In this document: one piece after another, positions 1 to 64,000 of the stretch
How positions within the stretch are numbered: the first letter of the stretch is position 1
Layout: every line of letters begins with the position of its first letter
Source of the DNA: an uncultured Acidimicrobiaceae bacterium
Lineage (GTDB): Bacteria; Actinomycetota; Acidimicrobiia; Acidimicrobiales; RAAP-2
Direction of reading: 5' to 3'
NCBI GenBank assembly: GCA_963833585.1
Contig: CAWHYF010000005.1
Span: 769,774 to 833,773 of the forward strand
DNA: 64,000 bases
The notes under the pieces: model-generated
Database searches by the model: none
What the model was told of the DNA's origin: nothing
What the model saw: the letters and a program-made list of their open reading frames with translations, nothing else
Program-made: the position numbers and the translations under genes

Positions 1-17
1 ATCCGGGGCCCGGACCT

Positions 18-728
18 TCACCCACCGAGGCGCAGCCTCCGGAACCCTTCGGCGAAGGGCACGCCGGCTTGCCGCCCGGCATCCTCGGCCCCCAACCTGA
101 CCGCCGTCGAGGCCCACTCCACTCCGTCGGGGAACTGACTCCGGTGGCAGGCCACCGCCTCCCCCTTGACGTCCACCGTTGACGAGATGTCCACCCAGAC
201 ATCGGGCTCGAGGGTGCCGGACATGAGGACCGTGGTCACCTGGTGAGCCGGGCCGGCCCGGGGGAAGTAGTGAGGGAGCGCCGCCGCCGGCGAGACCGCG
301 TCGAGCGCCGCCATGCCGGTGATCCGGTGGTCGCGGTGGTTGAAGTAGTCGTGGCCGAAGAACACCGCGGTCGGGTCGGGGCAGAGCACGACGTCGGGTC
401 GGAAGCGGCGCACCGCCGTCACCAGCGCCTCGCGGAGGTCGGCGTCGTCGCCCAGCTCCCCGTCCCGGTAGTTGAGGGAGTCCTGGCCGGCGACGCCCAG
501 GCACTCCGCCGCCTCGGCCGACTCCATGGCACGTCGGGCCGCCAGCTCGGACGGGTCGACGGAGGGATCCGATGACCCCTTGCCCCCGTCGGTACACAGG
601 ATGATCCGTACCTCGCAACCGGCCTTGGCCCAGACGGCCAGCGTCCCACCACACGAGACATCCGGGTCGTCCGGGTGGGCGTAGATGGCCAGGACCCGTC
701 CGGGCGTGTCGGTGAGCAGCTCCGCCAT
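18..728 (-). CDS. PIG-L/LmbE-family zinc deacetylase (MshB/Mca-like)
   Basis: Track ORF 18..1115 trimmed to the ATG at 728 (MAELLTDTPGRVLAIYAHPDDPD...). It has the AHPDDxD and HxDH (NHRDHRI) motifs of the LmbE fold. The longer ORF upstream is Arg/Gly-rich and overlaps nrdR. Confidence 0.8.
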   Translation of the reverse strand: MAELLTDTPGRVLAIYAHPDDPDVSCGGTLAVWAKAGCEVRIILCTDGGKGSSDPSVDPSELAARRAMESAEAAECLGVAGQDSLNYRDGELGDDADLREALVTAVRRFRPDVVLCPDPTAVFFGHDYFNHRDHRITGMAALDAVSPAAALPHYFPRAGPAHQVTTVLMSGTLEPDVWVDISSTVDVKGEAVACHRSQFPDGVEWASTAVRLGAEDAGRQAGVPFAEGFRRLRLGG

Positions 729-730
729 GT

Positions 731-1204
731 TCAGGCCTCGGGTTGCTTCGGCGCCGTGGTCTTGGTGAGGAGACCGACCTCCCGGCGGAAGTCGTCGACG
801 CCCTCGAACCCCTTGTAGACACTGGCGAACCGCAGGTAGGCCACCTCGTCCACCTCTCGGAGTCGTTCCAGCACCGCCAGACCCACCTCCTCGGAGGTGG
901 GTTCGGAGCCGTCCTCCCTCAGCTCGTCCTCCACTTCTTGGGCCACCGTCCCGAGCTGCTCCTCGGTCACCGGCCTGTTCTTGGTGGCTGAGCGCAGCCC
1001 GTCGATCAACTTGCCCCGGTCGAAGGGCTGCCGGAGGCCCGACCGCTTGATGACCATCAGCGGGATCTCGTCGACTCGCTCGAAGGTGGTGTAGCGGCGG
1101 CCACAGCTGACGCACTCCCGACGGCGCCGGATGGCGGCTCCCTCCTCGGCCAATCTCGAGTCGACCACCCGATCGTCGTCAGCCAGGCACCAGGGGCATC
1201 GCAC
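731..1204 (-). CDS. nrdR: Transcriptional repressor NrdR
   Basis: 157 aa with an N-terminal CxxC...CxxC zinc ribbon (MRCPWC...CVSCGRRYTTFE) followed by an ATP-cone. Full-length family match by eye. Confidence 0.95.
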   Translation of the reverse strand: MRCPWCLADDDRVVDSRLAEEGAAIRRRRECVSCGRRYTTFERVDEIPLMVIKRSGLRQPFDRGKLIDGLRSATKNRPVTEEQLGTVAQEVEDELREDGSEPTSEEVGLAVLERLREVDEVAYLRFASVYKGFEGVDDFRREVGLLTKTTAPKQPEA

Positions 1205-1285
1205 GACACGAGGCTAGTGCTCCTCCCCATGGGCAGCCCGTCGTCCGAAGCCCTCGGAGCCGGGTCGAGGCGGGCCGGGCGGCCG

Positions 1286-1759
1286 TCAGGGCAGGACGAT
1301 CCGCTCGCCCGGCACCACGGTGTCCGAGCCGGTCTGCGCGGCCAGTCTGGCCACCAGCGGACGGGGATCGGCGGTTGGTTCCAGCCGCTCGGCGATGGTC
1401 CACAGGGTGTCACCCGGCTGCACGGTGTAGGTGGCGCCCTGGGTCTCCGCCGGAGCGGAACCGGTGGGGTGGGAGTGACCACCGGTCCCGCTCAGCGGAA
1501 GAGCTAGCAACACGGCGAGGAGGGCCGTGGTGGCGAGAAGCGTCCGGCGGCGGCGGACGGCGACCGAAGCCCGCGGGCGACCGGGGCGGTGCCCGGCGCC
1601 TTCGGGCACCGGAGCCAGGTGGGGGCGCCGGGTCCCCTCGCCGACCAGGGGATCACCGAGCGGGGCGGGCACCGTTCCCACCAGACGGAGGCCCGGGGCC
1701 CGGACGGGAGCGATCGGCCCGGCGGTCCGGTGGTCGGGCTCCAACCAGAGTGCCGTCAT
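1286..1759 (-). CDS. LysM-domain membrane protein, ChiZ-like (putative SOS-linked division inhibitor / cell-wall protein)
   Basis: ATG at 1759 (MTALWLEP...). It has a disordered Arg/Pro-rich N-terminus, one hydrophobic helix (LLATTALLAVLLALPLSG) and a C-terminal LysM (YTVQPGDTLWTIAERL). It lies between nrdR and the divergent lexA, as Rv2719c does in M. tuberculosis. Confidence 0.75.
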   Translation of the reverse strand: MTALWLEPDHRTAGPIAPVRAPGLRLVGTVPAPLGDPLVGEGTRRPHLAPVPEGAGHRPGRPRASVAVRRRRTLLATTALLAVLLALPLSGTGGHSHPTGSAPAETQGATYTVQPGDTLWTIAERLEPTADPRPLVARLAAQTGSDTVVPGERIVLP

Positions 1760-1903
1760 CGAGCTGACCTCCAATGCTGTTCGCCCCGGGTGGGGCGGGC
1801 CGCGAGCCCGGCCCATTCGTGCGTCTCGACAGGGTCTGTGTCCATGGTCACGGTGTACTCCGGGGGTGTGACACCACTCCGGCCCCGGCCCCGACCGGCT
1901 CCA

Positions 1904-1919
1904 TCGAACCTGTGTTCGT
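1904..1919. promoter_or_regulatory. LexA operator (SOS box) 1: TCGAAC-CTGT-GTTCGT
   Basis: 11/12 match to the actinobacterial consensus TCGAAC-N4-GTTCGA, in the lexA / LysM-nrdR divergent intergenic region. Confidence 0.75.
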
Positions 1920-1936
1920 CATGGGCTCATGTCAGC

Positions 1937-1952
1937 ACGAACGCCTGTTCGC
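1937..1952. promoter_or_regulatory. LexA operator (SOS box) 2: ACGAAC-GCCT-GTTCGC
   Basis: 10/12 match to TCGAAC-N4-GTTCGA; starts 33 bp downstream of box 1. Confidence 0.7.
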
Positions 1953-1966
1953 TGTCAAGCGATTCT

Positions 1967-1982
1967 TCGAACGGGTGTTTGC
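1967..1982. promoter_or_regulatory. LexA operator (SOS box) 3, degenerate: TCGAAC-GGGT-GTTTGC
   Basis: 9/12 match with a perfect left half-site; starts 30 bp downstream of box 2 and about 100 bp upstream of the lexA ATG. Confidence 0.5.
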
Positions 1983-2084
1983 TTTCGCACCTCCCGGGCA
2001 CTACGTTCTTCCAAACAGACGTTCGCCATCCGGCCGGACGTGAGGCGATGCGGGCGGCGACGCCTGTGGCGACCAAGGAGAGCC

Positions 2085-2714
2085 ATGGCCCAGGTACTGA
2101 GCACCAAGCGCAAGCAGATTCTGGACTGCATCTCCGAGGCGGTCCGGGAGCGGGGCTACCCCCCGTCGGTGCGGGAGATCGGTGAGTCGGTCGGTCTCAC
2201 TTCCTCCTCCACCGTCCACGCCCACCTCGCCGTCCTCCAGCGAGAGGGGTACCTCCGACGGGACCCGACCAAGCCGCGGGCCATCGAGGTCTGCTACGAC
2301 CCGTCGTCCAAGGTGATCATGGACTCCCGTCCGATCCGGCACGTCCCGCTGGTCGGCGACGTAGCCGCGGGAACCGGCGTCCTGGCCCAGGAGAACGTGG
2401 AGGAGCTCTACCCCCTGCCCGAGGACTTCACCGGCAACGGGACGCTCTTCATGGTCACGGTGCGGGGCGACTCGATGATCGACGCCGGGATCATGGACGG
2501 CGACTTCGTCGTCGTCCGTCAGCAGCCCACGGCCGACGAGGGCGACGTGGTGGTGGCGGGCATCCCCGACGGGGAGGCCACCGTCAAGCGGCTGTCCGCC
2601 CGCGACGGGAAGGTGGTCCTGCAGCCGGCCAACCAACGGCTCTCCCCCATGGAGTTCGAGCCCGGGGAAGTGACCATCTACGGCCGGGTGGTGACGGTGC
2701 TGCGCCGTCTCTGA
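2085..2714 (+). CDS. lexA: LexA repressor (S24 self-cleaving peptidase)
   Basis: ATG at 2085 (MAQVLSTKRKQILDCI...). It has a winged-helix N-terminal domain, the AAG cleavage site (VAAGTG), the Ser nucleophile in RGDSM and Lys in VKRL. The track ORF starting at 1929 is an unlikely extension across the operators. Confidence 0.95.
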   Translation: MAQVLSTKRKQILDCISEAVRERGYPPSVREIGESVGLTSSSTVHAHLAVLQREGYLRRDPTKPRAIEVCYDPSSKVIMDSRPIRHVPLVGDVAAGTGVLAQENVEELYPLPEDFTGNGTLFMVTVRGDSMIDAGIMDGDFVVVRQQPTADEGDVVVAGIPDGEATVKRLSARDGKVVLQPANQRLSPMEFEPGEVTIYGRVVTVLRRL

Positions 2715-2755
2715 GGGCTGGCCGTCACTGAGGGTCGTCCCCGTCCGGGGCCGGT

Positions 2756-3757
2756 CTACGCCGGAGGCGTGGTCACCCCGACCGAGGTCATGTCGGGGTA
2801 GCGGTTCCCGGCCCCGGCCCCTACCGGGAAGACCTCCTCGAGTGCGGCGAGGTCGAGGTCGCTGAGCTCCACGTCCAACGCGGCCACGTTCTCCTCGAGG
2901 TAGGTGCGGCGCTTGGTTCCGGGAATCGGGACCACGTCATCGCCCCGGGAGAGGACCCAGGCCAGGGCCAGCTGGCCCGGCGTGCAGCCTTTCTGAGCGG
3001 CCAGCCGGCGCACCTGGTCCACCAGCTCGATGTTGTGGGCGAAGTTCTCCCCGGTGAACCGGGGCAGGTGGGCCCGGAAGTCGCCCTCGGGAAAGTCGTC
3101 CGGCGCGGTGATCTGGCCGGTCAGGAAGCCCCGACCGAGTGGGCTGTAGGCCACCAGGCCGATCCCCAGCTCCCGGGCGGTGTCGATCACCGGGCCCTCG
3201 AGGTCGCGGCTCCACAGAGACCATTCGCTCTGGAGGGCGGCGATCGGGTGGACGGCACAGGCCCGGCGCATGGTGTCGGGCAGGGCCTCGGACAGGCCCA
3301 GGTACCGGACCTTGCCCTCGGACACCAGCTCGGCCATGGCGCCAACCGTCTCCTCGATGGGGACCTTCCCGTCCGTGCGGTGCTGGTAGTAGAGGTCGAT
3401 GTGGTCCACGCCCAGCCTCCCGAGCGAGCCCTCGCAGGCCTGGCGCACGTAGGCCGGGTCACCCCGGACCGTCCGTACCGCCGGGTCGGGGCCCCGGGAG
3501 ATACCGAACTTGGTGGCCAGCACCACCTGGTCCCGACGGTCGGCGATGGCCCGGCCTACCAGCTGCTCGTTGAGGTACGGGCCGTACATGTCCGAGGTGT
3601 CGAGGAAGGTGATCCCGAGGTCGAGGGCGCGGTGGATGGTGCTGATCGACTCGTCGTCGTCGCCCTTCCCGTAGAACTCGCTCATCCCCATGCAACCGAG
3701 GCCCTCGGCCGAGACCTCGAGCCCGGCGCGGCCCAGGGTGCGGGTCGGCGCGGTCAT
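2756..3757 (-). CDS. Aldo/keto reductase
   Basis: 333 aa with the GLGCMGMS...FLDTSDMYG...LYYQHR pattern of the AKR family. ATGA overlap with the dapE stop. Confidence 0.85.
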
Positions 3758-4869
3758 GGTCCGACCCTACGCCCGGTACGGAGCAGCGTGCCCAGCACGG
3801 CGGCGGTCCGTTCCAGGGCGCCGGCGGTCACGTGCTCGTCCTGGGTGTGGGCCACCAGGGGGTCGCCGGGACCGAAGTTGGCGGCCGGGACCCCGTGGGC
3901 CCAGAGCGAGGAGGCGTCGGTCCAGCCCTGTTTGGCCACCGGACGGGTGCCGGTGGCGGCCACCAAGCCGGCCAGCAGCGGATGGTCCAGGGCCGGCGGC
4001 GCGCCAGCGGCCGAGTCGGCCAGCTCCCACCGGTCACCCGGCTCGAGGTGGGGCCCGAGGAGGTCCCGCAGGGAGGCCTCGGCCTCCTCGGGGGTCCGGT
4101 CCGGGGCGAAGCGGTGATTGATCAGCAACGAGGCCTGGTCGGGGACCACGTTGCCCGAGACCCCGCCGGCGATCTCGACCGCCTGGAGCTGCTCGACGTA
4201 CTCGCAGCCGTCCAGTACCGGCCGGCGGCCGCGGTAGGCCGCCACGGCATCCAGTACCGGCGCCAACCGGTGGATGGCGTTGCGGCCGGACTGGGGGCGG
4301 GCGGTGTGGGCCCGGCGTCCCTTCAGCGAGATCAGGATCCGGAGGGTCCCCTGGCAGCCCGCCTCCACCACCCCGTCCGTGGGCTCACCCAGGATGGCGG
4401 CGTCCGCCACCAGCAGTTCGGGCCGGTGCTCCCAGAGGTGGCGCAGCCCGTTGAACTCCTGGGCCACCTCCTCACCGGAGTAGAAGACCCAGGTCACGTC
4501 CACGGCCGGCTCGGGGATGGTGCCGGCCAGGTGGAGGAAGACGGCCAAGCCGCCCTTCATGTCGGCCGAACCGACCCCGTAGAGGGTCTCGCCCTCGATG
4601 CGGGGCTCCTCGTTCCCCCCCACCGGCGGGACGGTGTCGAGATGGCCGGCCATCAGGACCCGGTACTGACGACCGAGGTCGGTCCGGGCCACCACGTTGT
4701 GGCCCAGGCGCTCGACCTCCAGCCAGGGGCACAGCCGCAGCGCCGCCTCCACCGCGTCGGCCATCGGGCCCTCGACGTGGCTGACCGAGGGAATGGCGAC
4801 CAGCGCCGTGGTCAGCCCGAACAGACCGTCGGGCATCGGGTGGGCGCCCTCGGGAGCCCCGCTGCTCAC
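3754..4869 (-). CDS. dapE: Succinyl-diaminopimelate desuccinylase (M20 peptidase)
   Basis: 371 aa M20 signature ([19 protein letters not shown]). GTGA overlap with the dapD stop. Confidence 0.8.
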
Positions 4870-5693
4870 GTGGAGACACCGTGGTGGCGCAGAATGTCAT
4901 TGAGCTGGGCCTTGTCGTGCCGCTCCCCCTCCGTCAGCGTCTTGATGACCAGCACACAGGGCAGGAAGAACTCCCCGCCGGGGAACTCCCGCCGCCGGGA
5001 GGCCTGGACCGCCACCGACCAGGGGGGGACGTGCCCGCGGCTGATCTCGTCGCCGGACAGCGCGTCGATCACCGGGATGGACGGGTTGAGGATGGTCCCC
5101 TCCCCCACCACCGAGCCCCGGCTGACCCGCGCCCCCTGGGTGATCATGCACCGGCTCCCGATCATGACCTCGTCCTCGATGATCACCGGCGCGGCCTGGG
5201 CCGGCTCCAGCACGCCGCCGATGCCCACCCCACCGGAGAGGTGGACCTGTTCCCCGATCTGTGCGCAAGACCCGACCGTGGCCCAGGTGTCCACCATGGT
5301 CCCGGCGCCCACCCGGGCCCCGATGTTGACGTAGCTGGGCATGCAGATGACCCCGTTGCCCAGAAAAGAGCCCCACCGGGCCGAGGCCCCCGGTACGACC
5401 CGGACCCCGGAGGCGGCGTACCCCTTCTTGAGCGGGAGCTTGTCGGCGTACTCAAAGGGACCCACCTCCATCGTCTCCATCGCCTTCAGCCGGAACAGGA
5501 GCAGGATGGCCTGCTTCAGCCACTGGTGCACGACCACCTGGTCGGTGGCCGGATCCACCTCGGCCACCCGGGCCTGGCCCGAGTCGAGCAGACCCACGGC
5601 CTCGGTCACCACCGCCAGCGCGTCGGTGTCGGTAGGGCCGAGCTGTGCGGCGCGGGACCACAGCTCTTCGATCTGGGACTGGAGGTCTGCCAT
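4866..5693 (-). CDS. dapD: 2,3,4,5-tetrahydropyridine-2,6-dicarboxylate N-succinyltransferase
   Basis: 275 aa with left-handed beta-helix hexapeptide repeats (IGARVGAGTMVDTWATVGSCAQIGEQVHLSGGVGIGG) and the characteristic C-terminal region. Confidence 0.85.
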   Translation of the reverse strand: MADLQSQIEELWSRAAQLGPTDTDALAVVTEAVGLLDSGQARVAEVDPATDQVVVHQWLKQAILLLFRLKAMETMEVGPFEYADKLPLKKGYAASGVRVVPGASARWGSFLGNGVICMPSYVNIGARVGAGTMVDTWATVGSCAQIGEQVHLSGGVGIGGVLEPAQAAPVIIEDEVMIGSRCMITQGARVSRGSVVGEGTILNPSIPVIDALSGDEISRGHVPPWSVAVQASRRREFPGGEFFLPCVLVIKTLTEGERHDKAQLNDILRHHGVST

Positions 5694-5782
5694 GGCCAGA
5701 CGTTACCGCCGGGTCCGACCGGCCCGGCTCTGCATCCGTCCGCTGCCCCCGTCGAAGGGCCTGCCGCCTCCCGTCCTCCCGA

Positions 5783-6991
5783 TCACGCCGGGGACGCCGC
5801 GCCGAGCGACCGGCCGGCCAGCCGCCGGGCCACCAGTTGCAGCCGGTCCAGCGGCTGGACCACCGCCACCCGGACGTGGCCGGCGCCCCCGGGGCCGTAG
5901 AGGTCCCCGGGACTGGTCAGCAAACCACCCTCCAGGGCCAGCGCCTCGGCCAGCCCCCAGGCCCCGGCACCGCCGCCGTCGACCCAACCGCCGGGTACCG
6001 GAACCCAGAGGTAGAACCCGCCGGCCGGCAGCGGGGCCGGCACGCCGGCGTCGGACAGTACCCCCGCCACGAAGGCCAGCCGCTCCTGGTAGCGGTGTCG
6101 TTGCTCCACCACGTGGGTGTCGTCCGCGAGGGCGGCCACGGCTGCGGCCTGGACGGGGCCGGGAACCATCAGGCCGGCGTGGCGTCGGACGTCGACCAGG
6201 AAGCCGACCAGGTCCGGGTCGCCGGCGTAGAAGCCGGCTCTCACGCCGGCCAGGTTGGACCGCTTGGACAGGGAATGGACCGCCACCACGCCGTCCAGAC
6301 CGGCCGCCAGCGCCGAGGCCGGCGGGCCGTCCCAGGTGAACTCGGCGTAGCACTCGTCGGAGAACACCGGAATGCGGTGCCGGCGACCCCACCGGGCCAC
6401 CTCGGCCATGTCGGTCAGCTCGCCGGTGGGATTGGACGGCGTATTGGCCCAGACCATCAGGGCCCGTTCGACGTCCTCAGCCGCCACCGAGTCGAGGTCG
6501 AGGCCGCCGCCGGCGGGTGCGGGCACCGGTACCGGTCGGCACCCCCCGAGCAGTGCACCCATGGCGTAGGTGGGATAGGAGACCGCGGGATAGAGCACGG
6601 TGTCCCGGGCCGGGGTGCGAAGGCGGAGATACTGGGCCGCCGACGCCACGAACTCCTTGGTCCCCACGCACGCCGCCACCTCGGTGTCGGAGTCGAGGGT
6701 GACCCCGAACCGTCGGGCCAGCCACTCGCCGGCGGCCTGCCGGTAGGCCGGCGATCCCGGCGAGGTGGGGTAGCCCCGCTCGCTGCCCGAGGTCGCCAGG
6801 GCCTCCACCACCGCGTGGGGTGGCGGGTCGCACGGGGTCCCGATGGAACAGTCCACCAGTCCCCCGTCCCCGGCGAAACGGTCCTCGGCCCGGGACTTCA
6901 GTGCGTTGAGCCGGTCGTAGGGATACGGGGGCGGGTGGAAGCCGCCCCGGCGGCCGGGGTCCGGTGCCGGCGGTTCGGGGTGCACGCTCAC
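5783..6991 (-). CDS. dapC: Succinyldiaminopimelate aminotransferase (class I PLP aminotransferase)
   Basis: This is the C-terminal 403 codons of track ORF 5783..8095. The GTG at 6991 overlaps the hflX stop (GTGA). It has YPYDRL, NPSNPTG and the SLSKRSNLAG PLP-lysine motif. The dapC assignment rests on family and context beside dapD/dapE. The start could instead be the GTG at 6985. Confidence 0.7.
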   Translation of the reverse strand: MSVHPEPPAPDPGRRGGFHPPPYPYDRLNALKSRAEDRFAGDGGLVDCSIGTPCDPPPHAVVEALATSGSERGYPTSPGSPAYRQAAGEWLARRFGVTLDSDTEVAACVGTKEFVASAAQYLRLRTPARDTVLYPAVSYPTYAMGALLGGCRPVPVPAPAGGGLDLDSVAAEDVERALMVWANTPSNPTGELTDMAEVARWGRRHRIPVFSDECYAEFTWDGPPASALAAGLDGVVAVHSLSKRSNLAGVRAGFYAGDPDLVGFLVDVRRHAGLMVPGPVQAAAVAALADDTHVVEQRHRYQERLAFVAGVLSDAGVPAPLPAGGFYLWVPVPGGWVDGGGAGAWGLAEALALEGGLLTSPGDLYGPGGAGHVRVAVVQPLDRLQLVARRLAGRSLGAASPA

Positions 6992-8340
6992 GAGGCCACG
7001 AATTCGGCGAAGCGCGACTTGCCCACGTCGTCCAGTACCACCTGGACGCGGGTGGACGTCTCGCCGGCCACCTCGCCCACGATCTCGCCCTCGCGGTGCA
7101 CGGCGGCCAGCACGTCCCCACGGGCCCAGGGGATGTCCAGTTCGACCACCCGGTCGCCGACCCGGAGCCGGTCCCCCATGGCCACCAGCAGCTCGGGGAG
7201 ACCGTGGCCGGTGCGGGCCGAAACCATCACCGAACCCTCGTGGGCATCCATCAGCCGCCGGGCCTCCTCCCCGGCCCCACATCCGCCGGGGGCGGCCGAC
7301 CCGTTGTGTTCGGCGGCATCCCGGGTCGGGGCCAGGATGGCGTCGCTCTTGTTGACCACCAGCAGTTCGGGCAGCCCGTCGGCGCCGATCTCGGCCAGCA
7401 CCGTGCGGACCGCATCCACCTGCCCCTCGAAGTCGGGGGCCGAACCGTCCACCACATGGAGGATCAGGTCGGACTCCCCCACCTCCTCCAGCGTGGATCG
7501 GAACGCCTCGACCACCTGGTGAGGCAGCTTTCGCACAAATCCCACCGTGTCGGTGACCAGTACCTTCTCCCCGCCGGGCAGGTCCAGCTGCCGGGTCCGC
7601 GGGTCCAGGGTGGAGAAGAGCCGGTTCTGGACCAGGACGTCGGACCCACACAACCGGTTCAGGAGGGTGGACTTGCCGGCGTTGGTGTACCCCACCAGGG
7701 AGACGGTCCGTTGGCGGGAACGGGCCCGGCCCTTGCGTTGGGTGCGGCGGGTCTGGTCCAGCCGCCGCAGGTCCGCCTCCAACCGGGTCATCCGGCGCAC
7801 CAGCCGTCGCCGGTCGACCTCGAGGGCGGTCTCGCCGGGTCCCCGGGTGCCGATGCCTCCGGCCTGCTGGCTGAAGGCCCGCCCTCGACCCCGCAGACGG
7901 GGGAGCCGGTAGCGCAGCAGGGCCAGCTCGACCTGGGCCCGGCCCTCGGGACTGCGGGCGTTCTGGGCGAAGATGTCGAGGATGACGGCGGTGCGATCGA
8001 TGGCCGTCCGCCCCAGTATCTTCTCGAGGTTCCGCTGCTGGGCGGGCGAGAGGTCGTCGTCGAAGACCACCGTGTCGGCATCGACGGCCAGGCACACCGA
8101 CAGGAGCTCCTCGGCCTTGCCCCGGCCCAGGTAGGTGGCGGGATCGGGGGTGGCCCGGCGCTGGATGATCCGCTCCCCCACGTCGGCACCGGCCGTCCCG
8201 ACCAGCAGGGCCAGCTCGTCCAGCGCGGCTTCGGTGGCGGCCAGGGTGCCGTGGGGGAAGGTCACCCCGACCAGCACGATGCGCTCCCGTACCGTCCGGG
8301 AGATCAGGGTGTCGGTGAATGCGGAGTCGCTGGGGGTCAC
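6988..8340 (-). CDS. hflX: GTPase HflX
   Basis: 450 aa with the HflX N-terminal domain (LSPAQQRNLEKIL, LALLRYRLPRLRG) and a G-domain (GYTNAGKSTLLN, DTVGF, NKSD). Confidence 0.95.
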   Translation of the reverse strand: MTPSDSAFTDTLISRTVRERIVLVGVTFPHGTLAATEAALDELALLVGTAGADVGERIIQRRATPDPATYLGRGKAEELLSVCLAVDADTVVFDDDLSPAQQRNLEKILGRTAIDRTAVILDIFAQNARSPEGRAQVELALLRYRLPRLRGRGRAFSQQAGGIGTRGPGETALEVDRRRLVRRMTRLEADLRRLDQTRRTQRKGRARSRQRTVSLVGYTNAGKSTLLNRLCGSDVLVQNRLFSTLDPRTRQLDLPGGEKVLVTDTVGFVRKLPHQVVEAFRSTLEEVGESDLILHVVDGSAPDFEGQVDAVRTVLAEIGADGLPELLVVNKSDAILAPTRDAAEHNGSAAPGGCGAGEEARRLMDAHEGSVMVSARTGHGLPELLVAMGDRLRVGDRVVELDIPWARGDVLAAVHREGEIVGEVAGETSTRVQVVLDDVGKSRFAEFVAS

Positions 8341-9185
8341 CGGCGGGATCCGGCCGTCAGCATCGCCGGATCGACCTCGAGGTCGGCCACCCGGGTCACC
8401 GGGCCGCTCAGTACCGCGGCGTCCTGACCGAGCTCGACCCGGAGGGCCCCGCCCGGGTTGCGGACCTCGACCGTGTCACCGACCAGGCCCCACCCGTGGG
8501 CGGCCGCGGCGGCCGCGGCACTGCCGGTGCCGCAGGCCAGGGTCTCCCCCACCCCCCGCTCGAACACCCGGAGGGTGAGGGTGTCGGGATCGGGGCCGGC
8601 GGCGATGAACTCGACGTTGATCCCTCCGGGGAAGTCCGCTTGGAGTTTGGCGCCGATCTCGGTCACCTCCAGCCCGGCCGGGTCGTCAACCAGGAGCACC
8701 AGGTGGGGGTTGCCCATGTCGACCAGTTGGGCCCGGCCCCCGGGCAGGAGGGGGGCCCGCTCCGGCCCCAGCCGGGGCGCACCCATGTCCACCGAGGCCC
8801 AGTCCGTTCCCTCGTGGCCGCCCTCCCGGAACTCGACGGTCCGCACCCCGCTCGGGGTGGCCACGGTGAAGGTCGGTGGCCTGGCCAGCCCGGCACCCAC
8901 CGCCGCCTGGGCGAGACAGCGCATCCCGTTCCCGGTCATCTCGGCGGTGCCGCCGTCGGCGTTGGTCAGGTCCATGGTCAGGTCGGCACCTTGCGAGCCC
9001 GCCCGGATCCTGATCAACCCGTCCGCGCCCACCCCCAGCCGGCGGTGGCACAGGGCCCGCACCGTGTCGGCGGTCAGTCCGGCCCGGTCGTCCAGGTCCA
9101 CCAGGACCAGGAAGTCGTTGCCGGCACCGTGGTGCTTGGTGAGGTGCAGGCGGGGGCGGGGGCGGGGGGCCAGGGTGGGGTTCAT
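8337..9185 (-). CDS. dapF: Diaminopimelate epimerase
   Basis: HGAGNDFLVL motif and the second active-site Cys region (LACGTGSAAAA). The ATG at 9185 gives an ATGA overlap with the miaA stop; the track start at 9200 is also possible. Confidence 0.9.
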   Translation of the reverse strand: MNPTLAPRPRPRLHLTKHHGAGNDFLVLVDLDDRAGLTADTVRALCHRRLGVGADGLIRIRAGSQGADLTMDLTNADGGTAEMTGNGMRCLAQAAVGAGLARPPTFTVATPSGVRTVEFREGGHEGTDWASVDMGAPRLGPERAPLLPGGRAQLVDMGNPHLVLLVDDPAGLEVTEIGAKLQADFPGGINVEFIAAGPDPDTLTLRVFERGVGETLACGTGSAAAAAAAHGWGLVGDTVEVRNPGGALRVELGQDAAVLSGPVTRVADLEVDPAMLTAGSRR

Positions 9186-10270
9186 CTCGTGCTGGTCCAT
9201 TCTCCCACCCCTCCGGCGGCCCGTGGGTGGTTCCCGACGATGGCCACCACGGACCCCACCGGATCATTCGACGGGTCCACCCACACGATACGGGGATCGC
9301 GTCGGAACCACGCCCGCTGCCGCCGGGCGAAGGCCCGGGTGCGACGCACGGCCAGCCCGACCGCCTCGTCCAGCGGGACGCCCTGTTCCAGGTGGGCCAG
9401 CAGTTCCCGGTAGCCCAGCGCCTGTCGGGCGGTCCGGGAGATCCCCCCGGGACGGCGGGCCAGTCCCCGCACCTCGTCCAGCAGGCCCCGATCCATCTGT
9501 GCCTCGAACCGGGCGGCGATCCGCCGGTCGAGATCCTCGGCCTGGCGGTCCAGTCCGACCAGGGGCCCCCGGCTGGGGGGGTACTGCTCCAACCCGGGTC
9601 CGAACGCCGAGAACGGCCGGCCCGAACCCAGGGTCACCTCGAGGGCTCGCACCAGGCGGCGGCGGTTGGCCGGCTCGATCCGTGCCGAAGCCACCGGGTC
9701 CAGCTCGACCAGGCGGCGGTGGAGCCGGGCGAGCATCTCCCGCTCCGCGGCACTGCCCTCGGGCCCGGCCCCGTCCAGTTGGGCCGACAGCTCGGCGGCG
9801 ACCTCGGGGAACCGGCCCGGGAAGACGAGGTCGTCCACCACCGACCGAAGGTAGAGCCCGGTTCCCCCGACCAGCAGGGCGGTGTTGCCCCGGGTGGCGA
9901 TCCCGGACAGCGCGTGACGTGCGGCCTGTTGGAATTGCTGCACGGTGAATTCGTCGGCCGGATCGACCAGGTCCACGAGGTGGTAGGGCACCCGGCGCCG
10001 CACCTCGGGGGAGGGCTTGGCCGTCCCGATGTCCATCCCCCGATAGACGGCCATCGAGTCCACCGACACCAGCTCGACCGCGGGGCTGGCGCCCCCCGGG
10101 ACGGAGGGTGCCGTTCCGTTCACCCGCTCGGCCACCTCGAGAGCGATGGCCGACTTGCCGGAGGCGGTGGGCCCGACCAGCGCCACGACCGGAGGGGTCG
10201 GGGGGCCCGGTGGGCCGGTCCCGGTCGGGGAACCTGTCGCGGCAGTGCCCCGCCGCTCAGCCGGCGGCAA
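9182..10270 (-). CDS. miaA: tRNA dimethylallyltransferase
   Basis: P-loop GPTASGKS, plus the VSVDSMAVYRGMDIGTAKP and PYHL motifs. Confidence 0.9.
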   Translation of the reverse strand: MPPAERRGTAATGSPTGTGPPGPPTPPVVALVGPTASGKSAIALEVAERVNGTAPSVPGGASPAVELVSVDSMAVYRGMDIGTAKPSPEVRRRVPYHLVDLVDPADEFTVQQFQQAARHALSGIATRGNTALLVGGTGLYLRSVVDDLVFPGRFPEVAAELSAQLDGAGPEGSAAEREMLARLHRRLVELDPVASARIEPANRRRLVRALEVTLGSGRPFSAFGPGLEQYPPSRGPLVGLDRQAEDLDRRIAARFEAQMDRGLLDEVRGLARRPGGISRTARQALGYRELLAHLEQGVPLDEAVGLAVRRTRAFARRQRAWFRRDPRIVWVDPSNDPVGSVVAIVGNHPRAAGGVGEWTSTR

Positions 10271-11720
10271 CCGGGAGTCTGGTCCGGTGGGAGGGAGGTG
10301 CGATGACGTCGCGGAGGAGGCCGGTCAGGTGGTGGCGGGCGGCATCGACCACCTCCACTGTGGCGTAGGACCCCGGCCGGACCGGTGGGCCGTCACCGGT
10401 GGCGAAGTGCACCAGCTTGTTCTGACCGGTCCGGCCGGTGGTCACCGCGGCGTTCCGCTTGGACGGACCCTCGACCAGCACCTCCTCCACTCGGCCGATC
10501 CGGTCGCGGTGCCGGATCAGTGCGGATCGCTCCACCACGGTCCGCAGGCGCTCGAACCGCTCGGCCACCACCTCGGCGGGGATGAACCGGTCGGTCATGG
10601 CGGCTGCCCGGGTGCCGGGCCGGGGGGAGAAGATGAACGTGTAGGCGCTGTCGTAGGCCGCCCCGGCGGCGACCTCCAGGGTGGCATCGAAGTCGTCCTC
10701 GGTCTCGCCCGGGAACCCCACGATGATGTCGGTGGTCACGGCCAGGTCGGGGATGGCCGACCGGGCCGCCGCCAGCCGGTCCAGGTATCGCTGGGCCGTG
10801 TACCCCCGGCGCATGGCGGTCAGGACGGCGTCACTACCCGACTGCAGCGGGAGGTGGAGGTGGTTGCACACCTCGTCGGTGTCGGCCATGGCGGCGATGG
10901 TCTCGGGGCGCAGGTCCTTCGGGTGAGGGCTCGTAAACCGCACCCGTCGGATGCCCTCCACGGCGCCGACCGCCCGGAGCAGCTCGGCGAAGAGCGGTCG
11001 GCGGCGGGTCAGGTCCCGACCGTAGGAGTTGACGTTCTGCCCGAGCAGACCGACCTCGGTCACGCCTCGACCGGCGAGGGTTCGGACCTCGTCGACGAGC
11101 TCGTCGAAGGGCCGGGACACCTCCCCTCCCCGGACCGACGGGACGATACAGAAGGCACACGAGTTGTCGCACCCCATCTGGATGGTGACCCACGCGGCGT
11201 AGGGCAGGTCGCGAACCGCGCCGAGCGCGGCGACTTGCTGGCCGGCACCGGGCTCGAGCCCGGTGCCCTCGACTCCGGACGGCGGTCCGTCCAGGATCTC
11301 CACCACCGGTCCCGACCGGGAGGCTTCCCGGAGGAGGGCCGGGGCCCGGGACAGGTTGTGGGTGCCGAACACCACGTCGACATGGGAGGCACGTTCCCGC
11401 ACCCGCTGGCCGTCCATCTGGGCCAGGCACCCACCGACGGCGATCTGCATCCCGGGCCGACGCTCCCGCAGCGCCTTCAGGTTGCCCAGGTGGCCGTAGA
11501 ACTTGTTGTCGGCATTCTCGCGGATGCAGCAGGTGTTGAAGACCACCACGTCGGCGGCCTCGATGTCGGACGTCGCCACCAGGCCGTCGGCCTGCAGCGC
11601 CCCGGCCAGCCGCTCCGAGTCGTGGTCGTTCATCTGGCAGCCGAACGTGCGGATGTGGAAGGTGCGCGGCCCGCTGGCCTGTTCCCCGGTGGTCACCGCC
11701 CCAGGATACGGCCCAGGCAC
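10257..11720 (-). CDS. miaB: tRNA-2-methylthio-N6-dimethylallyladenosine synthase (radical SAM methylthiotransferase)
   Basis: UPF0004 N-terminal domain (TFGCQMN), a radical-SAM CxxxCxxC motif (GCDNSCAFC) and a C-terminal TRAM domain. Confidence 0.9.
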   Translation of the reverse strand: MPGPYPGAVTTGEQASGPRTFHIRTFGCQMNDHDSERLAGALQADGLVATSDIEAADVVVFNTCCIRENADNKFYGHLGNLKALRERRPGMQIAVGGCLAQMDGQRVRERASHVDVVFGTHNLSRAPALLREASRSGPVVEILDGPPSGVEGTGLEPGAGQQVAALGAVRDLPYAAWVTIQMGCDNSCAFCIVPSVRGGEVSRPFDELVDEVRTLAGRGVTEVGLLGQNVNSYGRDLTRRRPLFAELLRAVGAVEGIRRVRFTSPHPKDLRPETIAAMADTDEVCNHLHLPLQSGSDAVLTAMRRGYTAQRYLDRLAAARSAIPDLAVTTDIIVGFPGETEDDFDATLEVAAGAAYDSAYTFIFSPRPGTRAAAMTDRFIPAEVVAERFERLRTVVERSALIRHRDRIGRVEEVLVEGPSKRNAAVTTGRTGQNKLVHFATGDGPPVRPGSYATVEVVDAARHHLTGLLRDVIAPPSHRTRLPVAAG

Positions 11721-11748
11721 CCGTCCCCCGGCCCGGCCCGGTCGCCCG

Positions 11749-12636
11749 CTACTCGTCGAGGTTGAAGTCGAACAGCTCGGTCGATCCGCTGCGGTCGAGG
11801 ATCAGCCCGTGCATGTCGGCGTGGAGGATCAGGACCTGCCCGGGCACGTCCGCCTCGGCCAGGGCCTTCTCGGCCGCCGACTGGACGGCCGGGGCCTGGT
11901 GGCCTTGGGCGATGCCGAGGAGCGAGGGTCCGGCCCCCGACCAACAGACGGCCAGCGCCCCTCCGGCCGACATCCCGGCCAGCAGCTTGGGCGCGGCGGG
12001 GAACAGCGGGCTGCGGTAGTCCTGGTGGAGGCGGTCCTCGGTGGCCTCGGGGATGAGGACTCGACTGTCGGCCAGACCGGCGATCAGGAGGGCCATCCTC
12101 GACAGGTTGAAGGCCGCGCTCTCCCGGCTGACGGTGGCGGGCAGCGTTTGACGGGCCCGGGCGGTGGACAAGGTGAGATCGGGCACGATGACCACGAAGG
12201 CCAGGCTCACGTCCAGGGGCAGACGGACGGCCTGCACACCCCCCTTCACCCGGGCGGCGGCTACCAGACCGCCCACCATCGAGGCGGCCGCGTTGTCGGG
12301 GTGGCCGTCCATCTGGGCCGCTACCGCCAGCGGGTCCCGGGCTCCGGCCGCCGCCGCCGCCGCCACGGCCAGCGCCGCCGAGGAACCGAGGCCGCGGGCG
12401 ACAGGTATCTGCGAGCGGACCGTGATGGCCAGGCGATCGGTCCCGGCCACGTCGATGGCCACCCTCGCCGCCAGGTGGGAGGGGTCGTCGGACAGGCCGG
12501 CGCCCTCGCCCTCGGACCGCACGATGAGCTTCGACGAGGGTTCCACCTCCACTTCGACGTACCGGTCGAGGGCGATGGCCAAGGCGTCGAAGCCCGGCCC
12601 GAGATTGGCCGACGACGCGGGGACTCGTGCGCGCAC
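11749..12636 (-). CDS. thrB: Homoserine kinase (GHMP kinase)
   Basis: 295 aa with PASSANLGPGFD and the GHMP motif PVARGLGSSAA. Confidence 0.85.
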   Translation of the reverse strand: MRARVPASSANLGPGFDALAIALDRYVEVEVEPSSKLIVRSEGEGAGLSDDPSHLAARVAIDVAGTDRLAITVRSQIPVARGLGSSAALAVAAAAAAGARDPLAVAAQMDGHPDNAAASMVGGLVAAARVKGGVQAVRLPLDVSLAFVVIVPDLTLSTARARQTLPATVSRESAAFNLSRMALLIAGLADSRVLIPEATEDRLHQDYRSPLFPAAPKLLAGMSAGGALAVCWSGAGPSLLGIAQGHQAPAVQSAAEKALAEADVPGQVLILHADMHGLILDRSGSTELFDFNLDE

Positions 12637-12751
12637 ACCGACACGGTACTCGCCACGGGTTCGGCCGGTCCGGACCCGTCGGGTCCCCCTCGCCGTCCCG
12701 GGACCGACGCTCAGCCGGCGCCCTTCCCACCTCCGGGGCCCGGTCGGGTGG

Positions 12752-14542
12752 TCAGTTGTGGAGCAGGCGCCACCACCACGACGGCTCGGGCACGGTGGAG
12801 GCCAAGGTCAGCGGCACCGACTCGGACTGGGATCCGAGGGTGAAGTCGGCCTTCCCCACCTGGCTGCCCCGCGGGCCGCCGGCCGGGACCGCGCCGAGGG
12901 AGGTGGTGGCCGCCACCTGCTGCCCGGGCCACCCGAGCACCGACGCCGACCGGGCGGCCACCACCGCCACCCGGTGGGGCTGTCCCCCCCACACCGCGGT
13001 GGCCGTGCCGACCACCGCCCCCTTGGTGGCGACGGCCACCGGTACGACGCCGGCCTGAGCCGCCTGGAGCAGGGCCTCGGTGACCGGCCGCGTGTAACGA
13101 AGCGGGTCGGGGACCTGGAGGTCATCGACGGGGACGGTGGTGGTCGTGGTCGGGGGCGGTGGCGGCGAGGTGGTGGGGGGCGCGGTGGTGGGCGGGGGCA
13201 TGGTGGTCGGCGGGGGGACCACCCCGGGTGCCGGGGGGGTGGTCGTGGTGGTGGTGGTCGTGGGCGGAGGCGGCCGGGGGGCGGTGGTGGTCGTGGTCTT
13301 GGGCACGATGGGTGGGGGCGTTGGCTGGCCCAGCACCGCCACCAGCACCAGTACCGATTGATTCCCCACTACCCGGTTGGCCGCCAGCACCAGGCAGCCC
13401 CCCGCCTTGGAGGTGTACCCCGACTTGATGCCGACGACGCCGTTCTTGCCGATCTCGCTCACCACATTGGGAAGCGTGCCCACCCCCGGGAAGTCGATGG
13501 AGGTCATGCCCACCACCTGGGCGAAGGTGGGGTCGAGCATCCCGGCGGCGGCGACCCGCAGACAGTCGGCGGCGGTGGACACCGATCCGGGGTCGTAGCC
13601 GCTGGCGTCGACGAAATGCGTAGCGGTAGCCCCCAGCGAGGCGGCCAACCCGTTCATCTTGGCCACGAAGGCCGGGATGCTGCCGGCATCCCACACCGCC
13701 AGGCTGTAGGCCATGTCGTTGGCCGACTGGGTGAGCAGGGCCTCGAGCATCTGGCGCTCGGTCAGTACCTCTCCGGCGTGGATCGGGACTGTCGACTGGT
13801 CGTTGTGGAGCTCGACGTCGTACTCGGTGACGTCGTCGGGGGTGATGGTGATCGACGGGCCGGTGGCGCCGGCCGGCACGGGATGGTCGCGGAGCACCTC
13901 CAGGGCGTTGGTCATCTTGGTCAACGAGGCGATGGGTACCGGTACCTCGGGACCCGACTGCTGGGCGTAGCCCAGGGCCGGGATGGCGATGGCCCCCTGG
14001 CCCTTGGCCGGCCAGGGCAGCGTCGGACTCGAACCCCCGACGGCCACGGCCGCCGGCAACCCCGACCGGAGGGCGGCCGGGGCCAGGGGGTGGTTGATGC
14101 GTTGAGCCCCCGCCCACCCCGCGGTGGCGACGAGCAGCGCCACCACCAGCGCCGCGGCCACGATGATGCGCCGGTGGCTCCGCTTCCGGCGGTCCCGACG
14201 CTGGGTCCTCGGTGGGTCATCCGACGCCGCCGCCCCGGGGTCGGACCGGGTGACCGGCCCTTGTTCCGAAGCCCCTCCGGCTGTGCCGCCGGTTCCGGGG
14301 GCTCCGACGACCCCGGGGCCGGCATCGGGGTCGACCCAGGGGGCCAGGACGACCTCCTCCGGGGCCACGATCGGGGCGGTGATGTCCAGCACCACCGGCA
14401 GCGGAAGGGGGGCGGTACCGTGTTCCGTCACGGCATCGGCAGCGTCGGTCCCGGACCCATCCGGCGCGTCGGCCTCGGACGGGTGGGCCTCCGACCCCGG
14501 GAGGTCAGAGCCGGCGTCCGGAGCGAGGGGTGGTGCGGCCAC
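12752..14542 (-). CDS. D-alanyl-D-alanine carboxypeptidase (S11, PBP5-type) with a Pro/Thr-rich linker and a C-terminal domain
   Basis: SxxK (ASLTK), SxN (SAND) and KTG-like (KSGYT) motifs. A roughly 60-aa T/P low-complexity linker precedes a beta-rich C-terminal domain. The N-terminus has a disordered region and one TM segment. Confidence 0.8.
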   Translation of the reverse strand: MAAPPLAPDAGSDLPGSEAHPSEADAPDGSGTDAADAVTEHGTAPLPLPVVLDITAPIVAPEEVVLAPWVDPDAGPGVVGAPGTGGTAGGASEQGPVTRSDPGAAASDDPPRTQRRDRRKRSHRRIIVAAALVVALLVATAGWAGAQRINHPLAPAALRSGLPAAVAVGGSSPTLPWPAKGQGAIAIPALGYAQQSGPEVPVPIASLTKMTNALEVLRDHPVPAGATGPSITITPDDVTEYDVELHNDQSTVPIHAGEVLTERQMLEALLTQSANDMAYSLAVWDAGSIPAFVAKMNGLAASLGATATHFVDASGYDPGSVSTAADCLRVAAAGMLDPTFAQVVGMTSIDFPGVGTLPNVVSEIGKNGVVGIKSGYTSKAGGCLVLAANRVVGNQSVLVLVAVLGQPTPPPIVPKTTTTTAPRPPPPTTTTTTTTPPAPGVVPPPTTMPPPTTAPPTTSPPPPPTTTTTVPVDDLQVPDPLRYTRPVTEALLQAAQAGVVPVAVATKGAVVGTATAVWGGQPHRVAVVAARSASVLGWPGQQVAATTSLGAVPAGGPRGSQVGKADFTLGSQSESVPLTLASTVPEPSWWWRLLHN

Positions 14543-14565
14543 CGACTCTGGGGAGGCTCCGTCGG

Positions 14566-17055
14566 TCAGCGGGCGTCCAGTTCCTCGGGCGTCATCAACA
14601 CGGCACGGGCCTTGGAGCCCTCCGAGGGGCCAACCACCCCCCGGCGTTCCATGAGGTCCATCAATCGGCCCGCCCGTGCGAACCCGACCCGCAGCTTGCG
14701 CTGCAACATTGAGGTCGAACCCAGCTGGGACCGGACCACCAGCTCCATGGCCTGGTCCAGCAGCTCGTCGTCTCCGTCCTCGCCTCCCGTCTGGGGCCCC
14801 TCACTCCCAACCACCTCCTCGATGTCCGCCACCACTTCCATCGGACGCTGGCGCTTCCAGTGGGCGGTCACCGCTCGCACCTCGTCCTCGCTCACCCAGG
14901 GGCCCTGCAGACGCTGCGGGTTGGAGGAGGAGGCCGACAACAGCAGCATGTCACCCTTACCGATCAGGCGCTCGGCACCGGGCTGGTCCAGAATGACCCG
15001 GCTGTCGGCCAGCGACGACACGGAGAAGGCCAGGCGCGACGGGATGTTGGCCTTGATCACCCCGGTGATGACGTCCACGGAGGGCCGCTGGGTGGCGAGC
15101 ACGAGGTGGATGCCGACGGCCCGGGCCATCTGGGCGATCCGGCACACCGACTCCTCGACGTCTCGGGCCGCCACCATCATCAGGTCATTGAGCTCATCCA
15201 CCACGATCAGGATGAACGGCAGCCGGGCGAACCGGAGCTCGGGCTCGGTGTCCTCATCGTCCGGCTCGTCGACCCCGGTCCCCAGCATCCTCATCCGGTA
15301 GGCCTCTTCGAACTCCGCCAGTTCCCCGTCGTCGAAGGCGGCGTTGTACCCGGTGATGTCCCTCATCCCCACCTCGGCCAACAGGTCGTAGCGGCGCTCC
15401 ATCTCGGTCACCGCCCAGCTGAGCGCGTTGGCGGCCTTCTTCGGGTCCACCACCACCTGGGTCAGGAGGTGCGGGAGGTCGTTGTACTGGCCGAGCTCCA
15501 CCCGCTTGGGGTCGACCAGGATCAACCTCACCTGGTCCGGGGTGGCCCGGGTGAGGATGGAGGTGAGCACGGAGTTGATGCACGACGACTTGCCCGAGCC
15601 GGTGGCACCCGACACCAGCACGTGGGGCATCTCCGCCAAGTTGACCATCACCGCCCGCCCGGCGATGTCCCGGCCCAGGGCCACCTCGAGGGGGTGGACG
15701 GCCCGGTCCGCTTCGGGTGAGGTCAGGATGTCCCCGAGCGCCACCAGTTGCCGGGTGCGATTGGGTACCTCGACGCCGATGGCCGACTTGCCGGGGATCG
15801 GCGCCAAGATCCGCACGTCCGGCGAGGCCATGGCGTAGGCGATGTCCTTGGACAGGGAGGTCACCCGGGCCACCTTCACCCCGGCCCCCAGCTCCAGCTC
15901 GTAGCGGGTGATCGACGGTCCCACCGTTCGCCCCAACAGTCGGGTGTCCACCCCGTGGGCGGCCAGGGCCGCCACCAGGGCACCCCCGGCGGCCTCCACG
16001 GCCCGTTCGTCCACCGCTTGGGGTTTGGCCCGCTTCAGGATGGTGGTCGGCGGCAGGTGCCAATCGCCCACGCTGGGGCCGACCCTCATCTCCAGCGACC
16101 CGCCCGATCGGGTGGCGGTTTGGGGCAGCAGGGCCTCCTCCGGCTCGAGCTCGGGCTCGGGCTCGGGTTCCATCGGATCGTCCTCGTCTTCGTCGACCAG
16201 GTCGGCGACGGGAGGCACCACGGCGCCGTCGGCCGGGCCGACCCGTCGACCGAAGGGGTCGGTGGGCTCGTCCCCGTCCTGGTCGTCGAATTCCTCGTCC
16301 TCCTCGGCGACGGACCGTTCCCGGGCCACCGCCGCCGACCACCGGACGGCTCCGACGATGCCGCTGGTGGCGGACCGGATGGACACCCCGGTGAACAGGA
16401 CCATGGCCACCACGGCCAGGGCCACCAGCACCACCGTGGCCCCGAATCCGCCGAGGCCCGACCGGAGCGGGTTGCCGGCCAGGGCGCCGATCCAGCCGCC
16501 GGCCGAGGAGAGCAGATCGGTGGATGCCCGGAGATGGGGGGAGCCCCCGGCCAACGAGGCCAACCCGGCCACGGCCAGAAGTGACAGGGAGGCGCCGATG
16601 ACCACCCGGGCCGGTTCGGGGGTGCTCCGGGTCTCGTCGTCACCGAGGCGGTAGCCGATCAGGAGCAGAAGGCCGGTGGCCACCGCCACCAGCGGCACCA
16701 GGAAGCGTCCCCATCCGAGCAGGTCGCCCACGGCGACCCGCGCACCGTGACCGGCCGGACCGAGGGAGTGGGCGCCTCCGTAGAAGGCCACGGCGGTGAG
16801 GACACCGATGGTGACCAGCACCACGCCCCAGAGGTCGGTGGCGTGAGTGGCCACCACCGCTCCCACCGTCTCCATGACGCCGGTGCGCTCCCGGCCACTT
16901 CGCCGCCCGCCCGAGGCGGCCCGACGGCCCCGGTGGGCAGGGCTCCGCCGACCTGACGTCGAGGACCTCGAGCGCGATCGGGCCGAGGACGCGGACCTGC
17001 CCTTGGACCGCGAAGCCCCGGATCGGCCCGCCGGACGCTTGGTGGCGGTCGTCAC
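14566..17055 (-). CDS. ftsK: DNA translocase FtsK/SpoIIIE
   Basis: 829 aa with a basic N-terminal tail, four TM helices, a linker, the motor domain (Walker A GATGSGKS) and a C-terminal gamma winged-helix (SMLQRKLRVGFARAGRLMD). Confidence 0.95.
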   Translation of the reverse strand: MTTATKRPAGRSGASRSKGRSASSARSRSRSSTSGRRSPAHRGRRAASGGRRSGRERTGVMETVGAVVATHATDLWGVVLVTIGVLTAVAFYGGAHSLGPAGHGARVAVGDLLGWGRFLVPLVAVATGLLLLIGYRLGDDETRSTPEPARVVIGASLSLLAVAGLASLAGGSPHLRASTDLLSSAGGWIGALAGNPLRSGLGGFGATVVLVALAVVAMVLFTGVSIRSATSGIVGAVRWSAAVARERSVAEEDEEFDDQDGDEPTDPFGRRVGPADGAVVPPVADLVDEDEDDPMEPEPEPELEPEEALLPQTATRSGGSLEMRVGPSVGDWHLPPTTILKRAKPQAVDERAVEAAGGALVAALAAHGVDTRLLGRTVGPSITRYELELGAGVKVARVTSLSKDIAYAMASPDVRILAPIPGKSAIGVEVPNRTRQLVALGDILTSPEADRAVHPLEVALGRDIAGRAVMVNLAEMPHVLVSGATGSGKSSCINSVLTSILTRATPDQVRLILVDPKRVELGQYNDLPHLLTQVVVDPKKAANALSWAVTEMERRYDLLAEVGMRDITGYNAAFDDGELAEFEEAYRMRMLGTGVDEPDDEDTEPELRFARLPFILIVVDELNDLMMVAARDVEESVCRIAQMARAVGIHLVLATQRPSVDVITGVIKANIPSRLAFSVSSLADSRVILDQPGAERLIGKGDMLLLSASSSNPQRLQGPWVSEDEVRAVTAHWKRQRPMEVVADIEEVVGSEGPQTGGEDGDDELLDQAMELVVRSQLGSTSMLQRKLRVGFARAGRLMDLMERRGVVGPSEGSKARAVLMTPEELDAR

Positions 17056-17112
17056 AGTGGGTAACAGGTTACTCCCGCAGGGTAGCGGTCACGGGGACAC
17101 CGGGCTCGGTGC

Positions 17113-18972
17113 CTAGACGGGGACGATCACCGGGACGATCATCGGGCGCTGACGGGTCCGGTCGCCGACGAGCCGGCCCAGGGCCTTGCGGGCCACCCGG
17201 TTGAGGTTCTCGTGGTCGACGGTCCCCGAGGAGAGTGCCTGCTCCAGGGCCCGCGTCACCTGGATCCTCGCCTCGTCGAGCAGCATCTCGGTGTCGTCGT
17301 CGTAGGCCCAGCCCCTGGTGACGATCTGGGGCACACCCACCACCTCCCCCCGCTTGAGGTCGACCGTGGCGACGGCCATGACCACCCCTTCCTCGGACAG
17401 GACCTTCCGGTCCCGGAGTACGCCGTGGCCGATGTCGCCCACCGAGCTGCCGTCCACGAACAGGTAGCCGCCCGGGACGACGCCGTCCCGCTGGATGCCC
17501 TTGGCGTCGAGGCGAACGGCATCACCGTCCTCGCACAGCAGCACCCGGTCGCCCACGATGCCCATCGACTCGGCCACCCGCACCTGGTTGGCCATGTGCC
17601 GATACTCGCCGTGGACCGGGATGAGGAACTCGGGTTCGGTCACCGACATCAGCGTGGCCAACTCCCCCTGACGGGCATGGCCGCTGACGTGGACCGAGTC
17701 CACACCGGAGTGGATCACCTCGACGTTGCGCCGGTGGAGACTGTCGATGACCCGCCCCACCGACCACTCGTTTCCGGGGATGGGATGGGCACTGATCACC
17801 ACCACGTCGTTCTCGCGCAGCTTGAAGAAGCGGTTCTCCCCGGCGGCCAGTTTGGACAAGGCGGACATGGGCTCGCCCTGCGATCCGGTGGAGATCACGC
17901 ACACCTGGCCCGGGAGGAGCTGATCGACGTCCTCGATGTCCACCAGCGAGCGGTCGGGGATGGCGAGGAGCCCCAGCTTCCGGGCCAGGGCCACGTTCTT
18001 CTGCATCGAGAGGCCGAGGGTGGCCACCTTGCGGCCGCCGGCGATGGCGGCGTCGGCCACCTGCTGCACCCGGTGGATGTGGCTGGCGAAGCAGGTCACG
18101 ATGAACCGGCGGTCCGGGCGGGCCAGGAAGACCTTGCGGAGCGTCGCCCCCACCGTCGACTCCGAGGGGGTGAAGCCGGGCTCCTCGGCGTTGGTGGAGT
18201 CCACGAGCAGCAAGCGGATCCCGGGATCCGAGGCCAAGGCCCCCATCCGGGCCAGATCGGTGCGGCGGCCGTCGACCGGGTGGAGGTCGATCTTGAAGTC
18301 TCCGGAGTGGAGGATGATCCCCTGGGGAGTGTGGAAGGCGGTGGCGAAGGCGTGCGGCACCGAGTGCGTCACCGGAATGAACTCCACGTCACAGGGGCCG
18401 ATCCGGCGACGCTCGCCGTCCCGCACCGGGATGAACTGGGCCCGTTCGGTCATACCCGCCTCGTCGACCCGGTTCCGGGCCAGGGCCAGGGTCAGCTCCG
18501 AGCCGTACACCGCCACCGGGAAGTCCCGCAGCAGGTAGGCCAAGCCGCCGGTGTGGTCCTCGTGGCCATGGGTCAGGATGACCCCGTCGACCCGATCGGC
18601 GTTCTCGCGCAGGTAGGTGAGGTCGGGGAGCACCAGGTCCACACCGGGCATGTCGGGGTCCGGGAACATGATGCCAACGTCGATGACCAGGATGCGCCCC
18701 TCGACCTCGATGCAGGCACAGTTCCGCCCGATCTCTCCGAGGCCACCCAGGAACACGATCCGGACCGGCGAGTCGCTCCCGGCGCCACCCGTTCCTCCGG
18801 ATCCGGCGGATGCCTGGGGGGACCGGCGGCGGGACGGCGACGCCGCCGCCTCGGTGGACGCCGTCGCCTTCTTCTTGCGCGACCCAGAGGCCTTCCGGCC
18901 GGCCCCGCTCTTCCCGGCGGAGGGCGGCGCGCCGGCCCGATCGGTGCCGCGACCTGCTCCCTGGCTGTTCAC
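17113..18972 (-). CDS. rnj: Ribonuclease J
   Basis: Metallo-beta-lactamase / beta-CASP architecture (LTHGHEDHTGG). GTG start at 18972 preceded by AGAGAGAAG. It carries a 69-aa basic, disordered N-terminal extension. Confidence 0.9.
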   Translation of the reverse strand: MNSQGAGRGTDRAGAPPSAGKSGAGRKASGSRKKKATASTEAAASPSRRRSPQASAGSGGTGGAGSDSPVRIVFLGGLGEIGRNCACIEVEGRILVIDVGIMFPDPDMPGVDLVLPDLTYLRENADRVDGVILTHGHEDHTGGLAYLLRDFPVAVYGSELTLALARNRVDEAGMTERAQFIPVRDGERRRIGPCDVEFIPVTHSVPHAFATAFHTPQGIILHSGDFKIDLHPVDGRRTDLARMGALASDPGIRLLLVDSTNAEEPGFTPSESTVGATLRKVFLARPDRRFIVTCFASHIHRVQQVADAAIAGGRKVATLGLSMQKNVALARKLGLLAIPDRSLVDIEDVDQLLPGQVCVISTGSQGEPMSALSKLAAGENRFFKLRENDVVVISAHPIPGNEWSVGRVIDSLHRRNVEVIHSGVDSVHVSGHARQGELATLMSVTEPEFLIPVHGEYRHMANQVRVAESMGIVGDRVLLCEDGDAVRLDAKGIQRDGVVPGGYLFVDGSSVGDIGHGVLRDRKVLSEEGVVMAVATVDLKRGEVVGVPQIVTRGWAYDDDTEMLLDEARIQVTRALEQALSSGTVDHENLNRVARKALGRLVGDRTRQRPMIVPVIVPV

Positions 18973-18988
18973 TGGTGACTTCTCTCTA

Positions 18989-19047
18989 CTGATTCGGTTC
19001 GCTACTGCGTCTGATTCGGTTCGCTACTGCGTCTGATTCGGTTCGCT
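18989..19047. repeat. Perfect tandem repeat, 22-bp unit CTGATTCGGTTCGCTACTGCGT x 2.7
   Basis: Copies at 18989-19010 and 19011-19032 are identical; 19033-19047 repeats the first 15 nt. It lies in the dapA-rnj intergenic leader, 17 nt upstream of the rnj start. Confidence 0.95.
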
Positions 19048-19148
19048 GGTGTGTCGGCGGTACGGGTGGTGTCGGCGGAGCGGGGCGGGGGCGCGGTGGT
19101 GGTCGGGGCTGCGTCCCGGGGACCGACGGACGGGACGCCACGGTCCTG

Positions 19149-20057
19149 TCAGGCCACCGACTGGTGCTCCGGATACCACTGGTTCAGATCGGCAATGACG
19201 TTACGGGCCTCCTCGTCCAATGCCACCGGGCCCGGGGCGTTGGGGAGCCGGCACTGACCGACGTCCAGTCCCAGGGAGCGGCACGCCGCCTTGGCCGGGA
19301 CCGGGTTGGGGAATTCGTCGGTGGACTCGAACCGGTAGGACTCGGCCAGCCGTTGGTTGACCTGCATGGCCCCTTGGACGTCGCCGGCCCGGTACCGGGC
19401 GATCATCTCGGCGAACAGTCGACCCGCCCAGTGGGCGGCCACGCTGACGATGCCGGCGGCACCGATCGATGCGAAGGGAAGGGTCAGCGAGTCATCACCG
19501 CAGTAGACGTCGAACCCGTCGGGACTGTCTGCCACCACCGTGGCCGCCGAGGCCACGTCGCCAGTGGCGTCCTTGACCCCGAGGATGGTGGGGACCTCAC
19601 GGGCCAAGGCCACGGTGAGCTGGGGACCGATCCGTCGGCCCGAGCGGACCGGGATGTCGTAGAGGATCACCGGGAGGTCCGAGGCGTCGGCGATGGCCCG
19701 GAAGTGGGCGGAGATTCCCGCCGGCGAAGGCCGGTTGTAGTACGGAGTCACCGCGAGAATCCCGTCGACACCCACCGCCTTCGCCTCCCTGGTCATCAGG
19801 ACGGAGTGCGCCGTGTCGTTGGTTCCGGTGGAGGCGATCACCGGCGCATCGACCGCCTCGACCACCGACCGGAACAGGTCGATGCGTTCGGGGTCGGTGA
19901 GGACCGATCCTTCTCCGGTCGATCCGGCCACCACCAGCCCGTCGCTCCCGCTGGCCACCAGGTGGCGGGCCACCGAAGCGGCGGCGTCGAGATCCAGGGA
20001 ACCGTCAGGTCCGAACGGGGTGACCATGGCGGTAACCACGGTGCCGAAGCGTGACAT
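19149..20057 (-). CDS. dapA: 4-hydroxy-tetrahydrodipicolinate synthase
   Basis: 302 aa with GSTGEG, the NDT motif (GTNDTAHS) and the Schiff-base Lys context (ILGVKDATGD). Confidence 0.9.
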   Translation of the reverse strand: MSRFGTVVTAMVTPFGPDGSLDLDAAASVARHLVASGSDGLVVAGSTGEGSVLTDPERIDLFRSVVEAVDAPVIASTGTNDTAHSVLMTREAKAVGVDGILAVTPYYNRPSPAGISAHFRAIADASDLPVILYDIPVRSGRRIGPQLTVALAREVPTILGVKDATGDVASAATVVADSPDGFDVYCGDDSLTLPFASIGAAGIVSVAAHWAGRLFAEMIARYRAGDVQGAMQVNQRLAESYRFESTDEFPNPVPAKAACRSLGLDVGQCRLPNAPGPVALDEEARNVIADLNQWYPEHQSVA

Positions 20058-20232
20058 CGGAGCTCAGACCGCCCAGGGCGCCACGGGATGCGGGGAGGAC
20101 GTCACGAATCCGCAGGCTACCAGCCCCCAACCCCCCGGCCGGTGCCGGTACCGGCGCTGGTGGCACCGTCCTGCCACCGGCCCGGTGGTCGGGGCCGCTC
20201 CCACCCTCCCGGATGGGACCCGTGGGCCAGGG

Positions 20233-21366
20233 TCAGGAGGCGAGCCGATCCTTCGGCGGGACCGAGGCCATGGCGTCGTACTCCTCGGAGGTGTCGACCC
20301 AAGATTCGAACTCGATGACACCCAGCTCGGTGAACTTGGTGCGCAGCCAGCCGTCAGCGGCATCCAGGAGGCCCAACTTCTTGCAGTTGGGGACGATCTT
20401 GGAGAACAGGAGGGCCTGGAACTCGCCCCGCTCGGGGGCTTGCTGCACCACCGGCACGATGGCCTTGGGGTCGACGCCCATCCGGTCCCATACCTCCTGC
20501 TGGAGGAACCGGTCCCGCATCCGCACGGCCGCCTCGAAGGCGAACTCCTGACGTTCGCGCAGTTCGGCGGCGTTCAACCCCTCGTAGTACTCCTGCAGGC
20601 TGAGCACACCGAAGGCCACATGGCGGGCCTCGTCAGCCATCACGTACCGGAGGAGCTGCTTGAGCAGGGGATCCGCCGTCATGGCGTGCATCAGGCCGAA
20701 GGCCGCCAACGCCAGTCCCTCGACCATGATCTGCATGCCGAGGTAGGTCATGTCCCAGCGCGAGTCGGCGATGATGTCGTCGAGCAGCATCCGTAGGTGG
20801 GCGTTGATGGCGTAGTGGCCGGACAGCTTCTCGTCGAGGTACTTCCCGAACACCTCGACGTGACGAGCCTCGTCCATGACCTGGGTGGCGGCGTAGTACT
20901 TGGCGTCGATCCACGGAACCGACTCCACGATCTTGGCCGTGCAGATGAGCGCCCCCTGTTCGCCGTGCAGGAACTGGGACAGGGTCCAGTTCTGACTCTC
21001 CACGCCGAACTGGACCCACTCCTTCTCCGACCACTTCTCCACCGGCGTCCCGGTCAGGTCGAAGCCGGCGCCGAAGCCGCCGTTCGCCTCAGCCTGCTCC
21101 TTGACCATCTTCTCCTGGTCGACCTCGGTTTCCCACGGGAGGTCGGTCTCTCCGTTCCACTGGGCTCCCTTGGCCTTCTCGTACAGCTTGTTCAGCTTGG
21201 GGCGAGCCCCCTTCTCGTAGTCCCAGGTAAAGATGGAGTCGTACTCCGAGTGGACCACATGGCGACCGTCTTCCTCTTCGGTGCCCACCAACGACAGGAT
21301 GGCCTCGAAGTCGTCGATCTCGGCCCGGCCGATGATGTCCTCGGTGCTGCTCATCTCGGTGGTCAT
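20233..21366 (-). CDS. Ferritin-like diiron oxygenase (AurF/CmlI-like fold), function unknown
   Basis: ATG at 21366 (MTTEMSSTEDI...), an ATGA overlap with the upstream TetR stop, with AAGGGAGA 7 nt upstream. It has two ExxH motifs (MDEARHVEVF, ADEARHVAFG) plus conserved Glu in FLHGEQG and MVEGLA. Confidence 0.65.
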   Translation of the reverse strand: MTTEMSSTEDIIGRAEIDDFEAILSLVGTEEEDGRHVVHSEYDSIFTWDYEKGARPKLNKLYEKAKGAQWNGETDLPWETEVDQEKMVKEQAEANGGFGAGFDLTGTPVEKWSEKEWVQFGVESQNWTLSQFLHGEQGALICTAKIVESVPWIDAKYYAATQVMDEARHVEVFGKYLDEKLSGHYAINAHLRMLLDDIIADSRWDMTYLGMQIMVEGLALAAFGLMHAMTADPLLKQLLRYVMADEARHVAFGVLSLQEYYEGLNAAELRERQEFAFEAAVRMRDRFLQQEVWDRMGVDPKAIVPVVQQAPERGEFQALLFSKIVPNCKKLGLLDAADGWLRTKFTELGVIEFESWVDTSEEYDAMASVPPKDRLAS

Positions 21367-22223
21367 GACTTGTCTCCCTTGACACGCTGGGTTTCCGTAG
21401 AATCTGTTTGGGTTGAATCTATGGTGGTGGATCTCGAGGTTCGCAGCCCTCCGGCCCTGGTCGAGCCGGCCCTGGTGGTATGGCCCCGGGTCGGGTCGAC
21501 CTGGGTGGCGACGGTCCTCTCCCGGCCGGCCCGGTCGAACGGGGTGATCACGATCGAAGCCTGGGTGGCGGCACGGTGGAGGGCCTCGATGCCCGGCACC
21601 ACGAACGTCGTGACCAGCCGCTCCGTGTCGGCCGGGTCCGTCAGGTCGGTGCCGGGCGAAGGTGCGATGGCGTAGGACAGCACGATACGGGTGGCCCACT
21701 CGGCCACCCGTTCGGCCTCGGCCTGGGTCATCCAGCGGGCCAGGAACGGTGCGGCGAACCGGGAGGCCGCGGTCAGCAGACGGTTGGACTCGTCGAAGGC
21801 CAGGTGGCCCAGGATCATCTCGGGCTCATTGGCCACCAGGTAGGCCAGGGCCTCATGGTTGCGGATGCGGGAGGAGGCCTCGACGATGCCTCCCACCAGG
21901 GCTTCGGTCAGGTCATCGGCCTTCCCCAGTCGGACCCCGAGGGCGGAGAAGAGCCGGGCCATCTCGGTATCCACCACCGCCGAGAGGATCTCCTCCCGGC
22001 CGCCGGGGAACACCCGGTAGACGGTGGCCCGGGACACCCCCGACTGGCGGGCGATGTCGTCCACCCTGGTCTTGGTCGTGCCGTAGCGGGCCAGGCAGGT
22101 CAGCGTGCCGTCGATGATGCGTACGCGGTGTGGCGAACTCCGGTCCACCGATCCGGCACGTCCACGTTCCGCACTCGGCCCGTCGACACCCACGACACGG
22201 AGTGTGGCCTCCAGTACGCTCAC
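21363..22223 (-). CDS. TetR/AcrR-family transcriptional regulator with a roughly 70-aa low-complexity C-terminal tail
   Basis: HTH segment TKTRVDDIARQSGVSRATVYRVFPGGREEIL. The tail after ...GIEALHRAATQ is Thr/Ser/Arg-rich and runs through an AT-rich promoter-like stretch. Confidence 0.75.
   Translation of the reverse strand: MSVLEATLRVVGVDGPSAERGRAGSVDRSSPHRVRIIDGTLTCLARYGTTKTRVDDIARQSGVSRATVYRVFPGGREEILSAVVDTEMARLFSALGVRLGKADDLTEALVGGIVEASSRIRNHEALAYLVANEPEMILGHLAFDESNRLLTAASRFAAPFLARWMTQAEAERVAEWATRIVLSYAIAPSPGTDLTDPADTERLVTTFVVPGIEALHRAATQASIVITPFDRAGRERTVATQVDPTRGHTTRAGSTRAGGLRTSRSTTIDSTQTDSTETQRVKGDKS
21397..21425 (-). promoter_or_regulatory. AT-rich promoter/operator-like stretch upstream of the diiron gene
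   Basis: This stretch is markedly AT-richer than its surroundings. On the transcribed strand it reads CCATAGATTCAACCCAAACAGATTCTAC, with AGATTC repeated at 15-bp spacing, 30-55 nt upstream of the ATG at 21366. Confidence 0.3.
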
Positions 22224-22256
22224 CCTTGAAACGCTACGTCGATTTTTGTCTCACTG

Positions 22257-22877
22257 TCAATCACGTCCCGGCCCGCCGCTCCCCGAAGGGCTCACTCCGC
22301 TCGGGTCGGGACCCGGGCCCGCCACCACCCCGGGAAGGAGCTCCGACTCCACCAGCCGGGCCACCTGCTCAGGGTCGTCGAGGTCCCATCGGCCGGGCGC
22401 CGACATGTAGGAGAGGACCATTCGGGCCAGGAAGTCCGCCGCCTCCGCCGGGTCCACCCCCGGGGCCACACCCCGTTCGGCCAGGTAGGGGACGAGAAAG
22501 CTCGCGATACCCTGCCGGATCCGGATGCTCTCGACGGTCAGTGCCGGCAGCAGCTTCTCCGGCTCGGTCTGCATGACCCGCTGGAGGACGTCGTGCTCCA
22601 GGATCGACCGATGGGCGAACATGATGCCCTGCTCCATCACCTGCTCGAGCCCCTCGGCATCCTGCACGTGCTCGTACAGTCGCCGGAAGAACTCCAGCAT
22701 GGCCCAGGACACCACGGCATTGAGCAGCTCCTCCCGACCTCCGGGAAAGGCGCGGTACACGGTGGCCCGGGAAACCGACGCCTCTCGGGAGGCGTCCTCC
22801 ACCGTCGTCTTGGCCAGACCGGATCGGGCCACGCAGACGTAGGTGGCCTCGATGATCCGTTGGCGGGTGTCGTCCAC
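22257..22877 (-). CDS. TetR/AcrR-family transcriptional regulator (paralogue of the neighbouring TetR)
   Basis: HTH segment AKTTVEDASREASVSRATVYRAFPGGREELL, closely similar to the adjacent TetR. Confidence 0.85.
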   Translation of the reverse strand: MDDTRQRIIEATYVCVARSGLAKTTVEDASREASVSRATVYRAFPGGREELLNAVVSWAMLEFFRRLYEHVQDAEGLEQVMEQGIMFAHRSILEHDVLQRVMQTEPEKLLPALTVESIRIRQGIASFLVPYLAERGVAPGVDPAEAADFLARMVLSYMSAPGRWDLDDPEQVARLVESELLPGVVAGPGPDPSGVSPSGSGGPGRD

Positions 22878-22890
22878 GCGGCCCGAGGCC

Positions 22891-23706
22891 TCAGAGCCCG
22901 AGCAACGGCTCGATACCGAGGGTCACCCCGGGACGCTCCGGGACCGACACCACGGCCAGGACGACGCCGTCCATGAACGAGGAGCGGTCATAGGAGTCGT
23001 GCCGGATGGTCAGACTCTGCCCGGTGCCGCCCAGTATGACCTCCTGATGGGCCACCAGACCGGCCAACCGTACCGAGTGGATGCGGATCCGGGCCGGGCC
23101 CTCCCCGCCCCGAGCTCCCTCGTGCATGGTGGTCACGGTGGCGTCGGGACGGAACGCACCGGACCCCGAAGCGGCGCGGGCGGCGGCCATCCGCTCGGCC
23201 GACCTCATGGCCGTGCCCGACGGCGCGTCCAGCTTGCCGTCATGGTGGAATTCCACGATCTCGGCGCCGCTGAAGAACGGGGCGGCCATCTCGGCGAACC
23301 GCATCATGAGCACGGCCCCGATGGCGAAGTTGGCCGCCACCACGCAGTTGGGCGAGCCCACCGCCGGCCCGCCGAACCGTCGGCCCAGGTCGTCGAGGTC
23401 GGACTCGGTGAATCCGGTGGTGCCGACCACGGCGTGGATCCCGGCCTCGGCGCAGTAGGCCAAGGTCTCCCTGGCCACCTCCAGACGGGTGAAGTCCACC
23501 GCCACCTCGGTCCCGGCCGAGCCGAGGGACTCGAGCCCGCCGGTCACCGTGAGCGACCCCGCGTCGCGGCCGATCAGCGCCCCCAGGTCGGAGCCGCCGT
23601 AGCCGGGGTCGACCGCCGCCACCAGCTCGAGCTCCGGGTGGCCGAGGACGGTCCGACACACCTCCCGTCCCATCTTCCCCCCGGCGCCGACCACCCCGAC
23701 TCGCAT
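22891..23706 (-). CDS. dapB: 4-hydroxy-tetrahydrodipicolinate reductase
   Basis: ATG at 23706 (MRVGVVGAGGKMGREV, Rossmann motif). It has the EFHHDGKLDAPSGTA signature (E-x-HH-x-K-x-DAPSGTA). Confidence 0.9.
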   Translation of the reverse strand: MRVGVVGAGGKMGREVCRTVLGHPELELVAAVDPGYGGSDLGALIGRDAGSLTVTGGLESLGSAGTEVAVDFTRLEVARETLAYCAEAGIHAVVGTTGFTESDLDDLGRRFGGPAVGSPNCVVAANFAIGAVLMMRFAEMAAPFFSGAEIVEFHHDGKLDAPSGTAMRSAERMAAARAASGSGAFRPDATVTTMHEGARGGEGPARIRIHSVRLAGLVAHQEVILGGTGQSLTIRHDSYDRSSFMDGVVLAVVSVPERPGVTLGIEPLLGL

Positions 23707-23835
23707 GCCGGTCACCCTACCGTCGCCCGGTCCGGCGTCCCGGGACGGGCGGCGGGCACCCGCCGGCCTGCAGCCCCGGCGCCACCGGGGTGCCACCCGC
23801 CGCCCCGCGGCTGGACGGCGCGTCCCGGCCGATGC

Positions 23836-25092
23836 TCACCCCAGCCGCAGTGATCCGGGATCGAAATCCGACTCGTCGAACGGCCCGACCACCGACAGGG
23901 TCCTCGGGGCGGCCACCAACTCGGTGGCCGAGGTGTGCACCTCCTCGAGGGTGAGGGCCTCGACCCGCCCCAGCACCTCGTCCACCGTGAGGATTTCGCC
24001 GTGGAGCAGCAGCCCGGCTCCGATCCGGCTCATGCGGGCCCCGGAGTCCTCACAGGCCAACAGCGTCTCGGCTCGGAGATTGCCCTTGGCGATGACCAAC
24101 TCCCGCTCGGTGATGCCCTCCTCCCCCAACCGGTCGAGCTCGGAGGAGACGATGTCCAGTACCTCGGTCACGTGCTCGGGAGCGGTCCCCATCCCCACGC
24201 TGACCGAGCCGGCGTCGTGATAGGCCACCCGCTCCGACCACACCGAGTAAGCGAGTCCCCGGCGCTCACGGATCTCCTGGAACAACCGGCTCGACAGTCC
24301 GCCGCCCAGGACGTGGTTGACCACGGCCAGGGCATAGCGCTGCGGGTCGAGCCGGTTGACCGAGCGTGCGGCCAGCACCAGATGGGTCTGCTCGGTGGGC
24401 CGGCGGGCGACCGAGAGCGGCTCCACCTTGTCTCCGGGCGCCCAGCGCTCAGGAGTGCCACCGCCCTCGGACCCCGCGAACCGGTCCTCGATCCCCTGGG
24501 CCACGGCCTCGTGCCCGAGGTCACCGGCCACCGCCACCACCATGTTCCCCGGTCGGTAGTGGTGGCCGAAGAACTCGGCGATCCGGTCGGCGGTCATGCC
24601 CTCCACCGAGTCGTGGCTGCCGAGGACTTCCCGGCCCAGGGGATGATCGGGGAACAGGAGGGCGGAGCTCTGCTCGGCCGCCTGGTCCGACGGCTCGTCG
24701 GCGTGCATGAGGATCTCGTCCAGGATCACCTGGCGCTCGGCCTCGAGGTCGGCGGGCCGCAGTGCCGGTCGCCACATGATGTCCGAGAGGATGTCCAGTC
24801 CGAGCGGTAGGTGCTCGGCCAGCAGCCGGATGTAGAAGGAGGTGTACTCCTTGGTGGTGAAGGCGTTGAAGTCCCCGCCCACCTCGTCCACGGCCTCGGC
24901 GATCGCCGAGGCCGAGCGGTCGGCGGTGCCCTTGAAGAGCAGGTGCTCGAGGAAGTGCGACGACCCCGCCCGGCTCTCCTCCTCGTCTCGGGAGCCCGTG
25001 CCGACCCAGTAGCCGATGCACACCGAGCGGGCGTCCTCCATCCGCTCGGTGGCCAGGGCCAGCCCTGAGGGGAGGACCTCGGTCCGGATCAC
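23836..25092 (-). CDS. M16-family zinc metallopeptidase (PepR-like)
   Basis: Inverted zincin motif HFLEHLLFKGT; 418 aa with two M16 halves. Confidence 0.85.
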   Translation of the reverse strand: MIRTEVLPSGLALATERMEDARSVCIGYWVGTGSRDEEESRAGSSHFLEHLLFKGTADRSASAIAEAVDEVGGDFNAFTTKEYTSFYIRLLAEHLPLGLDILSDIMWRPALRPADLEAERQVILDEILMHADEPSDQAAEQSSALLFPDHPLGREVLGSHDSVEGMTADRIAEFFGHHYRPGNMVVAVAGDLGHEAVAQGIEDRFAGSEGGGTPERWAPGDKVEPLSVARRPTEQTHLVLAARSVNRLDPQRYALAVVNHVLGGGLSSRLFQEIRERRGLAYSVWSERVAYHDAGSVSVGMGTAPEHVTEVLDIVSSELDRLGEEGITERELVIAKGNLRAETLLACEDSGARMSRIGAGLLLHGEILTVDEVLGRVEALTLEEVHTSATELVAAPRTLSVVGPFDESDFDPGSLRLG

Positions 25093-25135
25093 CGGGTGAC
25101 GACCGAGACCATCGTCACCCGGTGCTCACCCGTGC

Positions 25136-27623
25136 TCAACGGCGACGGCGACCACCCCGGCCGCCACCGCCACCACCGCTGGGGCGGTCGGAGGACTCGA
25201 CCGAGGAGGGGCCGAGGTCACCGAACTCCTGGACCAGCTCCTCCTCGAAGGCGGCCTCGAACGAGGCGGCCCCGGAGGGAGCAGGGCTCGACTCAGCCGG
25301 ACGACGACCCCGTTCGGGACGGTCGCCACGGTCACCCGGATCGGCATGGTCGCCGCGGGGACGGTTCCGGCCACCTCCGTCACCCCGGCCCTCGCCGCGT
25401 CCGTTACGGCTCTCCCCACCCGACGATGCAGTGGCCGCGGGGGCCTCGCCGGCCAGGGACAGGGAGACCTTGCCCTGCGGGTCGATGTCGTCCACCCGCA
25501 CCTCGACCGGCTGGCCCAGGTCGAACACGTCCTCCACCCGCTCGACCCGCTTGCCCTGGCCGATCTTGGAGATGTGCAACAGCCCGTCCCGACCCGGGAG
25601 GATGTTGACGAAGGCGCCGAACTTGGTGATGTTGACCACCTTGCCCTGGTAGGTGGCACCCACCTCGGCCAGCGGCGGGTCCAGGATGGTGGAGATCCGG
25701 CGACGGGCCTCCTCGACGGCCAGGCCGTCCTTGGCCCCGATGGTCACGGTGCCGACCATGCCGTCGTCGTCCACCGCGATGTCGGCCCCGGTCTCCTGCT
25801 GCAGTGCGTTGATGACCTTGCCCTTGGGTCCGATGACCTCGCCGATCTTGTCCATGGGGATCTCGAAGGAGATGATCTTCGGGGCCGACTCGGCCACCTC
25901 GCTGCGGGGCTCCGGAATGGCGCCGCCCATCACGTCGAGGATGGTGAGACGGGCCTCTTTGGCCTGCAGCAGTGCCTTGGTCAGCACGTCCAGCGGCAGG
26001 CCGTCGATCTTGGTGTCGAGCTGCAGGGCGGTCACCACGTCCTTGGTCCCGGCCACCTTGAAGTCCATGTCCCCGAAGGCGTCCTCGGCCCCGAGGATGT
26101 CGGTGAGGGTGACGTAGGTGCCACCGTCGTAGACCAGGCCCATGGCGATGCCGGCCACCGGGGCCTTCAGGGGCACACCGGCCGCCATCATCGAGAGGGT
26201 CGATCCGCAGACCGAGGCCATCGAGGTCGAGCCGTTGGAGGCCAGCACGTCCGAGACCAGCCGGAGGGTGTACGGGAAGTCCTCCTCATAGGGGACGACG
26301 GGCAGGAGGGCCCGCTCGGCCAACAGACCGTGCCCGATCTCCCGGCGCTTGGGGCCGCGCATGAACCCGGTCTCCCCGGTGGAGAAGGGCGGGAAGTTGT
26401 AGTGATGCATGTAGCGCTTGTGGTCATCGGGGGTGATGGTGTCCAGCAACTGGTTCATCCGAGGCATGCCCAGGGTGGTCACGTTGAGCACCTGGGTCTC
26501 CCCCCGTTGGAAGAGCGCCGAGCCGTGGGCCGTGGGGAACAGGTCCACCTCGGCGGAGAGCGGTCGGATCTCGTTGGTGGTCCGGCCGTCGATGCGGAGG
26601 CCCTCCTCCACGATGCGCCGCCGCACCAATTTCTTGGTCAGGCCTCGCACCGCCGCTTTGACCTCGCCCCCGCGGTCGGGGAACTCGGCCGCGAGCGATC
26701 CGGTGATGGTGGCGGTGGCCGCGTCCAGGGCCGCGTTGCGGTCGGCCTTGGCCACGATCTTGTTGGCCTCGGCGATGGCGTCCGAGCCGACGGCCTGGAC
26801 CCGCTCGAACACGTCATCCTGGTAGTCGGAGAACGTCGAGTACTCGATGATCTCGACCGGGCCCCGGGCGGCCACGTAGGCCTCCACCATCTGGCGCTGG
26901 AGCACGATCGACTCGCGGATCCACTGCTTGGCCGCTTCGAGCCCGTCGGCCAGCACCTCTTCGGTGACCTTCGGGGCACCCTCGTCGTAGTACTGGAACG
27001 AGCGCTCGGAGCCACCGGCCTCGACCATCATGATGGCGATCTCGGCGTCCTCGGCCTCGGAGAGGGCCCGACCGGCCACCACCAGCTCGAAGGTGGACTC
27101 GTCTCCCTCCTGGAAGGTGGGGTGGGGGATCCACTGGCCGTCGGTGGAGTAGGCCACCCGGACCGCCCCGATGGGACCCTCGAAGGGGATGCCCGAGATC
27201 ATCGAGCGCGGCCGAGGCGGCATTGATGGCCAGGACGTCGTGGGGGTTGACCTGGTCGGCGCCGAAGATGGTGCCCACGATGTGGACCTCGTTGCGGAAG
27301 CCCTTGGGGAACGAGGGGCGGAGGGGCCGGTCGATGAGCCGACAGGTCAGGATGGCCTGGTCGGAGGATTTGCCCTCCCGACGGAAGAACGAGCCGGGAA
27401 TCTTGCCGGCGGCATAGGCCCGCTCCTCGATGTCCACGGTCAGCGGGAAGAAGTCGGCTCCCTCCCGGACCGACCGGGATGCGGTGGCCGTGGCCAGCAG
27501 GACGGTGTCACCGATCCTGGCCACCACGGCCCCGTCGGCCAGCTGGGCCAGTTTTCCGGTCTCGAGGGTGAGTGTGCGATCGGTGCCGCTGATGGGCGTC
27601 GAAACGGTTATGGCGTCTGACAT
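25136..27623 (-). pseudogene. pnp: Polynucleotide phosphorylase interrupted by one extra nucleotide (frameshift near 27203); may be an assembly error
   Basis: The N-terminal 140 aa ([13 protein letters not shown]...[12 protein letters not shown] at 27623) are in the frame of ORF 26814..28196. The protein continues as [16 protein letters not shown]... in ORF 25136..27223. On the coding strand the junction reads GCG CTC g ATG ATC. KH and S1 domains are present, followed by a roughly 100-aa Arg/Gly-rich tail. Confidence 0.85.
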
Positions 27624-27851
27624 GACGCTCCTTGGTCTGTTCGGGGACTCCCCGAGCCAGTTCCCAGTTGTCGACCACCCGGCTCGTGCACTCGGCGGCG
27701 GGGTAATCGGCAACTGGTGACTGACCTCGTCGGGAGCCCAATTGTGTGTGTTGTCTACGAACCGCCGTTGGTCCGACGGGCCGCTGCTACTGCACGCCGA
27801 CACCGTGCCGGCCTGCGGTCCCCCGGCATGGCGCCGGCGGAGAAATTGCGA

Positions 27852-27873
27852 CCGCCCGGCCGGAGCCGGGCGG
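27852..27873 (-). terminator. rpsO-pnp intergenic hairpin (terminator/attenuator or processing stem)
   Basis: Perfect 9-bp GC stem (CCGCCCGGC / GCCGGGCGG) with a 4-nt loop, 17 nt after the rpsO stop. On the transcript it is followed by TCGCAATTTCTCC. Confidence 0.5.
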
Positions 27874-27889
27874 AGCGAACGAAAGGCGC

Positions 27890-28147
27890 CTAGCGGCGGA
27901 GTCCGAGGCGACCGATGATCTCCCGGTAGCGCTCGACGTCGTTGTTTCGGACGTAGTCCAAGAGGCGCCGACGACGCCCGATCAGTTTCAGGAGACCACG
28001 ACGGGTGTGGTGGTCGCCCTTGTGCACCTTGAGGTGCTCGGTGAGGTGGATGATGCGCTCGCTCAGGATGGCGATCTGCACCTCGGGGGATCCGGTATCG
28101 GTCTCGTGGAGCCGGTACTCGGAGATGGTGGCCTGCTTGTCTGGCAT
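27890..28147 (-). CDS. rpsO: 30S ribosomal protein S15
   Basis: ATG at 28147 ([32 protein letters not shown]...); 85 aa, a full-length S15 pattern. Confidence 0.95.
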
Positions 28148-28323
28148 GTGGGGAGTGGACCTCTGATGTCTTCGGAAGGGCCGGCGGACGGAACACACCA
28201 GCATCCTCATGCTAGCAGGAACGCCGGCCATGCCGGGGTCCCCCGGCCATTCCTCCTGGGTGGCGCCACGGAGGGGCCCCCGCCGGCCCCCCTGCTCCCC
28301 ATCGGCGCGACACCGGCGCGACA

Positions 28324-28356
28324 GACGACCGGCCCCCTGGGCGGGGACCGGTCGTC
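28324..28356 (-). terminator. Hairpin downstream of the peroxiredoxin gene (candidate intrinsic terminator)
   Basis: GACGACCGG...CCGGTCGTC forms a 9-bp stem extended by 4 G:C pairs, with a 5-nt loop. It lies 46 nt after the stop at 28402 and has no clear U-tract. Confidence 0.4.
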
Positions 28357-28401
28357 GCCGGATCGGACCGGGGCCGGAGCCGGACCTCGGGCGGCCGGGC
28401 G

Positions 28402-29037
28402 CTACTTGTTGGGCTGCGGCGTGATGCGCAGGTAGGGCTTGACGGCGTTGAAGCCCTTGGGGAACCGCTCTTTGGCCTCCTCGTCGGACACCGCCGGAAC
28501 GATGACCACGTCGTCGCCGTCCTTCCAGTTGACCGGGGTCGCCACCTTGTAGTCCGCGGTGAGCTGGAGCGAGTCGAGGACCCGGAGGATCTCCTGCACG
28601 TTGCGGCCGGTCGAGGCCGGGTAGGTGAGGGTCAGCTTGATCTTCTTGTCCGGCCCGATGATGAACACGGAGCGCACCGTGGCGGTGTCGTTGGCGTTCG
28701 GGTGGATCATGTCGTAGAGGTCGGCCACTTTGCGGTCCTCGTCCCCGATGAGCGGGAAGTTGAGCGCCGTGCCCTGGGTCTCCTCGATGTCTCCGGCCCA
28801 CTTGCCGTGCGAGGCCACATCGTCGACCGAGAGGCCGATGAGCTTGGTGTCCCGCTTGTCGAACTCTCCCTTGGCCGCCGAGAAGGCGCCCAGCTCAGTG
28901 GTGCAGATGGGAGTGAAGTCCTTGGGATGCGAGAAGAGCACTCCCCAACTGTCCCCGAGATACTCGTGGAAGTTGATGGTGCCCTCGGTCGTCTCCGCAG
29001 TGAAATCGGGGGCTTCGTCGCCCAGACGGATTGCCAT
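28402..29037 (-). CDS. 1-Cys peroxiredoxin (Prx6 subfamily)
   Basis: ATG at 29037 ([12 protein letters not shown]...). It has the peroxidatic Cys motif FTPICTTE, which holds the only Cys in the protein. Confidence 0.9.
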
Positions 29038-29254
29038 GGATGCTCCTTTTTGTTGTGCGGTGAGGGTGTTGTTGTCGACAGGTGCCTCGTTCAAGAGGCC
29101 TCGCCGCGGCGTGCCAAACGGGTCCGGCAACCGCCACGGTCTCCCGCTGCGGGCCAGGATAGACGACCCCGCTCCAATTGTCGACCGAGTTGGTCGTGTT
29201 TATGCCCGGGGCCGGGCTCCCGCTCCGTTCTGGCTCTCCCCCGCCGGTTCCTGC

Positions 29255-30049
29255 ATGCTTGGGGGCATGAACCCGACCGTAGTGGTGGAACGGGCCGGAC
29301 CGGTCACGGTGGTGACCATCCACCGGCCGGAGCGCCGCAACGCCGTCGATCCGGCCACGGCCGCCGCCCTGCTCGACGCCTTCACCGGCTTCGACGAGGA
29401 CGACGCCGCGGCCGTGGCGGTGCTGACCGGGTCCGGTGGCACCTTCTGCGCCGGCGCTGACCTCCAGTCCCTGGCCGAGGGCGCTCGGCACCGCGTCGCC
29501 GAGGACGGTCCGGGACCCCTCGGCCCCACCCGTCTGGCCCTGGGGAAGCCGGTGATCGCCGCCGTCGAGGGGTACGCGGTGGCCGGTGGCCTGGAGCTGG
29601 CCGTCTGGTGCGACCTCCGGGTGGCGGCCGAGGACGCCGCCTTCGGGGTGTTCTGTCGACGGTTCGGCGTACCGCTGATCGACGGCGGCACGATCCGGCT
29701 CCCCCGGCTGATCGGTCAGGGCCGTGCCCTCGACCTCATCCTCACCGGGCGGGAGGTCGGCGCCGAGGAGGCCCTCGCCATGGGACTGGTCAACCGGGTG
29801 GTGCCGCCGGGCTCGGCACGGGACCGGGCCGTGGCGTGGGGCCACGAGCTGGCCGCCCTCCCCCAGACCTGCCTGCGCAACGACCGACGCTCGACCCTGG
29901 ATCAGTGGAGCCTCTCGGTCGAGGACGCCCTGCGCGCCGAGTATCGCTTCGGTCGGGACAGCCTGGCCTCGCCCGACGCCGCGGCCGGCGCCGCCCGCTT
30001 CTCCTCGGGGGCGGGGCGGGGCGGGGCGGTCGTCGGCACCGACCGCTGA
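29255..30049 (+). CDS. Enoyl-CoA hydratase/isomerase (crotonase) family protein
   Basis: VTIHRPERRNAV, FCAGADL and the AVAGGLELAVWCD oxyanion-hole motifs. The start is the ATG at 29255 or at 29267. Confidence 0.85.
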   Translation: MLGGMNPTVVVERAGPVTVVTIHRPERRNAVDPATAAALLDAFTGFDEDDAAAVAVLTGSGGTFCAGADLQSLAEGARHRVAEDGPGPLGPTRLALGKPVIAAVEGYAVAGGLELAVWCDLRVAAEDAAFGVFCRRFGVPLIDGGTIRLPRLIGQGRALDLILTGREVGAEEALAMGLVNRVVPPGSARDRAVAWGHELAALPQTCLRNDRRSTLDQWSLSVEDALRAEYRFGRDSLASPDAAAGAARFSSGAGRGGAVVGTDR

Positions 30050-30064
30050 GGACCGGATCGCCCG

Positions 30065-30790
30065 GTGCCCGAGCTGGCCGCCTTCGACTTCGACGGGACC
30101 CTGACCCACGGCGGCAGTGTCCTCCACTTCCTGGTGACCCTGGTGGGGCGCCGGGCCGCGCTCGGTGCCACCGTGGCCCTGGCCCCCCGTCTGGCCCGTG
30201 GGGCCCTGGCGGGGGGAACCCTGGCCGACGGGGCCAAGGAGCAACTGTTCGAGCGGGTGCTGGCCGGAGCGGAGGCCTCTCGGGTCGACGAGGTCTCGGA
30301 GCGCTTCGCCCGCCACCACCTGTCCCGCCACCTTCGCACCGACGTGCGGGAGCGGTTCGAGTGGCACCGCCACCGCGGCGACCGGGTGGTCATCGTGTCG
30401 GCCTCCCCCGAGGTGTACGTCCGGGTGGCCGGGGAGCTGCTCGGGGCCGACGGCGTGATCGCCACCCGCCTGGCCGTCGACGGGCACGGCCGGCTCACCG
30501 GCCGGTACGAGGGTGCCAACTGCCGGGGCCAGGAGAAGCTGCGGCGCCTCCGGGCCTGGACGGAGGAGGTCGGTGCCCGCCCGGACCGCCTGTGGGCCTA
30601 TGGCAACAGCCGGGGCGATCTGCGGATGCTGGAGGCCGCCGACGTGGGGGTCAACGTCGGGCGGCTCGGCCGGCTGGGGCGACTCCGGGCCTATCCCGGA
30701 CTCGACGACGCGCCGCCCGCAGGTGAGGGCGCCGGTGGCGGCGGGAGCAGGGCCGGCCTGGCGCCGACCCCGCGGCCACCGGGTCCCTGA
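30065..30790 (+). CDS. HAD-IB family hydrolase
   Basis: HAD motifs DFDGTL, VSASP and K...GNSRGD. The C-terminal roughly 35 aa are low complexity. Confidence 0.75.
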   Translation: MPELAAFDFDGTLTHGGSVLHFLVTLVGRRAALGATVALAPRLARGALAGGTLADGAKEQLFERVLAGAEASRVDEVSERFARHHLSRHLRTDVRERFEWHRHRGDRVVIVSASPEVYVRVAGELLGADGVIATRLAVDGHGRLTGRYEGANCRGQEKLRRLRAWTEEVGARPDRLWAYGNSRGDLRMLEAADVGVNVGRLGRLGRLRAYPGLDDAPPAGEGAGGGGSRAGLAPTPRPPGP

Positions 30791-30851
30791 CCCCTCGCCG
30801 GGGTCACGCGGATCCGTCCCCGAACGGGGCCGCCCGGCGGTCCGTCCCGGG

Positions 30852-33590
30852 TCAGAGGTACTCCTTCTTGCGCATCCACACCAGCACGAACCAACCCCAG
30901 ATGGGGGGCAGGTAGGCGGTGAAGAGACGCTGGACGAAGACCGCCGCCACGGCGTCGGTCTCGTTGATACCCGCCGCGGTCAGGCCGATGATCATCCCGG
31001 CCTCGACCACACCCATGCCGCCCGGCACCGGCGAGATCCCCCCCAGCATGGACCCCAGCGTGAGCACGACGATCAGGGTGGCCAGGCCGAGTCGGTCCCC
31101 GAAGGCGTGGAGGGAGGCGCCGAGGGCCATGGCCACGAAGATCTGGGCGGCCGCGCTCCCGCCGAAGATCTCCACGAGATTGCGGGGGTGCCCGGCCAGC
31201 AGCTTGAGATGGTCCCAGACCTCGGAGGCCTTGGGGCGGAGCTTGGCCGCGGCCAGCCTCCGCCACCGGGGGATGGCGAACACCAGGCCGAGGGCCACCC
31301 CCACCACCACCACGGCCACCACGATGAGCCACACCAGGTTGGAGCTGGACGAACCGGAGTCGCTGGTCGGGGAGGAGTCGAAGTGGAGGTTCCCGATGGC
31401 CAGGGGCAGGGCGATCAGGAACAGCACGCCCTTCACGATCCAGCTGGCCGTGCTGGCCAGGACGCCGGAGCTCACCGCCACGGTGGGGGTGTACCCCTCC
31501 TGCTGGAAGAAGCGGACCCGGGTGGCGAGCACCGCCATCGACCCTCCGGCCAGGGCCACGAAGGTGTCGGAGAGCTCGAGCGCCACGGTGCGGCCGTAGG
31601 GCAGGGGGTTGGTCACCGATCCCACGGTGGTCAGGGCGATGGCCGGGTAGGCCGCCTGGGCCAGCACGAAGGTCACCGCCACCCAGCCCCAGTCGGCGCC
31701 GGTGATGGTGCTCCACGACTTCCCCACGTTGATCAGCACCCCGATCAGGGCCCATCCCCCGATGAGGGTCCCCGCCACCAGGGCCAGGCTGACCCAACTG
31801 ATCCGTCGGGGCTCGACCAGTTTGGGCACCTCCACCCCGACGCCGGCGGCACCCTGATCCCGGAGGGCCACGAGGAGGGCCTTCTTCCCGCGCAGGGTCC
31901 TCGACGCCACCGGGTCCAGGGCGGCCCGTTGCAGATGGGGAAGCGCGCCGGCGATGACCTCGGGGGGCACCGTCCGAACGGCGGCGGCCACCGCACGCTG
32001 CGGTCCGGCCACCACCGCCAGGGCGGCCAGGGCCGCCGCCGTGTCCCGGTCCAGTTGGTCGGCGGTCGCCACCGTGGAGGCGGTGCGGAAGTCCACGAAG
32101 CCCGCCGAACCGTCGTCGTCCACCACGATGGTCTCGGTGGAGAGGGCGCCGTGAGCGATCCGGGCCGAACGCAGGATCAGCAGCTCACCGAGGACTCGGT
32201 CGAGCGCCGCGTCGGGGATCACCGGTCCCGATGGCCCGGCCTCCCGGGCCCCGACCACCTCGGGCGGTTGGGCGTGCCCAGCGGCCTGGTCGGGATCGGC
32301 GCCGGGTGGTACCTCCGGGTCGGCCGGCGCCCCGGCGGCGTCGGGGCTCGGCGGCAGGACGTACTCGGCGAACATCGACAGGGGTCGCCCCGGGGGTGGC
32401 CGGGTGACCAGGAGTGCGTCCCGCGCCGGACCGGCCGGACCGGCCGCCAGCACGGTCGGCACCCGGGCCCCGGCCCGGTCGGCCATCAGGGTCAGGTAGG
32501 CCTCGTGTTCGACCTGCTGGCGCCGGGTCAGCGCCAGGGTCGGGCCCGAGTCCCGGTAGAAGAGGAAGCGCACCGTCTTGGCCAGCAGCTGGGCATCGGA
32601 GGCGTCGCGTCCGTAGACCGACACGTCGACCCGGGCCCCGTCGACCGTGCCGCCGAAACGACCGACGCCCCACTCCTGTTTGGAGGCGGGTCGCACGCCG
32701 ACGGCGTTGATGCGGAGGTCGTCCAACAGCAGACCCACCTCACCGGTGGACGGAAGTCCGAGCGGCGACCCGAACGCCAGGTGCACCACGGCGGTGACCC
32801 CCCAGCCGACGGCCAGGCTGGCCAGGACCGCCAGTGGGACCCCGGACCCGTTGACCACCGCGGTGATGGCCAGCAGGCCGATGGCGGTCTCCAGACAGAG
32901 CTGCAGCCACCGGCTGAAGTAGGGCAGGGCCGCAGTGACCACGGCCACCGTGGCCGCCACCCGGGCCACCGGGAAGGCCAGGTCGACGTGGGCGTAGGCG
33001 GACGTCTGGGGACGTCCCCCGTCCGTCCCCAGCAGCACGGCCGACAGGATGCACAGGAGCCAGGCGGCCGCCCCCGACACGGCGATGTCCCTGATGGCCG
33101 AGAGGCGTCTCGACACCAGGGTCATGAAGGCGATCACGCAGACCACCCCGAGCGAGGTGATCCACCAGATGGACGAGATCAGCCATCGGACACCATCGGG
33201 CGGGGAGCCCATGGTGGTGGCCACGGTGTGCTCGAGGCTGGAGTCGGTCTTGGTGCCGAGCCAGCACACCACCAGGGCGGAGGCGGCCAGACCGAGCTTG
33301 ACGGCGTCCGACCCTCGCCGACGGGTCTGACCGTCGCCCACCGGGGCGAAGACGACGGCTCGCCACCGTCGCCCCCGGGTCCGCCAGGACGCCGGACGAG
33401 GGCGGTCGGCGGGATCGGACGCTCCGGACGCCCCCGACGATCCCGGCTGGTCCGCGGCCTCGGTCACCCGGGCCGCGCCGTCGGCTGACGACCCCTCCCC
33501 ACCCTCGAGCACAGGTGATTGGGTGGTCTCCGCTCCGGCCCCACCCGGCTCGACGGCTCGACCTGCCCCATCCCGGTGCCAGTGTTCCAT
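30852..33590 (-). CDS. Polytopic membrane protein: N-terminal TM bundle, degenerate kinase-like module, C-terminal flippase-like (LPG-synthase TM / UPF0104-type) domain
   Basis: 912 aa. The C-terminal roughly 330 aa have about 8 TM helices ending in ...SPVPGGMGVVEAGMIIGL...FVQRLFTAYLPP, the pattern seen in MprF-flippase-like domains. The central part resembles a protein-kinase fold but reads HGALSTETIVV and DFR where HGDLxxxN and DFG would be expected. The start codon is uncertain. Confidence 0.6.
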   Translation of the reverse strand: MEHWHRDGAGRAVEPGGAGAETTQSPVLEGGEGSSADGAARVTEAADQPGSSGASGASDPADRPRPASWRTRGRRWRAVVFAPVGDGQTRRRGSDAVKLGLAASALVVCWLGTKTDSSLEHTVATTMGSPPDGVRWLISSIWWITSLGVVCVIAFMTLVSRRLSAIRDIAVSGAAAWLLCILSAVLLGTDGGRPQTSAYAHVDLAFPVARVAATVAVVTAALPYFSRWLQLCLETAIGLLAITAVVNGSGVPLAVLASLAVGWGVTAVVHLAFGSPLGLPSTGEVGLLLDDLRINAVGVRPASKQEWGVGRFGGTVDGARVDVSVYGRDASDAQLLAKTVRFLFYRDSGPTLALTRRQQVEHEAYLTLMADRAGARVPTVLAAGPAGPARDALLVTRPPPGRPLSMFAEYVLPPSPDAAGAPADPEVPPGADPDQAAGHAQPPEVVGAREAGPSGPVIPDAALDRVLGELLILRSARIAHGALSTETIVVDDDGSAGFVDFRTASTVATADQLDRDTAAALAALAVVAGPQRAVAAAVRTVPPEVIAGALPHLQRAALDPVASRTLRGKKALLVALRDQGAAGVGVEVPKLVEPRRISWVSLALVAGTLIGGWALIGVLINVGKSWSTITGADWGWVAVTFVLAQAAYPAIALTTVGSVTNPLPYGRTVALELSDTFVALAGGSMAVLATRVRFFQQEGYTPTVAVSSGVLASTASWIVKGVLFLIALPLAIGNLHFDSSPTSDSGSSSSNLVWLIVVAVVVVGVALGLVFAIPRWRRLAAAKLRPKASEVWDHLKLLAGHPRNLVEIFGGSAAAQIFVAMALGASLHAFGDRLGLATLIVVLTLGSMLGGISPVPGGMGVVEAGMIIGLTAAGINETDAVAAVFVQRLFTAYLPPIWGWFVLVWMRKKEYL

Positions 33591-33707
33591 GCCGATCTGA
33601 ACACTACGGCGTGGTCCCGCGGGGGACGGTCATCGGTGCCGCCGGTCGGCCACCCGACGCCACGTCGGGTGGCCTCGGGGCCCGCGCCGTGCTCCACCGA
33701 TCCCCGG

Positions 33708-35741
33708 CTACCCCGCTCCCGAGCCGTAGAAGCCGGCGTCGCCGAAGGTGAAGATCCCCCCGTCCCCCGCCACCAGCCAGTAGCCGAGTCCGTCCGGCGT
33801 GGAGGTCATGCCGACCACCGGCTTGACCAGGGAAAGGTTCCCGGTCGAGCCGGAGAAGGTGGCGTCGCCGAAGGTGAAGATGCCGCCGTCGGAGGCCACC
33901 AGCCAGTACCCGCGCCCGTCGGGGGTGGGGGCCATGCCCACCACCGGCCGGTTGAGGTGGATGTTGCCGGTCGAGCCGGAGAAGCCGGCGTCGCCGAAGG
34001 TGAAGATGCCGCCGTCGGAGGCCACCAGCCAGTACCCGCGCCCGTCGGGGGTGGGGGCCATGCCCACCACCGGCTGGTTCAATCTCATGCTCCCCGTCGA
34101 GCCGAAGAACCCGGCGTCGCCGAAGGTGAAGATGCCGCCGTCGGAGGCCACCAGCCAGTAGCCGGCCCCGTCGGGGGTGGCGGCCATCCCGACGATGGGC
34201 CGGTTGAGGTGCTGGGCGCCCATGGACCCGTGGAACCCGGCGTCGCCGAAGGTGAAGATGCCGCCGTCGGAGGCCACACCCCAGTAGCCCCCACCGTCGG
34301 GGGTGGGCGCCATGCCGACGATCGGCCGGTTGAGCGGCAGGCCCTCGGCCGACCCCAGGAAGGTGGCATCGCCGAAGGCGACGATCCCCCCGTTGTTGCC
34401 GGCCAGCCAGTAGCCCCGCCCGTCCGGGGATCGGGCCATGGCCACCGCCGGGCTGTCCAAGGCGGTGGCCGTGGTGAACCAGTCCGACCTCAACCCCACG
34501 CCGGCGGCAAAGGCGTCGCCGGTCAGCGAGACGTCCTGGTTGGAGCCCACCAGGGTCATGGTGGTGACCCGCCCACCGAAGTCGCCGTACCCGTTCCGCC
34601 CGGTGATGGAGATGGACCGCAGGTCGCCCAGCTGGGGCCAGGTGGCGTCGATGGTCGCCACCGGCACGGCGGTGGTCCAGTCATGATTGGGATTGCACGC
34701 CCCGGGGACGCAGACCGAGTCCCCGGCGTCGGGCACCGCCGGGAAGACCCCGGGATTGGTGTAGCCGCCCGTCGACGCCGAGTACTGGGTGGCCGCCACC
34801 ACCCCGCCGGGGAACTCCATGACCTGCCCGCCGGTGGCCGAGGTGGCCAGGTCGGTGACGGCGCTCTCGTTCAGTGTCCCCCGGTAGGTCTGACAGGCGA
34901 GGTCGCAGGTGTCGGCGTAGCCCCCGTAGGAGTTGGGGCTCGCCATCACGTACGACCGGGTGGCCACGGCCTGGGCCTCGAGCTCCTGGAAGCCCCACGC
35001 CTGCCCCTGAGGTCCGGCGGCGCCGAGCGATCCCCAACCGGCGGGCGACTCGTTGGGCACCACGCCCGCCACGTACTGCTCGAGGGGCACCTCGTTGACC
35101 GTCCGGGCCTGCTGCAGGGAGTTGTAGGTGGCCAGGATGGAACCGTGCATGGTGACGTTGGCGGCTCCTCCCAGACAGAGGGTGAGCGTCTCTGAGCCGT
35201 CGTCGGGGCTGGGGGTGGCCGTGGGGTCGGTGGTCGAGGCCACGACGTTGGTCCAGGTGCCGTCAGGATTACCCGCGCACGAAGACGACGTCCACACCGC
35301 CCACGCCGGCCCGGGTACCTGGGTCATCAGCGCGACCTGCCCCGGAGGGAAGTACACCCCGGCCACGGTGAATCCGGTGGCGGAGGCCACGATCAGGTTG
35401 TTCCCGTCGTTCTCGGTCATGGCCACGGTGACGACGTGGGCCTCCTGCGGCGCCGGCAGCGTGGCCAGGCTGGTCCCTCCGTAGTACGCCCCCAAGATCG
35501 AGGGGTAGGGCGTCTGGGCCAGCGCGGACCCCAGCGCGCCCCACTGCCCCATGCCGTGACCGTGACCGAAGCCGTGTCCCTGGATGATCACCGACGAGGA
35601 CGGGTAGGCGGCGGCCGGTGGCGTCGCCAGGCCCACCCCCACCAGCCAGGCCAGCAGGACCCCCACCGTGACCGCCCCCACCCCACGCCGGCCGCCACCG
35701 CCCCGGTGCCGCTTCGTGACTGGATCCGGATTCACCTGCAC
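33708..35741 (-). CDS. SpoIID/LytB-domain protein fused to six 42-aa repeats (beta-propeller-like)
   Basis: N-terminal signal/TM segment and a SpoIID signature (GHGFGHGHGMGQWGA...ATRSYV...CQTYRG). The C-terminal 246 aa are six repeats of the form VGMAPTPDGxGYWLVASDGGIFTFGDAGFxGS. Confidence 0.8.
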   Translation of the reverse strand: MQVNPDPVTKRHRGGGGRRGVGAVTVGVLLAWLVGVGLATPPAAAYPSSSVIIQGHGFGHGHGMGQWGALGSALAQTPYPSILGAYYGGTSLATLPAPQEAHVVTVAMTENDGNNLIVASATGFTVAGVYFPPGQVALMTQVPGPAWAVWTSSSCAGNPDGTWTNVVASTTDPTATPSPDDGSETLTLCLGGAANVTMHGSILATYNSLQQARTVNEVPLEQYVAGVVPNESPAGWGSLGAAGPQGQAWGFQELEAQAVATRSYVMASPNSYGGYADTCDLACQTYRGTLNESAVTDLATSATGGQVMEFPGGVVAATQYSASTGGYTNPGVFPAVPDAGDSVCVPGACNPNHDWTTAVPVATIDATWPQLGDLRSISITGRNGYGDFGGRVTTMTLVGSNQDVSLTGDAFAAGVGLRSDWFTTATALDSPAVAMARSPDGRGYWLAGNNGGIVAFGDATFLGSAEGLPLNRPIVGMAPTPDGGGYWGVASDGGIFTFGDAGFHGSMGAQHLNRPIVGMAATPDGAGYWLVASDGGIFTFGDAGFFGSTGSMRLNQPVVGMAPTPDGRGYWLVASDGGIFTFGDAGFSGSTGNIHLNRPVVGMAPTPDGRGYWLVASDGGIFTFGDATFSGSTGNLSLVKPVVGMTSTPDGLGYWLVAGDGGIFTFGDAGFYGSGAG
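33711..34448. repeat. Six tandem 126-bp coding repeats (last one 108 bp)
   Basis: The protein-level 42-aa periodicity is visible in the DNA, and repeats 4 and 5 are nearly identical. The shadow ORF 33799..34161 shows the same periodicity. Confidence 0.85.
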
Positions 35742-35816
35742 CTCGGGAGGCAGAGTACCGCCACCGTCCCACGCTGGCGCGGACCAGCGCTTGGACGGAT
35801 CTCCGGGCCGGCGGTG

Positions 35817-36932
35817 CTAGACGGAGCTGACCCCCTGGACGGTGCAGGCCGCGTCGAGGGCGGCGGCAAAACGCTCCCTGACCCGCGGCAGGGCGAAGGA
35901 CTCCACCCGTTCGGCGGCCGCCCCGGCCAAGACGCTCCGCAGGTTCTGGTCGTGAACCACCCGGTCGATGGCCGCGGCCACCCGGGCCGGGCCCTTGTCC
36001 GGCAGCACCAGGCCGGCCCCCTGGACGGTCTCGGGTACGGCCGTGTTGGCGTAGGCCACGATCGGCAGACGGTGGTACATCGACTCCAACAGGGGAACGC
36101 AGAACCCCTCGTGGTTGGAGAGGCAGCAGAACGCGTCGGCGGCGGCGTAGTAGGCGATGAGCTGTTCGTGGGTGACCACGCCGGCCATCTCCACCGCATC
36201 GGTGAGTCCGAGCTCCTCGATGAACCGATCGAGGGCCACCGAGTACTCCTCGCTGATCGATCCCCCCACCACCTGGAGCCGGGCCTCCGGGTCGTAGAGC
36301 CGACGGTAGGTGGCCAGGGCCTTGATCAGATCGTCCTGGCCCTTGTGAGGGGAGACCTTGCCCACGAACAGCAGATCGGCTCCGCCGTGCGACTTCTGGG
36401 CGGCCAGCCGCGCCTCCACGGCCGGGTCCGGTGCGCCCGCAAAGCTGTCGAGGTCGATGAGCAGGGGGATGGTCGTGGTCGACCGGTAGCCGGCCGAACG
36501 GAGCTCCCCCTCGTTGAACCGTGAGTCGGCGACGGCGAACTCGGTCACCGGGGCCAGGTCCCGCAGCTGGGCCCGTCCCCACCGAACCTCCTCCCCGACC
36601 TCGGGCATCCATGCCTCGATGAGGTCGGCCGGAGTGATGTTGTGGTAGTTCACGAACTTCCGCTCGGGTCGCTCACGGAAGACATCGGCCACGCCGCTGC
36701 CGATGGACAGCTGGTACAGGAGGACCCGTCCGTTGGCCGGATGGTCGCTCAGCCTGCCGACGGGATACCCGAACTCCAGTCGGTCCGATGAGGCATTGCC
36801 GTAGTAGATGTCGGACCGGTACCCGCGCGACCGGAGTAGGTCACGGAGCTGCACGGTGTGCCCGCCGATGGCGTCACGGCTGGCCAGCGTGGGAATGACC
36901 TGGTCGATCCGGTCGACGCCGCCGTCCGTCAC
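35817..36932 (-). CDS. Glycosyltransferase family 4 (GT-B fold)
   Basis: LLFVGKVSPHKGQDDL and SNHEGFCVPLLESM (E-x7-E region). The GTG at 36932 lies 8 nt after the wzt stop; the track start at 36986 would overlap wzt by 47 nt. Confidence 0.8.
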   Translation of the reverse strand: MTDGGVDRIDQVIPTLASRDAIGGHTVQLRDLLRSRGYRSDIYYGNASSDRLEFGYPVGRLSDHPANGRVLLYQLSIGSGVADVFRERPERKFVNYHNITPADLIEAWMPEVGEEVRWGRAQLRDLAPVTEFAVADSRFNEGELRSAGYRSTTTIPLLIDLDSFAGAPDPAVEARLAAQKSHGGADLLFVGKVSPHKGQDDLIKALATYRRLYDPEARLQVVGGSISEEYSVALDRFIEELGLTDAVEMAGVVTHEQLIAYYAAADAFCCLSNHEGFCVPLLESMYHRLPIVAYANTAVPETVQGAGLVLPDKGPARVAAAIDRVVHDQNLRSVLAGAAAERVESFALPRVRERFAAALDAACTVQGVSSV

Positions 36933-36939
36933 CGGTCGA

Positions 36940-38208
36940 TCACGAGGCGGACTCCTCCCACCCGGCGAGTGGTGCGAACTGGGCACCGCTCACGGTGGGG
37001 ACCTCGCCGGTGTGCCCGCTGGACCGGAGCCGGAAGCTCACGTCCAGCGGCAGGCGCACCCGACCGGTGGAGCGGCCGTTGTTGGCCACCTCGAACTGGG
37101 TCACCTGGTCCTTCCAGTCGTACACCGCGGTGTCGGTGGCGCTGCGGACGCCGACGCTCACCGAGTAGGTCCCGTCCAACAGGGGCACTTCGGGGAAGAA
37201 GAACCGGACCACTCCCCCACCCTCGGGAACGTCCAGGGCGCAGAGCGGATCATCGGGGTCGGAGGCGAAGACCAGCTCGTTGGCGTCGTCATGGATGGCA
37301 ATGGTGGCCATGGCGTTGGGTACGGCGGCCAGACTGTCCAGATCCGCCGTCACGGTCAGCGACTCGCCCGGATACAGATGCTGGCGGGATCCGCTCCCCC
37401 CGTGCTCGGCCTGGACCGTCCCGATGGCGAAGACGTTGCCGGCGATCCCCCCGGACTCCGATCCCTCGAGCGTGCCCACCCCCAGCAGATCGGCCAGGTA
37501 CACCCGGATGCCCTCGCCGGCTTCGTCCACCGTGATGACACGGCCGTGGTTCATCACCATGACACGGGCGCAGTTCTGGCGGATGGTGTCGGTCCCGTGG
37601 CTCACCACCACGATGGTCCTTCCCTCGCGCTGGAATTTCTTCACGTGGTCCAGGCACTTCCGCTGGAAGTTGGCGTCCCCCACCGCCAGCACCTCGTCCA
37701 CCAGCAACACGTCGGGCTCGACGTTCACCGCCACGGCAAAGCCGAGCCGGACGTACATCCCGGAGGAGTAGAACTTGACCTGATTGTCGATGAACTCCTC
37801 GAGCTCGGCGAAGGCCACGATGTCGTCGAAGCGCTTCTCGATGTCCGAGTGGGACAGGCCGAGGAGTGAACCGTTGAGGAAGATGTTGTCCCGCCCCGAC
37901 AGATCCGGTTGGAAGCCGGCGCCCAGCTCCAACATGGCGGCCAGGCTCCCCCGGACCCGGATCTCCCCCGAGGTGGGCTTGAGGATGCCGGCGATGCACT
38001 TGAGCAGGGTCGACTTCCCGCACCCGTTGCGGCCGAGGATCCCGAACGTCTCCCCCTGGTTGATGTCGACGTTGACGTCGCGCAGGGCCCAGAACGGGGT
38101 GAACGGCATCTTCCCGCCATGGATGACCCGTTCCTTCAACGAGGTGTGCTTCTCGTTGTAGAGGCGGAACTGCTTGGAGATGTCCCGGACCTCGATGGCG
38201 ACGGCCAC
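36940..38208 (-). CDS. Polysaccharide/O-antigen-type ABC exporter ATP-binding protein with a C-terminal glycan-binding-type domain (Wzt/TagH-like)
   Basis: Walker A GRNGCGKST, signature YSSGMYVRL, Walker B LLVDEV, followed by a roughly 170-aa beta-rich extension. GTG start at 38208. Confidence 0.85.
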   Translation of the reverse strand: MAVAIEVRDISKQFRLYNEKHTSLKERVIHGGKMPFTPFWALRDVNVDINQGETFGILGRNGCGKSTLLKCIAGILKPTSGEIRVRGSLAAMLELGAGFQPDLSGRDNIFLNGSLLGLSHSDIEKRFDDIVAFAELEEFIDNQVKFYSSGMYVRLGFAVAVNVEPDVLLVDEVLAVGDANFQRKCLDHVKKFQREGRTIVVVSHGTDTIRQNCARVMVMNHGRVITVDEAGEGIRVYLADLLGVGTLEGSESGGIAGNVFAIGTVQAEHGGSGSRQHLYPGESLTVTADLDSLAAVPNAMATIAIHDDANELVFASDPDDPLCALDVPEGGGVVRFFFPEVPLLDGTYSVSVGVRSATDTAVYDWKDQVTQFEVANNGRSTGRVRLPLDVSFRLRSSGHTGEVPTVSGAQFAPLAGWEESAS

Positions 38209-38211
38209 GAT

Positions 38212-39205
38212 CTAGAGCTCCTCGGCGAAGTTGCCCTCGAGCCGGCCGAACACGATGAGGGCCAGCAGGAACAGCCCGACGCTGGCGGCCAGGACGATGC
38301 CGCCAGGCCGGCGTACGTGCCTACGCCCCAGTGGGGAGGACGTGGTACACGATGCCCTGGTAGGTGTACTGGGTCATTCCCGTAGATGGCCCGCTGGAAG
38401 GTCATGGCGATCGGGCGTGATGGGATTGCAGAGGATAGACGTACTTGCAGCCAGTTCAGGAGCCGGGTGGTCGTGGCCACCCCGGAGAGGAAGATCTGGC
38501 CGTAGGAGTAGACGATGGGGGTGGCCCAGAACCACGCCATCAGCAGGACCTCGGTGAGGTGTTGGGTGTCCCGGAGATAGACGTTGACGGCGGAGAGGAA
38601 GATGGAGACGGCGCCGGTGAAGACGATCAGGGCCACGAGGGCCAGCGGCAGGATGGCGACGAAGGTGAGGTCCGGGCGCGATCCCGAACAGCAGCATGGC
38701 GCAGCACCAAGACCACGACCTGGATGGCGAAGAGGACCATCGACACCCCGACCACCGAGAGCGCCAGCAGCTCGCGGGGAAAGGCCACTTTCTTCGACGA
38801 TGCCGGCCTTGCCCACCACCACCCGGTGGCCGACATGGCCGCCACGTTGAACAGGTTCCACACCAGCAGGCCGGCGAACAGCCAGATGGCGAAGTTGGGC
38901 TGACCGTTCTTGGCGATGATCTTGAAGACCACGTAGTAGATGGTCAGCACCAGGGCCGGGTTGAGCATCGACCAGACGTAGCCGAGGACCGAATTCTTGT
39001 ACTTGACCTTCAGCTCGGTCCTGATGAGGAGGAACAGCAGCTCACGGTTGGTCCACAGGTCCTTGAGCCTCTGGCCCAGCTGGACCTTCCCGTTGACCAC
39101 GGTGATCTGGTCATGGCTCTGGCCGGGAACGAAACGGGTGCTGCCGCCGATCGAGGAAACCCGCTCGGGCTCCGCGGCTGCGGGCTTCTCCACGCCGAGG
39201 CTCAC
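38212..39205 (-). pseudogene. ABC-2 type polysaccharide exporter permease (Wzm-like), broken by at least 5 frame disruptions
   Basis: Family-like segments are spread over all three minus frames:
- ...LKVKYKNSVLGYVWSMLNP...;
- VVVGKAGIV then KKVAFPRELLALSVVG;
- MLLFGI then DLTFVAILPLALVALIVFTGAVSIFLSAVNVYLRDTQHL...;
- NPITP then IAMTFQRAIYG;
- final ...LFLLALIVFGRLEGNFAEEL-stop at 38212.
At the NPITP/IAMTF junction the DNA reads ACG CCC g ATC. Confidence 0.75.
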
Positions 39206-39879
39206 TAGCTGGCGGCTCCCGCGCCGGCCGTCGGGACCTCCATGGCGTCCTTCTGGATCACCTCGTCGATGAACCCGTACTCACGGGCCTCGTCGGCAGT
39301 GAACCAGCGGTCGCGGTCCGAGTCGGCCTCGATGCGCTCCACCGGCTGGCCGGTGTGGAAGGCGATCCGCTCCGCCATCATGCGCTTCAGGTACATGATC
39401 TGCTCGGCCTGGATGGCGATGTCCGACGCCTGCCCCTGCATCCCCCCGGACGGCTGATGCATGAGGATCCGGCTGTGAGGGAGGGCGAACCGCTTCCCCG
39501 GGGTCCCGGCGCAGAGCAGGAACTGGCCCATCGAGGCGGCCAGTCCCACGCAGATGGTTCGCACGTCGCAGCGCACGTACTGCATGGTGTCGTAGATGGC
39601 CAGGCCATCGGTCACCGAGCCCCCCGGCGAGTTGATGTACACCGAGATGTCGCGGTCCTGGTGCTCTGCCTCGAGCAGGATCAACTGGGAGCAGACCAGG
39701 TTGGCGGTGTTCTGGTCGATGGCGGAGCCGATGAATACGATGCGCTCCTTCAGCAGGCGCTGAAAGATGTCGGAGCCGGGCCCGACGTCGGCCCCGGATT
39801 TCATCTCGAGCGAGCCTCCCACCGGGTCTGGAGTGCGGGCATGCGCGAACAGCTGACGGGTAGTCGTCCATGGGGGCAA
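39205..39879 (-). CDS. clpP: ATP-dependent Clp protease proteolytic subunit (ClpP1-like)
   Basis: Ser-His-Asp triad contexts (GLAASMGQFLL, LMHQPSGG, EADSDRDRWFTADEA). The start is uncertain: TTG at 39879 or ATG at 39804 (MKSGADVG...). The stop TAG overlaps the wzm GTG (TAGTG). Confidence 0.85.
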   Translation of the reverse strand: MPPWTTTRQLFAHARTPDPVGGSLEMKSGADVGPGSDIFQRLLKERIVFIGSAIDQNTANLVCSQLILLEAEHQDRDISVYINSPGGSVTDGLAIYDTMQYVRCDVRTICVGLAASMGQFLLCAGTPGKRFALPHSRILMHQPSGGMQGQASDIAIQAEQIMYLKRMMAERIAFHTGQPVERIEADSDRDRWFTADEAREYGFIDEVIQKDAMEVPTAGAGAAS

Positions 39880-40075
39880 AGCCTAGTGGCTGGGACCTTT
39901 CGGCGGGCGCAGGGCGGAGGTTCGGGGCGTGCGGGATGGGGGTCCGACCCACGGGCCCGCTGCCCCGCCAGGGCCGGTCGTCGAGGACACCCTGACCTGG
40001 CATTCTCGGCTACGACCGGTCCCGGGTCCTATCGGGCCGGCCCTACGACCTGCGCCCCATCACCCGGCGACGTGG

Positions 40076-41339
40076 TCACCCGGCGCTCAATGACCCGGAG
40101 CGGACGTACTCCCGGCCCGAGGCCGGCAGCACCAACCGCTTCACCCCGGTCGGCCGGCGTGGGCCCCGTTCGACCACCCCGGCGAGGAACTGCGTGTACC
40201 GGTCGATGATGGACGGCCAGCGGTAGAAGCGCTCGGTGTACGTTCGCCCGGCCTCGCCGAGGGCGCGGCGCAGCCGGTCGTCGGCCATCAAACGCTCGAC
40301 GGCGACCTCGAAGGTCCGGTACGACTCGAACCACAGCCCACCGCCCGAGCGCCGGCAGTGCTCCATGGTGGCGGCGCAGGACGCGTTGACCAGCACCGGG
40401 AGGTCGAGGGACCACGCCTCCAGCAGCACCAGCGAGAAGGACTCGTAGGCCGACGGGTTCACCATGGCCCGGGCCCCGGCCAGGATGTCCCACTTGTCCG
40501 CCTCCGACACCGTCCCGGTGGCCACGATGTCGGGGTGCCCGGGGGCCTTGTCCGAGATGGGGCCGACCATGGCCAGGGCCAGGTCGCCGGGGTGGCGCTC
40601 CTTGTACCGGGCGAAGTACTCGGCCAGCATGCCGCACCCCTTGTGCTCGTCCACGCGGCCCAGATAGCAGAGGTAGGGACGGTCGCCGAGCCCGAGGATC
40701 TCGCCCTCCCGGCCGCCCTGCGCCGGCCGGCTCGTTGACCCCCAGCCCCAGCACGATCTGGGGCGCGGCCCCGTTGCCGAAGGCGTACTCCATGAGATCC
40801 CGTTCGGCCTGGGTGTGGTAGACGAAACCGTCCACATGGCGGAAGCTCTGGCGGAATGCCGACAGGTAGAGGGCGGGCTCGTCGTGTGCCGCCGGATGGA
40901 GCACGGTGGGTACCGGGGACACGGCGATCCCGTCGACCGTGGTGGCGAAGAGATAGGGATAGCAGGCCACCACGTCGGCGTCGGTGGCGGAGACCGCGTC
41001 GACCAGGCCCGGGCACATCGGGCCGTTGAGGGCCACCCAGCGCCGCGCCTCGGCCAGGCCGACCGCGGTCGGGGCCAGGCGGATCTTGGCGTCGAGGTCG
41101 AAGTAGTCGAGCTGCCGCTGGCCGGCCGTCGGGAACCGGTGCACGGTCACCCCGTTGAGGGTGGAGGTGCCCGGAGGCTCGGTGTTCTGCCAGGTGAGAT
41201 GATCCATGGCGCAGCTGGTGAGGACCTCGACCTGCCACCCTGGCCGCTGGCAGAGGCGCTCGGCCAGCATCCGGGCCGCCGTCTCGGCCCCGCCGATCAC
41301 CTCGGTCCCGTAGCGCGGCGTGACGAAGGCCAGCTTCAC
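40076..41339 (-). pseudogene. Glycosyltransferase (GT4-like) with one frameshift near 40705-40730
   Basis: The N-terminal half (GTG at 41339, VKLAFVTPRYGTEVIGGAETAARML...) is in ORF 40029..42104. The C-terminal half (...GDRPYLCYLGRVDEHKGC...NPSAYESFSLVLLEAW...) is in ORF 40076..40837. The switch falls in a G-rich run. Confidence 0.75.
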
Positions 41340-41389
41340 GAGCCCGTTTCGTCCCCCGGTCGCCCGAGGCCGCCCGGCGCCGACGGCGA

Positions 41390-42522
41390 TCACCGCTCGC
41401 GGACGGCGACCAGCAGGTACTCGCCCGGCCCGAGCAATGCTTGGTTGAGGACGTCGATGGCCGCGTTGATGGCCGCGGCGTCGGGGTTGGCCGGCGCCAC
41501 GTGGTCCAGCCGGCGGTCGGTGCCCCCGTAGGTGACCCGATCCACCCGGAGCCCCTGGTCGGCGAGGAGCCGGGTCCAGGTCTCGGCGTGGAGGGGACGG
41601 CCCGGGGCCAGGTCGCTGATCACCGGCGAGATGCCGGCCATCCACGACTCCGGGGTGGCGGAGTGGAGGACGAGCACTCCACCGACGGCGAGGCGTGCCG
41701 CGGTCGACCGCACCAGGCGATCCCGCTCGTTGGCGTGGAGCCACTGGACCGATCCGGTCACGACCATCCCGGACAGGGCGTCGTCGGCCACCACCTCGAG
41801 GTGGGCCAGGAGGGCCTCCGCCCGGACGTCCAGCCCTCGGGAGAGGGGCGCTTCGACCGCCGACTCGCTGGGGTCCACGCCGTAGGCATCGACACCCGCG
41901 GCGACCAGGGCGTCGAGCAGGGTCCCGGTTCCGCAGTCGGCGTGGAGCACCCGTCCCCGGACTCCCGGAGAGTGCCGCGAGCGGCCTCCGGGGCCCACCA
42001 CGAGGCGCCGGGGTCGGACGACGGCACCACCGCAGCCGGGAGCGGCGGCGTGCGCTGGACCTCCACCGCCGCCTCGAGGTCCTCCACGTGGTCCACGACC
42101 ACATGGAGCATGCGCGACACCGACCAGGCGAACTTCACGATCTGGTGGACGATGAACCCGATGTACCAGCCCATCGACTTGCGGATGAGGCGCTTCACAT
42201 AGGTCCCGACCGCCTTCTGCGACGCCACCGGGACGGCGATGTCCACGTAGGCGGACCGGTCCACCAGGGACAGCGTCTCGCGCAGTCGGGCCTTGCCGTG
42301 CAGTCCGATCGGCGAGAACTCGAGGAACAGCTCGTCGAGCTCCTGCTCGAGGCCGGCGGGAAGGTCACCCGACGCCCGGCGCCGTCTGACCTCGGCGTCG
42401 ATCTCCGCCATCACCTCGTCCAGATAGCGGACCCGGTCGGGAGGATCGTCCGCCGGCCCGCCGGCGGACGGGAGGGGCCGGTCCGGGACCACCGAGGGCG
42501 TCGAAGGCTGCGCTGGTGGCAC
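41390..42522 (-). pseudogene. Class I SAM-dependent methyltransferase with a helical N-terminal domain, frameshifted near 41960-41990
   Basis: The N-terminal domain is in ORF 41758..42522 up to ...DPGASWWAPEAA. The methyltransferase core (RVLHADCGTGTLL...) is in ORF 41390..42001. Confidence 0.65.
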
Positions 42523-42630
42523 AGGGTGACTATAGCCAGGGCCCCACCGGATCCCCGTGATGGCGTCCGGCGCCGGTGGCCGATCGGCTCCCCGGTGCGC
42601 GGTGGTGCCGTTCGGTAGGCTGGCGGCGCC

Positions 42631-42712
42631 GCGGGCGTGGCGGAATTGGCAGACGCGCCGGGTTTAGGTCCCGGTCCCTTCGGGGATGGAGGTTCGAGTC
42701 CTCTCGCCCGCA
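42631..42712 (+). tRNA. tRNA-Leu (anticodon UAG)
   Basis: Hand-folded cloverleaf:
- acceptor GCGGGCG/CGCCCGC plus discriminator A;
- anticodon stem CCGGG/CCCGG with loop TTTAGGT;
- long variable arm TCCCTTCGGGGAT;
- T-arm GGAGG-TTCGAGT-CCTCT. Confidence 0.9.
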
Positions 42713-42772
42713 CGTTCGATTCCCCGAGCCTCCGGTGCCCTTGTCGAGCGCGCGATCCGACGGTGTTAGCTG

Positions 42773-43207
42773 GTGTCCGTGCCTCTCGACGGTGAGTACG
42801 AACCGAGCGCGGCCCAGTGGGTCCGCGACCAGGTCGACCTCTACGAGCGGTCGGGCGGCCTCGAGGGGACCACGCTCCGCGACCTGCCGGTGGTCATCCT
42901 CACCAGCCGGGGAGCCTCCTCCGGCAAGCTGCGCAAGACACCGCTGATGCGGGTGGAGCACGACGGCACCTACGCCGTGGTGGCGTCCCAGGGCGGTGCC
43001 CCCACCCATCCGCTCTGGTACTTCAACCTGAAGGCCGATCCCCACGTCGAGCTGCAGGACGGTCCGGAGAAGTCCGACCGGACGGCCCGCGAGGTCACCG
43101 GGGACGAGAAGGCGATCTGGTGGGAGCGGGCCGTGGCCGCCTATCCGGACTACGCCGACTACCAGGACCGCACCGAGCGTCAGATCCCGGTCTTCGTCCT
43201 GGAGTAG
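42773..43207 (+). CDS. Deazaflavin (F420)-dependent nitroreductase-family oxidoreductase (Ddn-like)
   Basis: 144 aa with ...[37 protein letters not shown]...IPVFVLE, typical of the split beta-barrel FDOR-A family. GTG start. Confidence 0.8.
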
Positions 43208-43210
43208 CGC

Positions 43211-43243
43211 CGGGTCGCGGGTCCGGGCTCCCGACCCGACCCG
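43211..43243. terminator. Hairpin between convergent genes (candidate bidirectional terminator)
   Basis: CGGGTCGcGGGTC ... GACCCGACCCG forms a 12-bp stem with one bulge and a 9-nt loop, between the stops at 43207 (+) and 43254 (-). Confidence 0.35.
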
Positions 43244-43253
43244 GGATCGGGAC

Positions 43254-44174
43254 TCAGGCCGGCTTCTGGATCAGCAGGGCCAGCAGGTAGCAGCCGGCGG
43301 CGTCGTAGTAGATGCCCCGGTTGGCGGCCAGGGCGGTCCGGTCGAACTCGCCGCGGGCCACGGCGGACCCGCCCCAGTTGAGGCCCCGCTCGGTGAGCAC
43401 GGTGAAACCGGCCGCAGTGACCTTGTCCCGGAGCTCGGGCAGCGTGTACTCCACCTTGTGGTCGGGATCGATGAAGGAGGACTGCTGCAAACGGCAGACC
43501 ACTCCGTTGGGCGTGTCGATGGCCATGAAACCCCCGGGCCTGAGCACCCGGAACGACTCCTTCAGGACGACGTCCCCGTCCTCCACGGTCACGTGCTCGA
43601 TGGACTGGCCGCTGTAGATCAGGTCCACCGACTCGTCCTCGGCAAACGACAGGTCGGCCATGGACCGGTACTCGTAGCGGACCAGGCCCCGATCGGTCCG
43701 GTTGGTCCCGAAGCGCTCCGAGTGGTAGAGCGGGTGCCGATCGTCGGGGGGAAGGTCGACGATCACCAACTCGTCGAAGTCGTAGGGATAGCCCAACGCC
43801 ACCAGTGCGCCACGGGCATCCCACGTGGCCCCCCCGCCCAGGTCGACGATGCGCCGGGCCGGGGGCAGCCCGATGATGAACTCGCTCCGGCTGGCGTGGA
43901 GGGACACGTGCAGGCCGGCGGACAGGATGGGCACCTGGGTCCGGTACTCACTCGAGGCGCGCACCCGGTCGACCAGGTCGGCGTGGGTCAGCTCCCCTCT
44001 GGCCATGCCCTCGGCCTGCTCGGTCCAGGCCGGTTCGTCGGGCTCGCGGCGGAGCAGCACGTTGTAGGCCATCCGGACGGCCTCGCGGGGTGGCAGCTGC
44101 TGGAAGGAGAGGGCGGCCCAGCGGGTGGCCTCGCGCCTGGCCTTGCGTTCGACCCGGTGGAGCTGGGGCGCCAC
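43254..44174 (-). CDS. Class I SAM-dependent methyltransferase with an N-terminal DUF4214-like segment
   Basis: SAM motif IVDLGGGA...VDLIYSGQSIEHV...LRPGGFMAID. The N-terminal segment YNVLLRREPDEPAWTEQAEGM...LVDRVRASSEY resembles DUF4214. Confidence 0.7.
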   Translation of the reverse strand: MAPQLHRVERKARREATRWAALSFQQLPPREAVRMAYNVLLRREPDEPAWTEQAEGMARGELTHADLVDRVRASSEYRTQVPILSAGLHVSLHASRSEFIIGLPPARRIVDLGGGATWDARGALVALGYPYDFDELVIVDLPPDDRHPLYHSERFGTNRTDRGLVRYEYRSMADLSFAEDESVDLIYSGQSIEHVTVEDGDVVLKESFRVLRPGGFMAIDTPNGVVCRLQQSSFIDPDHKVEYTLPELRDKVTAAGFTVLTERGLNWGGSAVARGEFDRTALAANRGIYYDAAGCYLLALLIQKPA

Positions 44175-44552
44175 CCCCCGCAGCGCCCGGCCGACCGATC
44201 CCGTCGGTCACCGGGTCCGGGTGGTCCACCTGGTCCACCGCCGGGTCCATGACCGCTCACATCGTCTCCGTTCACCTGTGCCGACCCGAGCGAATGTACC
44301 ATCGCGCTCCCCGCCCCCCGCCGTCGGACCGCTCCGCCCGGGCCGGTCTTGCCGACCGGGCCGGTTTCGGCCATGCTTCCCCGGTTCCGCTCCCACACTC
44401 CACCGCCGGCCGGCGCGACGGACACGGTGGGGGAGATCGGGGGACCCGGGCCCCGAGCGGGCCGGTGGACGGAGCACCACGGGCGCCGCGCCGACACGGG
44501 TCCCGCTCCGGCTGCAGGGAGCCCGGGCGCCAAGACCTGGCAACGACCGACA

Positions 44553-44580
44553 GAGCGATCAGACACGAGCGATCAGACAC
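44553..44580. repeat. Perfect tandem duplication, 14-bp unit GAGCGATCAGACAC x 2
   Basis: Copies at 44553-44566 and 44567-44580 are identical and directly abut the AGGAGGA ribosome-binding site of the SDR gene. Confidence 0.9.
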
Positions 44581-44591
44581 AGGAGGACATC

Positions 44592-45495
44592 ATGGGAGTA
44601 CTCGACGGCAAGGTGGCGATCGTCACCGGTGCAGGACGGGGGATCGGACGGGAAGAAGCCCTGCTGCTGGCCTCCGAGGGCGCCAAGGTCATCGTGAACG
44701 ACGTCGGGGCGTCCCTCCAGGGCCAGGGCGGTGACAAACACCCGGCGGAAGAGGTCGTCGAGCAGATCAAGGCCGCGGGCAGCGATGGAGCGGTCAACGC
44801 CTCGGACGTCAGTTCATGGCAGGGGGCCAAGGAGCTGATCGATCAGGCCGTCGAGACGTTCGGCCAGCTCGACATCCTGGTCAACAACGCCGGCATCCTC
44901 CGGGACAAGATGAGCTTCAACATGGAGGAGTCCGACTGGGACGACGTGATCCGGGTGCACCTGAAGGGTCACTTCGCCCCGTCCCACCACGCCGCCGTGT
45001 ACTGGAGGAACCGGGCCAAGGCCGGTGAGACGGTCAGCGCCCGCATCATCAACACGTCCTCGGAGGCCGGGCTGTACGGAAATGCCGGCCAGGCCAACTA
45101 CTCGGCCGCCAAAGCCGGCATCGCCTCATTGACCTGGGTCCTGGCCCGGGAGCTCGAGCGGTACGGGGTGACCGTGAACTCCATCTCGCCCCGGGCCCGT
45201 ACCCGGATGACCGAGACCCTGTTCGGTGAGATGGCCAAGGCCGACGAGGGCTTCGACGAGTGGGACCCGCGGAACATCGCCCAGCTGGTGGCCTTCCTGG
45301 CCTCGGACGCCGCCTCCGACGTCACCGGCCAGAACTTCGTGGTGTTCGGCGGGAACGTCTGGGCCATGGGCGGATTCCACCCGGTGGGCGAGCTGCACCG
45401 CGACTCCATGTGGACCCCCGAGCGAGCTGGCCGGGGCCAAGGGTGAACTGTTCAAGGAGGTCTCCTCGGGCCTGCCCAAGTTCAGCTTCTTCTGA
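44592..45495 (+). CDS. SDR-family oxidoreductase (3-hydroxyacyl-CoA / 3-oxoacyl reductase-like); 3' end shifted by one extra C in a C5 run at 45415-45419
   Basis: ATG at 44592 after AGGAGGA. TGAGRGIG Rossmann motif, NNAG, and catalytic S...YxxxK (YSAAK). As written the frame stops at 45446. Removing one C restores ...MWTPSELAGAKGELFKEVSSGLPKFSFF-stop at 45495. Confidence 0.8.
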
Positions 45496-45523
45496 GCCCC
45501 CACCAGGGCCGGAGGTCGGTCGG

Positions 45524-45955
45524 TCAGGCCCTGGAGGGCACCACCGCGGTGGCCTCGCCGACCACCTTCTCCTCGCCCTCGGCGTTCTGCAGCCGGACGT
45601 CCAGGTCGATCAGGTGGTCGGCGCCCTCGGTGCGTTTCCCGGTGACCACGATCTTCGTACGGAGCTCCTCGTCGGGCCAGGTCTGCTTGGCGAACCGGGC
45701 CCGATAGCGGCGGACGTTGCCGACGCCCACGTAGTCGGTCAGGGCCGTCCCGAGAAAGCCCATGGAGAACATGCCGTGCCCGAACACACTGGGCTGGCCG
45801 GCCTGGGTGGCCTTCACCTCGTCGTGGTGCATGGGGTTGTAGTCGCCCGACGCGCCGGCGTACATCACCAGATCCGTCCGGGTCAGGACCCGAGCGAGTT
45901 CAGGCGCCTCGTCCCCCTCCTTGACGTCCTCGAAATACAGAACCTGGTCAGACAT
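45524..45955 (-). CDS. MaoC-like (R)-specific enoyl-CoA hydratase, hot-dog fold
   Basis: 143 aa with the YAGASGDYNPMHHD hydratase-2 motif. Confidence 0.85.
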   Translation of the reverse strand: MSDQVLYFEDVKEGDEAPELARVLTRTDLVMYAGASGDYNPMHHDEVKATQAGQPSVFGHGMFSMGFLGTALTDYVGVGNVRRYRARFAKQTWPDEELRTKIVVTGKRTEGADHLIDLDVRLQNAEGEEKVVGEATAVVPSRA

Positions 45956-46046
45956 GGTCCCGTCCTCCCTTCCCCGGCCACCCGCGGTGGCCCGTCTGGT
46001 CGTTCATCCTCTCACCGCCCGCCCTTCAGTCGCTGTCCTCGCACCT

Positions 46047-48306
46047 TCATCGCCCGGGCTCCGGATCCCGGGGCAGGCCGAGCAGGCGCTCCCCGATCAC
46101 GTTGCGCTGGACCTCGCTCGTCCCTCCGGCGATGGTGAGGCACTTGCTGTGCAGCACGCCATGGGCCGACACCGCGGCATCTCCGAGGGTGACCGCCCCG
46201 TCGGGGCCGGCCAGATCGAGACCGAACTCGTGGACCCGCTGCTCGAACTCCGCCCCGAGCAGCTTCCCCACACTGGACTCCGGACCCGGCTGCAGCCCCC
46301 CCACGGAGCGGAGGGTGGCCCGCATCCCGAGCTGGGCCAGGGACTGGGCCTCGGCGAGCAGCTCGCCCAGGCGATCGAGGGTCACCGGATCCTGGAGGGC
46401 CCGGTCGGCCGCCACCCGGGCCACCACCCCTTCGAGCGCTCCTCCGAAGGCCGAGTCGGTCGACAGCGAGACCCGCTCGTTGGCCAGCGTGGTCCGGGCC
46501 AGCCGCCACCCGCCGTCGACCTCACCCACCACGCAGTCGTCCGGCACGAAGCAACCGTTGAAGAAGACCTCGTTGAACAGCGCGTCACCCGTGATCTCGC
46601 GGAGGGGACGGACCTCGATCCCGGGCGACCGCATGTCGACCAGGAAGTAGGTGATGCCGCGGTGCTTGGGCACGTCCGGATTGGTCCGGGCCAGGCAGAT
46701 CCCCATGTGGGCACGGGTGGCCACCGAGGTCCACACCTTCTGCCCCTCGAGCGACCAGCCCCCCTCCACCCGGATGGCCCGGGTGGAGAGCGCGGCCAGG
46801 TCGGATCCGGCCCCCGGCTCGCTGAACAGCTGGCACCAGATGATGTCGCCGCGGAGCGTCGGCTCCACGAAGCGCTCGGTCTGCTCCGGCGTGCCGTGGG
46901 CCATGATCGTGGGGAGGGCCCAGGCCGCCACGGCCAGGTTGGGACGGCGCAGTCCCACCTCGGCGCAGACCTGGTCGATGACCAGCTGCTCCACCGCCCC
47001 GGCGTCCCTCCCCCACGGCGCGGGCCAGTGCGGGGCCAGCAGACCTTCGTCGGCCAGGGCCCGGCGCTGCTCGGCCGGATCCTCGAGCGCGCCGATGGAC
47101 GCCACCACCGGTGTCAGCTGCTCGCGGAGGCGCTCGGCCTCGGGGGGTAGGTCGATGGAGAGCCGTCGGCGCCCGCCCTCCAGGGCCAGCCGGGACGCCG
47201 CCGCCCGAAGCGGCGCCGTGCCCCCGAGGATCTGGCGGAGCGTGGTGGCCCGGCGCAGATGGATGTGCGCGTCGTGCTCCCAGGTGAACCCCATGCCCCC
47301 GAGCACCTGGATCGTCGCCTTTGGACGCCTCGACGTAGCCGTCCAGGGCCAGCGCCCCGGCCAGTTGGACGGCCAGTCGGGCCTGGGAGCCGTCCCCGCC
47401 CGACCGCCCGTTCGTGGTCCAGGGCCGAAGCCGCGTCCCAGGTCGCCGCCACCGCCTGCTCCACCGCCACCAGCATGTCGGCCAACCGGTGCTTTATCCC
47501 CTGGAACTGGCCGATGGGACGACCGAACTGGTGCCGGGTCCGGGCGTGCTCGGCCGCGGTGTCCAAGCACCAGCGGGCTCCACCGGCCGCCTCGGCGGAT
47601 GCGACCACCAGGGCCAGCTCCCGGATGCGGTCGCTCGATGCCCCGGCGAGCACCCGCTCGGGGGACACCGCCATCTCGTCCACCGTCCAGCGTGCCGAGG
47701 GCCGGGTGGGGTCGAAGCTGGGAAGCGGCTCGATCCGCACCGCCGGCTCCGCGCTCCACCAGCACCCAGCGCACCCCGCTGTCGGTGGCCACCGGGGCCA
47801 GCAGCAGGGCGGCCACCGCCCCGTTGAGGAGGGGTCCGACCGAGCCCGAGACCTCGGAGTCGAGCCGTCGGGCCCGGACCGTCCGGTCAGGCCGGCCGGG
47901 GCCACCGTCGCGCCGTCGGGGGCGGCGGCGGGAACGGCCAAGGAGGCGGGCCGGCTTCCATCCACCAGATCGGGGCACGAGGTCCTTGACCAGTTCGGGT
48001 GGGCCGCACTCGGCCACCACGGCGGCCACCAGTGCCGTGGAGTCCCAGGGGCCGGGGGCCGCGGCCCGGCCCAGCTCCTCGGCCACGACGGCCAGCTCCA
48101 GCAGGCCGGCCCCTTGACCGCCGAACTCCTCGCCCACGTGGATGCCGAGGGTGGCCTGGGTCCCGAGCTCCTCCCAGAACGGAGGGAGGGTGTCGCGTAC
48201 CGGCGTCGAGCGCGGCCCGGGTCACCTCGGGAGAGCAGCGCGACTCCATCCAGCGTCGCAGCGAGGACCGGAGCTCCTCGTGCTCGTCCTGGATGCCGAT
48301 CGGCAC
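46047..48306 (-). pseudogene. Two-domain (tandem) acyl-CoA dehydrogenase; the N-terminal domain has about 6 frame disruptions and the C-terminal domain is intact
   Basis: The C-terminal ACAD domain is continuous in ORF 46047..48137 (...WCQLFSEPGAGSDLA...GGTSEVQRNVIGERLLGLP). The N-terminal domain has to be pieced together from three frames, with switches near 48195, 47972 (C4 run), 47885, 47743, 47395 (C4 run) and 47321 (T3 run). Confidence 0.75.
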
Positions 48307-48436
48307 GGTCAGGCCCCGATCCGGGGAGCCGGGTCCGACCCGGCCGGCCGGACGATCACAGGGGGGGAGGGCACGGAAGAGTTTCTACCATCTCGGTCTC
48401 CCCGGACCAGAACCGGTTCTACCCCTGGCACCCCGG

Positions 48437-49287
48437 CTACCAGCCCCGGAACACCGGGGGGCGGCGCTCGGCGAAAGCGGCCAGACCCTCGCGGCAGTCG
48501 TCGGTGCCGGTCACCAGCTCCTGGGCCACCGCCTCGTCCCACAGGGCCGTGGCCCGGTCGGACTCCAGGGACCGGTTGGTCAGGTACTTGGTCACGCTGA
48601 TGGCCCGGGTCGGACCGGCCGCCAGCCGCGACGCCCACTCGCCGGCCAGGGTCAGCAGCTGGTCCCGGGGGACCACCCGGTTCACCAGTCCGAGTCGCTC
48701 GGCCTCGGAGGCGGACAGGTCGTCCCCGAAGAAGAACAGCTCCTTGGCCCGCTGCGGTCCGATCAGCCGGGGAAGCAGATAGGCCCCACCGGCGTCGGGG
48801 GCGATCCCGCGGCGGACGAAGACCTCGATGAACTTGGCCTCCTCCGCCGCCAGCACCAGGTCGCAGGCCAGCGCCAGGTGCATCCCGCCCCCGGCGGCGG
48901 TGGCGTTCACGGCCGCGATGACCGGCTTCTCGCAGTCCAGCACGGCCGAGACCAGACGCTGCCAGCCGGTCCGGATCAGTCGCGCCGCATCGCCGACGGC
49001 CCGGTCCGGCGCACCCTCGGGCCGCTCGGGCCCGGGGCCGGACGAACGCAGGTCGGCCCCGGTGCAGAACCCCTTCACTCCCGCCCCGGTCAGCACCACC
49101 ACCCGGACGGCCAGGTCGGCGGAGGCCTCCTCGAGCCAGGCGATGATCTGCTCCCGCATGGCGAGCGTGATGGCGTTGCCGGCCTCCGGGCGGTTCAGGG
49201 TGATCCACGCCACCCCACCCTCCACCGTGCGAGCACGGCGTCGCCGGTGGGTGCGGTCGCTCCCGGCCCTCTGTCCCCCTCGGACAT
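48437..49287 (-). CDS. Enoyl-CoA hydratase/isomerase; the N-terminal 21 codons are out of frame (1-nt deletion near 49226)
   Basis: Crotonase motifs (ITLNRPEAGNA, FCTGADL, AAGGGMHLALACD). The ATG at 49287 overlaps the upstream stop (TGATG) and encodes MSEGDRGPGATAPTGDAVLAR, which joins VEGGVAWITL... only after a frame correction. The uncorrected ORF is 48437..49225. Confidence 0.8.
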
Positions 49288-49784
49288 CAGATGCGGTGGA
49301 TGATGTTCATCCGCGAGGTGCACACCGGCGCACCGGTCGACTGCTCGCTCCAGGCCGTCTCCACCACGATGAAGGTCATGGTCTTCCCCTTGGACTCCTT
49401 CTGGTAGGCGTCGACCACGGTGCCCTCCCCCACCAGCACGTCTCCGGCCAGCACCGGTCGGTGGTAGGTGAACTCCTGTTCCCCGTGGAGGATCAGCCCG
49501 CCCTTGGCCATGAGGGGCCCGAGCAGCTCGAACATGGGATTGTCCGACGGGGCCTCGGCCGTCTGCAGCTCGGGGTAGGCCCCGAAGCTGCCCATCACGA
49601 AGGGGTAGGTGGGGGGGGCGGGGATGCCGGCCAGGCCGGCCTCGGCCGCGGCCCTCGGGTCGCGGTAGACCGGGCTGGGATCCTTCACGGCGTCGGCGAA
49701 CAGAGCCAGCTGGCCTCGCTCCACGGTGACCACGGTGGTCCCGGTGGGCTTCCCGATGATCGTGCTCAGGATGTCGTCTGCCAC
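49287..49784 (-). CDS. MaoC-dehydratase N-terminal-type hot-dog protein (non-catalytic partner type, HadA/ChsH-like)
   Basis: GTG at 49784, 7 nt after AAGGGAGG (VADDILSTIIGKPTG...). 165 aa with ...PPTYPFVMG...ILHGEQEFTYHRP.... Confidence 0.7.
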   Translation of the reverse strand: MADDILSTIIGKPTGTTVVTVERGQLALFADAVKDPSPVYRDPRAAAEAGLAGIPAPPTYPFVMGSFGAYPELQTAEAPSDNPMFELLGPLMAKGGLILHGEQEFTYHRPVLAGDVLVGEGTVVDAYQKESKGKTMTFIVVETAWSEQSTGAPVCTSRMNIIHRI

Positions 49785-49800
49785 CTGATGGTCCTCCCTT

Positions 49801-49871
49801 GTCGTCGAACGCCCTGTCGTCGAACGCCCTGTCGTCGAACGCCCTGTCGTCGAACGCCCTGTCGTCGAACG
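49801..49871. repeat. Perfect tandem repeat, 15-bp unit GTCGTCGAACGCCCT x 4.7
   Basis: Copies at 49801, 49816, 49831 and 49846 are identical, and 49861-49871 repeats the first 11 nt. It starts 16 nt upstream of the hot-dog gene start and about 200 nt upstream of the divergent NagB-like gene. Confidence 0.95.
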
Positions 49872-50070
49872 GCTGTCTCGGCCGTCGGCGGCCGGCGCGG
49901 CCTCCGACGGATGGGGCCCCAGGGTGCCCGTTGCGCACCGTAGCGCGCCACTCCTGCCACCAGGAAGTTCCGCCGGTCCGCTCGGACCGGTCGGTGGTGC
50001 TCGATGACGCGCTCCCCCACCGACCGTCGAGTTCGGGCCGCCCGCCACCCGTGCCCCTACAGTGCATCGC

Positions 50071-51183
50071 ATGAACTCCGCCGAGGTGGTGGTCCTCCCG
50101 AGCTCCGAGGCCATGGCCCGGTCCGCGGCCGACGAGGCGACGGCGATCCTGCAGGATGCCGTGGACCGCCACGGTGTGGCGCACGCCATGTTCGCCACCG
50201 GCAACTCCCAGCTGGCCTTCGTCGAAGCCCTGTTCGCCCCCGAGCGCCACGTGCCCTGGTCGGAGACGGTGGTGTTCCACATGGACGAGTACGTGGGGGT
50301 GGGACCGGACCATCCGGCCGGATTCCGCCACTGGATCCACGACCGGATCGAGGCCCGGGCCCACCCGAGGGCAACCCACTACCTCGACGGGCTGGCTCCC
50401 CCGGACGAGGAGTGCCGGCGGTACGCCGGACTGCTGCGCGACCACCCCCTCGACCTGTGCTGCCTCGGCATCGGCGAGAACGGCCACCTGGCCTTCAACG
50501 ACCCGCCGGTGGCCGACTTCGAGGACCCGCTCGACGTGAAGGTGGTCACCCTGGACGACGGGTGCCGTCGTCAGCAGGTCAACGAGGGCCACTTCCCCAC
50601 GGTGGGGGAGGTTCCGGCCGAGGCGATGACGGTGACCATCCCGGCCCTGCTCCGGGCCGGGCGGGTGCTGGCCATGGTCCCCGAGGCCCGCAAGGCCGAG
50701 CCGGTCCGTGCGGCCCTGGAGGGCCCGATCGGCACGGCGTGCCCGGCCTCGATCCTCCAACGCACCCCCCACGCCAAGGTCTTCCTGGACCCGGCGTCGG
50801 CCGGGCTCCTCGAGCGCGACGAGCGCGGTAGCGGGCGGGCGGTCCCGCCGCCTACTGCGCGTGGAGGCCCAGCCACCGGTCGAGGAACGGATAGGCCAGC
50901 TCGCCGTGCCACTGGTGCTCGCCGTCGAAGGCGTCGTGGACCAGGCGTTCGCCGGCACCACTGCGCTCGTAGAGCGGCCGCACCTTGGCCAGCGAGGCCT
51001 CGGCCGCGGCCACCGGGAAGAGCAGGTCGTCCCGGCCGTTCTCCACCAGCAGTGGCCGCGGCGCGACGAGCGCCCCGAGATCGGCGTGCTCCATCCGGCC
51101 CAGCATGCCGAACAGCACCTGCGAGCCGCACATGTTCCAGGGCACCTTGTGCGCCTCCGACCAGGAGGAGAAGTAGCCGCTGA
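50071..51183 (+). CDS. Glucosamine-6-phosphate deaminase / 6-phosphogluconolactonase (NagB/SugarP-isomerase) family protein; 3' end doubtful
   Basis: MFATGNSQ, HMDEYVGV and GIGENGHLAFNDP motifs. The recognisable domain ends near 50830 (...LDPASAGLLERDER). The frame then stays open for 110 Arg/Pro-rich codons and overlaps the convergent hydrolase gene by 332 nt. Confidence 0.7.
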   Translation: MNSAEVVVLPSSEAMARSAADEATAILQDAVDRHGVAHAMFATGNSQLAFVEALFAPERHVPWSETVVFHMDEYVGVGPDHPAGFRHWIHDRIEARAHPRATHYLDGLAPPDEECRRYAGLLRDHPLDLCCLGIGENGHLAFNDPPVADFEDPLDVKVVTLDDGCRRQQVNEGHFPTVGEVPAEAMTVTIPALLRAGRVLAMVPEARKAEPVRAALEGPIGTACPASILQRTPHAKVFLDPASAGLLERDERGSGRAVPPPTARGGPATGRGTDRPARRATGARRRRRRGPGVRRHHCARRAAAPWPARPRPRPPGRAGRPGRSPPAVAAARRAPRDRRAPSGPACRTAPASRTCSRAPCAPPTRRRSSR

Positions 51184-51877
51184 CCACGGCGGCGGCCACC
51201 CGGGGGTCGGTGGCGGCGAGGAACAGCGCCATGGTGCCCCCGTAGGAGAAGCCGGCCACACCGATCCGCTCGGGGTCGACCAGCGGATGGGACTCCAGCA
51301 CGTCGAGGGCCCGGGCCAGGTCCCACAGGTTCTGGGTCAACGGATTCCATCCCCCCATGACCTGATGGACCAGGTTGGTGTCGCAGGCGTAATGGTCGTC
51401 GGGATTCCAGTCGGCCCGCTCGCCAAAGCACCGGAGATCCGGGGCCAGCACCACGTGGCCTCGCCGAGCCAGCTCGGCGGCGTAGTCGCTGCCCTCGGGG
51501 GCCTCGGCGTCGAGGCCGCAGATCCGGGATTTTCCCGGGCCGTGCCCGTGGACGGCCAGCACCGCCGGACCGGGCGCCCGCCGGTCGTCGGGGACGAGCA
51601 GGTAGGCGGGGACCGACATGTCCGCCTCGGTGTCGAAGACGATCCGCCACCGCCGGTAGCCCTCGCAGCTCGTCTCGTCGGAGGTCTCCGGGTCGGGCGG
51701 CACCGACTCGGGCCACGGGGCCAGGGTGCGGTGGAGTCGGTCCTCGAACCTCCCGCGCCACGACCCGAACGCAGCCGGGTCGTCGGGCAGCCCGTCGGAC
51801 TCCTCGACGGCCATCAGTCGGCTGACCGCCTGGTACCAGGGGGAGAAGTTGCGTCGGGGGGTGGGCAGCTGGATCAC
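50852..51877 (-). CDS. Alpha/beta hydrolase (dienelactone hydrolase / acetyl-xylan-esterase-like)
   Basis: 341 aa with the nucleophile elbow GFSYGG, plus Asp and His near the C-terminus (GRDDLLFP, GEHQWH). Confidence 0.75.
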   Translation of the reverse strand: MIQLPTPRRNFSPWYQAVSRLMAVEESDGLPDDPAAFGSWRGRFEDRLHRTLAPWPESVPPDPETSDETSCEGYRRWRIVFDTEADMSVPAYLLVPDDRRAPGPAVLAVHGHGPGKSRICGLDAEAPEGSDYAAELARRGHVVLAPDLRCFGERADWNPDDHYACDTNLVHQVMGGWNPLTQNLWDLARALDVLESHPLVDPERIGVAGFSYGGTMALFLAATDPRVAAAVVSGYFSSWSEAHKVPWNMCGSQVLFGMLGRMEHADLGALVAPRPLLVENGRDDLLFPVAAAEASLAKVRPLYERSGAGERLVHDAFDGEHQWHGELAYPFLDRWLGLHAQ

Positions 51878-52063
51878 GGATCGGACTTCCTCTCGGCTGG
51901 GTCACGGCACCGACCCCGGCGGACGCGCCCCGGGGCGCGGTCCCCCCGGCGGTCGAGGCGCTGAGCCGCCTCCTACGTTGCCACAACCCTGCGGGAGGCC
52001 GGTCCCGGAGCCCGCCCTCACCCACCCCCCGGCCGGCCCGCCCCGGTTGAGCCGTGCCCCCCC

Positions 52064-52933
52064 GTGGGGCACACTGGACCGATGGCGGTCGCCACCCAAC
52101 TCGACATCCGGCCCATCTCGCCGATCATCGGCGCCGAGATCCACGGCATCGACCTGTCCCGTCCGCTCGGCTCTCCGGTGGTGGCCGAGGTCAGGCAGGC
52201 GCTCAACACCCACCATGTGGTGTTCTTCCGGGATCAGTCGCTCTCCCCCACCCAACAGGCCGACTTCGCCCGCCAGTTCGGCGAGGTGACCGAGGGCCAC
52301 CCGGTCATCCCGGCCATCGAGGGGAACCCGGAGGTGCTGGCCATCGACGGCCGCGAGGACCGGGCCAGCTGGTGGCACACCGACGTCACCTTCCTCCAGG
52401 CCCCGGCGTTCGGCTCCATCCTCTGCATGCTGGAGTGTCCCGAGGTGGGAGGCGACACCACCTGGGCCAGTCTGCAGGACGCCTACGACCGGCTCTCGGA
52501 GCCGGTACGAACCCTGTGTGACTCCCTGATCGCCATCCACTTCGACCCGTGGTTCGCCGCCGACGTCCAGACCCGGGGCGGCTACGAGTGGGAGGGCCGG
52601 CACTACGAGAAGCTGCTCCCCGCCCTCCACCCGGTGGTGCGCACCCACCCGGAGAACGGGCGCAACGGCCTCTTCGTCAACCCCCAGTTCACCCAGTCCA
52701 TCCTGGGCCTGTCCAAGCACGAGAGCGACGGGATCCTCGACGTGCTCTACCGGCACTGCCAACAGCCCGAGCTGACCTGCCGGTTCCGGTGGCAGCCGGG
52801 CTCGGTGGCCTTCTGGGACAACCGGGCCACCCTGCACTACGCGCTGGACGACTACGGCGACGCCAACCGGGTCGCCCACCGGGTCACCCTGCGGGGGGAC
52901 GTCCCCTACGGCCCGGCCATGCCCCGCCGCTGA
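52064..52933 (+). CDS. TauD/TfdA-family Fe(II)/2-oxoglutarate dioxygenase
   Basis: WHTDVTF (HxD), ...HPVVRTHPENG..., ...WDNRATLHYA.... The start is the GTG at 52064 or the ATG at 52082. Confidence 0.85.
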   Translation: MGHTGPMAVATQLDIRPISPIIGAEIHGIDLSRPLGSPVVAEVRQALNTHHVVFFRDQSLSPTQQADFARQFGEVTEGHPVIPAIEGNPEVLAIDGREDRASWWHTDVTFLQAPAFGSILCMLECPEVGGDTTWASLQDAYDRLSEPVRTLCDSLIAIHFDPWFAADVQTRGGYEWEGRHYEKLLPALHPVVRTHPENGRNGLFVNPQFTQSILGLSKHESDGILDVLYRHCQQPELTCRFRWQPGSVAFWDNRATLHYALDDYGDANRVAHRVTLRGDVPYGPAMPRR

Positions 52934-52960
52934 GCGGCCCGGGACCGGCGCCGGCCGGTG

Positions 52961-53875
52961 TCAGCGGGGACCCCGGGCCGGGTCGTCGGGCAGCCCGGCT
53001 CCTCCGGCACCCCCGGCCACCGCACCGTTGGCCGACCTGGGCCGCGCCCCCGACACGGCCAGGGCCTCCTCGCTGGCCCCGAGGTAGGCCGCCAGCGCCC
53101 GGGGGTCCCGCTGCACCTCCTCGGGCGTGCCCGTCGACACCACCGAGCCGGTCTCCATCATGACCACCTTGGTGCACAGGGCGAAGACCAGGGGCACGTC
53201 GTGTTCCACCAGCACGATGGTGGTGTCGGCCAGCTGGTGCAGCCGCCGGAGCAGCGGCACGAAGGCCTCGGCCTCCCGCTGGGCGATGCCGGCGGTGGGT
53301 TCGTCGAGGAGCAGCAGTCGGGGGCGGGCCAGCACCATCGAGGCCAGGTCGACCACCCGTCGGGTCCCCGTGGAGAGCTGGGCGATGCGGTGCCGTCGGA
53401 AGCGATCGATGCCGAACGAGGCGATGACCCCGTCCACCTCGGTCCGCTTGGCCCGCTCGGAGCGCCGGGCCCACGGGAGTTGGAGGGTCGAGGCGACCAC
53501 CCCGACCGGGCGCCGGGCGTCGAGGGTGAGCATCAGCACGTCCTCCACCGACAGCTCGGGGAAGAGGCGGCAGTCCTGGAACGAGCGCACCAGGCCGAGG
53601 GACGACCGCTCCTCGGGCAGGTACTCCACCAGGCTCTCCCCGTCCATGCGCACCGAGCCGGACCCCGGCGTCACCAGGCCGGAGATGACGTCGAGGAGGG
53701 TGGTCTTGCCCGAGCCGTTCGGCCCGATCAGGCCCACGATGGCCCCGGGGTCGGCCGACAGGTCGGCGCCGGCCACGGCCCGCACCCCACCGAAGTCCAC
53801 CACCACCCCCTTGACGTCCAGCCGGGCCGGTCCGGGCCGCTCGCCGGCGTCCGGCGGAGCGGGGGCCGGGCTCAC
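52961..53875 (-). CDS. Branched-chain-amino-acid-type (HAAT family) ABC transporter ATP-binding protein, LivG-like
   Basis: This is the last 305 codons of the spurious 1601-aa ORF. The GTG at 53875 overlaps the permease stop (GTGA). Walker A GPNGSGKTT, signature-like LSTGTRR, Walker B LLLLDEP. Confidence 0.85.
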   Translation of the reverse strand: MSPAPAPPDAGERPGPARLDVKGVVVDFGGVRAVAGADLSADPGAIVGLIGPNGSGKTTLLDVISGLVTPGSGSVRMDGESLVEYLPEERSSLGLVRSFQDCRLFPELSVEDVLMLTLDARRPVGVVASTLQLPWARRSERAKRTEVDGVIASFGIDRFRRHRIAQLSTGTRRVVDLASMVLARPRLLLLDEPTAGIAQREAEAFVPLLRRLHQLADTTIVLVEHDVPLVFALCTKVVMMETGSVVSTGTPEEVQRDPRALAAYLGASEEALAVSGARPRSANGAVAGGAGGAGLPDDPARGPR

Positions 53876-55869
53876 CCCGCCACCGAGCCCAGGACCGGTT
53901 CGGGGTCGCCGGTCCCGGGGCCGCCGTCGGGCCCGGGCGGGGCCTTCCGGATGGCCAGGAGGCGCTCGAGGCCCACGGTGACCAGGTCGCCCAGTTGGTG
54001 GAGCAGGTCGGCCAGACCCCCGGGAAGGTACAGGATGAAGGCCAGGAGACCGATCCCGCTGGTCAGGAACTGGATGGTCGGGGTGGTCCCGAACAGGGCC
54101 GGGATCCCCACCAGGTAGACGGCGCCGAGCACCGCCCCGTCGATGGAGCCCAGGCCGCCGATGACCACCATGGAGACCACCAGGATCGAGAAGGACGGGT
54201 CGAAGGTGGAGGTCGAGAACCGCTCGGTGGCGAAGGCCAGGCACACCCCGGCGTAGCCGGCGATGAAGCCCGACAGGGCGAAGGCCAGCAGCTTGGTCCG
54301 GGCCAGGGGGATCCCGGTGGCCCCGGCCCCGGTCTCGTTGTCCCGTACCGCGATCAGTCGACGGGCCACCCCCCGGTCCCGCCACACCCGGACCATGAGT
54401 ACCGACACCACCAGGACGGCCAGGGAGAACCAGGCGAAGGAACGGGCCGAGGCCAGCTGGATGCCGAGGAAGCTGGGGGGCGCGATGAGGGTCGACTGGG
54501 GGTTGGGCAGGCCGGTGCAGAGCGACTTGCCCACCAGCGGCAGGGTCCAACAGGGGGTGGACAGGACCGAGCCCATCAGCCACAGGCTGAAGGCCAGCGT
54601 GCTCACCGCCAGGTACAGGCCGCGCACCCGAAGGGCCGGAAGCCCCACCAGCACGGCGATCACCGCGGTGACCGCACCGGCGAACGGCATGAGCAGGATG
54701 AGCGGGACGCTGGTTCCGAGGTGGGCGGCCATCAGCGCTCCGCAGGCCACCAGGCCGAACTGGCCCAGCGAGACCTGACCGGCCCACCCGGTGAGCACGG
54801 TGAGGGAGAGGGCGATCACCGCGTAGATGCAGATCTGGGACAGCAGGAAGGAGCGGCCGGTGCTGACCACGAAGGGCAGCAGCGCCACCACCACCACCGT
54901 GGCCACCACGCCGGTCGCGCCCACCCGGCGACGGAGCGGCCCGTCGTGGTGGCGCTGGTCGCGGGAGCTCTCCAGCCAGGTGGACCGGTCCTCGCGCCGC
55001 CCTCCGGTGGGGAGGGCGGCGATGCGGACCAGCAGCACCAGCAGCACCATGGCGAACAGCACCAGGTCCACCTGGGCCGTGCTGGACAGGTTCCACACCA
55101 GGATCTCCTGGATCACCCCCACCCCGATGGCGGCCACGAAGGCCACGGTCAGGTTGACCATGGCCCCCACCATGGCCGCGGTCAGGGCCAGCAGCAGCAG
55201 TTCGGGGCTGAGCACCTCGGTGAGGGACGAGGTCTGCCCCGGGGCGGCCAGGATGGCGGCGAAGGCCGACAACACCCCGGCCAGGGTCCAGGTCACCGTG
55301 GAGGTGCGCCGGACCCAGACCCCGGACAGCCGGGCCGAGTCGGCGTTCTCGGCCATGGCCCGCATGGCCAGGCCCCACGGCGACCACTTGACGAAGGCGG
55401 CCAGGGCGATGGCCACCAGGGGAGCCACCACCAGGGTCACCACCTGACCCGGGGTGAACAGGTAGGTCCCGATGTGGAAGGAGAAGTGGACCGGCACCGG
55501 GAACGGCTTGAACAGGTTCTTGGGACGGATGAAGGGCAGGGCGGTGAACACGAACAGCACCTGGCTGAGTCCGATGGTGGCCACCATCACCAGCACCCGG
55601 GGACGGTTGAACAGGCGGCGCAATAACAGCTCGGAGAGGGCCCCCACCGCCGCCGCCAGGAGCAGGGAGAGCGCCAGGGCGAACCAGTAGTTGAACCCGA
55701 AGTCGTAGAAGCACTTGACCAGGAACACCGCCGCCACCACCCCCAACTGGCCCTGGGCGAAGTTGAGGACCCGGTTGGTCCGGTAGATGAGGACCAGGCC
55801 CATGGCCAGCAACCCGTACCCGAGGCCGGTGATGACACCCTGGACCAGGACGAAGCTGGGGATCGACAT
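53872..55869 (-). CDS. Fused LivH-LivM type ABC transporter permease
   Basis: 665 aa in two halves. The first resembles LivH (LLAMGLVLIYRTNRVLNFAQG) and the second resembles LivM (LTGWAGQVSLGQFG), joined by a charged linker. Confidence 0.85.
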   Translation of the reverse strand: MSIPSFVLVQGVITGLGYGLLAMGLVLIYRTNRVLNFAQGQLGVVAAVFLVKCFYDFGFNYWFALALSLLLAAAVGALSELLLRRLFNRPRVLVMVATIGLSQVLFVFTALPFIRPKNLFKPFPVPVHFSFHIGTYLFTPGQVVTLVVAPLVAIALAAFVKWSPWGLAMRAMAENADSARLSGVWVRRTSTVTWTLAGVLSAFAAILAAPGQTSSLTEVLSPELLLLALTAAMVGAMVNLTVAFVAAIGVGVIQEILVWNLSSTAQVDLVLFAMVLLVLLVRIAALPTGGRREDRSTWLESSRDQRHHDGPLRRRVGATGVVATVVVVALLPFVVSTGRSFLLSQICIYAVIALSLTVLTGWAGQVSLGQFGLVACGALMAAHLGTSVPLILLMPFAGAVTAVIAVLVGLPALRVRGLYLAVSTLAFSLWLMGSVLSTPCWTLPLVGKSLCTGLPNPQSTLIAPPSFLGIQLASARSFAWFSLAVLVVSVLMVRVWRDRGVARRLIAVRDNETGAGATGIPLARTKLLAFALSGFIAGYAGVCLAFATERFSTSTFDPSFSILVVSMVVIGGLGSIDGAVLGAVYLVGIPALFGTTPTIQFLTSGIGLLAFILYLPGGLADLLHQLGDLVTVGLERLLAIRKAPPGPDGGPGTGDPEPVLGSVAG

Positions 55870-55878
55870 GACCGACGG

Positions 55879-58083
55879 CTAGCCCAGTCCGTCCACGGCC
55901 GCCCCCAGGAACACCGGGCGCAGCAGATCGCTCCGCTCCAGGAGGTCGGCGGTGGGCCCGTCGAAGCGGACCTCGCCGCGCTCGAGGAAGAAGGCCCGCT
56001 CGGCCAGGCTCATGGCCCGGTTGACGCTCTGCTCCACCAGCACCACCGTGGTGCCCTGGCGGTTGACCTCCCGCACGATGGCCATCAGCCGGTCCACCGC
56101 CATGGGGGCCAGCCCCAGAGCCAGCTCGTCGATCATCAGGAGCTTCGGCTCGGTCATCATGACCCGGGCCAGGGCCAGCATCTGCTGCTCGCCGCCCGAG
56201 AGGGTGCCGGCCGGCTGGTGGAGGCGCGGGGCCAGCTCGGGGAAGCGGTCGACCGCCTCGTCCAGGGCGGCCCGGGACCGGGACCCCTGGCCCCGCAGGG
56301 AGTGGCTCCCGACCAAGAGGTTGTCCCGCACGGTCAGGCCGGTGAAGGTCATCTTGCCTCCGACCAGCAGGGCCACGTCCCGGCGGATGATCTGCTCGGG
56401 CTCGAGGTAGGTGCAGTTGGTTCCGTAGATGCGGATTACGCCACGGTGGGGGTGGTCGAGCCCGGCCACCGCCCGTAGCAGGGTGGACTTGCCGGCGCCG
56501 TTGGTGCCGAGCAGGGCGACGATCTCGCCCTGGCCCACTTCGAGGTTGACGTCGAACAACACCTGGTTGGTGCCGTAGTAGAAGTCGAGATTGTGGACCT
56601 GCAGGGCCGGGAGGTCGCCCCCGGCCTGCCGGCGGGCGCCCTCGGCGTGGCGTTCCAGCACGTCCTCGATGACCAGGGTGATGTCGCGCCGGACGTAGCG
56701 GGAGCCGACGAGCAACATGAACCCCCCGATGACGCAGACCGGACCGATCAGGGTGAGAGCCGCCGTGGGCCCGTTCCGGTAGCCGACGGCGTCGCTCACC
56801 GCCCCGAGGAGGACGCCACCGGCGAACCCTCCGAAGACCAGGGAGTACACCCCGAACATGGCGAAGCAGATGGTGCGCATCTCCGCCGGCGCGGTGGCAG
56901 CCAGGGTCAGGAAGATGCAGATGGCCAGCGGCGAGATCGCTGCGTTGGCCAGGAACTGCAGGGTCACCACCATCCACAGCTCGGGCAGGTACAGCGAGGC
57001 CACGTACAGGCCCCCGTAGGCGGCGATGCAGATCCCGGCGATGACCAGGGGACGTTGGGGGGCGCGGCGGAAGTACCGGTCGCCGAGGACATAGGCCAGG
57101 GGCAGGCCGAGGAAGGCGGCCAGTCCGATGACGGAGTAGACCTCGCTCCTCTGGGCGGTGTCCAGTCCCCACACCCGCACGAAGTACAGGTTCCCGAACA
57201 GCGGTGCCGCCGTCCCGGCGAAGCCCAGGATGGCCACGGCCACCAGCTCGTAGTAGATGGAGCGGATCCGCAGCAGGCGGGTGATGGCCGAACCCAGCAG
57301 GACCCGGGGGGCATCGCTCTGCTGGGAGTGCAGGTCCATGCCGGAGGCCTTCAGGATGTGACTGGACTCGTTCTGGCCCTTGTCCGGCTCGTTCAGGGTG
57401 AACAGTGACAGCCCGAGGGGGATCCCCACCAGGGCGATGAGCATCCCCCACCGCCAGTTGTGTCCGACGGTGACCACCAGCCCGAAGATCAGGATCCCCA
57501 CCGTCTGGGACAGCGGATCGGAGAGGTTGTGCCAACTGAACACCCGCCCCCGACCCTCGGTGGGATAGGCATCGGAGAGATACGAGTTGTGGACGGTGTT
57601 GTTCACCCCGGACCCGATCGAGGCGATCAGGTAGAGGAAGGTGAAGACCCACACGTTGGGGGACAGGGCCATCAGCGGGGTGAACACGGAGAAGATGATC
57701 AGCGCCACCCCGGCCACCACCTTGCGGCTCCCCCGGTCGGCCCACAGGGCCAGAGGCACCGCCCACAACAGCTGGGCGGCCGATCCGACGAAGGTCACCG
57801 CGCCGAGGGCGGCGTCGTGGATGTGGAAGGAGGCCTCGAGGTTGGTGCCGATGTTGGCGATGCCGTTTCCGACCGTGCCCGGCACCAACGCGGCCAGCGT
57901 GAGCAGCACCAGGGGGGAGTAACCGAACTGGTTGAGGATGCCGACCAGGGGCGGCGGCTTGCCTTCGCCGGTGCCGGGCATGGAGGCCAGGTCGGCGACG
58001 GCGTCGGGGTTGCTGCTCTTGGCGACGACCTCTTTGAGGAGTTCGTCGGGTACGGCGAAGTCGAACACCACCTGGTCGGCCAT
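55879..58083 (-). CDS. MFS-like 12-TM domain fused to a LivF-like ABC ATP-binding domain
   Basis: 734 aa. The N-terminal roughly 480 aa are hydrophobic with an MFS motif-A-like LWADRGSRK. The C-terminal roughly 240 aa have Walker A GTNGAGKST, signature LSGGEQQ and Walker B LLMIDE. Confidence 0.8.
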   Translation of the reverse strand: MADQVVFDFAVPDELLKEVVAKSSNPDAVADLASMPGTGEGKPPPLVGILNQFGYSPLVLLTLAALVPGTVGNGIANIGTNLEASFHIHDAALGAVTFVGSAAQLLWAVPLALWADRGSRKVVAGVALIIFSVFTPLMALSPNVWVFTFLYLIASIGSGVNNTVHNSYLSDAYPTEGRGRVFSWHNLSDPLSQTVGILIFGLVVTVGHNWRWGMLIALVGIPLGLSLFTLNEPDKGQNESSHILKASGMDLHSQQSDAPRVLLGSAITRLLRIRSIYYELVAVAILGFAGTAAPLFGNLYFVRVWGLDTAQRSEVYSVIGLAAFLGLPLAYVLGDRYFRRAPQRPLVIAGICIAAYGGLYVASLYLPELWMVVTLQFLANAAISPLAICIFLTLAATAPAEMRTICFAMFGVYSLVFGGFAGGVLLGAVSDAVGYRNGPTAALTLIGPVCVIGGFMLLVGSRYVRRDITLVIEDVLERHAEGARRQAGGDLPALQVHNLDFYYGTNQVLFDVNLEVGQGEIVALLGTNGAGKSTLLRAVAGLDHPHRGVIRIYGTNCTYLEPEQIIRRDVALLVGGKMTFTGLTVRDNLLVGSHSLRGQGSRSRAALDEAVDRFPELAPRLHQPAGTLSGGEQQMLALARVMMTEPKLLMIDELALGLAPMAVDRLMAIVREVNRQGTTVVLVEQSVNRAMSLAERAFFLERGEVRFDGPTADLLERSDLLRPVFLGAAVDGLG

Positions 58084-58160
58084 TGAGCAGTCACCCTATC
58101 CCTGGGCGGTTGCCGGGACACAGCTGTTTCCCGCCGCCGGGGCGAACGACTCGGGCCCGC

Positions 58161-59441
58161 TCAGGCCCCCTCCGGCGTGGGGCCTCGGGGCGTGGCCACG
58201 GTGAGTGGCCCCCGGGGCAGCACGCAGAGCCGGGCCGGCCGGCCCTCGAGCCGGGACCGGGCCGCCAACGCCTCGGCCACGGCGGCGGACGGGTCGGTCA
58301 CCGGCAGCATCCGGGCCGCCCGGACCCACTCGTCGGTGAGGCCCTGCGAGTACATCCACACCTGGGCCCGGCCGAGGACCCGGCCGAGCACCTGGGACTG
58401 CCACCCGTCCACCTCCCCGGGCCCGACCGGCCGGGCCAGCTGCTCGACGGAGGGGGCGGCCCGGAGGATCCGGGCGAAGGCCCCGTCCTCGGGGACGCCG
58501 TCGCCACACGCCGCCGCCATCACGATGATCCCGCCCTCGGTCACCACCCGTTCCGCCGCGGCCAGGCCCTTGACCGCCTGGTACAGGTTGCGGTCGAGCG
58601 GATGGCCGCCGTTGGTGGTGAGCACGACGTCGAACCGGCCGGGCACCGACCGGGTGACCGAGCGGGACGCCGCCGCCACGGCGGCCCGGTGGCTGTCCGG
58701 CAGGGTGCCGACGAACACCCCGGTGAGCCGGCGCTGGTCGTCGATGGTGACGTCGACGACCAGATCCGGCGGGCACCGCGAGGTGGCGGCGCTCACGAAG
58801 TCGTGCACGGGATTTCCCCGGGTGGCCAGCCAGGTGGAACCGGGGTCGGCGATCCGCCCCGGACTGTGGGCCTCGATGACGGTGGAGGTGGCGGCCAGCC
58901 CGGGACAGGTCCCTTTCGGACCTCCGCTCCAGCCGGCGAAGAAGTGGGGCTCGACGAACCCGGTCAGGATCCGGCGGTCGGCCTCCACGTACCGTCGGTC
59001 GAGGAGGATGGGGACCCCGTCGACGGCACCGACGGCGACGTGGTCCGGGTCGTCCGACCGGTGCTGGTGGATCCGGTACCGCTCGACGATGGCCGACCCG
59101 ACCAACTCGGCCAGTTCGGCCGGGGTGGCCGAGCGGTGGGTGCCGGTGGCGCACAACAGGTCGACCCGGTCCGGTCCCGCCCCGGCCCGCTCCAGCTCGG
59201 CCAGCAGCGGAGGCAGCACGGTGGTGTTGGGCATCGGCCGGGTGATGTCGGGGAAGACCACCACCACCCGATCGCCCGGTGCCACCAGATCGGCGAGCGG
59301 CCGCCCGCACAGCGGCGACCGGAGCGCCTGCTCCACCGCACCCCACTCGTCGGCCAGCGGCGTTGAGCCGGTGGGCTCGACCACGACGGCCTCGGGCGGC
59401 ACCTCCACGGTCAGACCGTCGGTGCCGTAGGCCACGGTCAC
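58161..59441 (-). CDS. LarA-like nickel-pincer-nucleotide-dependent 2-hydroxyacid racemase/epimerase (DUF2088 family)
   Basis: The GTG at 59441 overlaps the kinase stop (GTGA). 426 aa with CATGTHR and FVEPHFFAGWSGGPKG...EAH, giving H-x9-K-x15-H spacing. Confidence 0.75.
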   Translation of the reverse strand: MTVAYGTDGLTVEVPPEAVVVEPTGSTPLADEWGAVEQALRSPLCGRPLADLVAPGDRVVVVFPDITRPMPNTTVLPPLLAELERAGAGPDRVDLLCATGTHRSATPAELAELVGSAIVERYRIHQHRSDDPDHVAVGAVDGVPILLDRRYVEADRRILTGFVEPHFFAGWSGGPKGTCPGLAATSTVIEAHSPGRIADPGSTWLATRGNPVHDFVSAATSRCPPDLVVDVTIDDQRRLTGVFVGTLPDSHRAAVAAASRSVTRSVPGRFDVVLTTNGGHPLDRNLYQAVKGLAAAERVVTEGGIIVMAAACGDGVPEDGAFARILRAAPSVEQLARPVGPGEVDGWQSQVLGRVLGRAQVWMYSQGLTDEWVRAARMLPVTDPSAAVAEALAARSRLEGRPARLCVLPRGPLTVATPRGPTPEGA

Positions 59442-60913
59442 CCGCACGCCCGGACCTCCGGACCGCTGGGCCGGCCCAGCGGGAGCAGGGCGGCGACGGC
59501 CCGGTCCGACCGCGGCCGTAGGGAGCGATAGGCCGGGACGACCTCGGGGTCCGGCCGGTGCCGGCGCACCACGGGGTCCAGCCGGTCGAGGTCGGTCTCG
59601 ATCCCGACCGCCCGGGCGGCCAGCAGGGCGGCCCCCGCCGAGGCCGCCTGCCCCGAGCGGCGGGAGTGGGCCGGCAGCCCGGTGACCCCGCAGAGCACCT
59701 CGGTCCACACCTCGACCTCGGCCCCGGAGCCCCCGAGGGCCAGCCCGGTCGGCACCGGGCCCGAGGGCCGGCGATCGGACGCCACCTCCAGGCAGCGCTG
59801 CACCTCCCAGGCCACCGCCTCGTACGCCGCCCGGGCCAGGTCACCGGGGCCGTGCCCGGCGTGCAGTCCCACGAAGCCGACGGTGGCCTCGTCCCGCCAC
59901 CACGGGGCCCGGGCCCCCTCCAGCCAGGGGACGGCCACCACCCCTCCTGCGCCCGGCGGGCTCACCGCGGCCCACTCGGCCAACGTCTCGGCCGGTTGAC
60001 CGACCAGGCGCCCGATCCACGCCACCAGGGATCCGGCCGCCGACAGACCACCCTCCAGCAGCCACCCCCCGTCGGCCGCCCGGGACAGCACCACGCCGGC
60101 CGGCGCCCGAGCCGGCCGGTGACCGAGCGGGACCGAGACGTTGGCCGTCGTGCCCCAACTGACCATGGGACGGTCCTCGGCCGCCCCGGAGCCGAGCACC
60201 TCACAGGCGCGGTCGCCGGCCCCGATCACCACCGGCAGGCCGCCGGCCAGCCCCAGTGCCGCCGCCGCCGGCCGGGTGAGGGGTCCGGTGACGCGGTCCG
60301 GCGGCACCTGGGGCGGGAGCAGGACGGCCGCCTCGCCGGCCAGGGCCGGATCCAACCGGCCGTCGAGGTCGTAGAGGCCGCTGCGCGAGGCCATGGTGGG
60401 GTCGGTGGCCACCACGCCGGTGAGGCGGTGGGTCACCAGGTCCCTCGGGGTGAGTACCCAAGAGGCGGCGGCCAGGAGGTCGGGGTGGTTCGACCGCAGC
60501 CACCCGAGCTTGGCGGCAACCGATGCTGCGTCGAGGGGGATCCCGCTCGGGGCCGGGGCCCCTCCCCCACCCTCAGTCTTCTCGGCCAACCGGCGGGCCT
60601 CGCCCCCCGCCCGGCGGTCCGACCAGCCGATGGCCGGCCCCAGAGGGCGGCCGTCGGCGTCCACCAGTACCAACGTCTGGCGGGCGCCCGTGCAGCCCAC
60701 CACGTCCACCGCGGCATACGCCTCCGGCGCCCGGTCCCTCACCTCCGAGCAGGCCGAGACCACCGTGGCCCACCACTCGGTGGCGTCCTGCTCGGACCGG
60801 CCCGGTCGTGGATGGGTGGTCCCGACCGGCCGCCCGGCGTGGGCCACCCGGCCGTCCGGGCCCCACACGGCCACCTTGGTGACGCTCGAGCCGAGGTCGA
60901 CGGTGAGGATCAC
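59438..60913 (-). CDS. FGGY-family carbohydrate kinase
   Basis: N-terminal ILTVDLGSSVTKVAVW (actin-fold phosphate-1), ...WSDRRA..., and a C-terminal FGGY_C pattern (GGSGAEVEVWTEVL). GTGA overlap with the aldolase stop. Confidence 0.8.
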   Translation of the reverse strand: MILTVDLGSSVTKVAVWGPDGRVAHAGRPVGTTHPRPGRSEQDATEWWATVVSACSEVRDRAPEAYAAVDVVGCTGARQTLVLVDADGRPLGPAIGWSDRRAGGEARRLAEKTEGGGGAPAPSGIPLDAASVAAKLGWLRSNHPDLLAAASWVLTPRDLVTHRLTGVVATDPTMASRSGLYDLDGRLDPALAGEAAVLLPPQVPPDRVTGPLTRPAAAALGLAGGLPVVIGAGDRACEVLGSGAAEDRPMVSWGTTANVSVPLGHRPARAPAGVVLSRAADGGWLLEGGLSAAGSLVAWIGRLVGQPAETLAEWAAVSPPGAGGVVAVPWLEGARAPWWRDEATVGFVGLHAGHGPGDLARAAYEAVAWEVQRCLEVASDRRPSGPVPTGLALGGSGAEVEVWTEVLCGVTGLPAHSRRSGQAASAGAALLAARAVGIETDLDRLDPVVRRHRPDPEVVPAYRSLRPRSDRAVAALLPLGRPSGPEVRACG

Positions 60914-61743
60914 CCGGCGTGCACGACGTCCGCCAGGCGCTTTGCGGCCAGACCGGGGGACGACTCCTCGAGGATGGCCCGGCCCATGGCCAGCCCGGCC
61001 CCGCCCCCGGCCATCACATCCCGGGCCTCCCGCAGGACGCCGTCGGCGCCGTCGGATCGGTGCGGACCCCCGAGGAAGAGGACCGGTACCCCGACGCTGG
61101 CCGCCACCCGTCCCACCGCCTCGACCCGGGGATCACCCGGCGGCCGCTCCGGGACCGGGACCTTGAGCAGGGGCGCCCCGAGGTCGTGGGCGATGACCGA
61201 GGCCAGGACCACGTCGTCGGTCTGCTTGGACATGGTCCCGTGGCGCCAGATCACCGGCTCGATCATGGCCTCGAGCCCCGACGCCCGGGCCTCCTCCAGG
61301 ACCTGGCCCAGCAGGGCCAGTCCGGCGGCGCCGCCCGGGTCGGCGTAGTCGATGCGGGTCATGAGCTTGATCCCGGTCCAACCGTCGGCGGCGGCCCGGG
61401 CCACGCTGGCCACCAGCCGGTCGTCGAGTTCGAAGGCCGAGCCGGCCAGCCCGGTCCGGTTGATCGACAGATAGGTGCGGTGACCGGGTCGGAGCGAGCC
61501 GTTGCGGGCCAGGTCACCGAGCGGCTGCGCCGTCGCCAGGATGCCGTCGCAGTGGGCCAGGGCCTCGCCGGCCGCTCCGAGGTAGTCGGCGTAGGACTCG
61601 ATGGTCATCACGCCGCGCGCCCGGTGGTCGGCCGCCAGGACCAGGGCGGGGGTCGGGAGGAGAGGGGCGGCGGTCCGGTGGTGGTCGCCCGCGGCCCCCG
61701 TCGGTCCCTGGCCGCCCGTCCCGGTGCCACCCACCCCGTTCAC
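60910..61743 (-). CDS. Class I aldolase, DeoC/LacD (TIM-barrel) family
   Basis: The GTG at 61743 overlaps the upstream stop (GTGA). ...ALVLAADHRA..., WTGIKLMTRI (candidate Schiff-base Lys) and GGAGLAMGRAI. Confidence 0.65.
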   Translation of the reverse strand: MNGVGGTGTGGQGPTGAAGDHHRTAAPLLPTPALVLAADHRARGVMTIESYADYLGAAGEALAHCDGILATAQPLGDLARNGSLRPGHRTYLSINRTGLAGSAFELDDRLVASVARAAADGWTGIKLMTRIDYADPGGAAGLALLGQVLEEARASGLEAMIEPVIWRHGTMSKQTDDVVLASVIAHDLGAPLLKVPVPERPPGDPRVEAVGRVAASVGVPVLFLGGPHRSDGADGVLREARDVMAGGGAGLAMGRAILEESSPGLAAKRLADVVHAG

Positions 61744-62627
61744 TCCAGTCCGGCCCGGGCGAAGACCACCTTGGCCACCGCCGAGAAGTCCTGGCGGCCG
61801 TACCCGGCCGCACTGGCCGCGCCGAGTGCCTCCCGGGCCACCTCGGTGGTGGCCAGGGACACGCCGGCCGACGAGGCGTAGTGCAAGGCCAGGTCGAGGT
61901 CCTTGGCCATGAGATCGGTCATGAAACCGGGCTTCCACCCGTTGGAGGCCGGGCTCTCCGGGATGACCCCGGCGACCGGCAGCCGGGTCCGCACGGCCAC
62001 GCAGTCCCCCGTGGAGTGGAGGAGCACCTGGTGCAACTTGTCCATGTCCACCCCGGATCTCACCGCCAGGGCTGACGCCTCGGCCGTGGCCACCATCTGA
62101 GCCGCGTAGATCAGGTTGTTGCACAACTTCACCACCTGGCCCATCCCCGCTCCGCCGACGTGGACGATCAAGCCGGCGAAGGGGTCGAGGGCCGGGCGCA
62201 CCGCTTCCAGGGTCGCCTCGTCCCCCCCGACCATGAGGGTCAGCGTGCCCTTCTCCGCCCCGGCCGTGCCGCCCGAGAGAGGGGCGTCGAGGAACGCCGC
62301 GCCGGTGGCGGCCACCCGTTCGTGCTGGGCCCGCTCCACCTCGGGGTCGATGGTCGAGCAGTCCACCACCACCTTCCCCGGTCCCAGGGCGGGCAGCATG
62401 GCGTCCACCACGTCGACCACCTGGGGCGAACTCGGGACACAGAGGATCACCACCTCGCTGACCTCGGTCACCCGGAGCGGATCGGTCCCGTCGACGGCCC
62501 CCAGGGACACCGCCTGGGCCACCGGCCCGGGGCTCCGCGAGGACACGGTGACCCGGTGGCCGGCCTCCACCAGGTGCCGGGCCATGGGCAGGCCCATCGC
62601 CCCCAGTCCGACGAAGCCGATCTGCAT
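61740..62627 (-). CDS. NAD(P)-dependent beta-hydroxyacid dehydrogenase (HIBADH / tartronate-semialdehyde-reductase family)
   Basis: ATG at 62627 after GAGGAGG. IGFVGLGAMGLPMA Rossmann motif, DAPLSGG, and GAGMGQVVKLCNN with the catalytic Lys. Confidence 0.85.
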   Translation of the reverse strand: MQIGFVGLGAMGLPMARHLVEAGHRVTVSSRSPGPVAQAVSLGAVDGTDPLRVTEVSEVVILCVPSSPQVVDVVDAMLPALGPGKVVVDCSTIDPEVERAQHERVAATGAAFLDAPLSGGTAGAEKGTLTLMVGGDEATLEAVRPALDPFAGLIVHVGGAGMGQVVKLCNNLIYAAQMVATAEASALAVRSGVDMDKLHQVLLHSTGDCVAVRTRLPVAGVIPESPASNGWKPGFMTDLMAKDLDLALHYASSAGVSLATTEVAREALGAASAAGYGRQDFSAVAKVVFARAGLE

Positions 62628-62712
62628 GGGGTCCCTCCTCATCGATGTCCGAACCCGTCGAGGGTCCCTCGCCGGCAGGCCCCGGGGCAACTGCCCCGGT
62701 CGGTCGGTCGGT

Positions 62713-64000
62713 TCAGGTGGTGAACTGGGGGAGCCACGCCGCCGTGGCCGCCAGGAGCTCCCCCACCATGGACTCGGTCCGATGGAGGTCGCCCCGACCG
62801 GCCAGGGGGTCGAGGAAGAAGGCCGCTTCGGCCAAGGCACGGTCGCCCTCCACGGCGGCGGCCACCGTCAGCTCGGCGACCGCCACGTGACGACGAACCA
62901 GCTCGTCGTAGGGCGCCGGCAGCGGGGCCACGTCCCGACCCCGGATACCGTCGCCGTCGACCACACAGATCGATTCGACCACCGACGGTTCGGGCACGTC
63001 GGGGACCTGGCCGGCGTTGGGGATGTTGGCCGGGAGCTCGCGCCGCTCACCGGTCACCAGCGAGTCGATCACCAGGGCCGGGAGCTCGCCCGAGAACCAG
63101 GTCTGGAGCTCCTTGGTGCCTGCTAGCCAGGCGTCGACGTCGGCGACGTAACCCGCCTGGTGCTCCTGACGGGTGCCGATGGAGGTCAGCTCGAGGTTGA
63201 AGTCGGCCCCCCAGTGCGAGGCCTCGGTCAGTACCCACGGCAGGAACTCGGCGATGTGGCGGTCCCCGGCGGCGGGGAGGGCACCCCACTTGTCCAGCAG
63301 CGTGAGTTTGAGGGCGTGACGTTGGACGAAGTCGAGGCGCGAGAAGGTCTCGGCCTCGGGGCGGCCGGGGTGGGGGCCCAGGGCGGCCAGGCCTCCGGCC
63401 TCGTCCACCATCTCGGCCAGGATGGTGAATCCGTCCCTCCCGTCCACGTCCAGGGCGGTGACCACCGGGAAGTGGTTCACCCCGGCCACGGTGGGCCGGA
63501 CCGCCTCGGCCGGGAGACCGAGCGCGATGGCCAGATCCATGGACCAGTTCCCGACCTCGTGGCACAGGCCGACGGCCCGCACCGAGGTCTGCCGGCAGAC
63601 GGCGCGGGTCAGGCAGGACATCGGGTTGGTGATGTTGAGCAGCCAGGCGTCGGGGCAGACCTTCCCCATGTCCTCGGCCACCCCCACCAGAACCGGGATG
63701 TTGCGCAGGGACCGGCTGATGCCCCCCGGGCCCACGGTGTCCCCCACCGACTGGCGGATGCCGTACCGGGCCGGAATCTCGAGATCGAACCCCATGGAGT
63801 CGAACCCGCCGGTGGAGATGGTGACGATCACGAAGTCCGCGCCGTCCAGGGCCTGGCGTTGGTCGGTGGTGGTCGACACGGTGGCGGCGGCCCCCATCGA
63901 CTCGTTGAGCAGCGCGGCCAGCGACGCCATCTTGTCCAGCGGGGCGGGGTCGATGTCCTCGAGGACGTAGTGGGCGCCCCGGAGCGACTCGGTGCCCAGC
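62713..64000 (-). CDS. Glycoside hydrolase family 4 (NAD+/Mn2+-dependent glycosidase), 5' end outside the window
   Basis: NITNPMS...VGLCHE signature of GH4. The frame stays open to the window edge. Confidence 0.8.
   Translation of the reverse strand, partial: LGTESLRGAHYVLEDIDPAPLDKMASLAALLNESMGAAATVSTTTDQRQALDGADFVIVTISTGGFDSMGFDLEIPARYGIRQSVGDTVGPGGISRSLRNIPVLVGVAEDMGKVCPDAWLLNITNPMSCLTRAVCRQTSVRAVGLCHEVGNWSMDLAIALGLPAEAVRPTVAGVNHFPVVTALDVDGRDGFTILAEMVDEAGGLAALGPHPGRPEAETFSRLDFVQRHALKLTLLDKWGALPAAGDRHIAEFLPWVLTEASHWGADFNLELTSIGTRQEHQAGYVADVDAWLAGTKELQTWFSGELPALVIDSLVTGERRELPANIPNAGQVPDVPEPSVVESICVVDGDGIRGRDVAPLPAPYDELVRRHVAVAELTVAAAVEGDRALAEAAFFLDPLAGRGDLHRTESMVGELLAATAAWLPQFTT

Follow-up and report, generated by a model that had tools for sequence, protein, structure and literature searches.

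The block of genes that closes the 64,000-nucleotide stretch of Acidimicrobiaceae DNA analysed here (the window) raises the question of what a LarA homologue does among genes for sugar breakdown, and at which step it acts. The ORF list and translations place eight genes on the minus strand, from 52961 to the window edge, and the junction sequences show four GTGA overlaps (61740/61743, 60910/60913, 59438/59441 and 53872/53875), the remaining junctions being gaps of 85, 77 and 9 nt. The original prediction of a tightly packed operon agrees with these overlaps and short gaps, position by position. Overlaps of 4 nt occur in 8 of 41 same-strand neighbour pairs of the genome and, being this common, those seen here indicate ordinary operon packing and nothing special. 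The gene families first proposed are each backed by Pfam and NCBIfam:

62713 to beyond 64000, minus strand: GH4 glycosidase, truncated at its 5' end by the window edge
61740-62627, minus strand: HIBADH-type reductase (Pfam NAD_binding_2 and NAD_binding_11)
60910-61743, minus strand: class I aldolase (Pfam PF22649, DeoC)
59438-60913, minus strand: FGGY kinase (Pfam FGGY_N and FGGY_C)
58161-59441, minus strand: LarA homologue (Pfam Lar_N and LarA_C)
58866..58946, minus strand: codons of LarA H166...K176-x15-H192 (alignment to 5HUQ)
58398..58403, minus strand: codons of LarA W347-Q348 (alignments to 5HUQ and 9EIA)
55879-58083, minus strand: MFS::LivF fusion (Pfam MFS_1 and ABC_tran)
53872-55869, minus strand: LivH::LivM fusion permease (Pfam BPD_transp_2, two stretches)
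52961-53875, minus strand: LivG-type ABC ATPase (Pfam ABC_tran and BCA_ABC_TP_C)

Synteny of the entire block extends across 55 species-level Acidimicrobiales genomes, even to the most divergent one (L043), where the flanking TauD and hydrolase genes have been lost. The block is a conserved catabolic operon in soil members of this order. The literature searched holds no description of the cluster or its gene combination, in keeping with the earlier failure to recognise a known pathway.

A probable small-substrate racemase

The LarA homologue matches Lar_N (179.4 bits) and LarA_C (96 bits) in Pfam, Ni_dep_LarA in NCBIfam (376.7 bits, below the cut-off of 460) and, as top PDB match, the Isosphaera pallida enzyme (9EIA, 240 bits). 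Its motif, H166-FFAGWSGGP-K176-x15-H192, had been singled out for its spacing, and the phmmer alignment to 5HUQ bears this out: H166, K176 and H192 correspond residue for residue to the catalytic His174, the NPN-tethering Lys184 and the nickel ligand His200 of Lactobacillus plantarum LarA. Comparison with this characterised structure, as had been proposed, finds every catalytic, cofactor-binding and carboxylate-binding residue kept (D72, R75, H108, H174, S180, K184, H200, Y294, Q295 and K298 in L. plantarum numbering), and the H..K..H motif is present in 120 of 120 homologues among the matches listed. The active site is hence intact, and the enzyme looks catalytically competent.

Specificity in this family is set by four pocket residues, here F167, F168, W347 and Q348. 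The first two align with pocket Phe175/Phe176 of L. plantarum LarA, which shrink the pocket (PMC11851776), and the last two with Trp358/Thr359 of that enzyme and Trp356/Gln357 of I. pallida LarA, positions that close off the pocket taking the C-alpha substituent (PMC11770544; PMC11851776). F, F, W, E/Q is the LAR signature, unlike the E, V, A, H of gluconate 2-epimerase (GntE), and the Gln-type LarAH43, the one characterised enzyme behind the glycerate preference of Gln-type LARs, is as active on glycerate as on lactate or more so (PMC11770544). Judged by this lactate/glycerate racemase signature, the homologue appears to be a nickel-pincer-nucleotide-dependent 2-hydroxyacid racemase of the small-substrate (LAR) type, most likely acting on a C3, at most C4, 2-hydroxy acid. 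The same four residues do not support assignment to the gluconate-2-epimerase type, nor the original proposal that LarA inverts the 2-hydroxy centre of a sugar acid before phosphorylation; a preference for small acids would instead place the enzyme at the end of the route.

Kinase, reductase and aldolase

The FGGY kinase scores 209.7 bits as XylB, below the cut-off of 380, and matches Escherichia coli xylulokinase in the PDB (139 bits); its proposed target is a terminal CH2OH beside a keto group. The reductase scores highest as 3-hydroxyisobutyrate dehydrogenase (TIGR01692, 270.7 bits, cut-off 291.6), above tartronate semialdehyde reductase (198.9), L-threonate dehydrogenase (160.8) and sulfolactaldehyde reductase (144.4), and its top PDB match is Mycobacterium tuberculosis HIBADH (5Y8G, 192 bits). 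To our knowledge, the characterised substrates of the HIBADH family, the matches above included, are all 3-hydroxy acids or their semialdehydes, a range that speaks for an acid-sugar substrate. We propose that the enzyme is a tartronate-semialdehyde reductase forming glycerate, presumably the L form, and the higher score as 3-hydroxyisobutyrate dehydrogenase counts against this. The main rival reading of the operon is a variant of the threonate/erythronate route.

The aldolase matches PF22649 (91.7 bits) and DeoC (44.1 bits) in Pfam and Cgl0159 in the PDB (3FOK, 57 bits), and a search of 1.84 billion representatives gave only 332 matches with E <= 1e-3. In alignment A1, K126 and E162 never vary and K194 hardly does. 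The enzyme is a class I (Schiff-base) aldolase whose Cgl0159-like subfamily is very small and has the aldolase of inositol clusters as its sister; of the DeoC/LacD-type class I aldolase first predicted, the class stands, and a Cgl0159-like enzyme fits better than LacD or YihT proper. Of 72 metagenome loci with Cgl0159-type relatives, at least 30 place IolB next to them, and one such relative is fused to IolC in P0203; DUF2090/LacD-like domains fused to IolC have been proposed as DKGP aldolases (PMC9007349). The company of these nearest relatives argues for an acid-sugar substrate.

The module in other lineages

FGGY kinase genes adjoin this aldolase family in L066, L068, L070, L144 and archaeal loci, where the two are paired. 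In L070, an Actinomycetes MAG, thiolase, aldolase (58% identity), FGGY kinase (40%), IolB-like isomerase and LarA (54%) follow one another in a tight operon of overlapping or abutting genes, and this LarA carries the same HFF..K..H, YQ..K and WQ residues. L066, L068 and L144 group FGGY (48%), HIBADH (65-70%) and aldolase (57-60%), the reductase orthologue adjoining the aldolase in L066 and L068. That the four enzymes keep company in these other lineages too marks kinase, aldolase, reductase and LarA as a genuine functional module. The IolB-like uronate isomerase of L070 and the gluconate-2-dehydrogenase-like flavoprotein of L068 and L144 again point to an acid sugar. In L066, L068 and L144, the neighbours of the reductase and aldolase orthologues are a 3-hydroxypropionate/4-hydroxybutyrate-CoA-ligase-like enzyme, an enoyl-CoA hydratase and a thiolase-like protein, and LarA is not seen there; for this set a malonate-semialdehyde/3-hydroxypropionate route fits better, which counts against the route favoured below.

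GH4 was found with the module only inside Acidimicrobiales. The gene runs about 21 codons beyond the window edge, where it is present in L001 and L002, and encodes 449 aa at full length (L001 and L022). The product is an NAD+/Mn2+-type glycosidase by its matches to Glyco_hydro_4 (158 bits), Glyco_hydro_4C (106.5 bits) and PRK15076 alpha-galactosidase (311 bits, below the cut-off of 486). The one pointer to a putative alpha-uronidase role is its best solved structure, LplD alpha-galacturonidase (3FEF, 170 bits). The alpha-galactosidase model, its best-scoring one, counts against the route favoured below, as does the nearest annotated plasmid homologue, which shares 36% identity and belongs to a Ruegeria galactoside cluster; synteny alone ties GH4, first taken for a pathway step, to the module.

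The transporter, likewise first placed in the pathway, probably does not belong to it and is a conserved neighbour. MFS::LivF, 77 nt downstream of LarA, combines MFS_1 (aa 81-421) with ABC_tran (aa 510-653) and scores below cut-off as UrtE (180.7 bits) and LivF (172.1 bits), as do the permease (UrtB, LivM, UrtC) and the LivG ATPase (LivG 176.4 bits, UrtD 176.3 bits). This Liv-type importer, one ATPase of which has an N-terminal MFS domain, comes without a solute-binding protein. It is missing from every relative of the module outside the order (L066, L068, L070, L144), has inserted genes, one of them on the opposite strand, between it and LarA in L022 and L044, and is far more conserved than the enzymes, MFS::LivF showing 81-98% aa identity in most of the 55 loci, with lower values confined to a few divergent or frameshifted loci.

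A tentative route to D-glycerate

The favoured route, which we regard as possible rather than probable, would lead from a keto sugar acid through DHAP and tartronate semialdehyde to L-glycerate and D-glycerate. The sugar, possibly released by GH4 from an imported alpha-glycoside, would be the keto form of an acidic hexose, a hexulosuronate (equivalent to a 5-keto-aldonate) such as D-fructuronate or D-tagaturonate arising from a hexuronate. The FGGY kinase would phosphorylate the CH2OH beside the keto group, and the aldolase would cleave the phosphorylated keto acid into DHAP and a C3 oxo-acid, here tartronate semialdehyde. The HIBADH-type enzyme would reduce the latter to glycerate, the only 2-hydroxy acid that could arise after such a step, in the L form because the fragment's C2 stems from C5 of the D-hexuronate and the (S)/L series is the one that HIBADH enzymes accept. 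LarA would then racemise L-glycerate to D-glycerate, and a glycerate kinase from another locus would feed this into glycolysis. The low-GC clade of L057 and L065, in which the aldolase family occurs with IolO-like, IolB and IolG-like genes and an ADP-dependent kinase, also encodes a glyoxylate/hydroxypyruvate reductase (450.3 bits) and a glycerate kinase (491.7 bits); this set is an alternative conversion of the C3 acid fragment into D-glycerate, and hence a point for glycerate as end product.

Against the favoured route count the lack of an aldose-ketose isomerase (IolB/UxaC type), a glycerate kinase and a hydroxypyruvate reductase in the window and all 55 Acidimicrobiales loci, and the LarA of L070, which has no HIBADH neighbour. 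The same holds for larB, larC and larE, seen in none of the sequences examined, window or loci; as first noted for the window, Pfam scans of nearly all its other ORFs, a few large housekeeping genes excepted, returned none of their domains.

The parallel first drawn with YihT/YihU of sulfo-EMP is chemically apt, but the lower myo-inositol pathway (IolB/IolC/IolJ) and the GarL/GarR steps of the glucarate pathway come closer. IolJ/Cgl0159-type enzymes cleave 2-deoxy-5-keto-gluconate 6-phosphate, and the operon aldolase is proposed to act likewise. In this conserved, apparently undescribed operon for sugar-acid breakdown, a lactate/glycerate-type racemase with a nickel cofactor is paired with a sugar kinase, a rare class I aldolase and a reductase, an arrangement that suggests a first role in carbohydrate use for racemases of this kind.

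Organization of the operon and its surroundings

The operon comprises eight genes on the minus strand between 52961 and the edge of the window, four of which (the HIBADH-type enzyme, the Cgl0159-like class I aldolase, the FGGY kinase and the LarA homologue) are referred to here as the module.

Genes of the operon in the window
62713 to beyond 64000, minus strand: GH4 protein, running off the window edge with its frame still open at base 64000
61740-62627, minus strand: HIBADH-type enzyme (Pfam and NCBIfam)
60910-61743, minus strand: class I aldolase (Pfam and NCBIfam)
59438-60913, minus strand: FGGY kinase (Pfam and NCBIfam)
58161-59441, minus strand: LarA homologue (Pfam and NCBIfam)
55879-58083, minus strand: MFS::LivF fusion (Pfam and NCBIfam)
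53872-55869, minus strand: LivH::LivM fusion (Pfam and NCBIfam)
52961-53875, minus strand: LivG (Pfam and NCBIfam)

Each of the gene families named in the original prediction is confirmed by Pfam and NCBIfam, and the junction sequences reproduce exactly its layout of four GTGA start/stop overlaps and gaps of 85, 77 and 9 nt. Raw lists of open reading frames are crowded because the G+C content of the window is ~72%; by third-position G+C, a single coding frame, invariably of the minus strand, stands out all along 52961-64000. Overlaps of 4 nt are found in 8 of the 41 same-strand neighbor pairs of the window and, being this frequent, mark ordinary operon packing. Between 52000 and 64000, consensus matches for internal promoters and terminators occur at chance level and inside genes, and the 85-nt and 77-nt intergenic regions fold no more stably than shuffled sequence (z = 0.10 and -0.32, respectively), which is evidence neither for nor against internal termination. 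An Rfam search of a near-identical contig (L001) and of a syntenic Acidimicrobiales locus (L022) returned no match.

The last three genes provide the two ATPases and fused permeases of a putative HAAT (Liv/Urt-type) importer, with LivH and LivM joined in one 665-aa permease and a full MFS_1 domain (aa 81-421) at the N-terminus of the LivF/UrtE-type ABC ATPase; neither the window nor the examined flanks of the loci yielded a gene for a solute-binding protein. A TauD-family dioxygenase gene (52082-52933, plus strand), scoring 280.7 bits against a taurine dioxygenase cut-off of 313, converges with the operon, and beyond it lies an alpha/beta hydrolase gene (50852-51877, minus strand) with weak acetyl-xylan-esterase/CE15-like similarity. 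Assignment of the latter as a glucuronoyl esterase was rejected, as only its nucleophile-elbow region matches CE15 and the score (33-35 bits) is too weak. Neither gene recurs with the module outside the Acidimicrobiales. The hydrolase gene is overlapped on the opposite strand by the extended tail of a PF01182 reading frame (6-phosphogluconolactonase/glucosamine-6-phosphate isomerase family; 50062-51183, plus strand), which is 373 aa long here and 249-260 aa long in L001 and in the syntenic locus L002, and which remains close to the operon in L043 as well, divergent as this locus is. Elsewhere in the window, a SpoIID-like secreted protein (33708-35681, minus strand) contains at least six tandem repeats of ~40 aa, 'GYWLVASDGGIFTFGDAGF.GS' in translation, and the minus-strand segment 3754-23796 carries housekeeping genes (dapE, dapD, an aminotransferase, hflX, dapF, miaA, miaB, dapA and dapB by Pfam; ftsK, RNase J and PNPase recognized from translations only), among which an AurF-like di-iron oxygenase (20233-21366) and two TetR regulators are also present.

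Conservation in the Acidimicrobiales

The near-identical contig (ENA ERZ25039482 contig_68853) covers the locus with 96.8% identity and 94 indels or gap openings, and works as an extension of the window for gene content, although its gene calls are fragmented because of these indels. Its aldolase and LarA are each called as two fragments (e.g., P0084 and P0121), and these have the look of long-read indel artefacts, of the kind from which fragment clusters in protein databases arise. A genome scan yielded 55 loci, all of them in Acidimicrobiales/Acidimicrobiaceae MAGs, and every complete locus is ordered GH4-HIBADH-aldolase-FGGY-LarA-MFS::LivF-LivHM-LivG, followed in most by the convergent TauD-family gene and the alpha/beta hydrolase. 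The transporter proteins are about 80-98% identical across most of these genomes, whereas the FGGY kinase (54-72%) and LarA (65-89%) are much more divergent. In two loci (L022 and L044), LarA and the transporter are separated by an inserted amidohydrolase gene and an RNase Z-like gene of opposite strand, and the most divergent locus (L043) keeps all eight genes while lacking the TauD-family and hydrolase genes. Upstream of the operon gene content is variable, including a secreted GH78 rhamnosidase, a faintly GH32-like secreted protein, GH1, GH13 and ThuA. In many relatives (L002 1122-5185; L022 1396-5332; beyond position 64000 of the window), two secreted proteins are encoded upstream of GH4, where the gene for a Tat-signal GH78 alpha-L-rhamnosidase overlaps the start of that for a protein of 335-400 aa, which has no Pfam match and only the faint GH32-like similarity, and which may represent an undescribed beta-propeller glycosidase family. 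Isomerase, glycerate kinase and larBCE genes were not seen in the Acidimicrobiales sequences examined, and no IolB-like gene was found in the window or in loci L001-L056. Synteny within one order alone cannot prove functional coupling.

The LarA homologue

The LarA homologue matches Lar_N (PF09861, 179.4 bits) and LarA_C (PF21113, 96 bits) above their cut-offs. Its closest solved structure is that of the broad-spectrum Isosphaera pallida LarA (9EIA, 240 bits), and the Lactobacillus plantarum enzyme (5HUQ) scores 178 bits. Alignment with 5HUQ shows that Asp72, Arg75, His108, His174, Ser180, Lys184, His200, Tyr294, Gln295 and Lys298 are all kept (D65, R68, H102, H166, S172, K176, H192, Y287, Q288 and K291 in its own numbering), and hence all the residue roles tested: catalytic (His108/His174), NPN-binding (Arg75/Lys184/His200) and carboxylate-binding (Tyr294/Gln295/Lys298). 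With the catalytic and NPN residues thus conserved, the H-x9-K-x15-H motif read from the sequence at the outset proves correct, aligning with His174, Lys184 and His200 of 5HUQ. The same reading had found no larB, larC or larE in the 64-kb window, which is borne out by Pfam scans of nearly all its reading frames; none appears either in the Pfam lists of the flanks of L001 and of L070, an Actinomycetes MAG. The protein shares fold, domains, catalytic, NPN and carboxylate residues and pocket with the LAR (lactate-racemase) group (L. plantarum, I. pallida, LarAH43/LarAH51), but it is at most ~45% identical to characterized members, scores below the cut-off of the lactate racemase equivalog NF033504 (376.7 bits against 460), lies in a sugar-kinase/aldolase operon instead of beside larBCE, lactate permease or lactate dehydrogenase, and belongs to a host from an aerobic-soil actinobacterial lineage. 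It also falls below the NCBIfam cut-offs of LarAH5, LarAH6, LarAH10, LarAH14-16 and LarAH18, and its scores place it in an uncharacterized clade, below all curated NCBIfam LarA equivalog cut-offs.

The substrate pocket is lined by F167, F168, W347 and Q348 (LarA_Lp positions 175, 176, 358 and 359), positions at which, according to solved structures, two Phe residues make the LarA pocket small (Gatreddi et al., PMC11851776). The signature F, F, W, E/Q defines the LAR group, whose members racemise lactate, glycerate and 2-hydroxybutyrate, the Gln-bearing LarAH43 being at least as efficient on glycerate as on lactate, whereas gluconate 2-epimerases (GntE) present E, V, A, H at these positions (Urdiain-Arraiza et al., PMC11770544). 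The in vivo meaning of the LAR-type glycerate and 2-hydroxybutyrate activities is stated as unknown (PMC11770544). The window protein bears the LAR-subgroup signature and not that of GntE; among the homologues listed, H-FF...K...H is kept in all 120 and W-Q in at least 96. Such a pocket argues against a hexose acid, and for a C3, possibly C4, 2-hydroxy acid as the LarA substrate.

The original prediction had placed LarA before phosphorylation, as an upstream sugar-acid epimerase after which kinase, aldolase and reductase would act. Its site of action would then be either C5 of a hexuronate (e.g., converting D-glucuronate into L-iduronate) or C2 of a hexonate or 5-keto-hexonate (e.g., L-gulonate into L-idonate). 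Members of the superfamily do epimerise D-gluconate/D-mannonate (PMC7583248; PMC11770544), and in L070 LarA comes after an IolB-like isomerase, near a Zn-dehydrogenase weakly similar to L-idonate 5-dehydrogenase and IolM, and without HIBADH. However, F, F, W, Q, and not the E, V, A, H of GntE, is found in the window protein, in L070 and in the homologues listed; in the structures Phe175/Phe176 and Trp358 leave space for small C-alpha substituents only (PMC11851776); and, with 28 bits, the protein barely registers against the NCBIfam 'putative hexonate epimerase' model. With a pocket of the small-substrate type, the proposed order does not stand up well, and we deem it quite unlikely.

Kinase, aldolase, reductase and GH4 protein

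The FGGY kinase (FGGY_N, 143 bits; FGGY_C, 85.6 bits) is below every equivalog cut-off, the best being XylB (209.7 against 380). The aldolase matches PF22649 (Cgl0159-like, DeoC/LacD clan) with 91.7 bits against a cut-off of 27 and belongs to a very small family: a search of 1.84 billion representative proteins gives 332 matches (E <= 1e-3), many being fragmentary sequences of the same clade, and a plasmid collection gives only two weak ones. In an alignment that includes distant members (A1), K126 and E162 are invariant and K194 is present in 11 of 12 sequences; judged by motif position, these residues appear to match the Lys/Glu/Lys set of LacD-type class I aldolases. The GH4 protein has both the N- and C-terminal Pfam domains and a 'GLCHE' Cys-His motif in its translation, and the NAD-binding GGGS, beyond the window edge, is seen in the 93% identical orthologue of L002. 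Against the MelA-type alpha-galactosidase model PRK15076 it scores 311.2 bits, below the cut-off of 486, and it is as close to alpha-galactosidases as to the alpha-galacturonidase LplD; its matches in the plasmid collection are at most 36% identical, and the location of the best one in a galactose cluster weakens, without settling, the idea of an alpha-uronidase.

The HIBADH-type enzyme (NAD_binding_2, 153.1 bits; NAD_binding_11, 104.2 bits) scores nearest to true HIBADH, at 270.7 bits with the 3-hydroxyisobutyrate dehydrogenase model (cut-off 291.6), followed by the tartronate semialdehyde reductase (198.9; cut-off 340.75), L-threonate dehydrogenase (160.8; cut-off 350) and sulfolactaldehyde reductase (144.4; cut-off 348) models, and is thus below the cut-off of each. 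The last score, matched by a low value in the structure search (115 bits), bears on the proposal that a 6-deoxyhexose or sulfoquinovose is cleaved to DHAP and lactaldehyde or sulfolactaldehyde and this aldehyde reduced, giving propanediol or DHPS in the manner of the rhamnose and sulfo-EMP pathways, with LarA handling lactate or sulfolactate. The sulfo-EMP pathway (YihS, YihV, YihT, YihU) likewise joins a kinase, a class I aldolase and a HIBADH-family reductase on a C6-acidic hexose, with DHAP and a reduced acidic C3 compound as products, and besides this parallel with YihT/YihU the proposal is consistent with the secreted GH78 alpha-L-rhamnosidase found upstream in 29 loci and with the convergent TauD-family dioxygenase. 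Nevertheless, the kinase here is FGGY and not PfkB, the aldolase is of another subfamily, sulfolactaldehyde reductase is the worst match among the HIBADH-family models, and LarA has no counterpart in sulfo-EMP, nor would the reductase make lactate or sulfolactate for it. Moreover, YihS-type isomerase, PfkB-type sulfofructose kinase and GH31 sulfoquinovosidase are absent from the Pfam matches of the window and loci, RhaA/RhaI are also absent, the upstream glycosidases are variable (GH78, GH1, GH13, ThuA) and missing from L043, and the contexts of relatives (IolB, IolO, gluconate-2-dehydrogenase-like) indicate uronate or keto-aldonate chemistry. Taken together, these observations make a route of this kind very improbable.

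Recurrence of the module outside the order

Relatives of the module enzymes in other lineages provide contexts independent of Acidimicrobiales synteny. In L070, a thiolase-aldolase-FGGY-IolB-like isomerase-LarA series of overlapping or abutting genes encodes an aldolase, a kinase and a LarA that are 58, 40 and 54% identical to those of the window, the LarA pocket residues being the same. HIBADH is missing from L070, and the nearby Zn-dehydrogenase is weakly similar to L-idonate 5-dehydrogenase and IolM. A metagenome scan with the IolB-like protein of L070 recovered mostly canonical iol clusters and no further aldolase-FGGY-IolB-LarA operon. In three other relatives (L066, L068 and L144), a GMC flavoprotein (gluconate-2-dehydrogenase-like), gluconate-2-dehydrogenase subunit 3 and FGGY occupy one arm, and an ADP-forming acyl-CoA ligase, an enoyl-CoA hydratase, a lipid-transfer-type thiolase, HIBADH and the aldolase occupy the divergent one; HIBADH is 65-70% and the aldolase 57-60% identical to the window proteins, and no LarA is in view. 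The L068 cluster adjoins a type I-U-like CRISPR-Cas locus (Cas_GSU0053/GSU0054).

A low-GC bacterial clade (L057 4578-13328; L065 3568-12350) carries a LacI - IolO-like epimerase - IolB - AP_endonuc_2 - IolG-like dehydrogenase series continued by a Cgl0159-type aldolase, an ADP-dependent (PFK/GK family) kinase, a glyoxylate/hydroxypyruvate reductase and a glycerate kinase, a gene set that resembles an undescribed pathway for inositol or uronate with DHAP and glycerate as its end products. In archaeal contigs (L058-L064 and L067), FGGY and a Cgl0159-type aldolase adjoin one or more DeoC paralogues, a DeoC::4Fe-4S ferredoxin fusion and an aldehyde:ferredoxin oxidoreductase; these contigs also carry PCNA, GINS and archaeal ribosomal protein genes. 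Of 72 metagenome loci, at least 30 place a more distant Cgl0159-type protein beside canonical IolB, and fusions of such proteins to IolC also occur, which fits the proposal that LacD-like domains fused to IolC act as 2-deoxy-5-keto-gluconate-6-phosphate aldolase (PMC9007349). The FGGY kinase and the aldolase are therefore a cross-domain pair, with which HIBADH and LarA each recur in independent arrangements, and the accompanying IolB, IolO, IolG-like and gluconate-dehydrogenase-like genes point to uronates or keto-aldonates. No recurrence with the module was seen outside the order for GH4 or the Liv-type transporter.

The affinity with iol clusters, which contain the nearest relatives of the aldolase, admits a deoxy route, modelled on the lower inositol pathway, in which a 2-deoxy-5-keto-hexonate would be converted to DHAP and malonate semialdehyde, the latter reduced by the HIBADH-type enzyme to 3-hydroxypropionate, leaving LarA as a racemase of lactate or another acid and a bystander of the chemistry. 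The proximity of the reductase to 3-hydroxyisobutyrate dehydrogenases agrees with this, and so does the context of L066, L068 and L144, in which an enoyl-CoA hydratase and a 3-hydroxypropionate-CoA-ligase-like enzyme accompany the orthologous reductase and aldolase, suggesting a 3-hydroxypropionate-CoA branch. On the other hand, IolC, IolD, IolE and IolG are absent from the locus, and LarA is translationally coupled to the kinase here and found again in L070 with kinase, aldolase and isomerase. A bystander LarA is hard to explain given this recurrent coupling, and given that neither 2-deoxy-5-keto-gluconate nor 3-hydroxypropionate is a 2-hydroxy acid, so that a deoxy route seems distinctly improbable.

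The same neighborhoods bear on a variant of the C4 acid-sugar (L-threonate/D-erythronate) routes, in which the four module genes would form a complete path to DHAP. The HIBADH-type enzyme would oxidize the tetronate, FGGY would replace the DUF1537 kinase OtnK, the Schiff base of the class I 'aldolase' would decarboxylate 3-oxo-tetronate 4-phosphate to DHAP in place of the class II OtnC, and LarA would epimerise C2 of the tetronate, allowing several stereoisomers to feed one pathway. Known routes (Ltn2D, OtnI, OtnK, OtnC) also act on a small acid sugar with a HIBADH-family L-threonate 2-dehydrogenase, a kinase and a decarboxylase, ending in DHAP (PMC12994016), and the locus would then have no missing step. 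Further in its favor are the match of the reductase to the L-threonate dehydrogenase model, the weak C2-epimerisation of 4-deoxy-threonate/erythronate and 2,4-dihydroxybutyrate by LAR-type enzymes and the match of the L057 IolO-like protein to 2-oxo-tetronate isomerase (61 bits). The reductase, however, scores lower on threonate dehydrogenase than on the HIBADH and tartronate semialdehyde reductase models, LAR activity on C4 polyhydroxy acids is ~100- to 1000-fold below that on lactate or glycerate, and members of the OtnK, OtnC and OtnI families are absent, while LarA and GH4 have no counterpart in the C4 pathways. In addition, IolB-like isomerases and GH4 indicate hexoses, and the relatives of the aldolase beside aldehyde:ferredoxin oxidoreductase in archaea, or beside hydroxypyruvate reductase and glycerate kinase in L057, point to true aldol cleavage releasing a C3 fragment. 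A C4 route is accordingly considered unlikely.

A candidate route through glycerate

In the model that we favor, a ketose acid derived from a hexuronate would be phosphorylated beside its keto group by the FGGY kinase, by analogy with IolB/IolC/IolJ, and the aldolase would split the phosphorylated acid into DHAP and a C3 oxo-acid. With a non-deoxy substrate this fragment would be tartronate semialdehyde, which the HIBADH-family enzyme would reduce to glycerate, like GarR in the glucarate pathway, and the small-pocket LarA would be an L- to D-glycerate racemase feeding glycerate kinase. Since C5 of D-hexuronates becomes C2 of the fragment, the glycerate product would belong to the L series. HIBADH-type enzymes accept (S)-3-hydroxyisobutyrate, L-serine and L-glycerate. 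Tartronate semialdehyde reductases prefer D-glycerate (PMC3031564). Glycerate would be the only 2-hydroxy acid obtainable by HIBADH-type reduction of an aldolase product, and the low-GC clade appears to solve the same problem otherwise, through an isomerase-type TIM-barrel protein, hydroxypyruvate reductase and glycerate kinase.

The locus probably encodes a genuine module of acid-sugar catabolism, with an NPN-dependent small-substrate racemase or epimerase among its participants. The specific model, all of whose chemical steps we infer, is put forward tentatively, because no isomerase, glycerate kinase or larBCE was seen in the Acidimicrobiales sequences examined, GH4 is ambiguous, the reductase is nearest to HIBADH, L066, L068 and L144 present a different context and L070 has no HIBADH. 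It is conceivable, if rather doubtful, that hexuronates or 5-keto-aldonates are degraded in soil Actinomycetota by an undescribed glycolysis-like 'uronate-EMP' route. After isomerisation and 1-phosphorylation by FGGY, an aldolase of a new class I family would release DHAP and tartronate semialdehyde, and the stereochemical obstacle that D-uronates give rise to L-glycerate would be overcome by an NPN-dependent glycerate racemase.

Relation to known pathways and implications

The lower myo-inositol pathway (IolB, IolC, IolJ/Cgl0159/DUF2090-type aldolase, IolA) resembles the favored model in converting a uronate through a 5-keto-aldonate and its 6-phosphate into DHAP and a C3 oxo-acid; homology ties the aldolase to those Cgl0159-type proteins that are adjacent to IolB, and L070 has an IolB-like isomerase. 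Yet the aldolase is only ~30% identical to Cgl0159-type proteins, the kinase is FGGY whereas IolC is PfkB, IolB, IolD, IolE and IolG are missing from this locus, and the genomic association with iol genes that serves to assign DKGP aldolases is not seen in the window or in L001-L056. The C3 fragment, moreover, would pass here to a HIBADH-type reductase and LarA instead of the CoA-acylating dehydrogenase IolA, and the presence of a 2-hydroxyacid racemase implies a non-deoxy substrate, unlike that of the inositol pathway. The lower glucarate/galactarate pathway (GarL, GarR, GarK) also has an aldolase freeing tartronate semialdehyde and a HIBADH-family enzyme converting it to glycerate, but GarL is a class II pyruvate aldolase with a non-phosphorylated substrate, GarK is missing from this locus, and GarR makes D-glycerate directly, so that no racemase is needed. 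The cluster thus lacks defining features of each of the inositol, sulfo-EMP, GarL/GarR and tetronate systems, using other kinase and lyase families and missing IolB, IolC, YihS, GH31, OtnK and OtnC.

The original prediction recognized no described pathway with this gene combination, in agreement with full-text literature searches, which returned nothing on LarA with FGGY and aldolase, and with a 2020 gene-context survey of the LarA superfamily, in whose Table S1 no LarAH group is associated with COG1830 (DhnA-type aldolase), COG2084 (HIBADH) or COG1486 (GH4). The literature likewise contained no report of tagaturonate or fructuronate kinases or their phosphates, and searches for Cgl0159/PF22649/cg0198 returned methylation-probe noise only. 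We class the cluster as a probable kinase/aldolase sugar-acid pathway that brings known families together in a new combination.

Physiological roles are known for very few LarA-family enzymes. The 'uronate-EMP' route, if true, would for the first time give an enzyme of LarA type a defined physiological part in the catabolism of carbohydrates, and would do so in an aerobic lineage. Should the favored model hold, it would add a fourth way of hexuronate catabolism to the isomerase, oxidative and reductive routes, provide a function for a tiny orphan aldolase family and place nickel-pincer chemistry at work in abundant uncultured soil Acidimicrobiales. The operon offers a concrete context that can be tested in vitro, with four soluble enzymes, few candidate substrates and an established E. 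coli system for NPN loading. Even with another substrate, the recurrent linkage of kinase, aldolase and LarA anchors the annotation of more than 1,000 metagenomic proteins that are now labelled 'lactate racemase', 'fructose-bisphosphate aldolase' or 'xylulokinase'.

Follow-up and report, generated by a model that had tools for sequence, protein, structure and literature searches.

Among the closest described systems to the transporter analyzed here are the importers of the HAAT family (TC 3.A.1.4), which include E. coli LivJ/K-LivHMGF and the urea system UrtABCDE, and the Spinster transporters (TC 2.A.1.49), which include HnSpns (PDB entry 6E8J) and human SPNS1 and SPNS2. Canonical Liv systems run without any MFS-type module. 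More distant, conceptual analogues are ArsAB, in which the secondary carrier ArsB becomes ATP-driven on binding the ArsA ATPase, and the importer ATPases MalK, MetN and ModC, whose fused regulatory domains lead to trans-inhibition. ArsAB resembles the present system in physically joining a secondary-type membrane protein to an ATPase, and MalK, MetN and ModC resemble it in having a domain added to an importer ATPase, which in their case modulates the cycle. However, the folds are unrelated in both comparisons, ArsB has no separate ABC permease alongside it, and the regulatory domains of MalK, MetN and ModC are soluble and C-terminal. In a 2021 Chemical Reviews article on the MFS, the only fusion partners listed are enzymatic, regulatory or signalling domains (PMC8154325). 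Our full-text literature searches likewise found no functional description of an MFS-ABC ATPase architecture, in line with the original prediction for this locus, which regarded the architecture as functionally undescribed.

The window, by which we mean the whole 64-kb stretch of DNA that was analyzed, encodes a protein in which a 12-TM MFS domain is joined to a LivF-type ATPase (Table 1). The locus shares with HAAT importers a LivF-type ATPase with SGGEQQ and VEQ motifs, a LivG-type partner with a BCA_ABC_TP_C tail and a degenerate signature motif, BPD_transp_2 permease halves and, in relatives of the locus, a Peripla_BP_6 binding protein. It differs from them in carrying a 12-TM MFS domain on LivF and in having LivH joined to LivM. 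What sets the system apart is a Spinster-like MFS module incorporated into an otherwise normal binding-protein-dependent importer.

Table 1. Coordinates of the features of the MFS-LivF locus in the window
Feature	Coordinates	Strand	Remarks
LivG-type ATPase	52961..53875	(-)	304 aa; signature LSTGTRR; ABC_tran + BCA_ABC_TP_C
Fused LivH-LivM permease	53872..55869	(-)	665 aa; BPD_transp_2 twice, E 4.7e-58
MFS-LivF fusion gene	55879..58083	(-)	734 aa; whole ORF including stop codon
LivF-type nucleotide-binding domain	55879..56604	(-)	residues 494-734
Walker A GTNGAGKST	56482-56508	(-)	inside LivF-type domain
Linker (cytoplasmic continuation of TM12 helix + short connector to ATPase)	56605..56673	(-)	residues 471-493
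Spinster-like MFS domain, 12 TM helices	56674..57948	(-)	residues 46-470
Motif A LWADRGSRK	57721-57747	(-)	inside MFS domain
N-terminal cytoplasmic extension (FDFAVPDELL..., MPGTGEGKPP)	57949..58083	(-)	residues 1-45
LarA-like gene (2-hydroxyacid racemase/epimerase family)	58161..59450	(-)	Lar_N + LarA_C; own start approximate
Upstream catabolic genes	59438..64000	(-)	Pfam
FGGY kinase	59438-60913	(-)	Pfam
Cgl0159/DeoC-like aldolase	60910-61701	(-)	Pfam
HIBADH-like dehydrogenase	61740-62630	(-)	Pfam
GH4 glycosidase	62713 to past window end	(-)	Pfam

The MFS-LivF fusion is a real gene and not an assembly artefact. Its reading frame is open throughout, and its third-position GC content of 0.94 uniformly matches that of the flanking genes. 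Pfam recognizes both parts of the 734-aa protein, with MFS_1 spanning residues 81-421 (E 2.3e-28; score 99.6 bits, cutoff 33.4) and ABC_tran spanning residues 510-653 (E 1.4e-27). The best 120 homologous clusters, which are 75-100% identical and come from many independent assemblies, all contain both domains, and nearly all are 734 aa long. Together, the open frame, the two Pfam domains and the length kept in these clusters uphold the claim of a single intact ORF, and the MFS_1 match answers the question of whether the N-terminal part is MFS-like at all. It is barely conceivable that two separate genes have been joined by a missed stop codon or a frameshift at the junction. Such errors do occur among database relatives, as P0255 (an apparent binding protein plus MFS domain) and P0127 (953 aa) are frameshift-riddled chimeras of neighbouring genes; we therefore rejected them as new architectures and take them to show gene adjacency only. 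The best 120 clusters, by contrast, retain both the length and the domains, the linker is conserved, and cultured Dactylosporangium and Yinghuangia genomes carry the same fusion.

A survey for further fusions of MFS domains to ABC ATPases, which the original prediction had called for, extends these close clusters to relatives at only 25-45% identity, from Acidimicrobiia, Dactylosporangium and Yinghuangia, which also retain the fusion. It is kept across two classes of Actinomycetota, and in several arrangements. An MFS-LivF-LivG triple fusion is found in L002 and about 40 clusters forming one branch, and LivHM is fused to LivG in L001, L004, L005 and L057, such that natural fusions together link all of the modules (MFS-LivF, LivH-LivM, LivHM-LivG and MFS-LivF-LivG). 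In each operon, MFS-LivF is the sole LivF. Small ORFs of 41-42 aa behind LivHM-LivG in L001 and L005 are mutually unrelated and were dropped. The cultured carriers of the fusion are Dactylosporangium sp. CA-092794 and Yinghuangia aomiensis.

The C-terminal part had been described as a complete LivF-like domain of roughly 240 aa, and this description holds. In addition to the ABC_tran match, UrtE and LivF are its best-matching NCBIfam models, and its identity to E. coli LivF is 40%, with the SGGEQQ and VEQ motifs in common. The domain contains the Walker A motif, the signature LSGGEQQ and the Walker B motif LLMIDE; the H-loop is replaced by VEQS. Its scores fall far short of the NCBIfam equivalog cutoffs, with 172 bits for LivF, where 441 are required, and 181 bits for UrtE, where 286 are required, indicating that the ATPase is a relative whose substrate cannot be transferred from either.

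Downstream of the fusion gene, a permease and a second ATPase complete the set. We found two BPD_transp_2 halves in the permease, as expected for the proposed LivH-LivM fusion; by NCBIfam, one half is UrtB/LivH-like and the other LivM/UrtC-like. A sequence search of the PDB with LivHM detected no relative. The best NCBIfam models for the second ATPase are LivG and UrtD. The genes are tightly packed, with 9 nt between the MFS-LivF stop codon and LivHM, and the LivHM stop codon overlaps the LivG start codon. The LSTGTRR signature of the LivG-type ATPase had been singled out as a non-canonical oddity. However, the corresponding site of E. coli LivG is also degenerate (LAYGDQRR), and in our alignment all five of the diverse MFS-associated systems have LSTGTRR; judged from these sequences, the signature is a trait of the LivG family.

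The original prediction had noted that no binding protein was in view and had suggested that the MFS domain might take its place. For the window itself the observation stands: tblastn with 12 binding proteins gave a best E value of 0.09, and a profile search for Liv-type binding proteins in the 64 kb was empty. For the system as a whole it probably does not. A genome scan with the window's GH4 protein found 46 syntenic loci in species genomes of Acidimicrobiaceae/Acidimicrobiales, and in 39 of them a Peripla_BP_6 gene heads the same cluster on the same strand, ends 2.7-9.2 kb before the GH4 gene (the gene that is cut by the end of the window) and has no other Liv permease close by. In more distant family members, the binding-protein gene adjoins MFS-LivF or lies within 3.5 kb of it in seven of eight contexts. 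The apparent lack of a binding protein thus appears, from the gene order of relatives, to be a window-edge effect. Although the window encodes no such protein, the presence of Peripla_BP_6 genes in the clusters of relatives makes it very unlikely that the MFS domain is a substrate-capture module standing in for a missing one. A 563-aa protein encoded beside the L002 triple fusion was also considered as a binding protein; it has no Pfam match and only weak similarity to a binding protein of the family (E 0.002), and is a possible divergent member.

These observations show that the ORF product is the sole LivF-type ATPase of a Liv-type (HAAT) importer that also comprises LivHM and LivG. This importer is most probably dependent on a binding protein, to which the MFS module would be an addition rather than a replacement. 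Since the MFS module is covalently attached to the importer's only LivF through the TM12 extension, it is an obligatory and stoichiometric member of the importer.

An AlphaFold2 model of the full protein has a mean pLDDT of 85.3, a pTM of 0.81 and 12 TM helices. In this model TM12 runs on as a single helix (residues 446-486) and the ATPase domain begins at residue 494. A structure model of the triple fusion contains an equivalent continuous helix (401-441), such that the tether is one unbroken helix in two independent models. The linker also ranks with the most conserved segments of the close subfamily (entropy 0.52 bits), and a defined interface between the MFS and ATPase domains is suggested solely by the pTM of 0.81. 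Residues 1-45, which precede the MFS domain, show 65% conservation in the close subfamily yet have low pLDDT. A structural search with the full-length model returned matches to the ATPase domain only, the best of which is 1JI0, with TM-scores normalized to the query of 0.30 or less.

Such a continuous helix recalls the direct TM-to-NBD link of ABC exporters and, together with the precedent of ArsB, brings to mind an MFS domain whose alternating access is powered by closure of the LivF/LivG dimer, beside or instead of LivHM. We consider this distinctly unlikely. Each MFS domain carries a single ATPase domain, both permease halves are supplied by LivHM, which would be expected to fill the ATPase coupling grooves, and the structural search found no solved structure resembling the full-length model. 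In addition, we found no conserved motif peculiar to the fused proteins on the cytoplasmic face of the MFS domain, where a candidate ATPase docking site might be sought, because the unfused relatives carry identical motifs. These relatives, which are stand-alone actinobacterial MFS permeases of 450-506 aa, are the closest unfused kin of the domain and have its loop motifs in common, but they lack the ATPase. They include P0229/P0387, P0410 and kin in Streptomyces, Saccharothrix and Actinomadura, are 41-44% identical to fused Ilumatobacter-type proteins, and are encoded in amidase/hydantoinase/aminotransferase catabolic operons without ABC genes. A related and still doubtful proposal is a hybrid machine in which the rigid TM12 helix would transmit the ATP-driven closing and opening of the LivF/LivG dimer to the MFS domain, driving or gating two folds per cycle; LivHM import could then be coupled to MFS counter-transport, or MFS uptake could be ATP-gated.

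The MFS domain is predicted to have two six-helix halves, joined by a cytoplasmic loop, and to keep both termini in the cytoplasm; the AlphaFold2 model contains 12 TM helices, and hydropathy and the positive-inside rule fit an N-in/C-in topology. The LWADRGSRK segment had been described as motif-A-like, in agreement with which R120 never varies in a set of 110 homologues and R117 is kept in at least 90% of them. Motif A (D-R-x-x-R-R type) is present twice, between TM2 and TM3 and, as LGDRYFRR, between TM8 and TM9, where D335/R336 is the majority pair in both subfamilies. The motif-A arginine of the second half, R403, and the gating-loop residues D171, R211, R312 and D467 are also invariant in the 110 sequences. 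When the whole family is used as a profile against the PDB, the best matches are HnSpns (E 3e-42), SPNS1 (5e-32) and SPNS2 (1e-26); the window sequence alone matches Spinster at E 5e-7, and the domain can be placed in the Spinster clade only loosely, since the sugar-acid symporter DgoT scores almost as well against the family profile (1.5e-28). In common with Spinster transporters, the domain has the 12-TM fold, motif A, a GWRW motif before TM6 and an R-x-x-x-x-D motif after TM12. It differs from them in its fusion to an ABC ATPase and in lacking the charges of HnSpns D41 and R42 (a TM1 pair) and R122 (TM4), which we take to be functionally important. The equivalents are neutral in the window subfamily (P/G/V and Y), which has PGTVG in TM1 and Y151 in TM4, whereas distant fused relatives and the triple fusions retain DELDR in TM1 and the TM4 arginine.

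The loss of these charges bears on whether the domain does any work. The MFS domain of the window subfamily could be a degenerate, non-cycling fold, and, as LivHM already supplies a translocation path, it might serve only to hold LivF at the membrane or to stabilize the complex, without handling a ligand. We regard such a passive anchor or assembly scaffold as unlikely. The conservation of the MFS domain is about equal to that of the ATPase (68-76% identity for the MFS halves vs 78% for the ATPase domain in the close subfamily), and the motif-A arginines R120 and R403, one in each half, are invariant. Of the helices that surround the cavity in MFS folds, most (TM2, 4, 7, 8, 10 and 11) are less variable than the peripheral TM3, 6 and 9, with TM1 and TM5 as exceptions. 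Furthermore, the window subfamily has gained conserved polar residues within the TM helices (N73, Q104, N161, N162, N166, D189, Q193, E279, E314 and Q376) at positions where distant members have hydrophobic residues. Canonical LivF needs no anchor, and one of 12 TM helices would be costly. From these patterns we tentatively infer that the MFS domain is still a working, substrate-handling transporter module.

The same lost charges and conserved polar set would also suit a regulatory sensor, in which the MFS domain acts as a substrate-binding transceptor without useful flux and gates the cycle of the tethered LivF ATPase, for example by shutting off ATP use when substrate is plentiful. The rigid conserved helix between the two domains, the pTM of the model and the trans-inhibition known from MalK, MetN and ModC are consistent with such a role. 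However, known regulatory domains of importer ATPases are small, soluble and C-terminal, and this one is N-terminal with 12 TM helices; distant family members retain the full set of Spinster functional residues, and the closest unfused relatives resemble ordinary permeases. We therefore consider a sensor rather unlikely.

The surroundings of the gene give some indication of the substrate. The gene immediately upstream is LarA-like and is separated by 77 nt from the start codon of MFS-LivF, a position kept in relatives. No terminator-like site is present in this gap, and a promoter and terminator scan found nothing above chance. The gene order is shared by about 45 related species, where ThuA, a GH13 amylase-family enzyme and the Peripla_BP_6 binding protein are encoded farther upstream. 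This neighbourhood, which differs from that of E. coli Liv in pointing away from branched-chain amino acids, makes a carbohydrate-like or hydroxy-acid compound the probable substrate in this organism. Liv-type binding proteins bind many compounds besides branched-chain amino acids (PMC3223731). The polar residues in the membrane track the metabolic neighbourhood, with distant members lying near acyl-CoA-type catabolic genes and the window subfamily near GH4, GH13, FGGY-kinase, aldolase and LarA genes, a link that spans fewer than ten neighbourhoods.

The reading that we tentatively favor, at a little under an even chance, is an importer with a built-in MFS module that acts as a working second path tethered to the ABC motor. 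Most likely, the MFS module would provide a second route within the complex for the same solute or one chemically related to it, either for gradient-driven uptake alongside the high-affinity ATP-driven route or for release of a product, and the rigid tether could allow the state of one module to influence the other. Such a second path is unnecessary in principle, since canonical Liv systems work without one.

ABC and MFS transporters are treated as separate mechanistic classes, the former primary and the latter secondary, and here one of each is found in a single complex. The question of what the fusion does is directly testable, since cultured carriers exist. Explaining it could reveal a new coupling or cross-regulation of two transport routes. 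It would also correct half-annotations in databases, where such proteins appear as "MFS transporter" or "ATP-binding protein", and would aid substrate assignment for a common, unstudied uptake system of soil Acidimicrobiia.

The MFS-LivF gene, which encodes an MFS domain fused to a LivF-type ATPase, is a single ORF with all of its codons open, and its third-position GC (0.94) is similar to that of the neighbouring genes. Pfam MFS_1 matches residues 81-421 (E 2.3e-28, well over the curated cutoff) and ABC_tran matches residues 510-653 (E 1.4e-27). An AlphaFold2 model built with 110 homologues (mean pLDDT 85.3, pTM 0.81) predicts 12 TM helices and a central cytoplasmic loop, in agreement with the domains originally called. 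TM12 is modelled as an unbroken helix from residue 446 to 486 that reaches into the cytoplasm, the ATPase domain begins at residue 494, and a hydropathy scan and the positive-inside rule concur with the model that both termini are cytoplasmic. Comparison of the full-length protein with solved structures returned no full-length analogue, only ATPase-domain matches (query-normalised TM-score ≤0.30). For the C-terminal part the best NCBIfam models are UrtE and LivF, with scores far under the equivalog cutoffs; this part is 40% identical to E. coli LivF and has in common with it the SGGEQQ signature and a VEQ motif that replaces the H-loop histidine.

The MFS-LivF fusion is genuine, and it is old. 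With the window protein as query, 5.8 billion proteins yielded 704 matches, and each of the best 120 clusters (75-100% identity) carries both domains, nearly all at exactly 734 aa. Since these clusters come from many independent assemblies (JGI, ENA, NCBI and Logan), they confirm one intact gene, and the chance that the fusion is an assembly artefact is negligible. When 1.84 billion cluster representatives were searched with the MFS domain alone, the search brought up relatives 25-33% identical to it, also 700-750 aa in length and bearing an ABC_tran domain. A profile of such distant members recovered 232 proteins (E≤1e-20), which fall into two architectures: MFS-LivF (about 700-760 aa) and an MFS-LivF-LivG triple fusion (about 960-1035 aa, about 40 clusters). 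All named source organisms of fused proteins are Actinomycetota, the carriers being Acidimicrobiia, Acidimicrobiales and Ilumatobacter MAGs, Dactylosporangium sp. CA-092794 (Micromonosporales) and Yinghuangia aomiensis (Streptomycetaceae). The architecture is already visible in databases, though only half-named: NCBI calls these proteins "MFS transporter" or "ATP-binding protein", each name covering half of the protein. Two public metagenome predictions, P0255 and P0127, were rejected as fusions of a binding protein or LarA to an MFS domain; they are frameshift-riddled chimeras of adjacent genes, one with a poly-lysine run, and such chimeras could mislead domain-architecture surveys.

MFS-LivF is the sole LivF in each operon. 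Natural fusions across lineages join MFS to LivF, LivH to LivM, LivM to LivG and LivF to LivG. By the reasoning usually applied to gene fusions, the five modules therefore all act in one complex. In lineages with MFS-LivF-LivG or LivH-LivM-LivG chains, two polypeptides make up the entire transporter. The triple-fusion model (pLDDT 84.4, pTM 0.69) has the same continuous TM12-to-ATPase helix, with a 60-residue disordered linker ahead of LivG. No PDB relative of the LivHM permease was found by sequence. The LSTGTRR signature of LivG, which had been singled out as odd, is no peculiarity of this locus, as it is invariant across five diverse MFS-associated systems and E. coli LivG is also degenerate there (LAYGDQRR). 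Together with the LivF glutamine replacing the H-loop histidine, it makes up the asymmetry that Liv-type ATPase pairs normally show.

Features of the window and of related loci
Feature	Location (strand)	Description
MFS-LivF	window 55879-58083 (-)	734 aa
N-terminal cytoplasmic extension of MFS-LivF	window 57949-58083	residues 1-45; FDFAVPDELL and MPGTGEGKPP kept in close subfamily; model confidence low
LivHM, fused LivH-LivM permease	window 53872-55869 (-)	665 aa; two BPD_transp_2 halves; starts 9 nt downstream of MFS-LivF
LivG-type ATPase	window 52961-53875 (-)	304 aa; BCA_ABC_TP_C tail; start codon overlaps LivHM stop codon
TauD/TfdA-family dioxygenase	window 52064-52933 (+)	convergent on transporter operon end; position kept in many relatives; also close to transporter in more distant locus L054
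Catabolic cluster upstream of transporter	window 58161-64000; L018 4389-9801	LarA-like, FGGY kinase, Cgl0159/DeoC-like aldolase, HIBADH-like dehydrogenase, GH4 glycosidase
MFS-LivF-LivG single chain	L002 10001-13009	about 1000 aa
LivH-LivM-LivG single chain	L001 12210-15026; L004 5714-8572; L057 12202-14970	920-1016 aa
Long binding proteins	L018 4389-6086; L055 8311-9984; L056 8355-9989; L002 5905-7596	
Canonical Liv operon	L055 15185-22179 (-)	binding protein, fused permease, separate LivG and LivF genes, apparently duplicated
Tandem repeat	window 49800-49871	perfect 15-bp unit (TGTCGTCGAACGCCC), 4.8 copies, 100% matches; just upstream of, or within N-terminal part of, the dehydratase ORF, where it would encode TTGRS pentapeptide repeats
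FAS1/MaoC-like dehydratase ORF	window 49287-50282 (-)	
Cell-envelope gene run	window 30852-38211 (-)	925-aa protein with lysyl-phosphatidylglycerol-synthase TM region; 702-aa SpoIID-domain protein; group-1 glycosyltransferase; Wzt-type ABC ATPase with Wzt_C domain

No Liv-type binding protein is encoded anywhere in the 64-kb window, and the original prediction proposed a hybrid without one, in which the MFS domain perhaps took its place. The absence is probably due to where the window ends. With the window GH4 protein as probe, 46 loci were gathered from species-representative genomes of uncultured Acidimicrobiaceae and Acidimicrobiales, and a tblastn map of these revealed one conserved gene order: a Peripla_BP_6 binding protein, a GH13 amylase-family enzyme, ThuA (opposite strand), a 361-aa protein, GH4, HIBADH-like dehydrogenase, aldolase, FGGY kinase, LarA-like protein, MFS-LivF, LivHM, LivG and convergent TauD. 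Of the 46 loci, 39 have both the binding-protein gene and MFS-LivF, encoded on one strand, and contig ends interrupt five of the other seven. Unrelated ABC-2 exporter genes occupy the other flank of the binding-protein gene, leaving it without another Liv permease as partner; in relatives the gene ends 2.7-9.2 kb before GH4, which would place it just past window position 64000. Most contexts outside the clade likewise have a Peripla_BP_6 gene beside or near MFS-LivF, directly adjoining the transporter genes in Dactylosporangium, Yinghuangia and loci L054, L055 and L057, and within 3.5 kb of MFS-LivF in L005/L006. In L056 the neighbouring 544-aa protein and the binding protein of L055 are 47% identical, and the triple-fusion locus L002 has only a possible, very divergent candidate. 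These associations largely refute the binding-protein-free hybrid, and replacement of the binding protein by the MFS domain is hardly tenable. The system thus appears to be a normal importer that depends on a binding protein, with a module added. The locus can be described as a HAAT importer with an integral MFS module.

At about 420-565 aa, the binding proteins of this family are unusually long, E. coli LivJ/LivK having about 370 aa, and some are without any Pfam match, the L056 protein being recognised solely by its identity to that of L055. In L055 a canonical Liv operon adjoins the MFS-LivF-type operon in one genome; thus, both kinds coexist and are not interchangeable variants.

The MFS family profile matches HnSpns (6E8J), a bacterial Spinster homologue, at E 3e-42, and also human SPNS1, human SPNS2 and the sugar-acid symporter DgoT. 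Distant fused members and triple fusions retain a TM1 D-E-x-D-R motif and a TM4 arginine, the alignment counterparts of HnSpns D41, R42 and R122, whereas the window subfamily has neutral residues (PGTVG, Y151) at those positions, a loss of Spinster charges that argues against a working MFS domain. The window subfamily has also gained conserved polar residues in TM1, 2, 4, 5, 7, 8 and 10, at positions that are hydrophobic in distant members. This difference goes with gene neighbourhood, as distant members lie among TetR regulators, acyl-CoA ligases, thiolases, hydratases, P450s and MMPL genes, and the window clade beside the glycosidase/kinase/aldolase/LarA cluster. In relatives the cluster extends to a 361-386-aa protein without a Pfam match, ThuA, the GH13 enzyme and the binding protein, and its order is retained in about 45 Acidimicrobiales species. 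Its substrate looks carbohydrate-like or hydroxy-acid-like; ligands of "Liv-type" binding proteins include many compounds besides branched-chain amino acids (PMC3223731).

Within the close subfamily, identity is 68-76% for the MFS halves and 78% for the ATPase domain. Most cavity-lining helices are less variable than peripheral TM3, 6 and 9, TM1 and TM5 being exceptions, and 110 sequences share without exception the motif-A arginines of both halves (R120 and R403) and further gating-loop residues, with R117 conserved in at least 90%. The closest unfused relatives share 41-44% identity with fused proteins of the Ilumatobacter type. They occur as stand-alone permeases within amidase/hydantoinase operons that lack ABC genes, and therefore resemble ordinary uptake permeases. 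On the opposing side, no motif separating fused from unfused relatives was found, which counts against a working MFS domain. Judged from sequence, the conservation pattern appears to be that of a working transporter module. It is not what would be expected of a passive anchor, and such a role is unlikely.

Domain composition, conservation, operon layout and the link to a binding protein are shown directly; for the functional role of the MFS domain, we tentatively infer that it serves a binding-protein-dependent importer as a second, working substrate route and is an obligatory part of it. It would operate within the importer next to the binding-protein-dependent path, and the tether would let the MFS and ABC modules influence each other. 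That the domain is instead a substrate sensor gating the ATPase is less probable, if still credible, and that it is directly powered by ATP is highly unlikely. The original prediction knew of no functional description of this architecture, and a full-text literature search likewise found no work that describes an MFS domain fused to an ABC ATPase; in the main MFS review, the only fusion partners mentioned are enzymatic, regulatory or signalling domains (PMC8154325). What stands is a primary and a secondary transporter joined covalently and conserved in that form, and the cultured carriers make this union testable.
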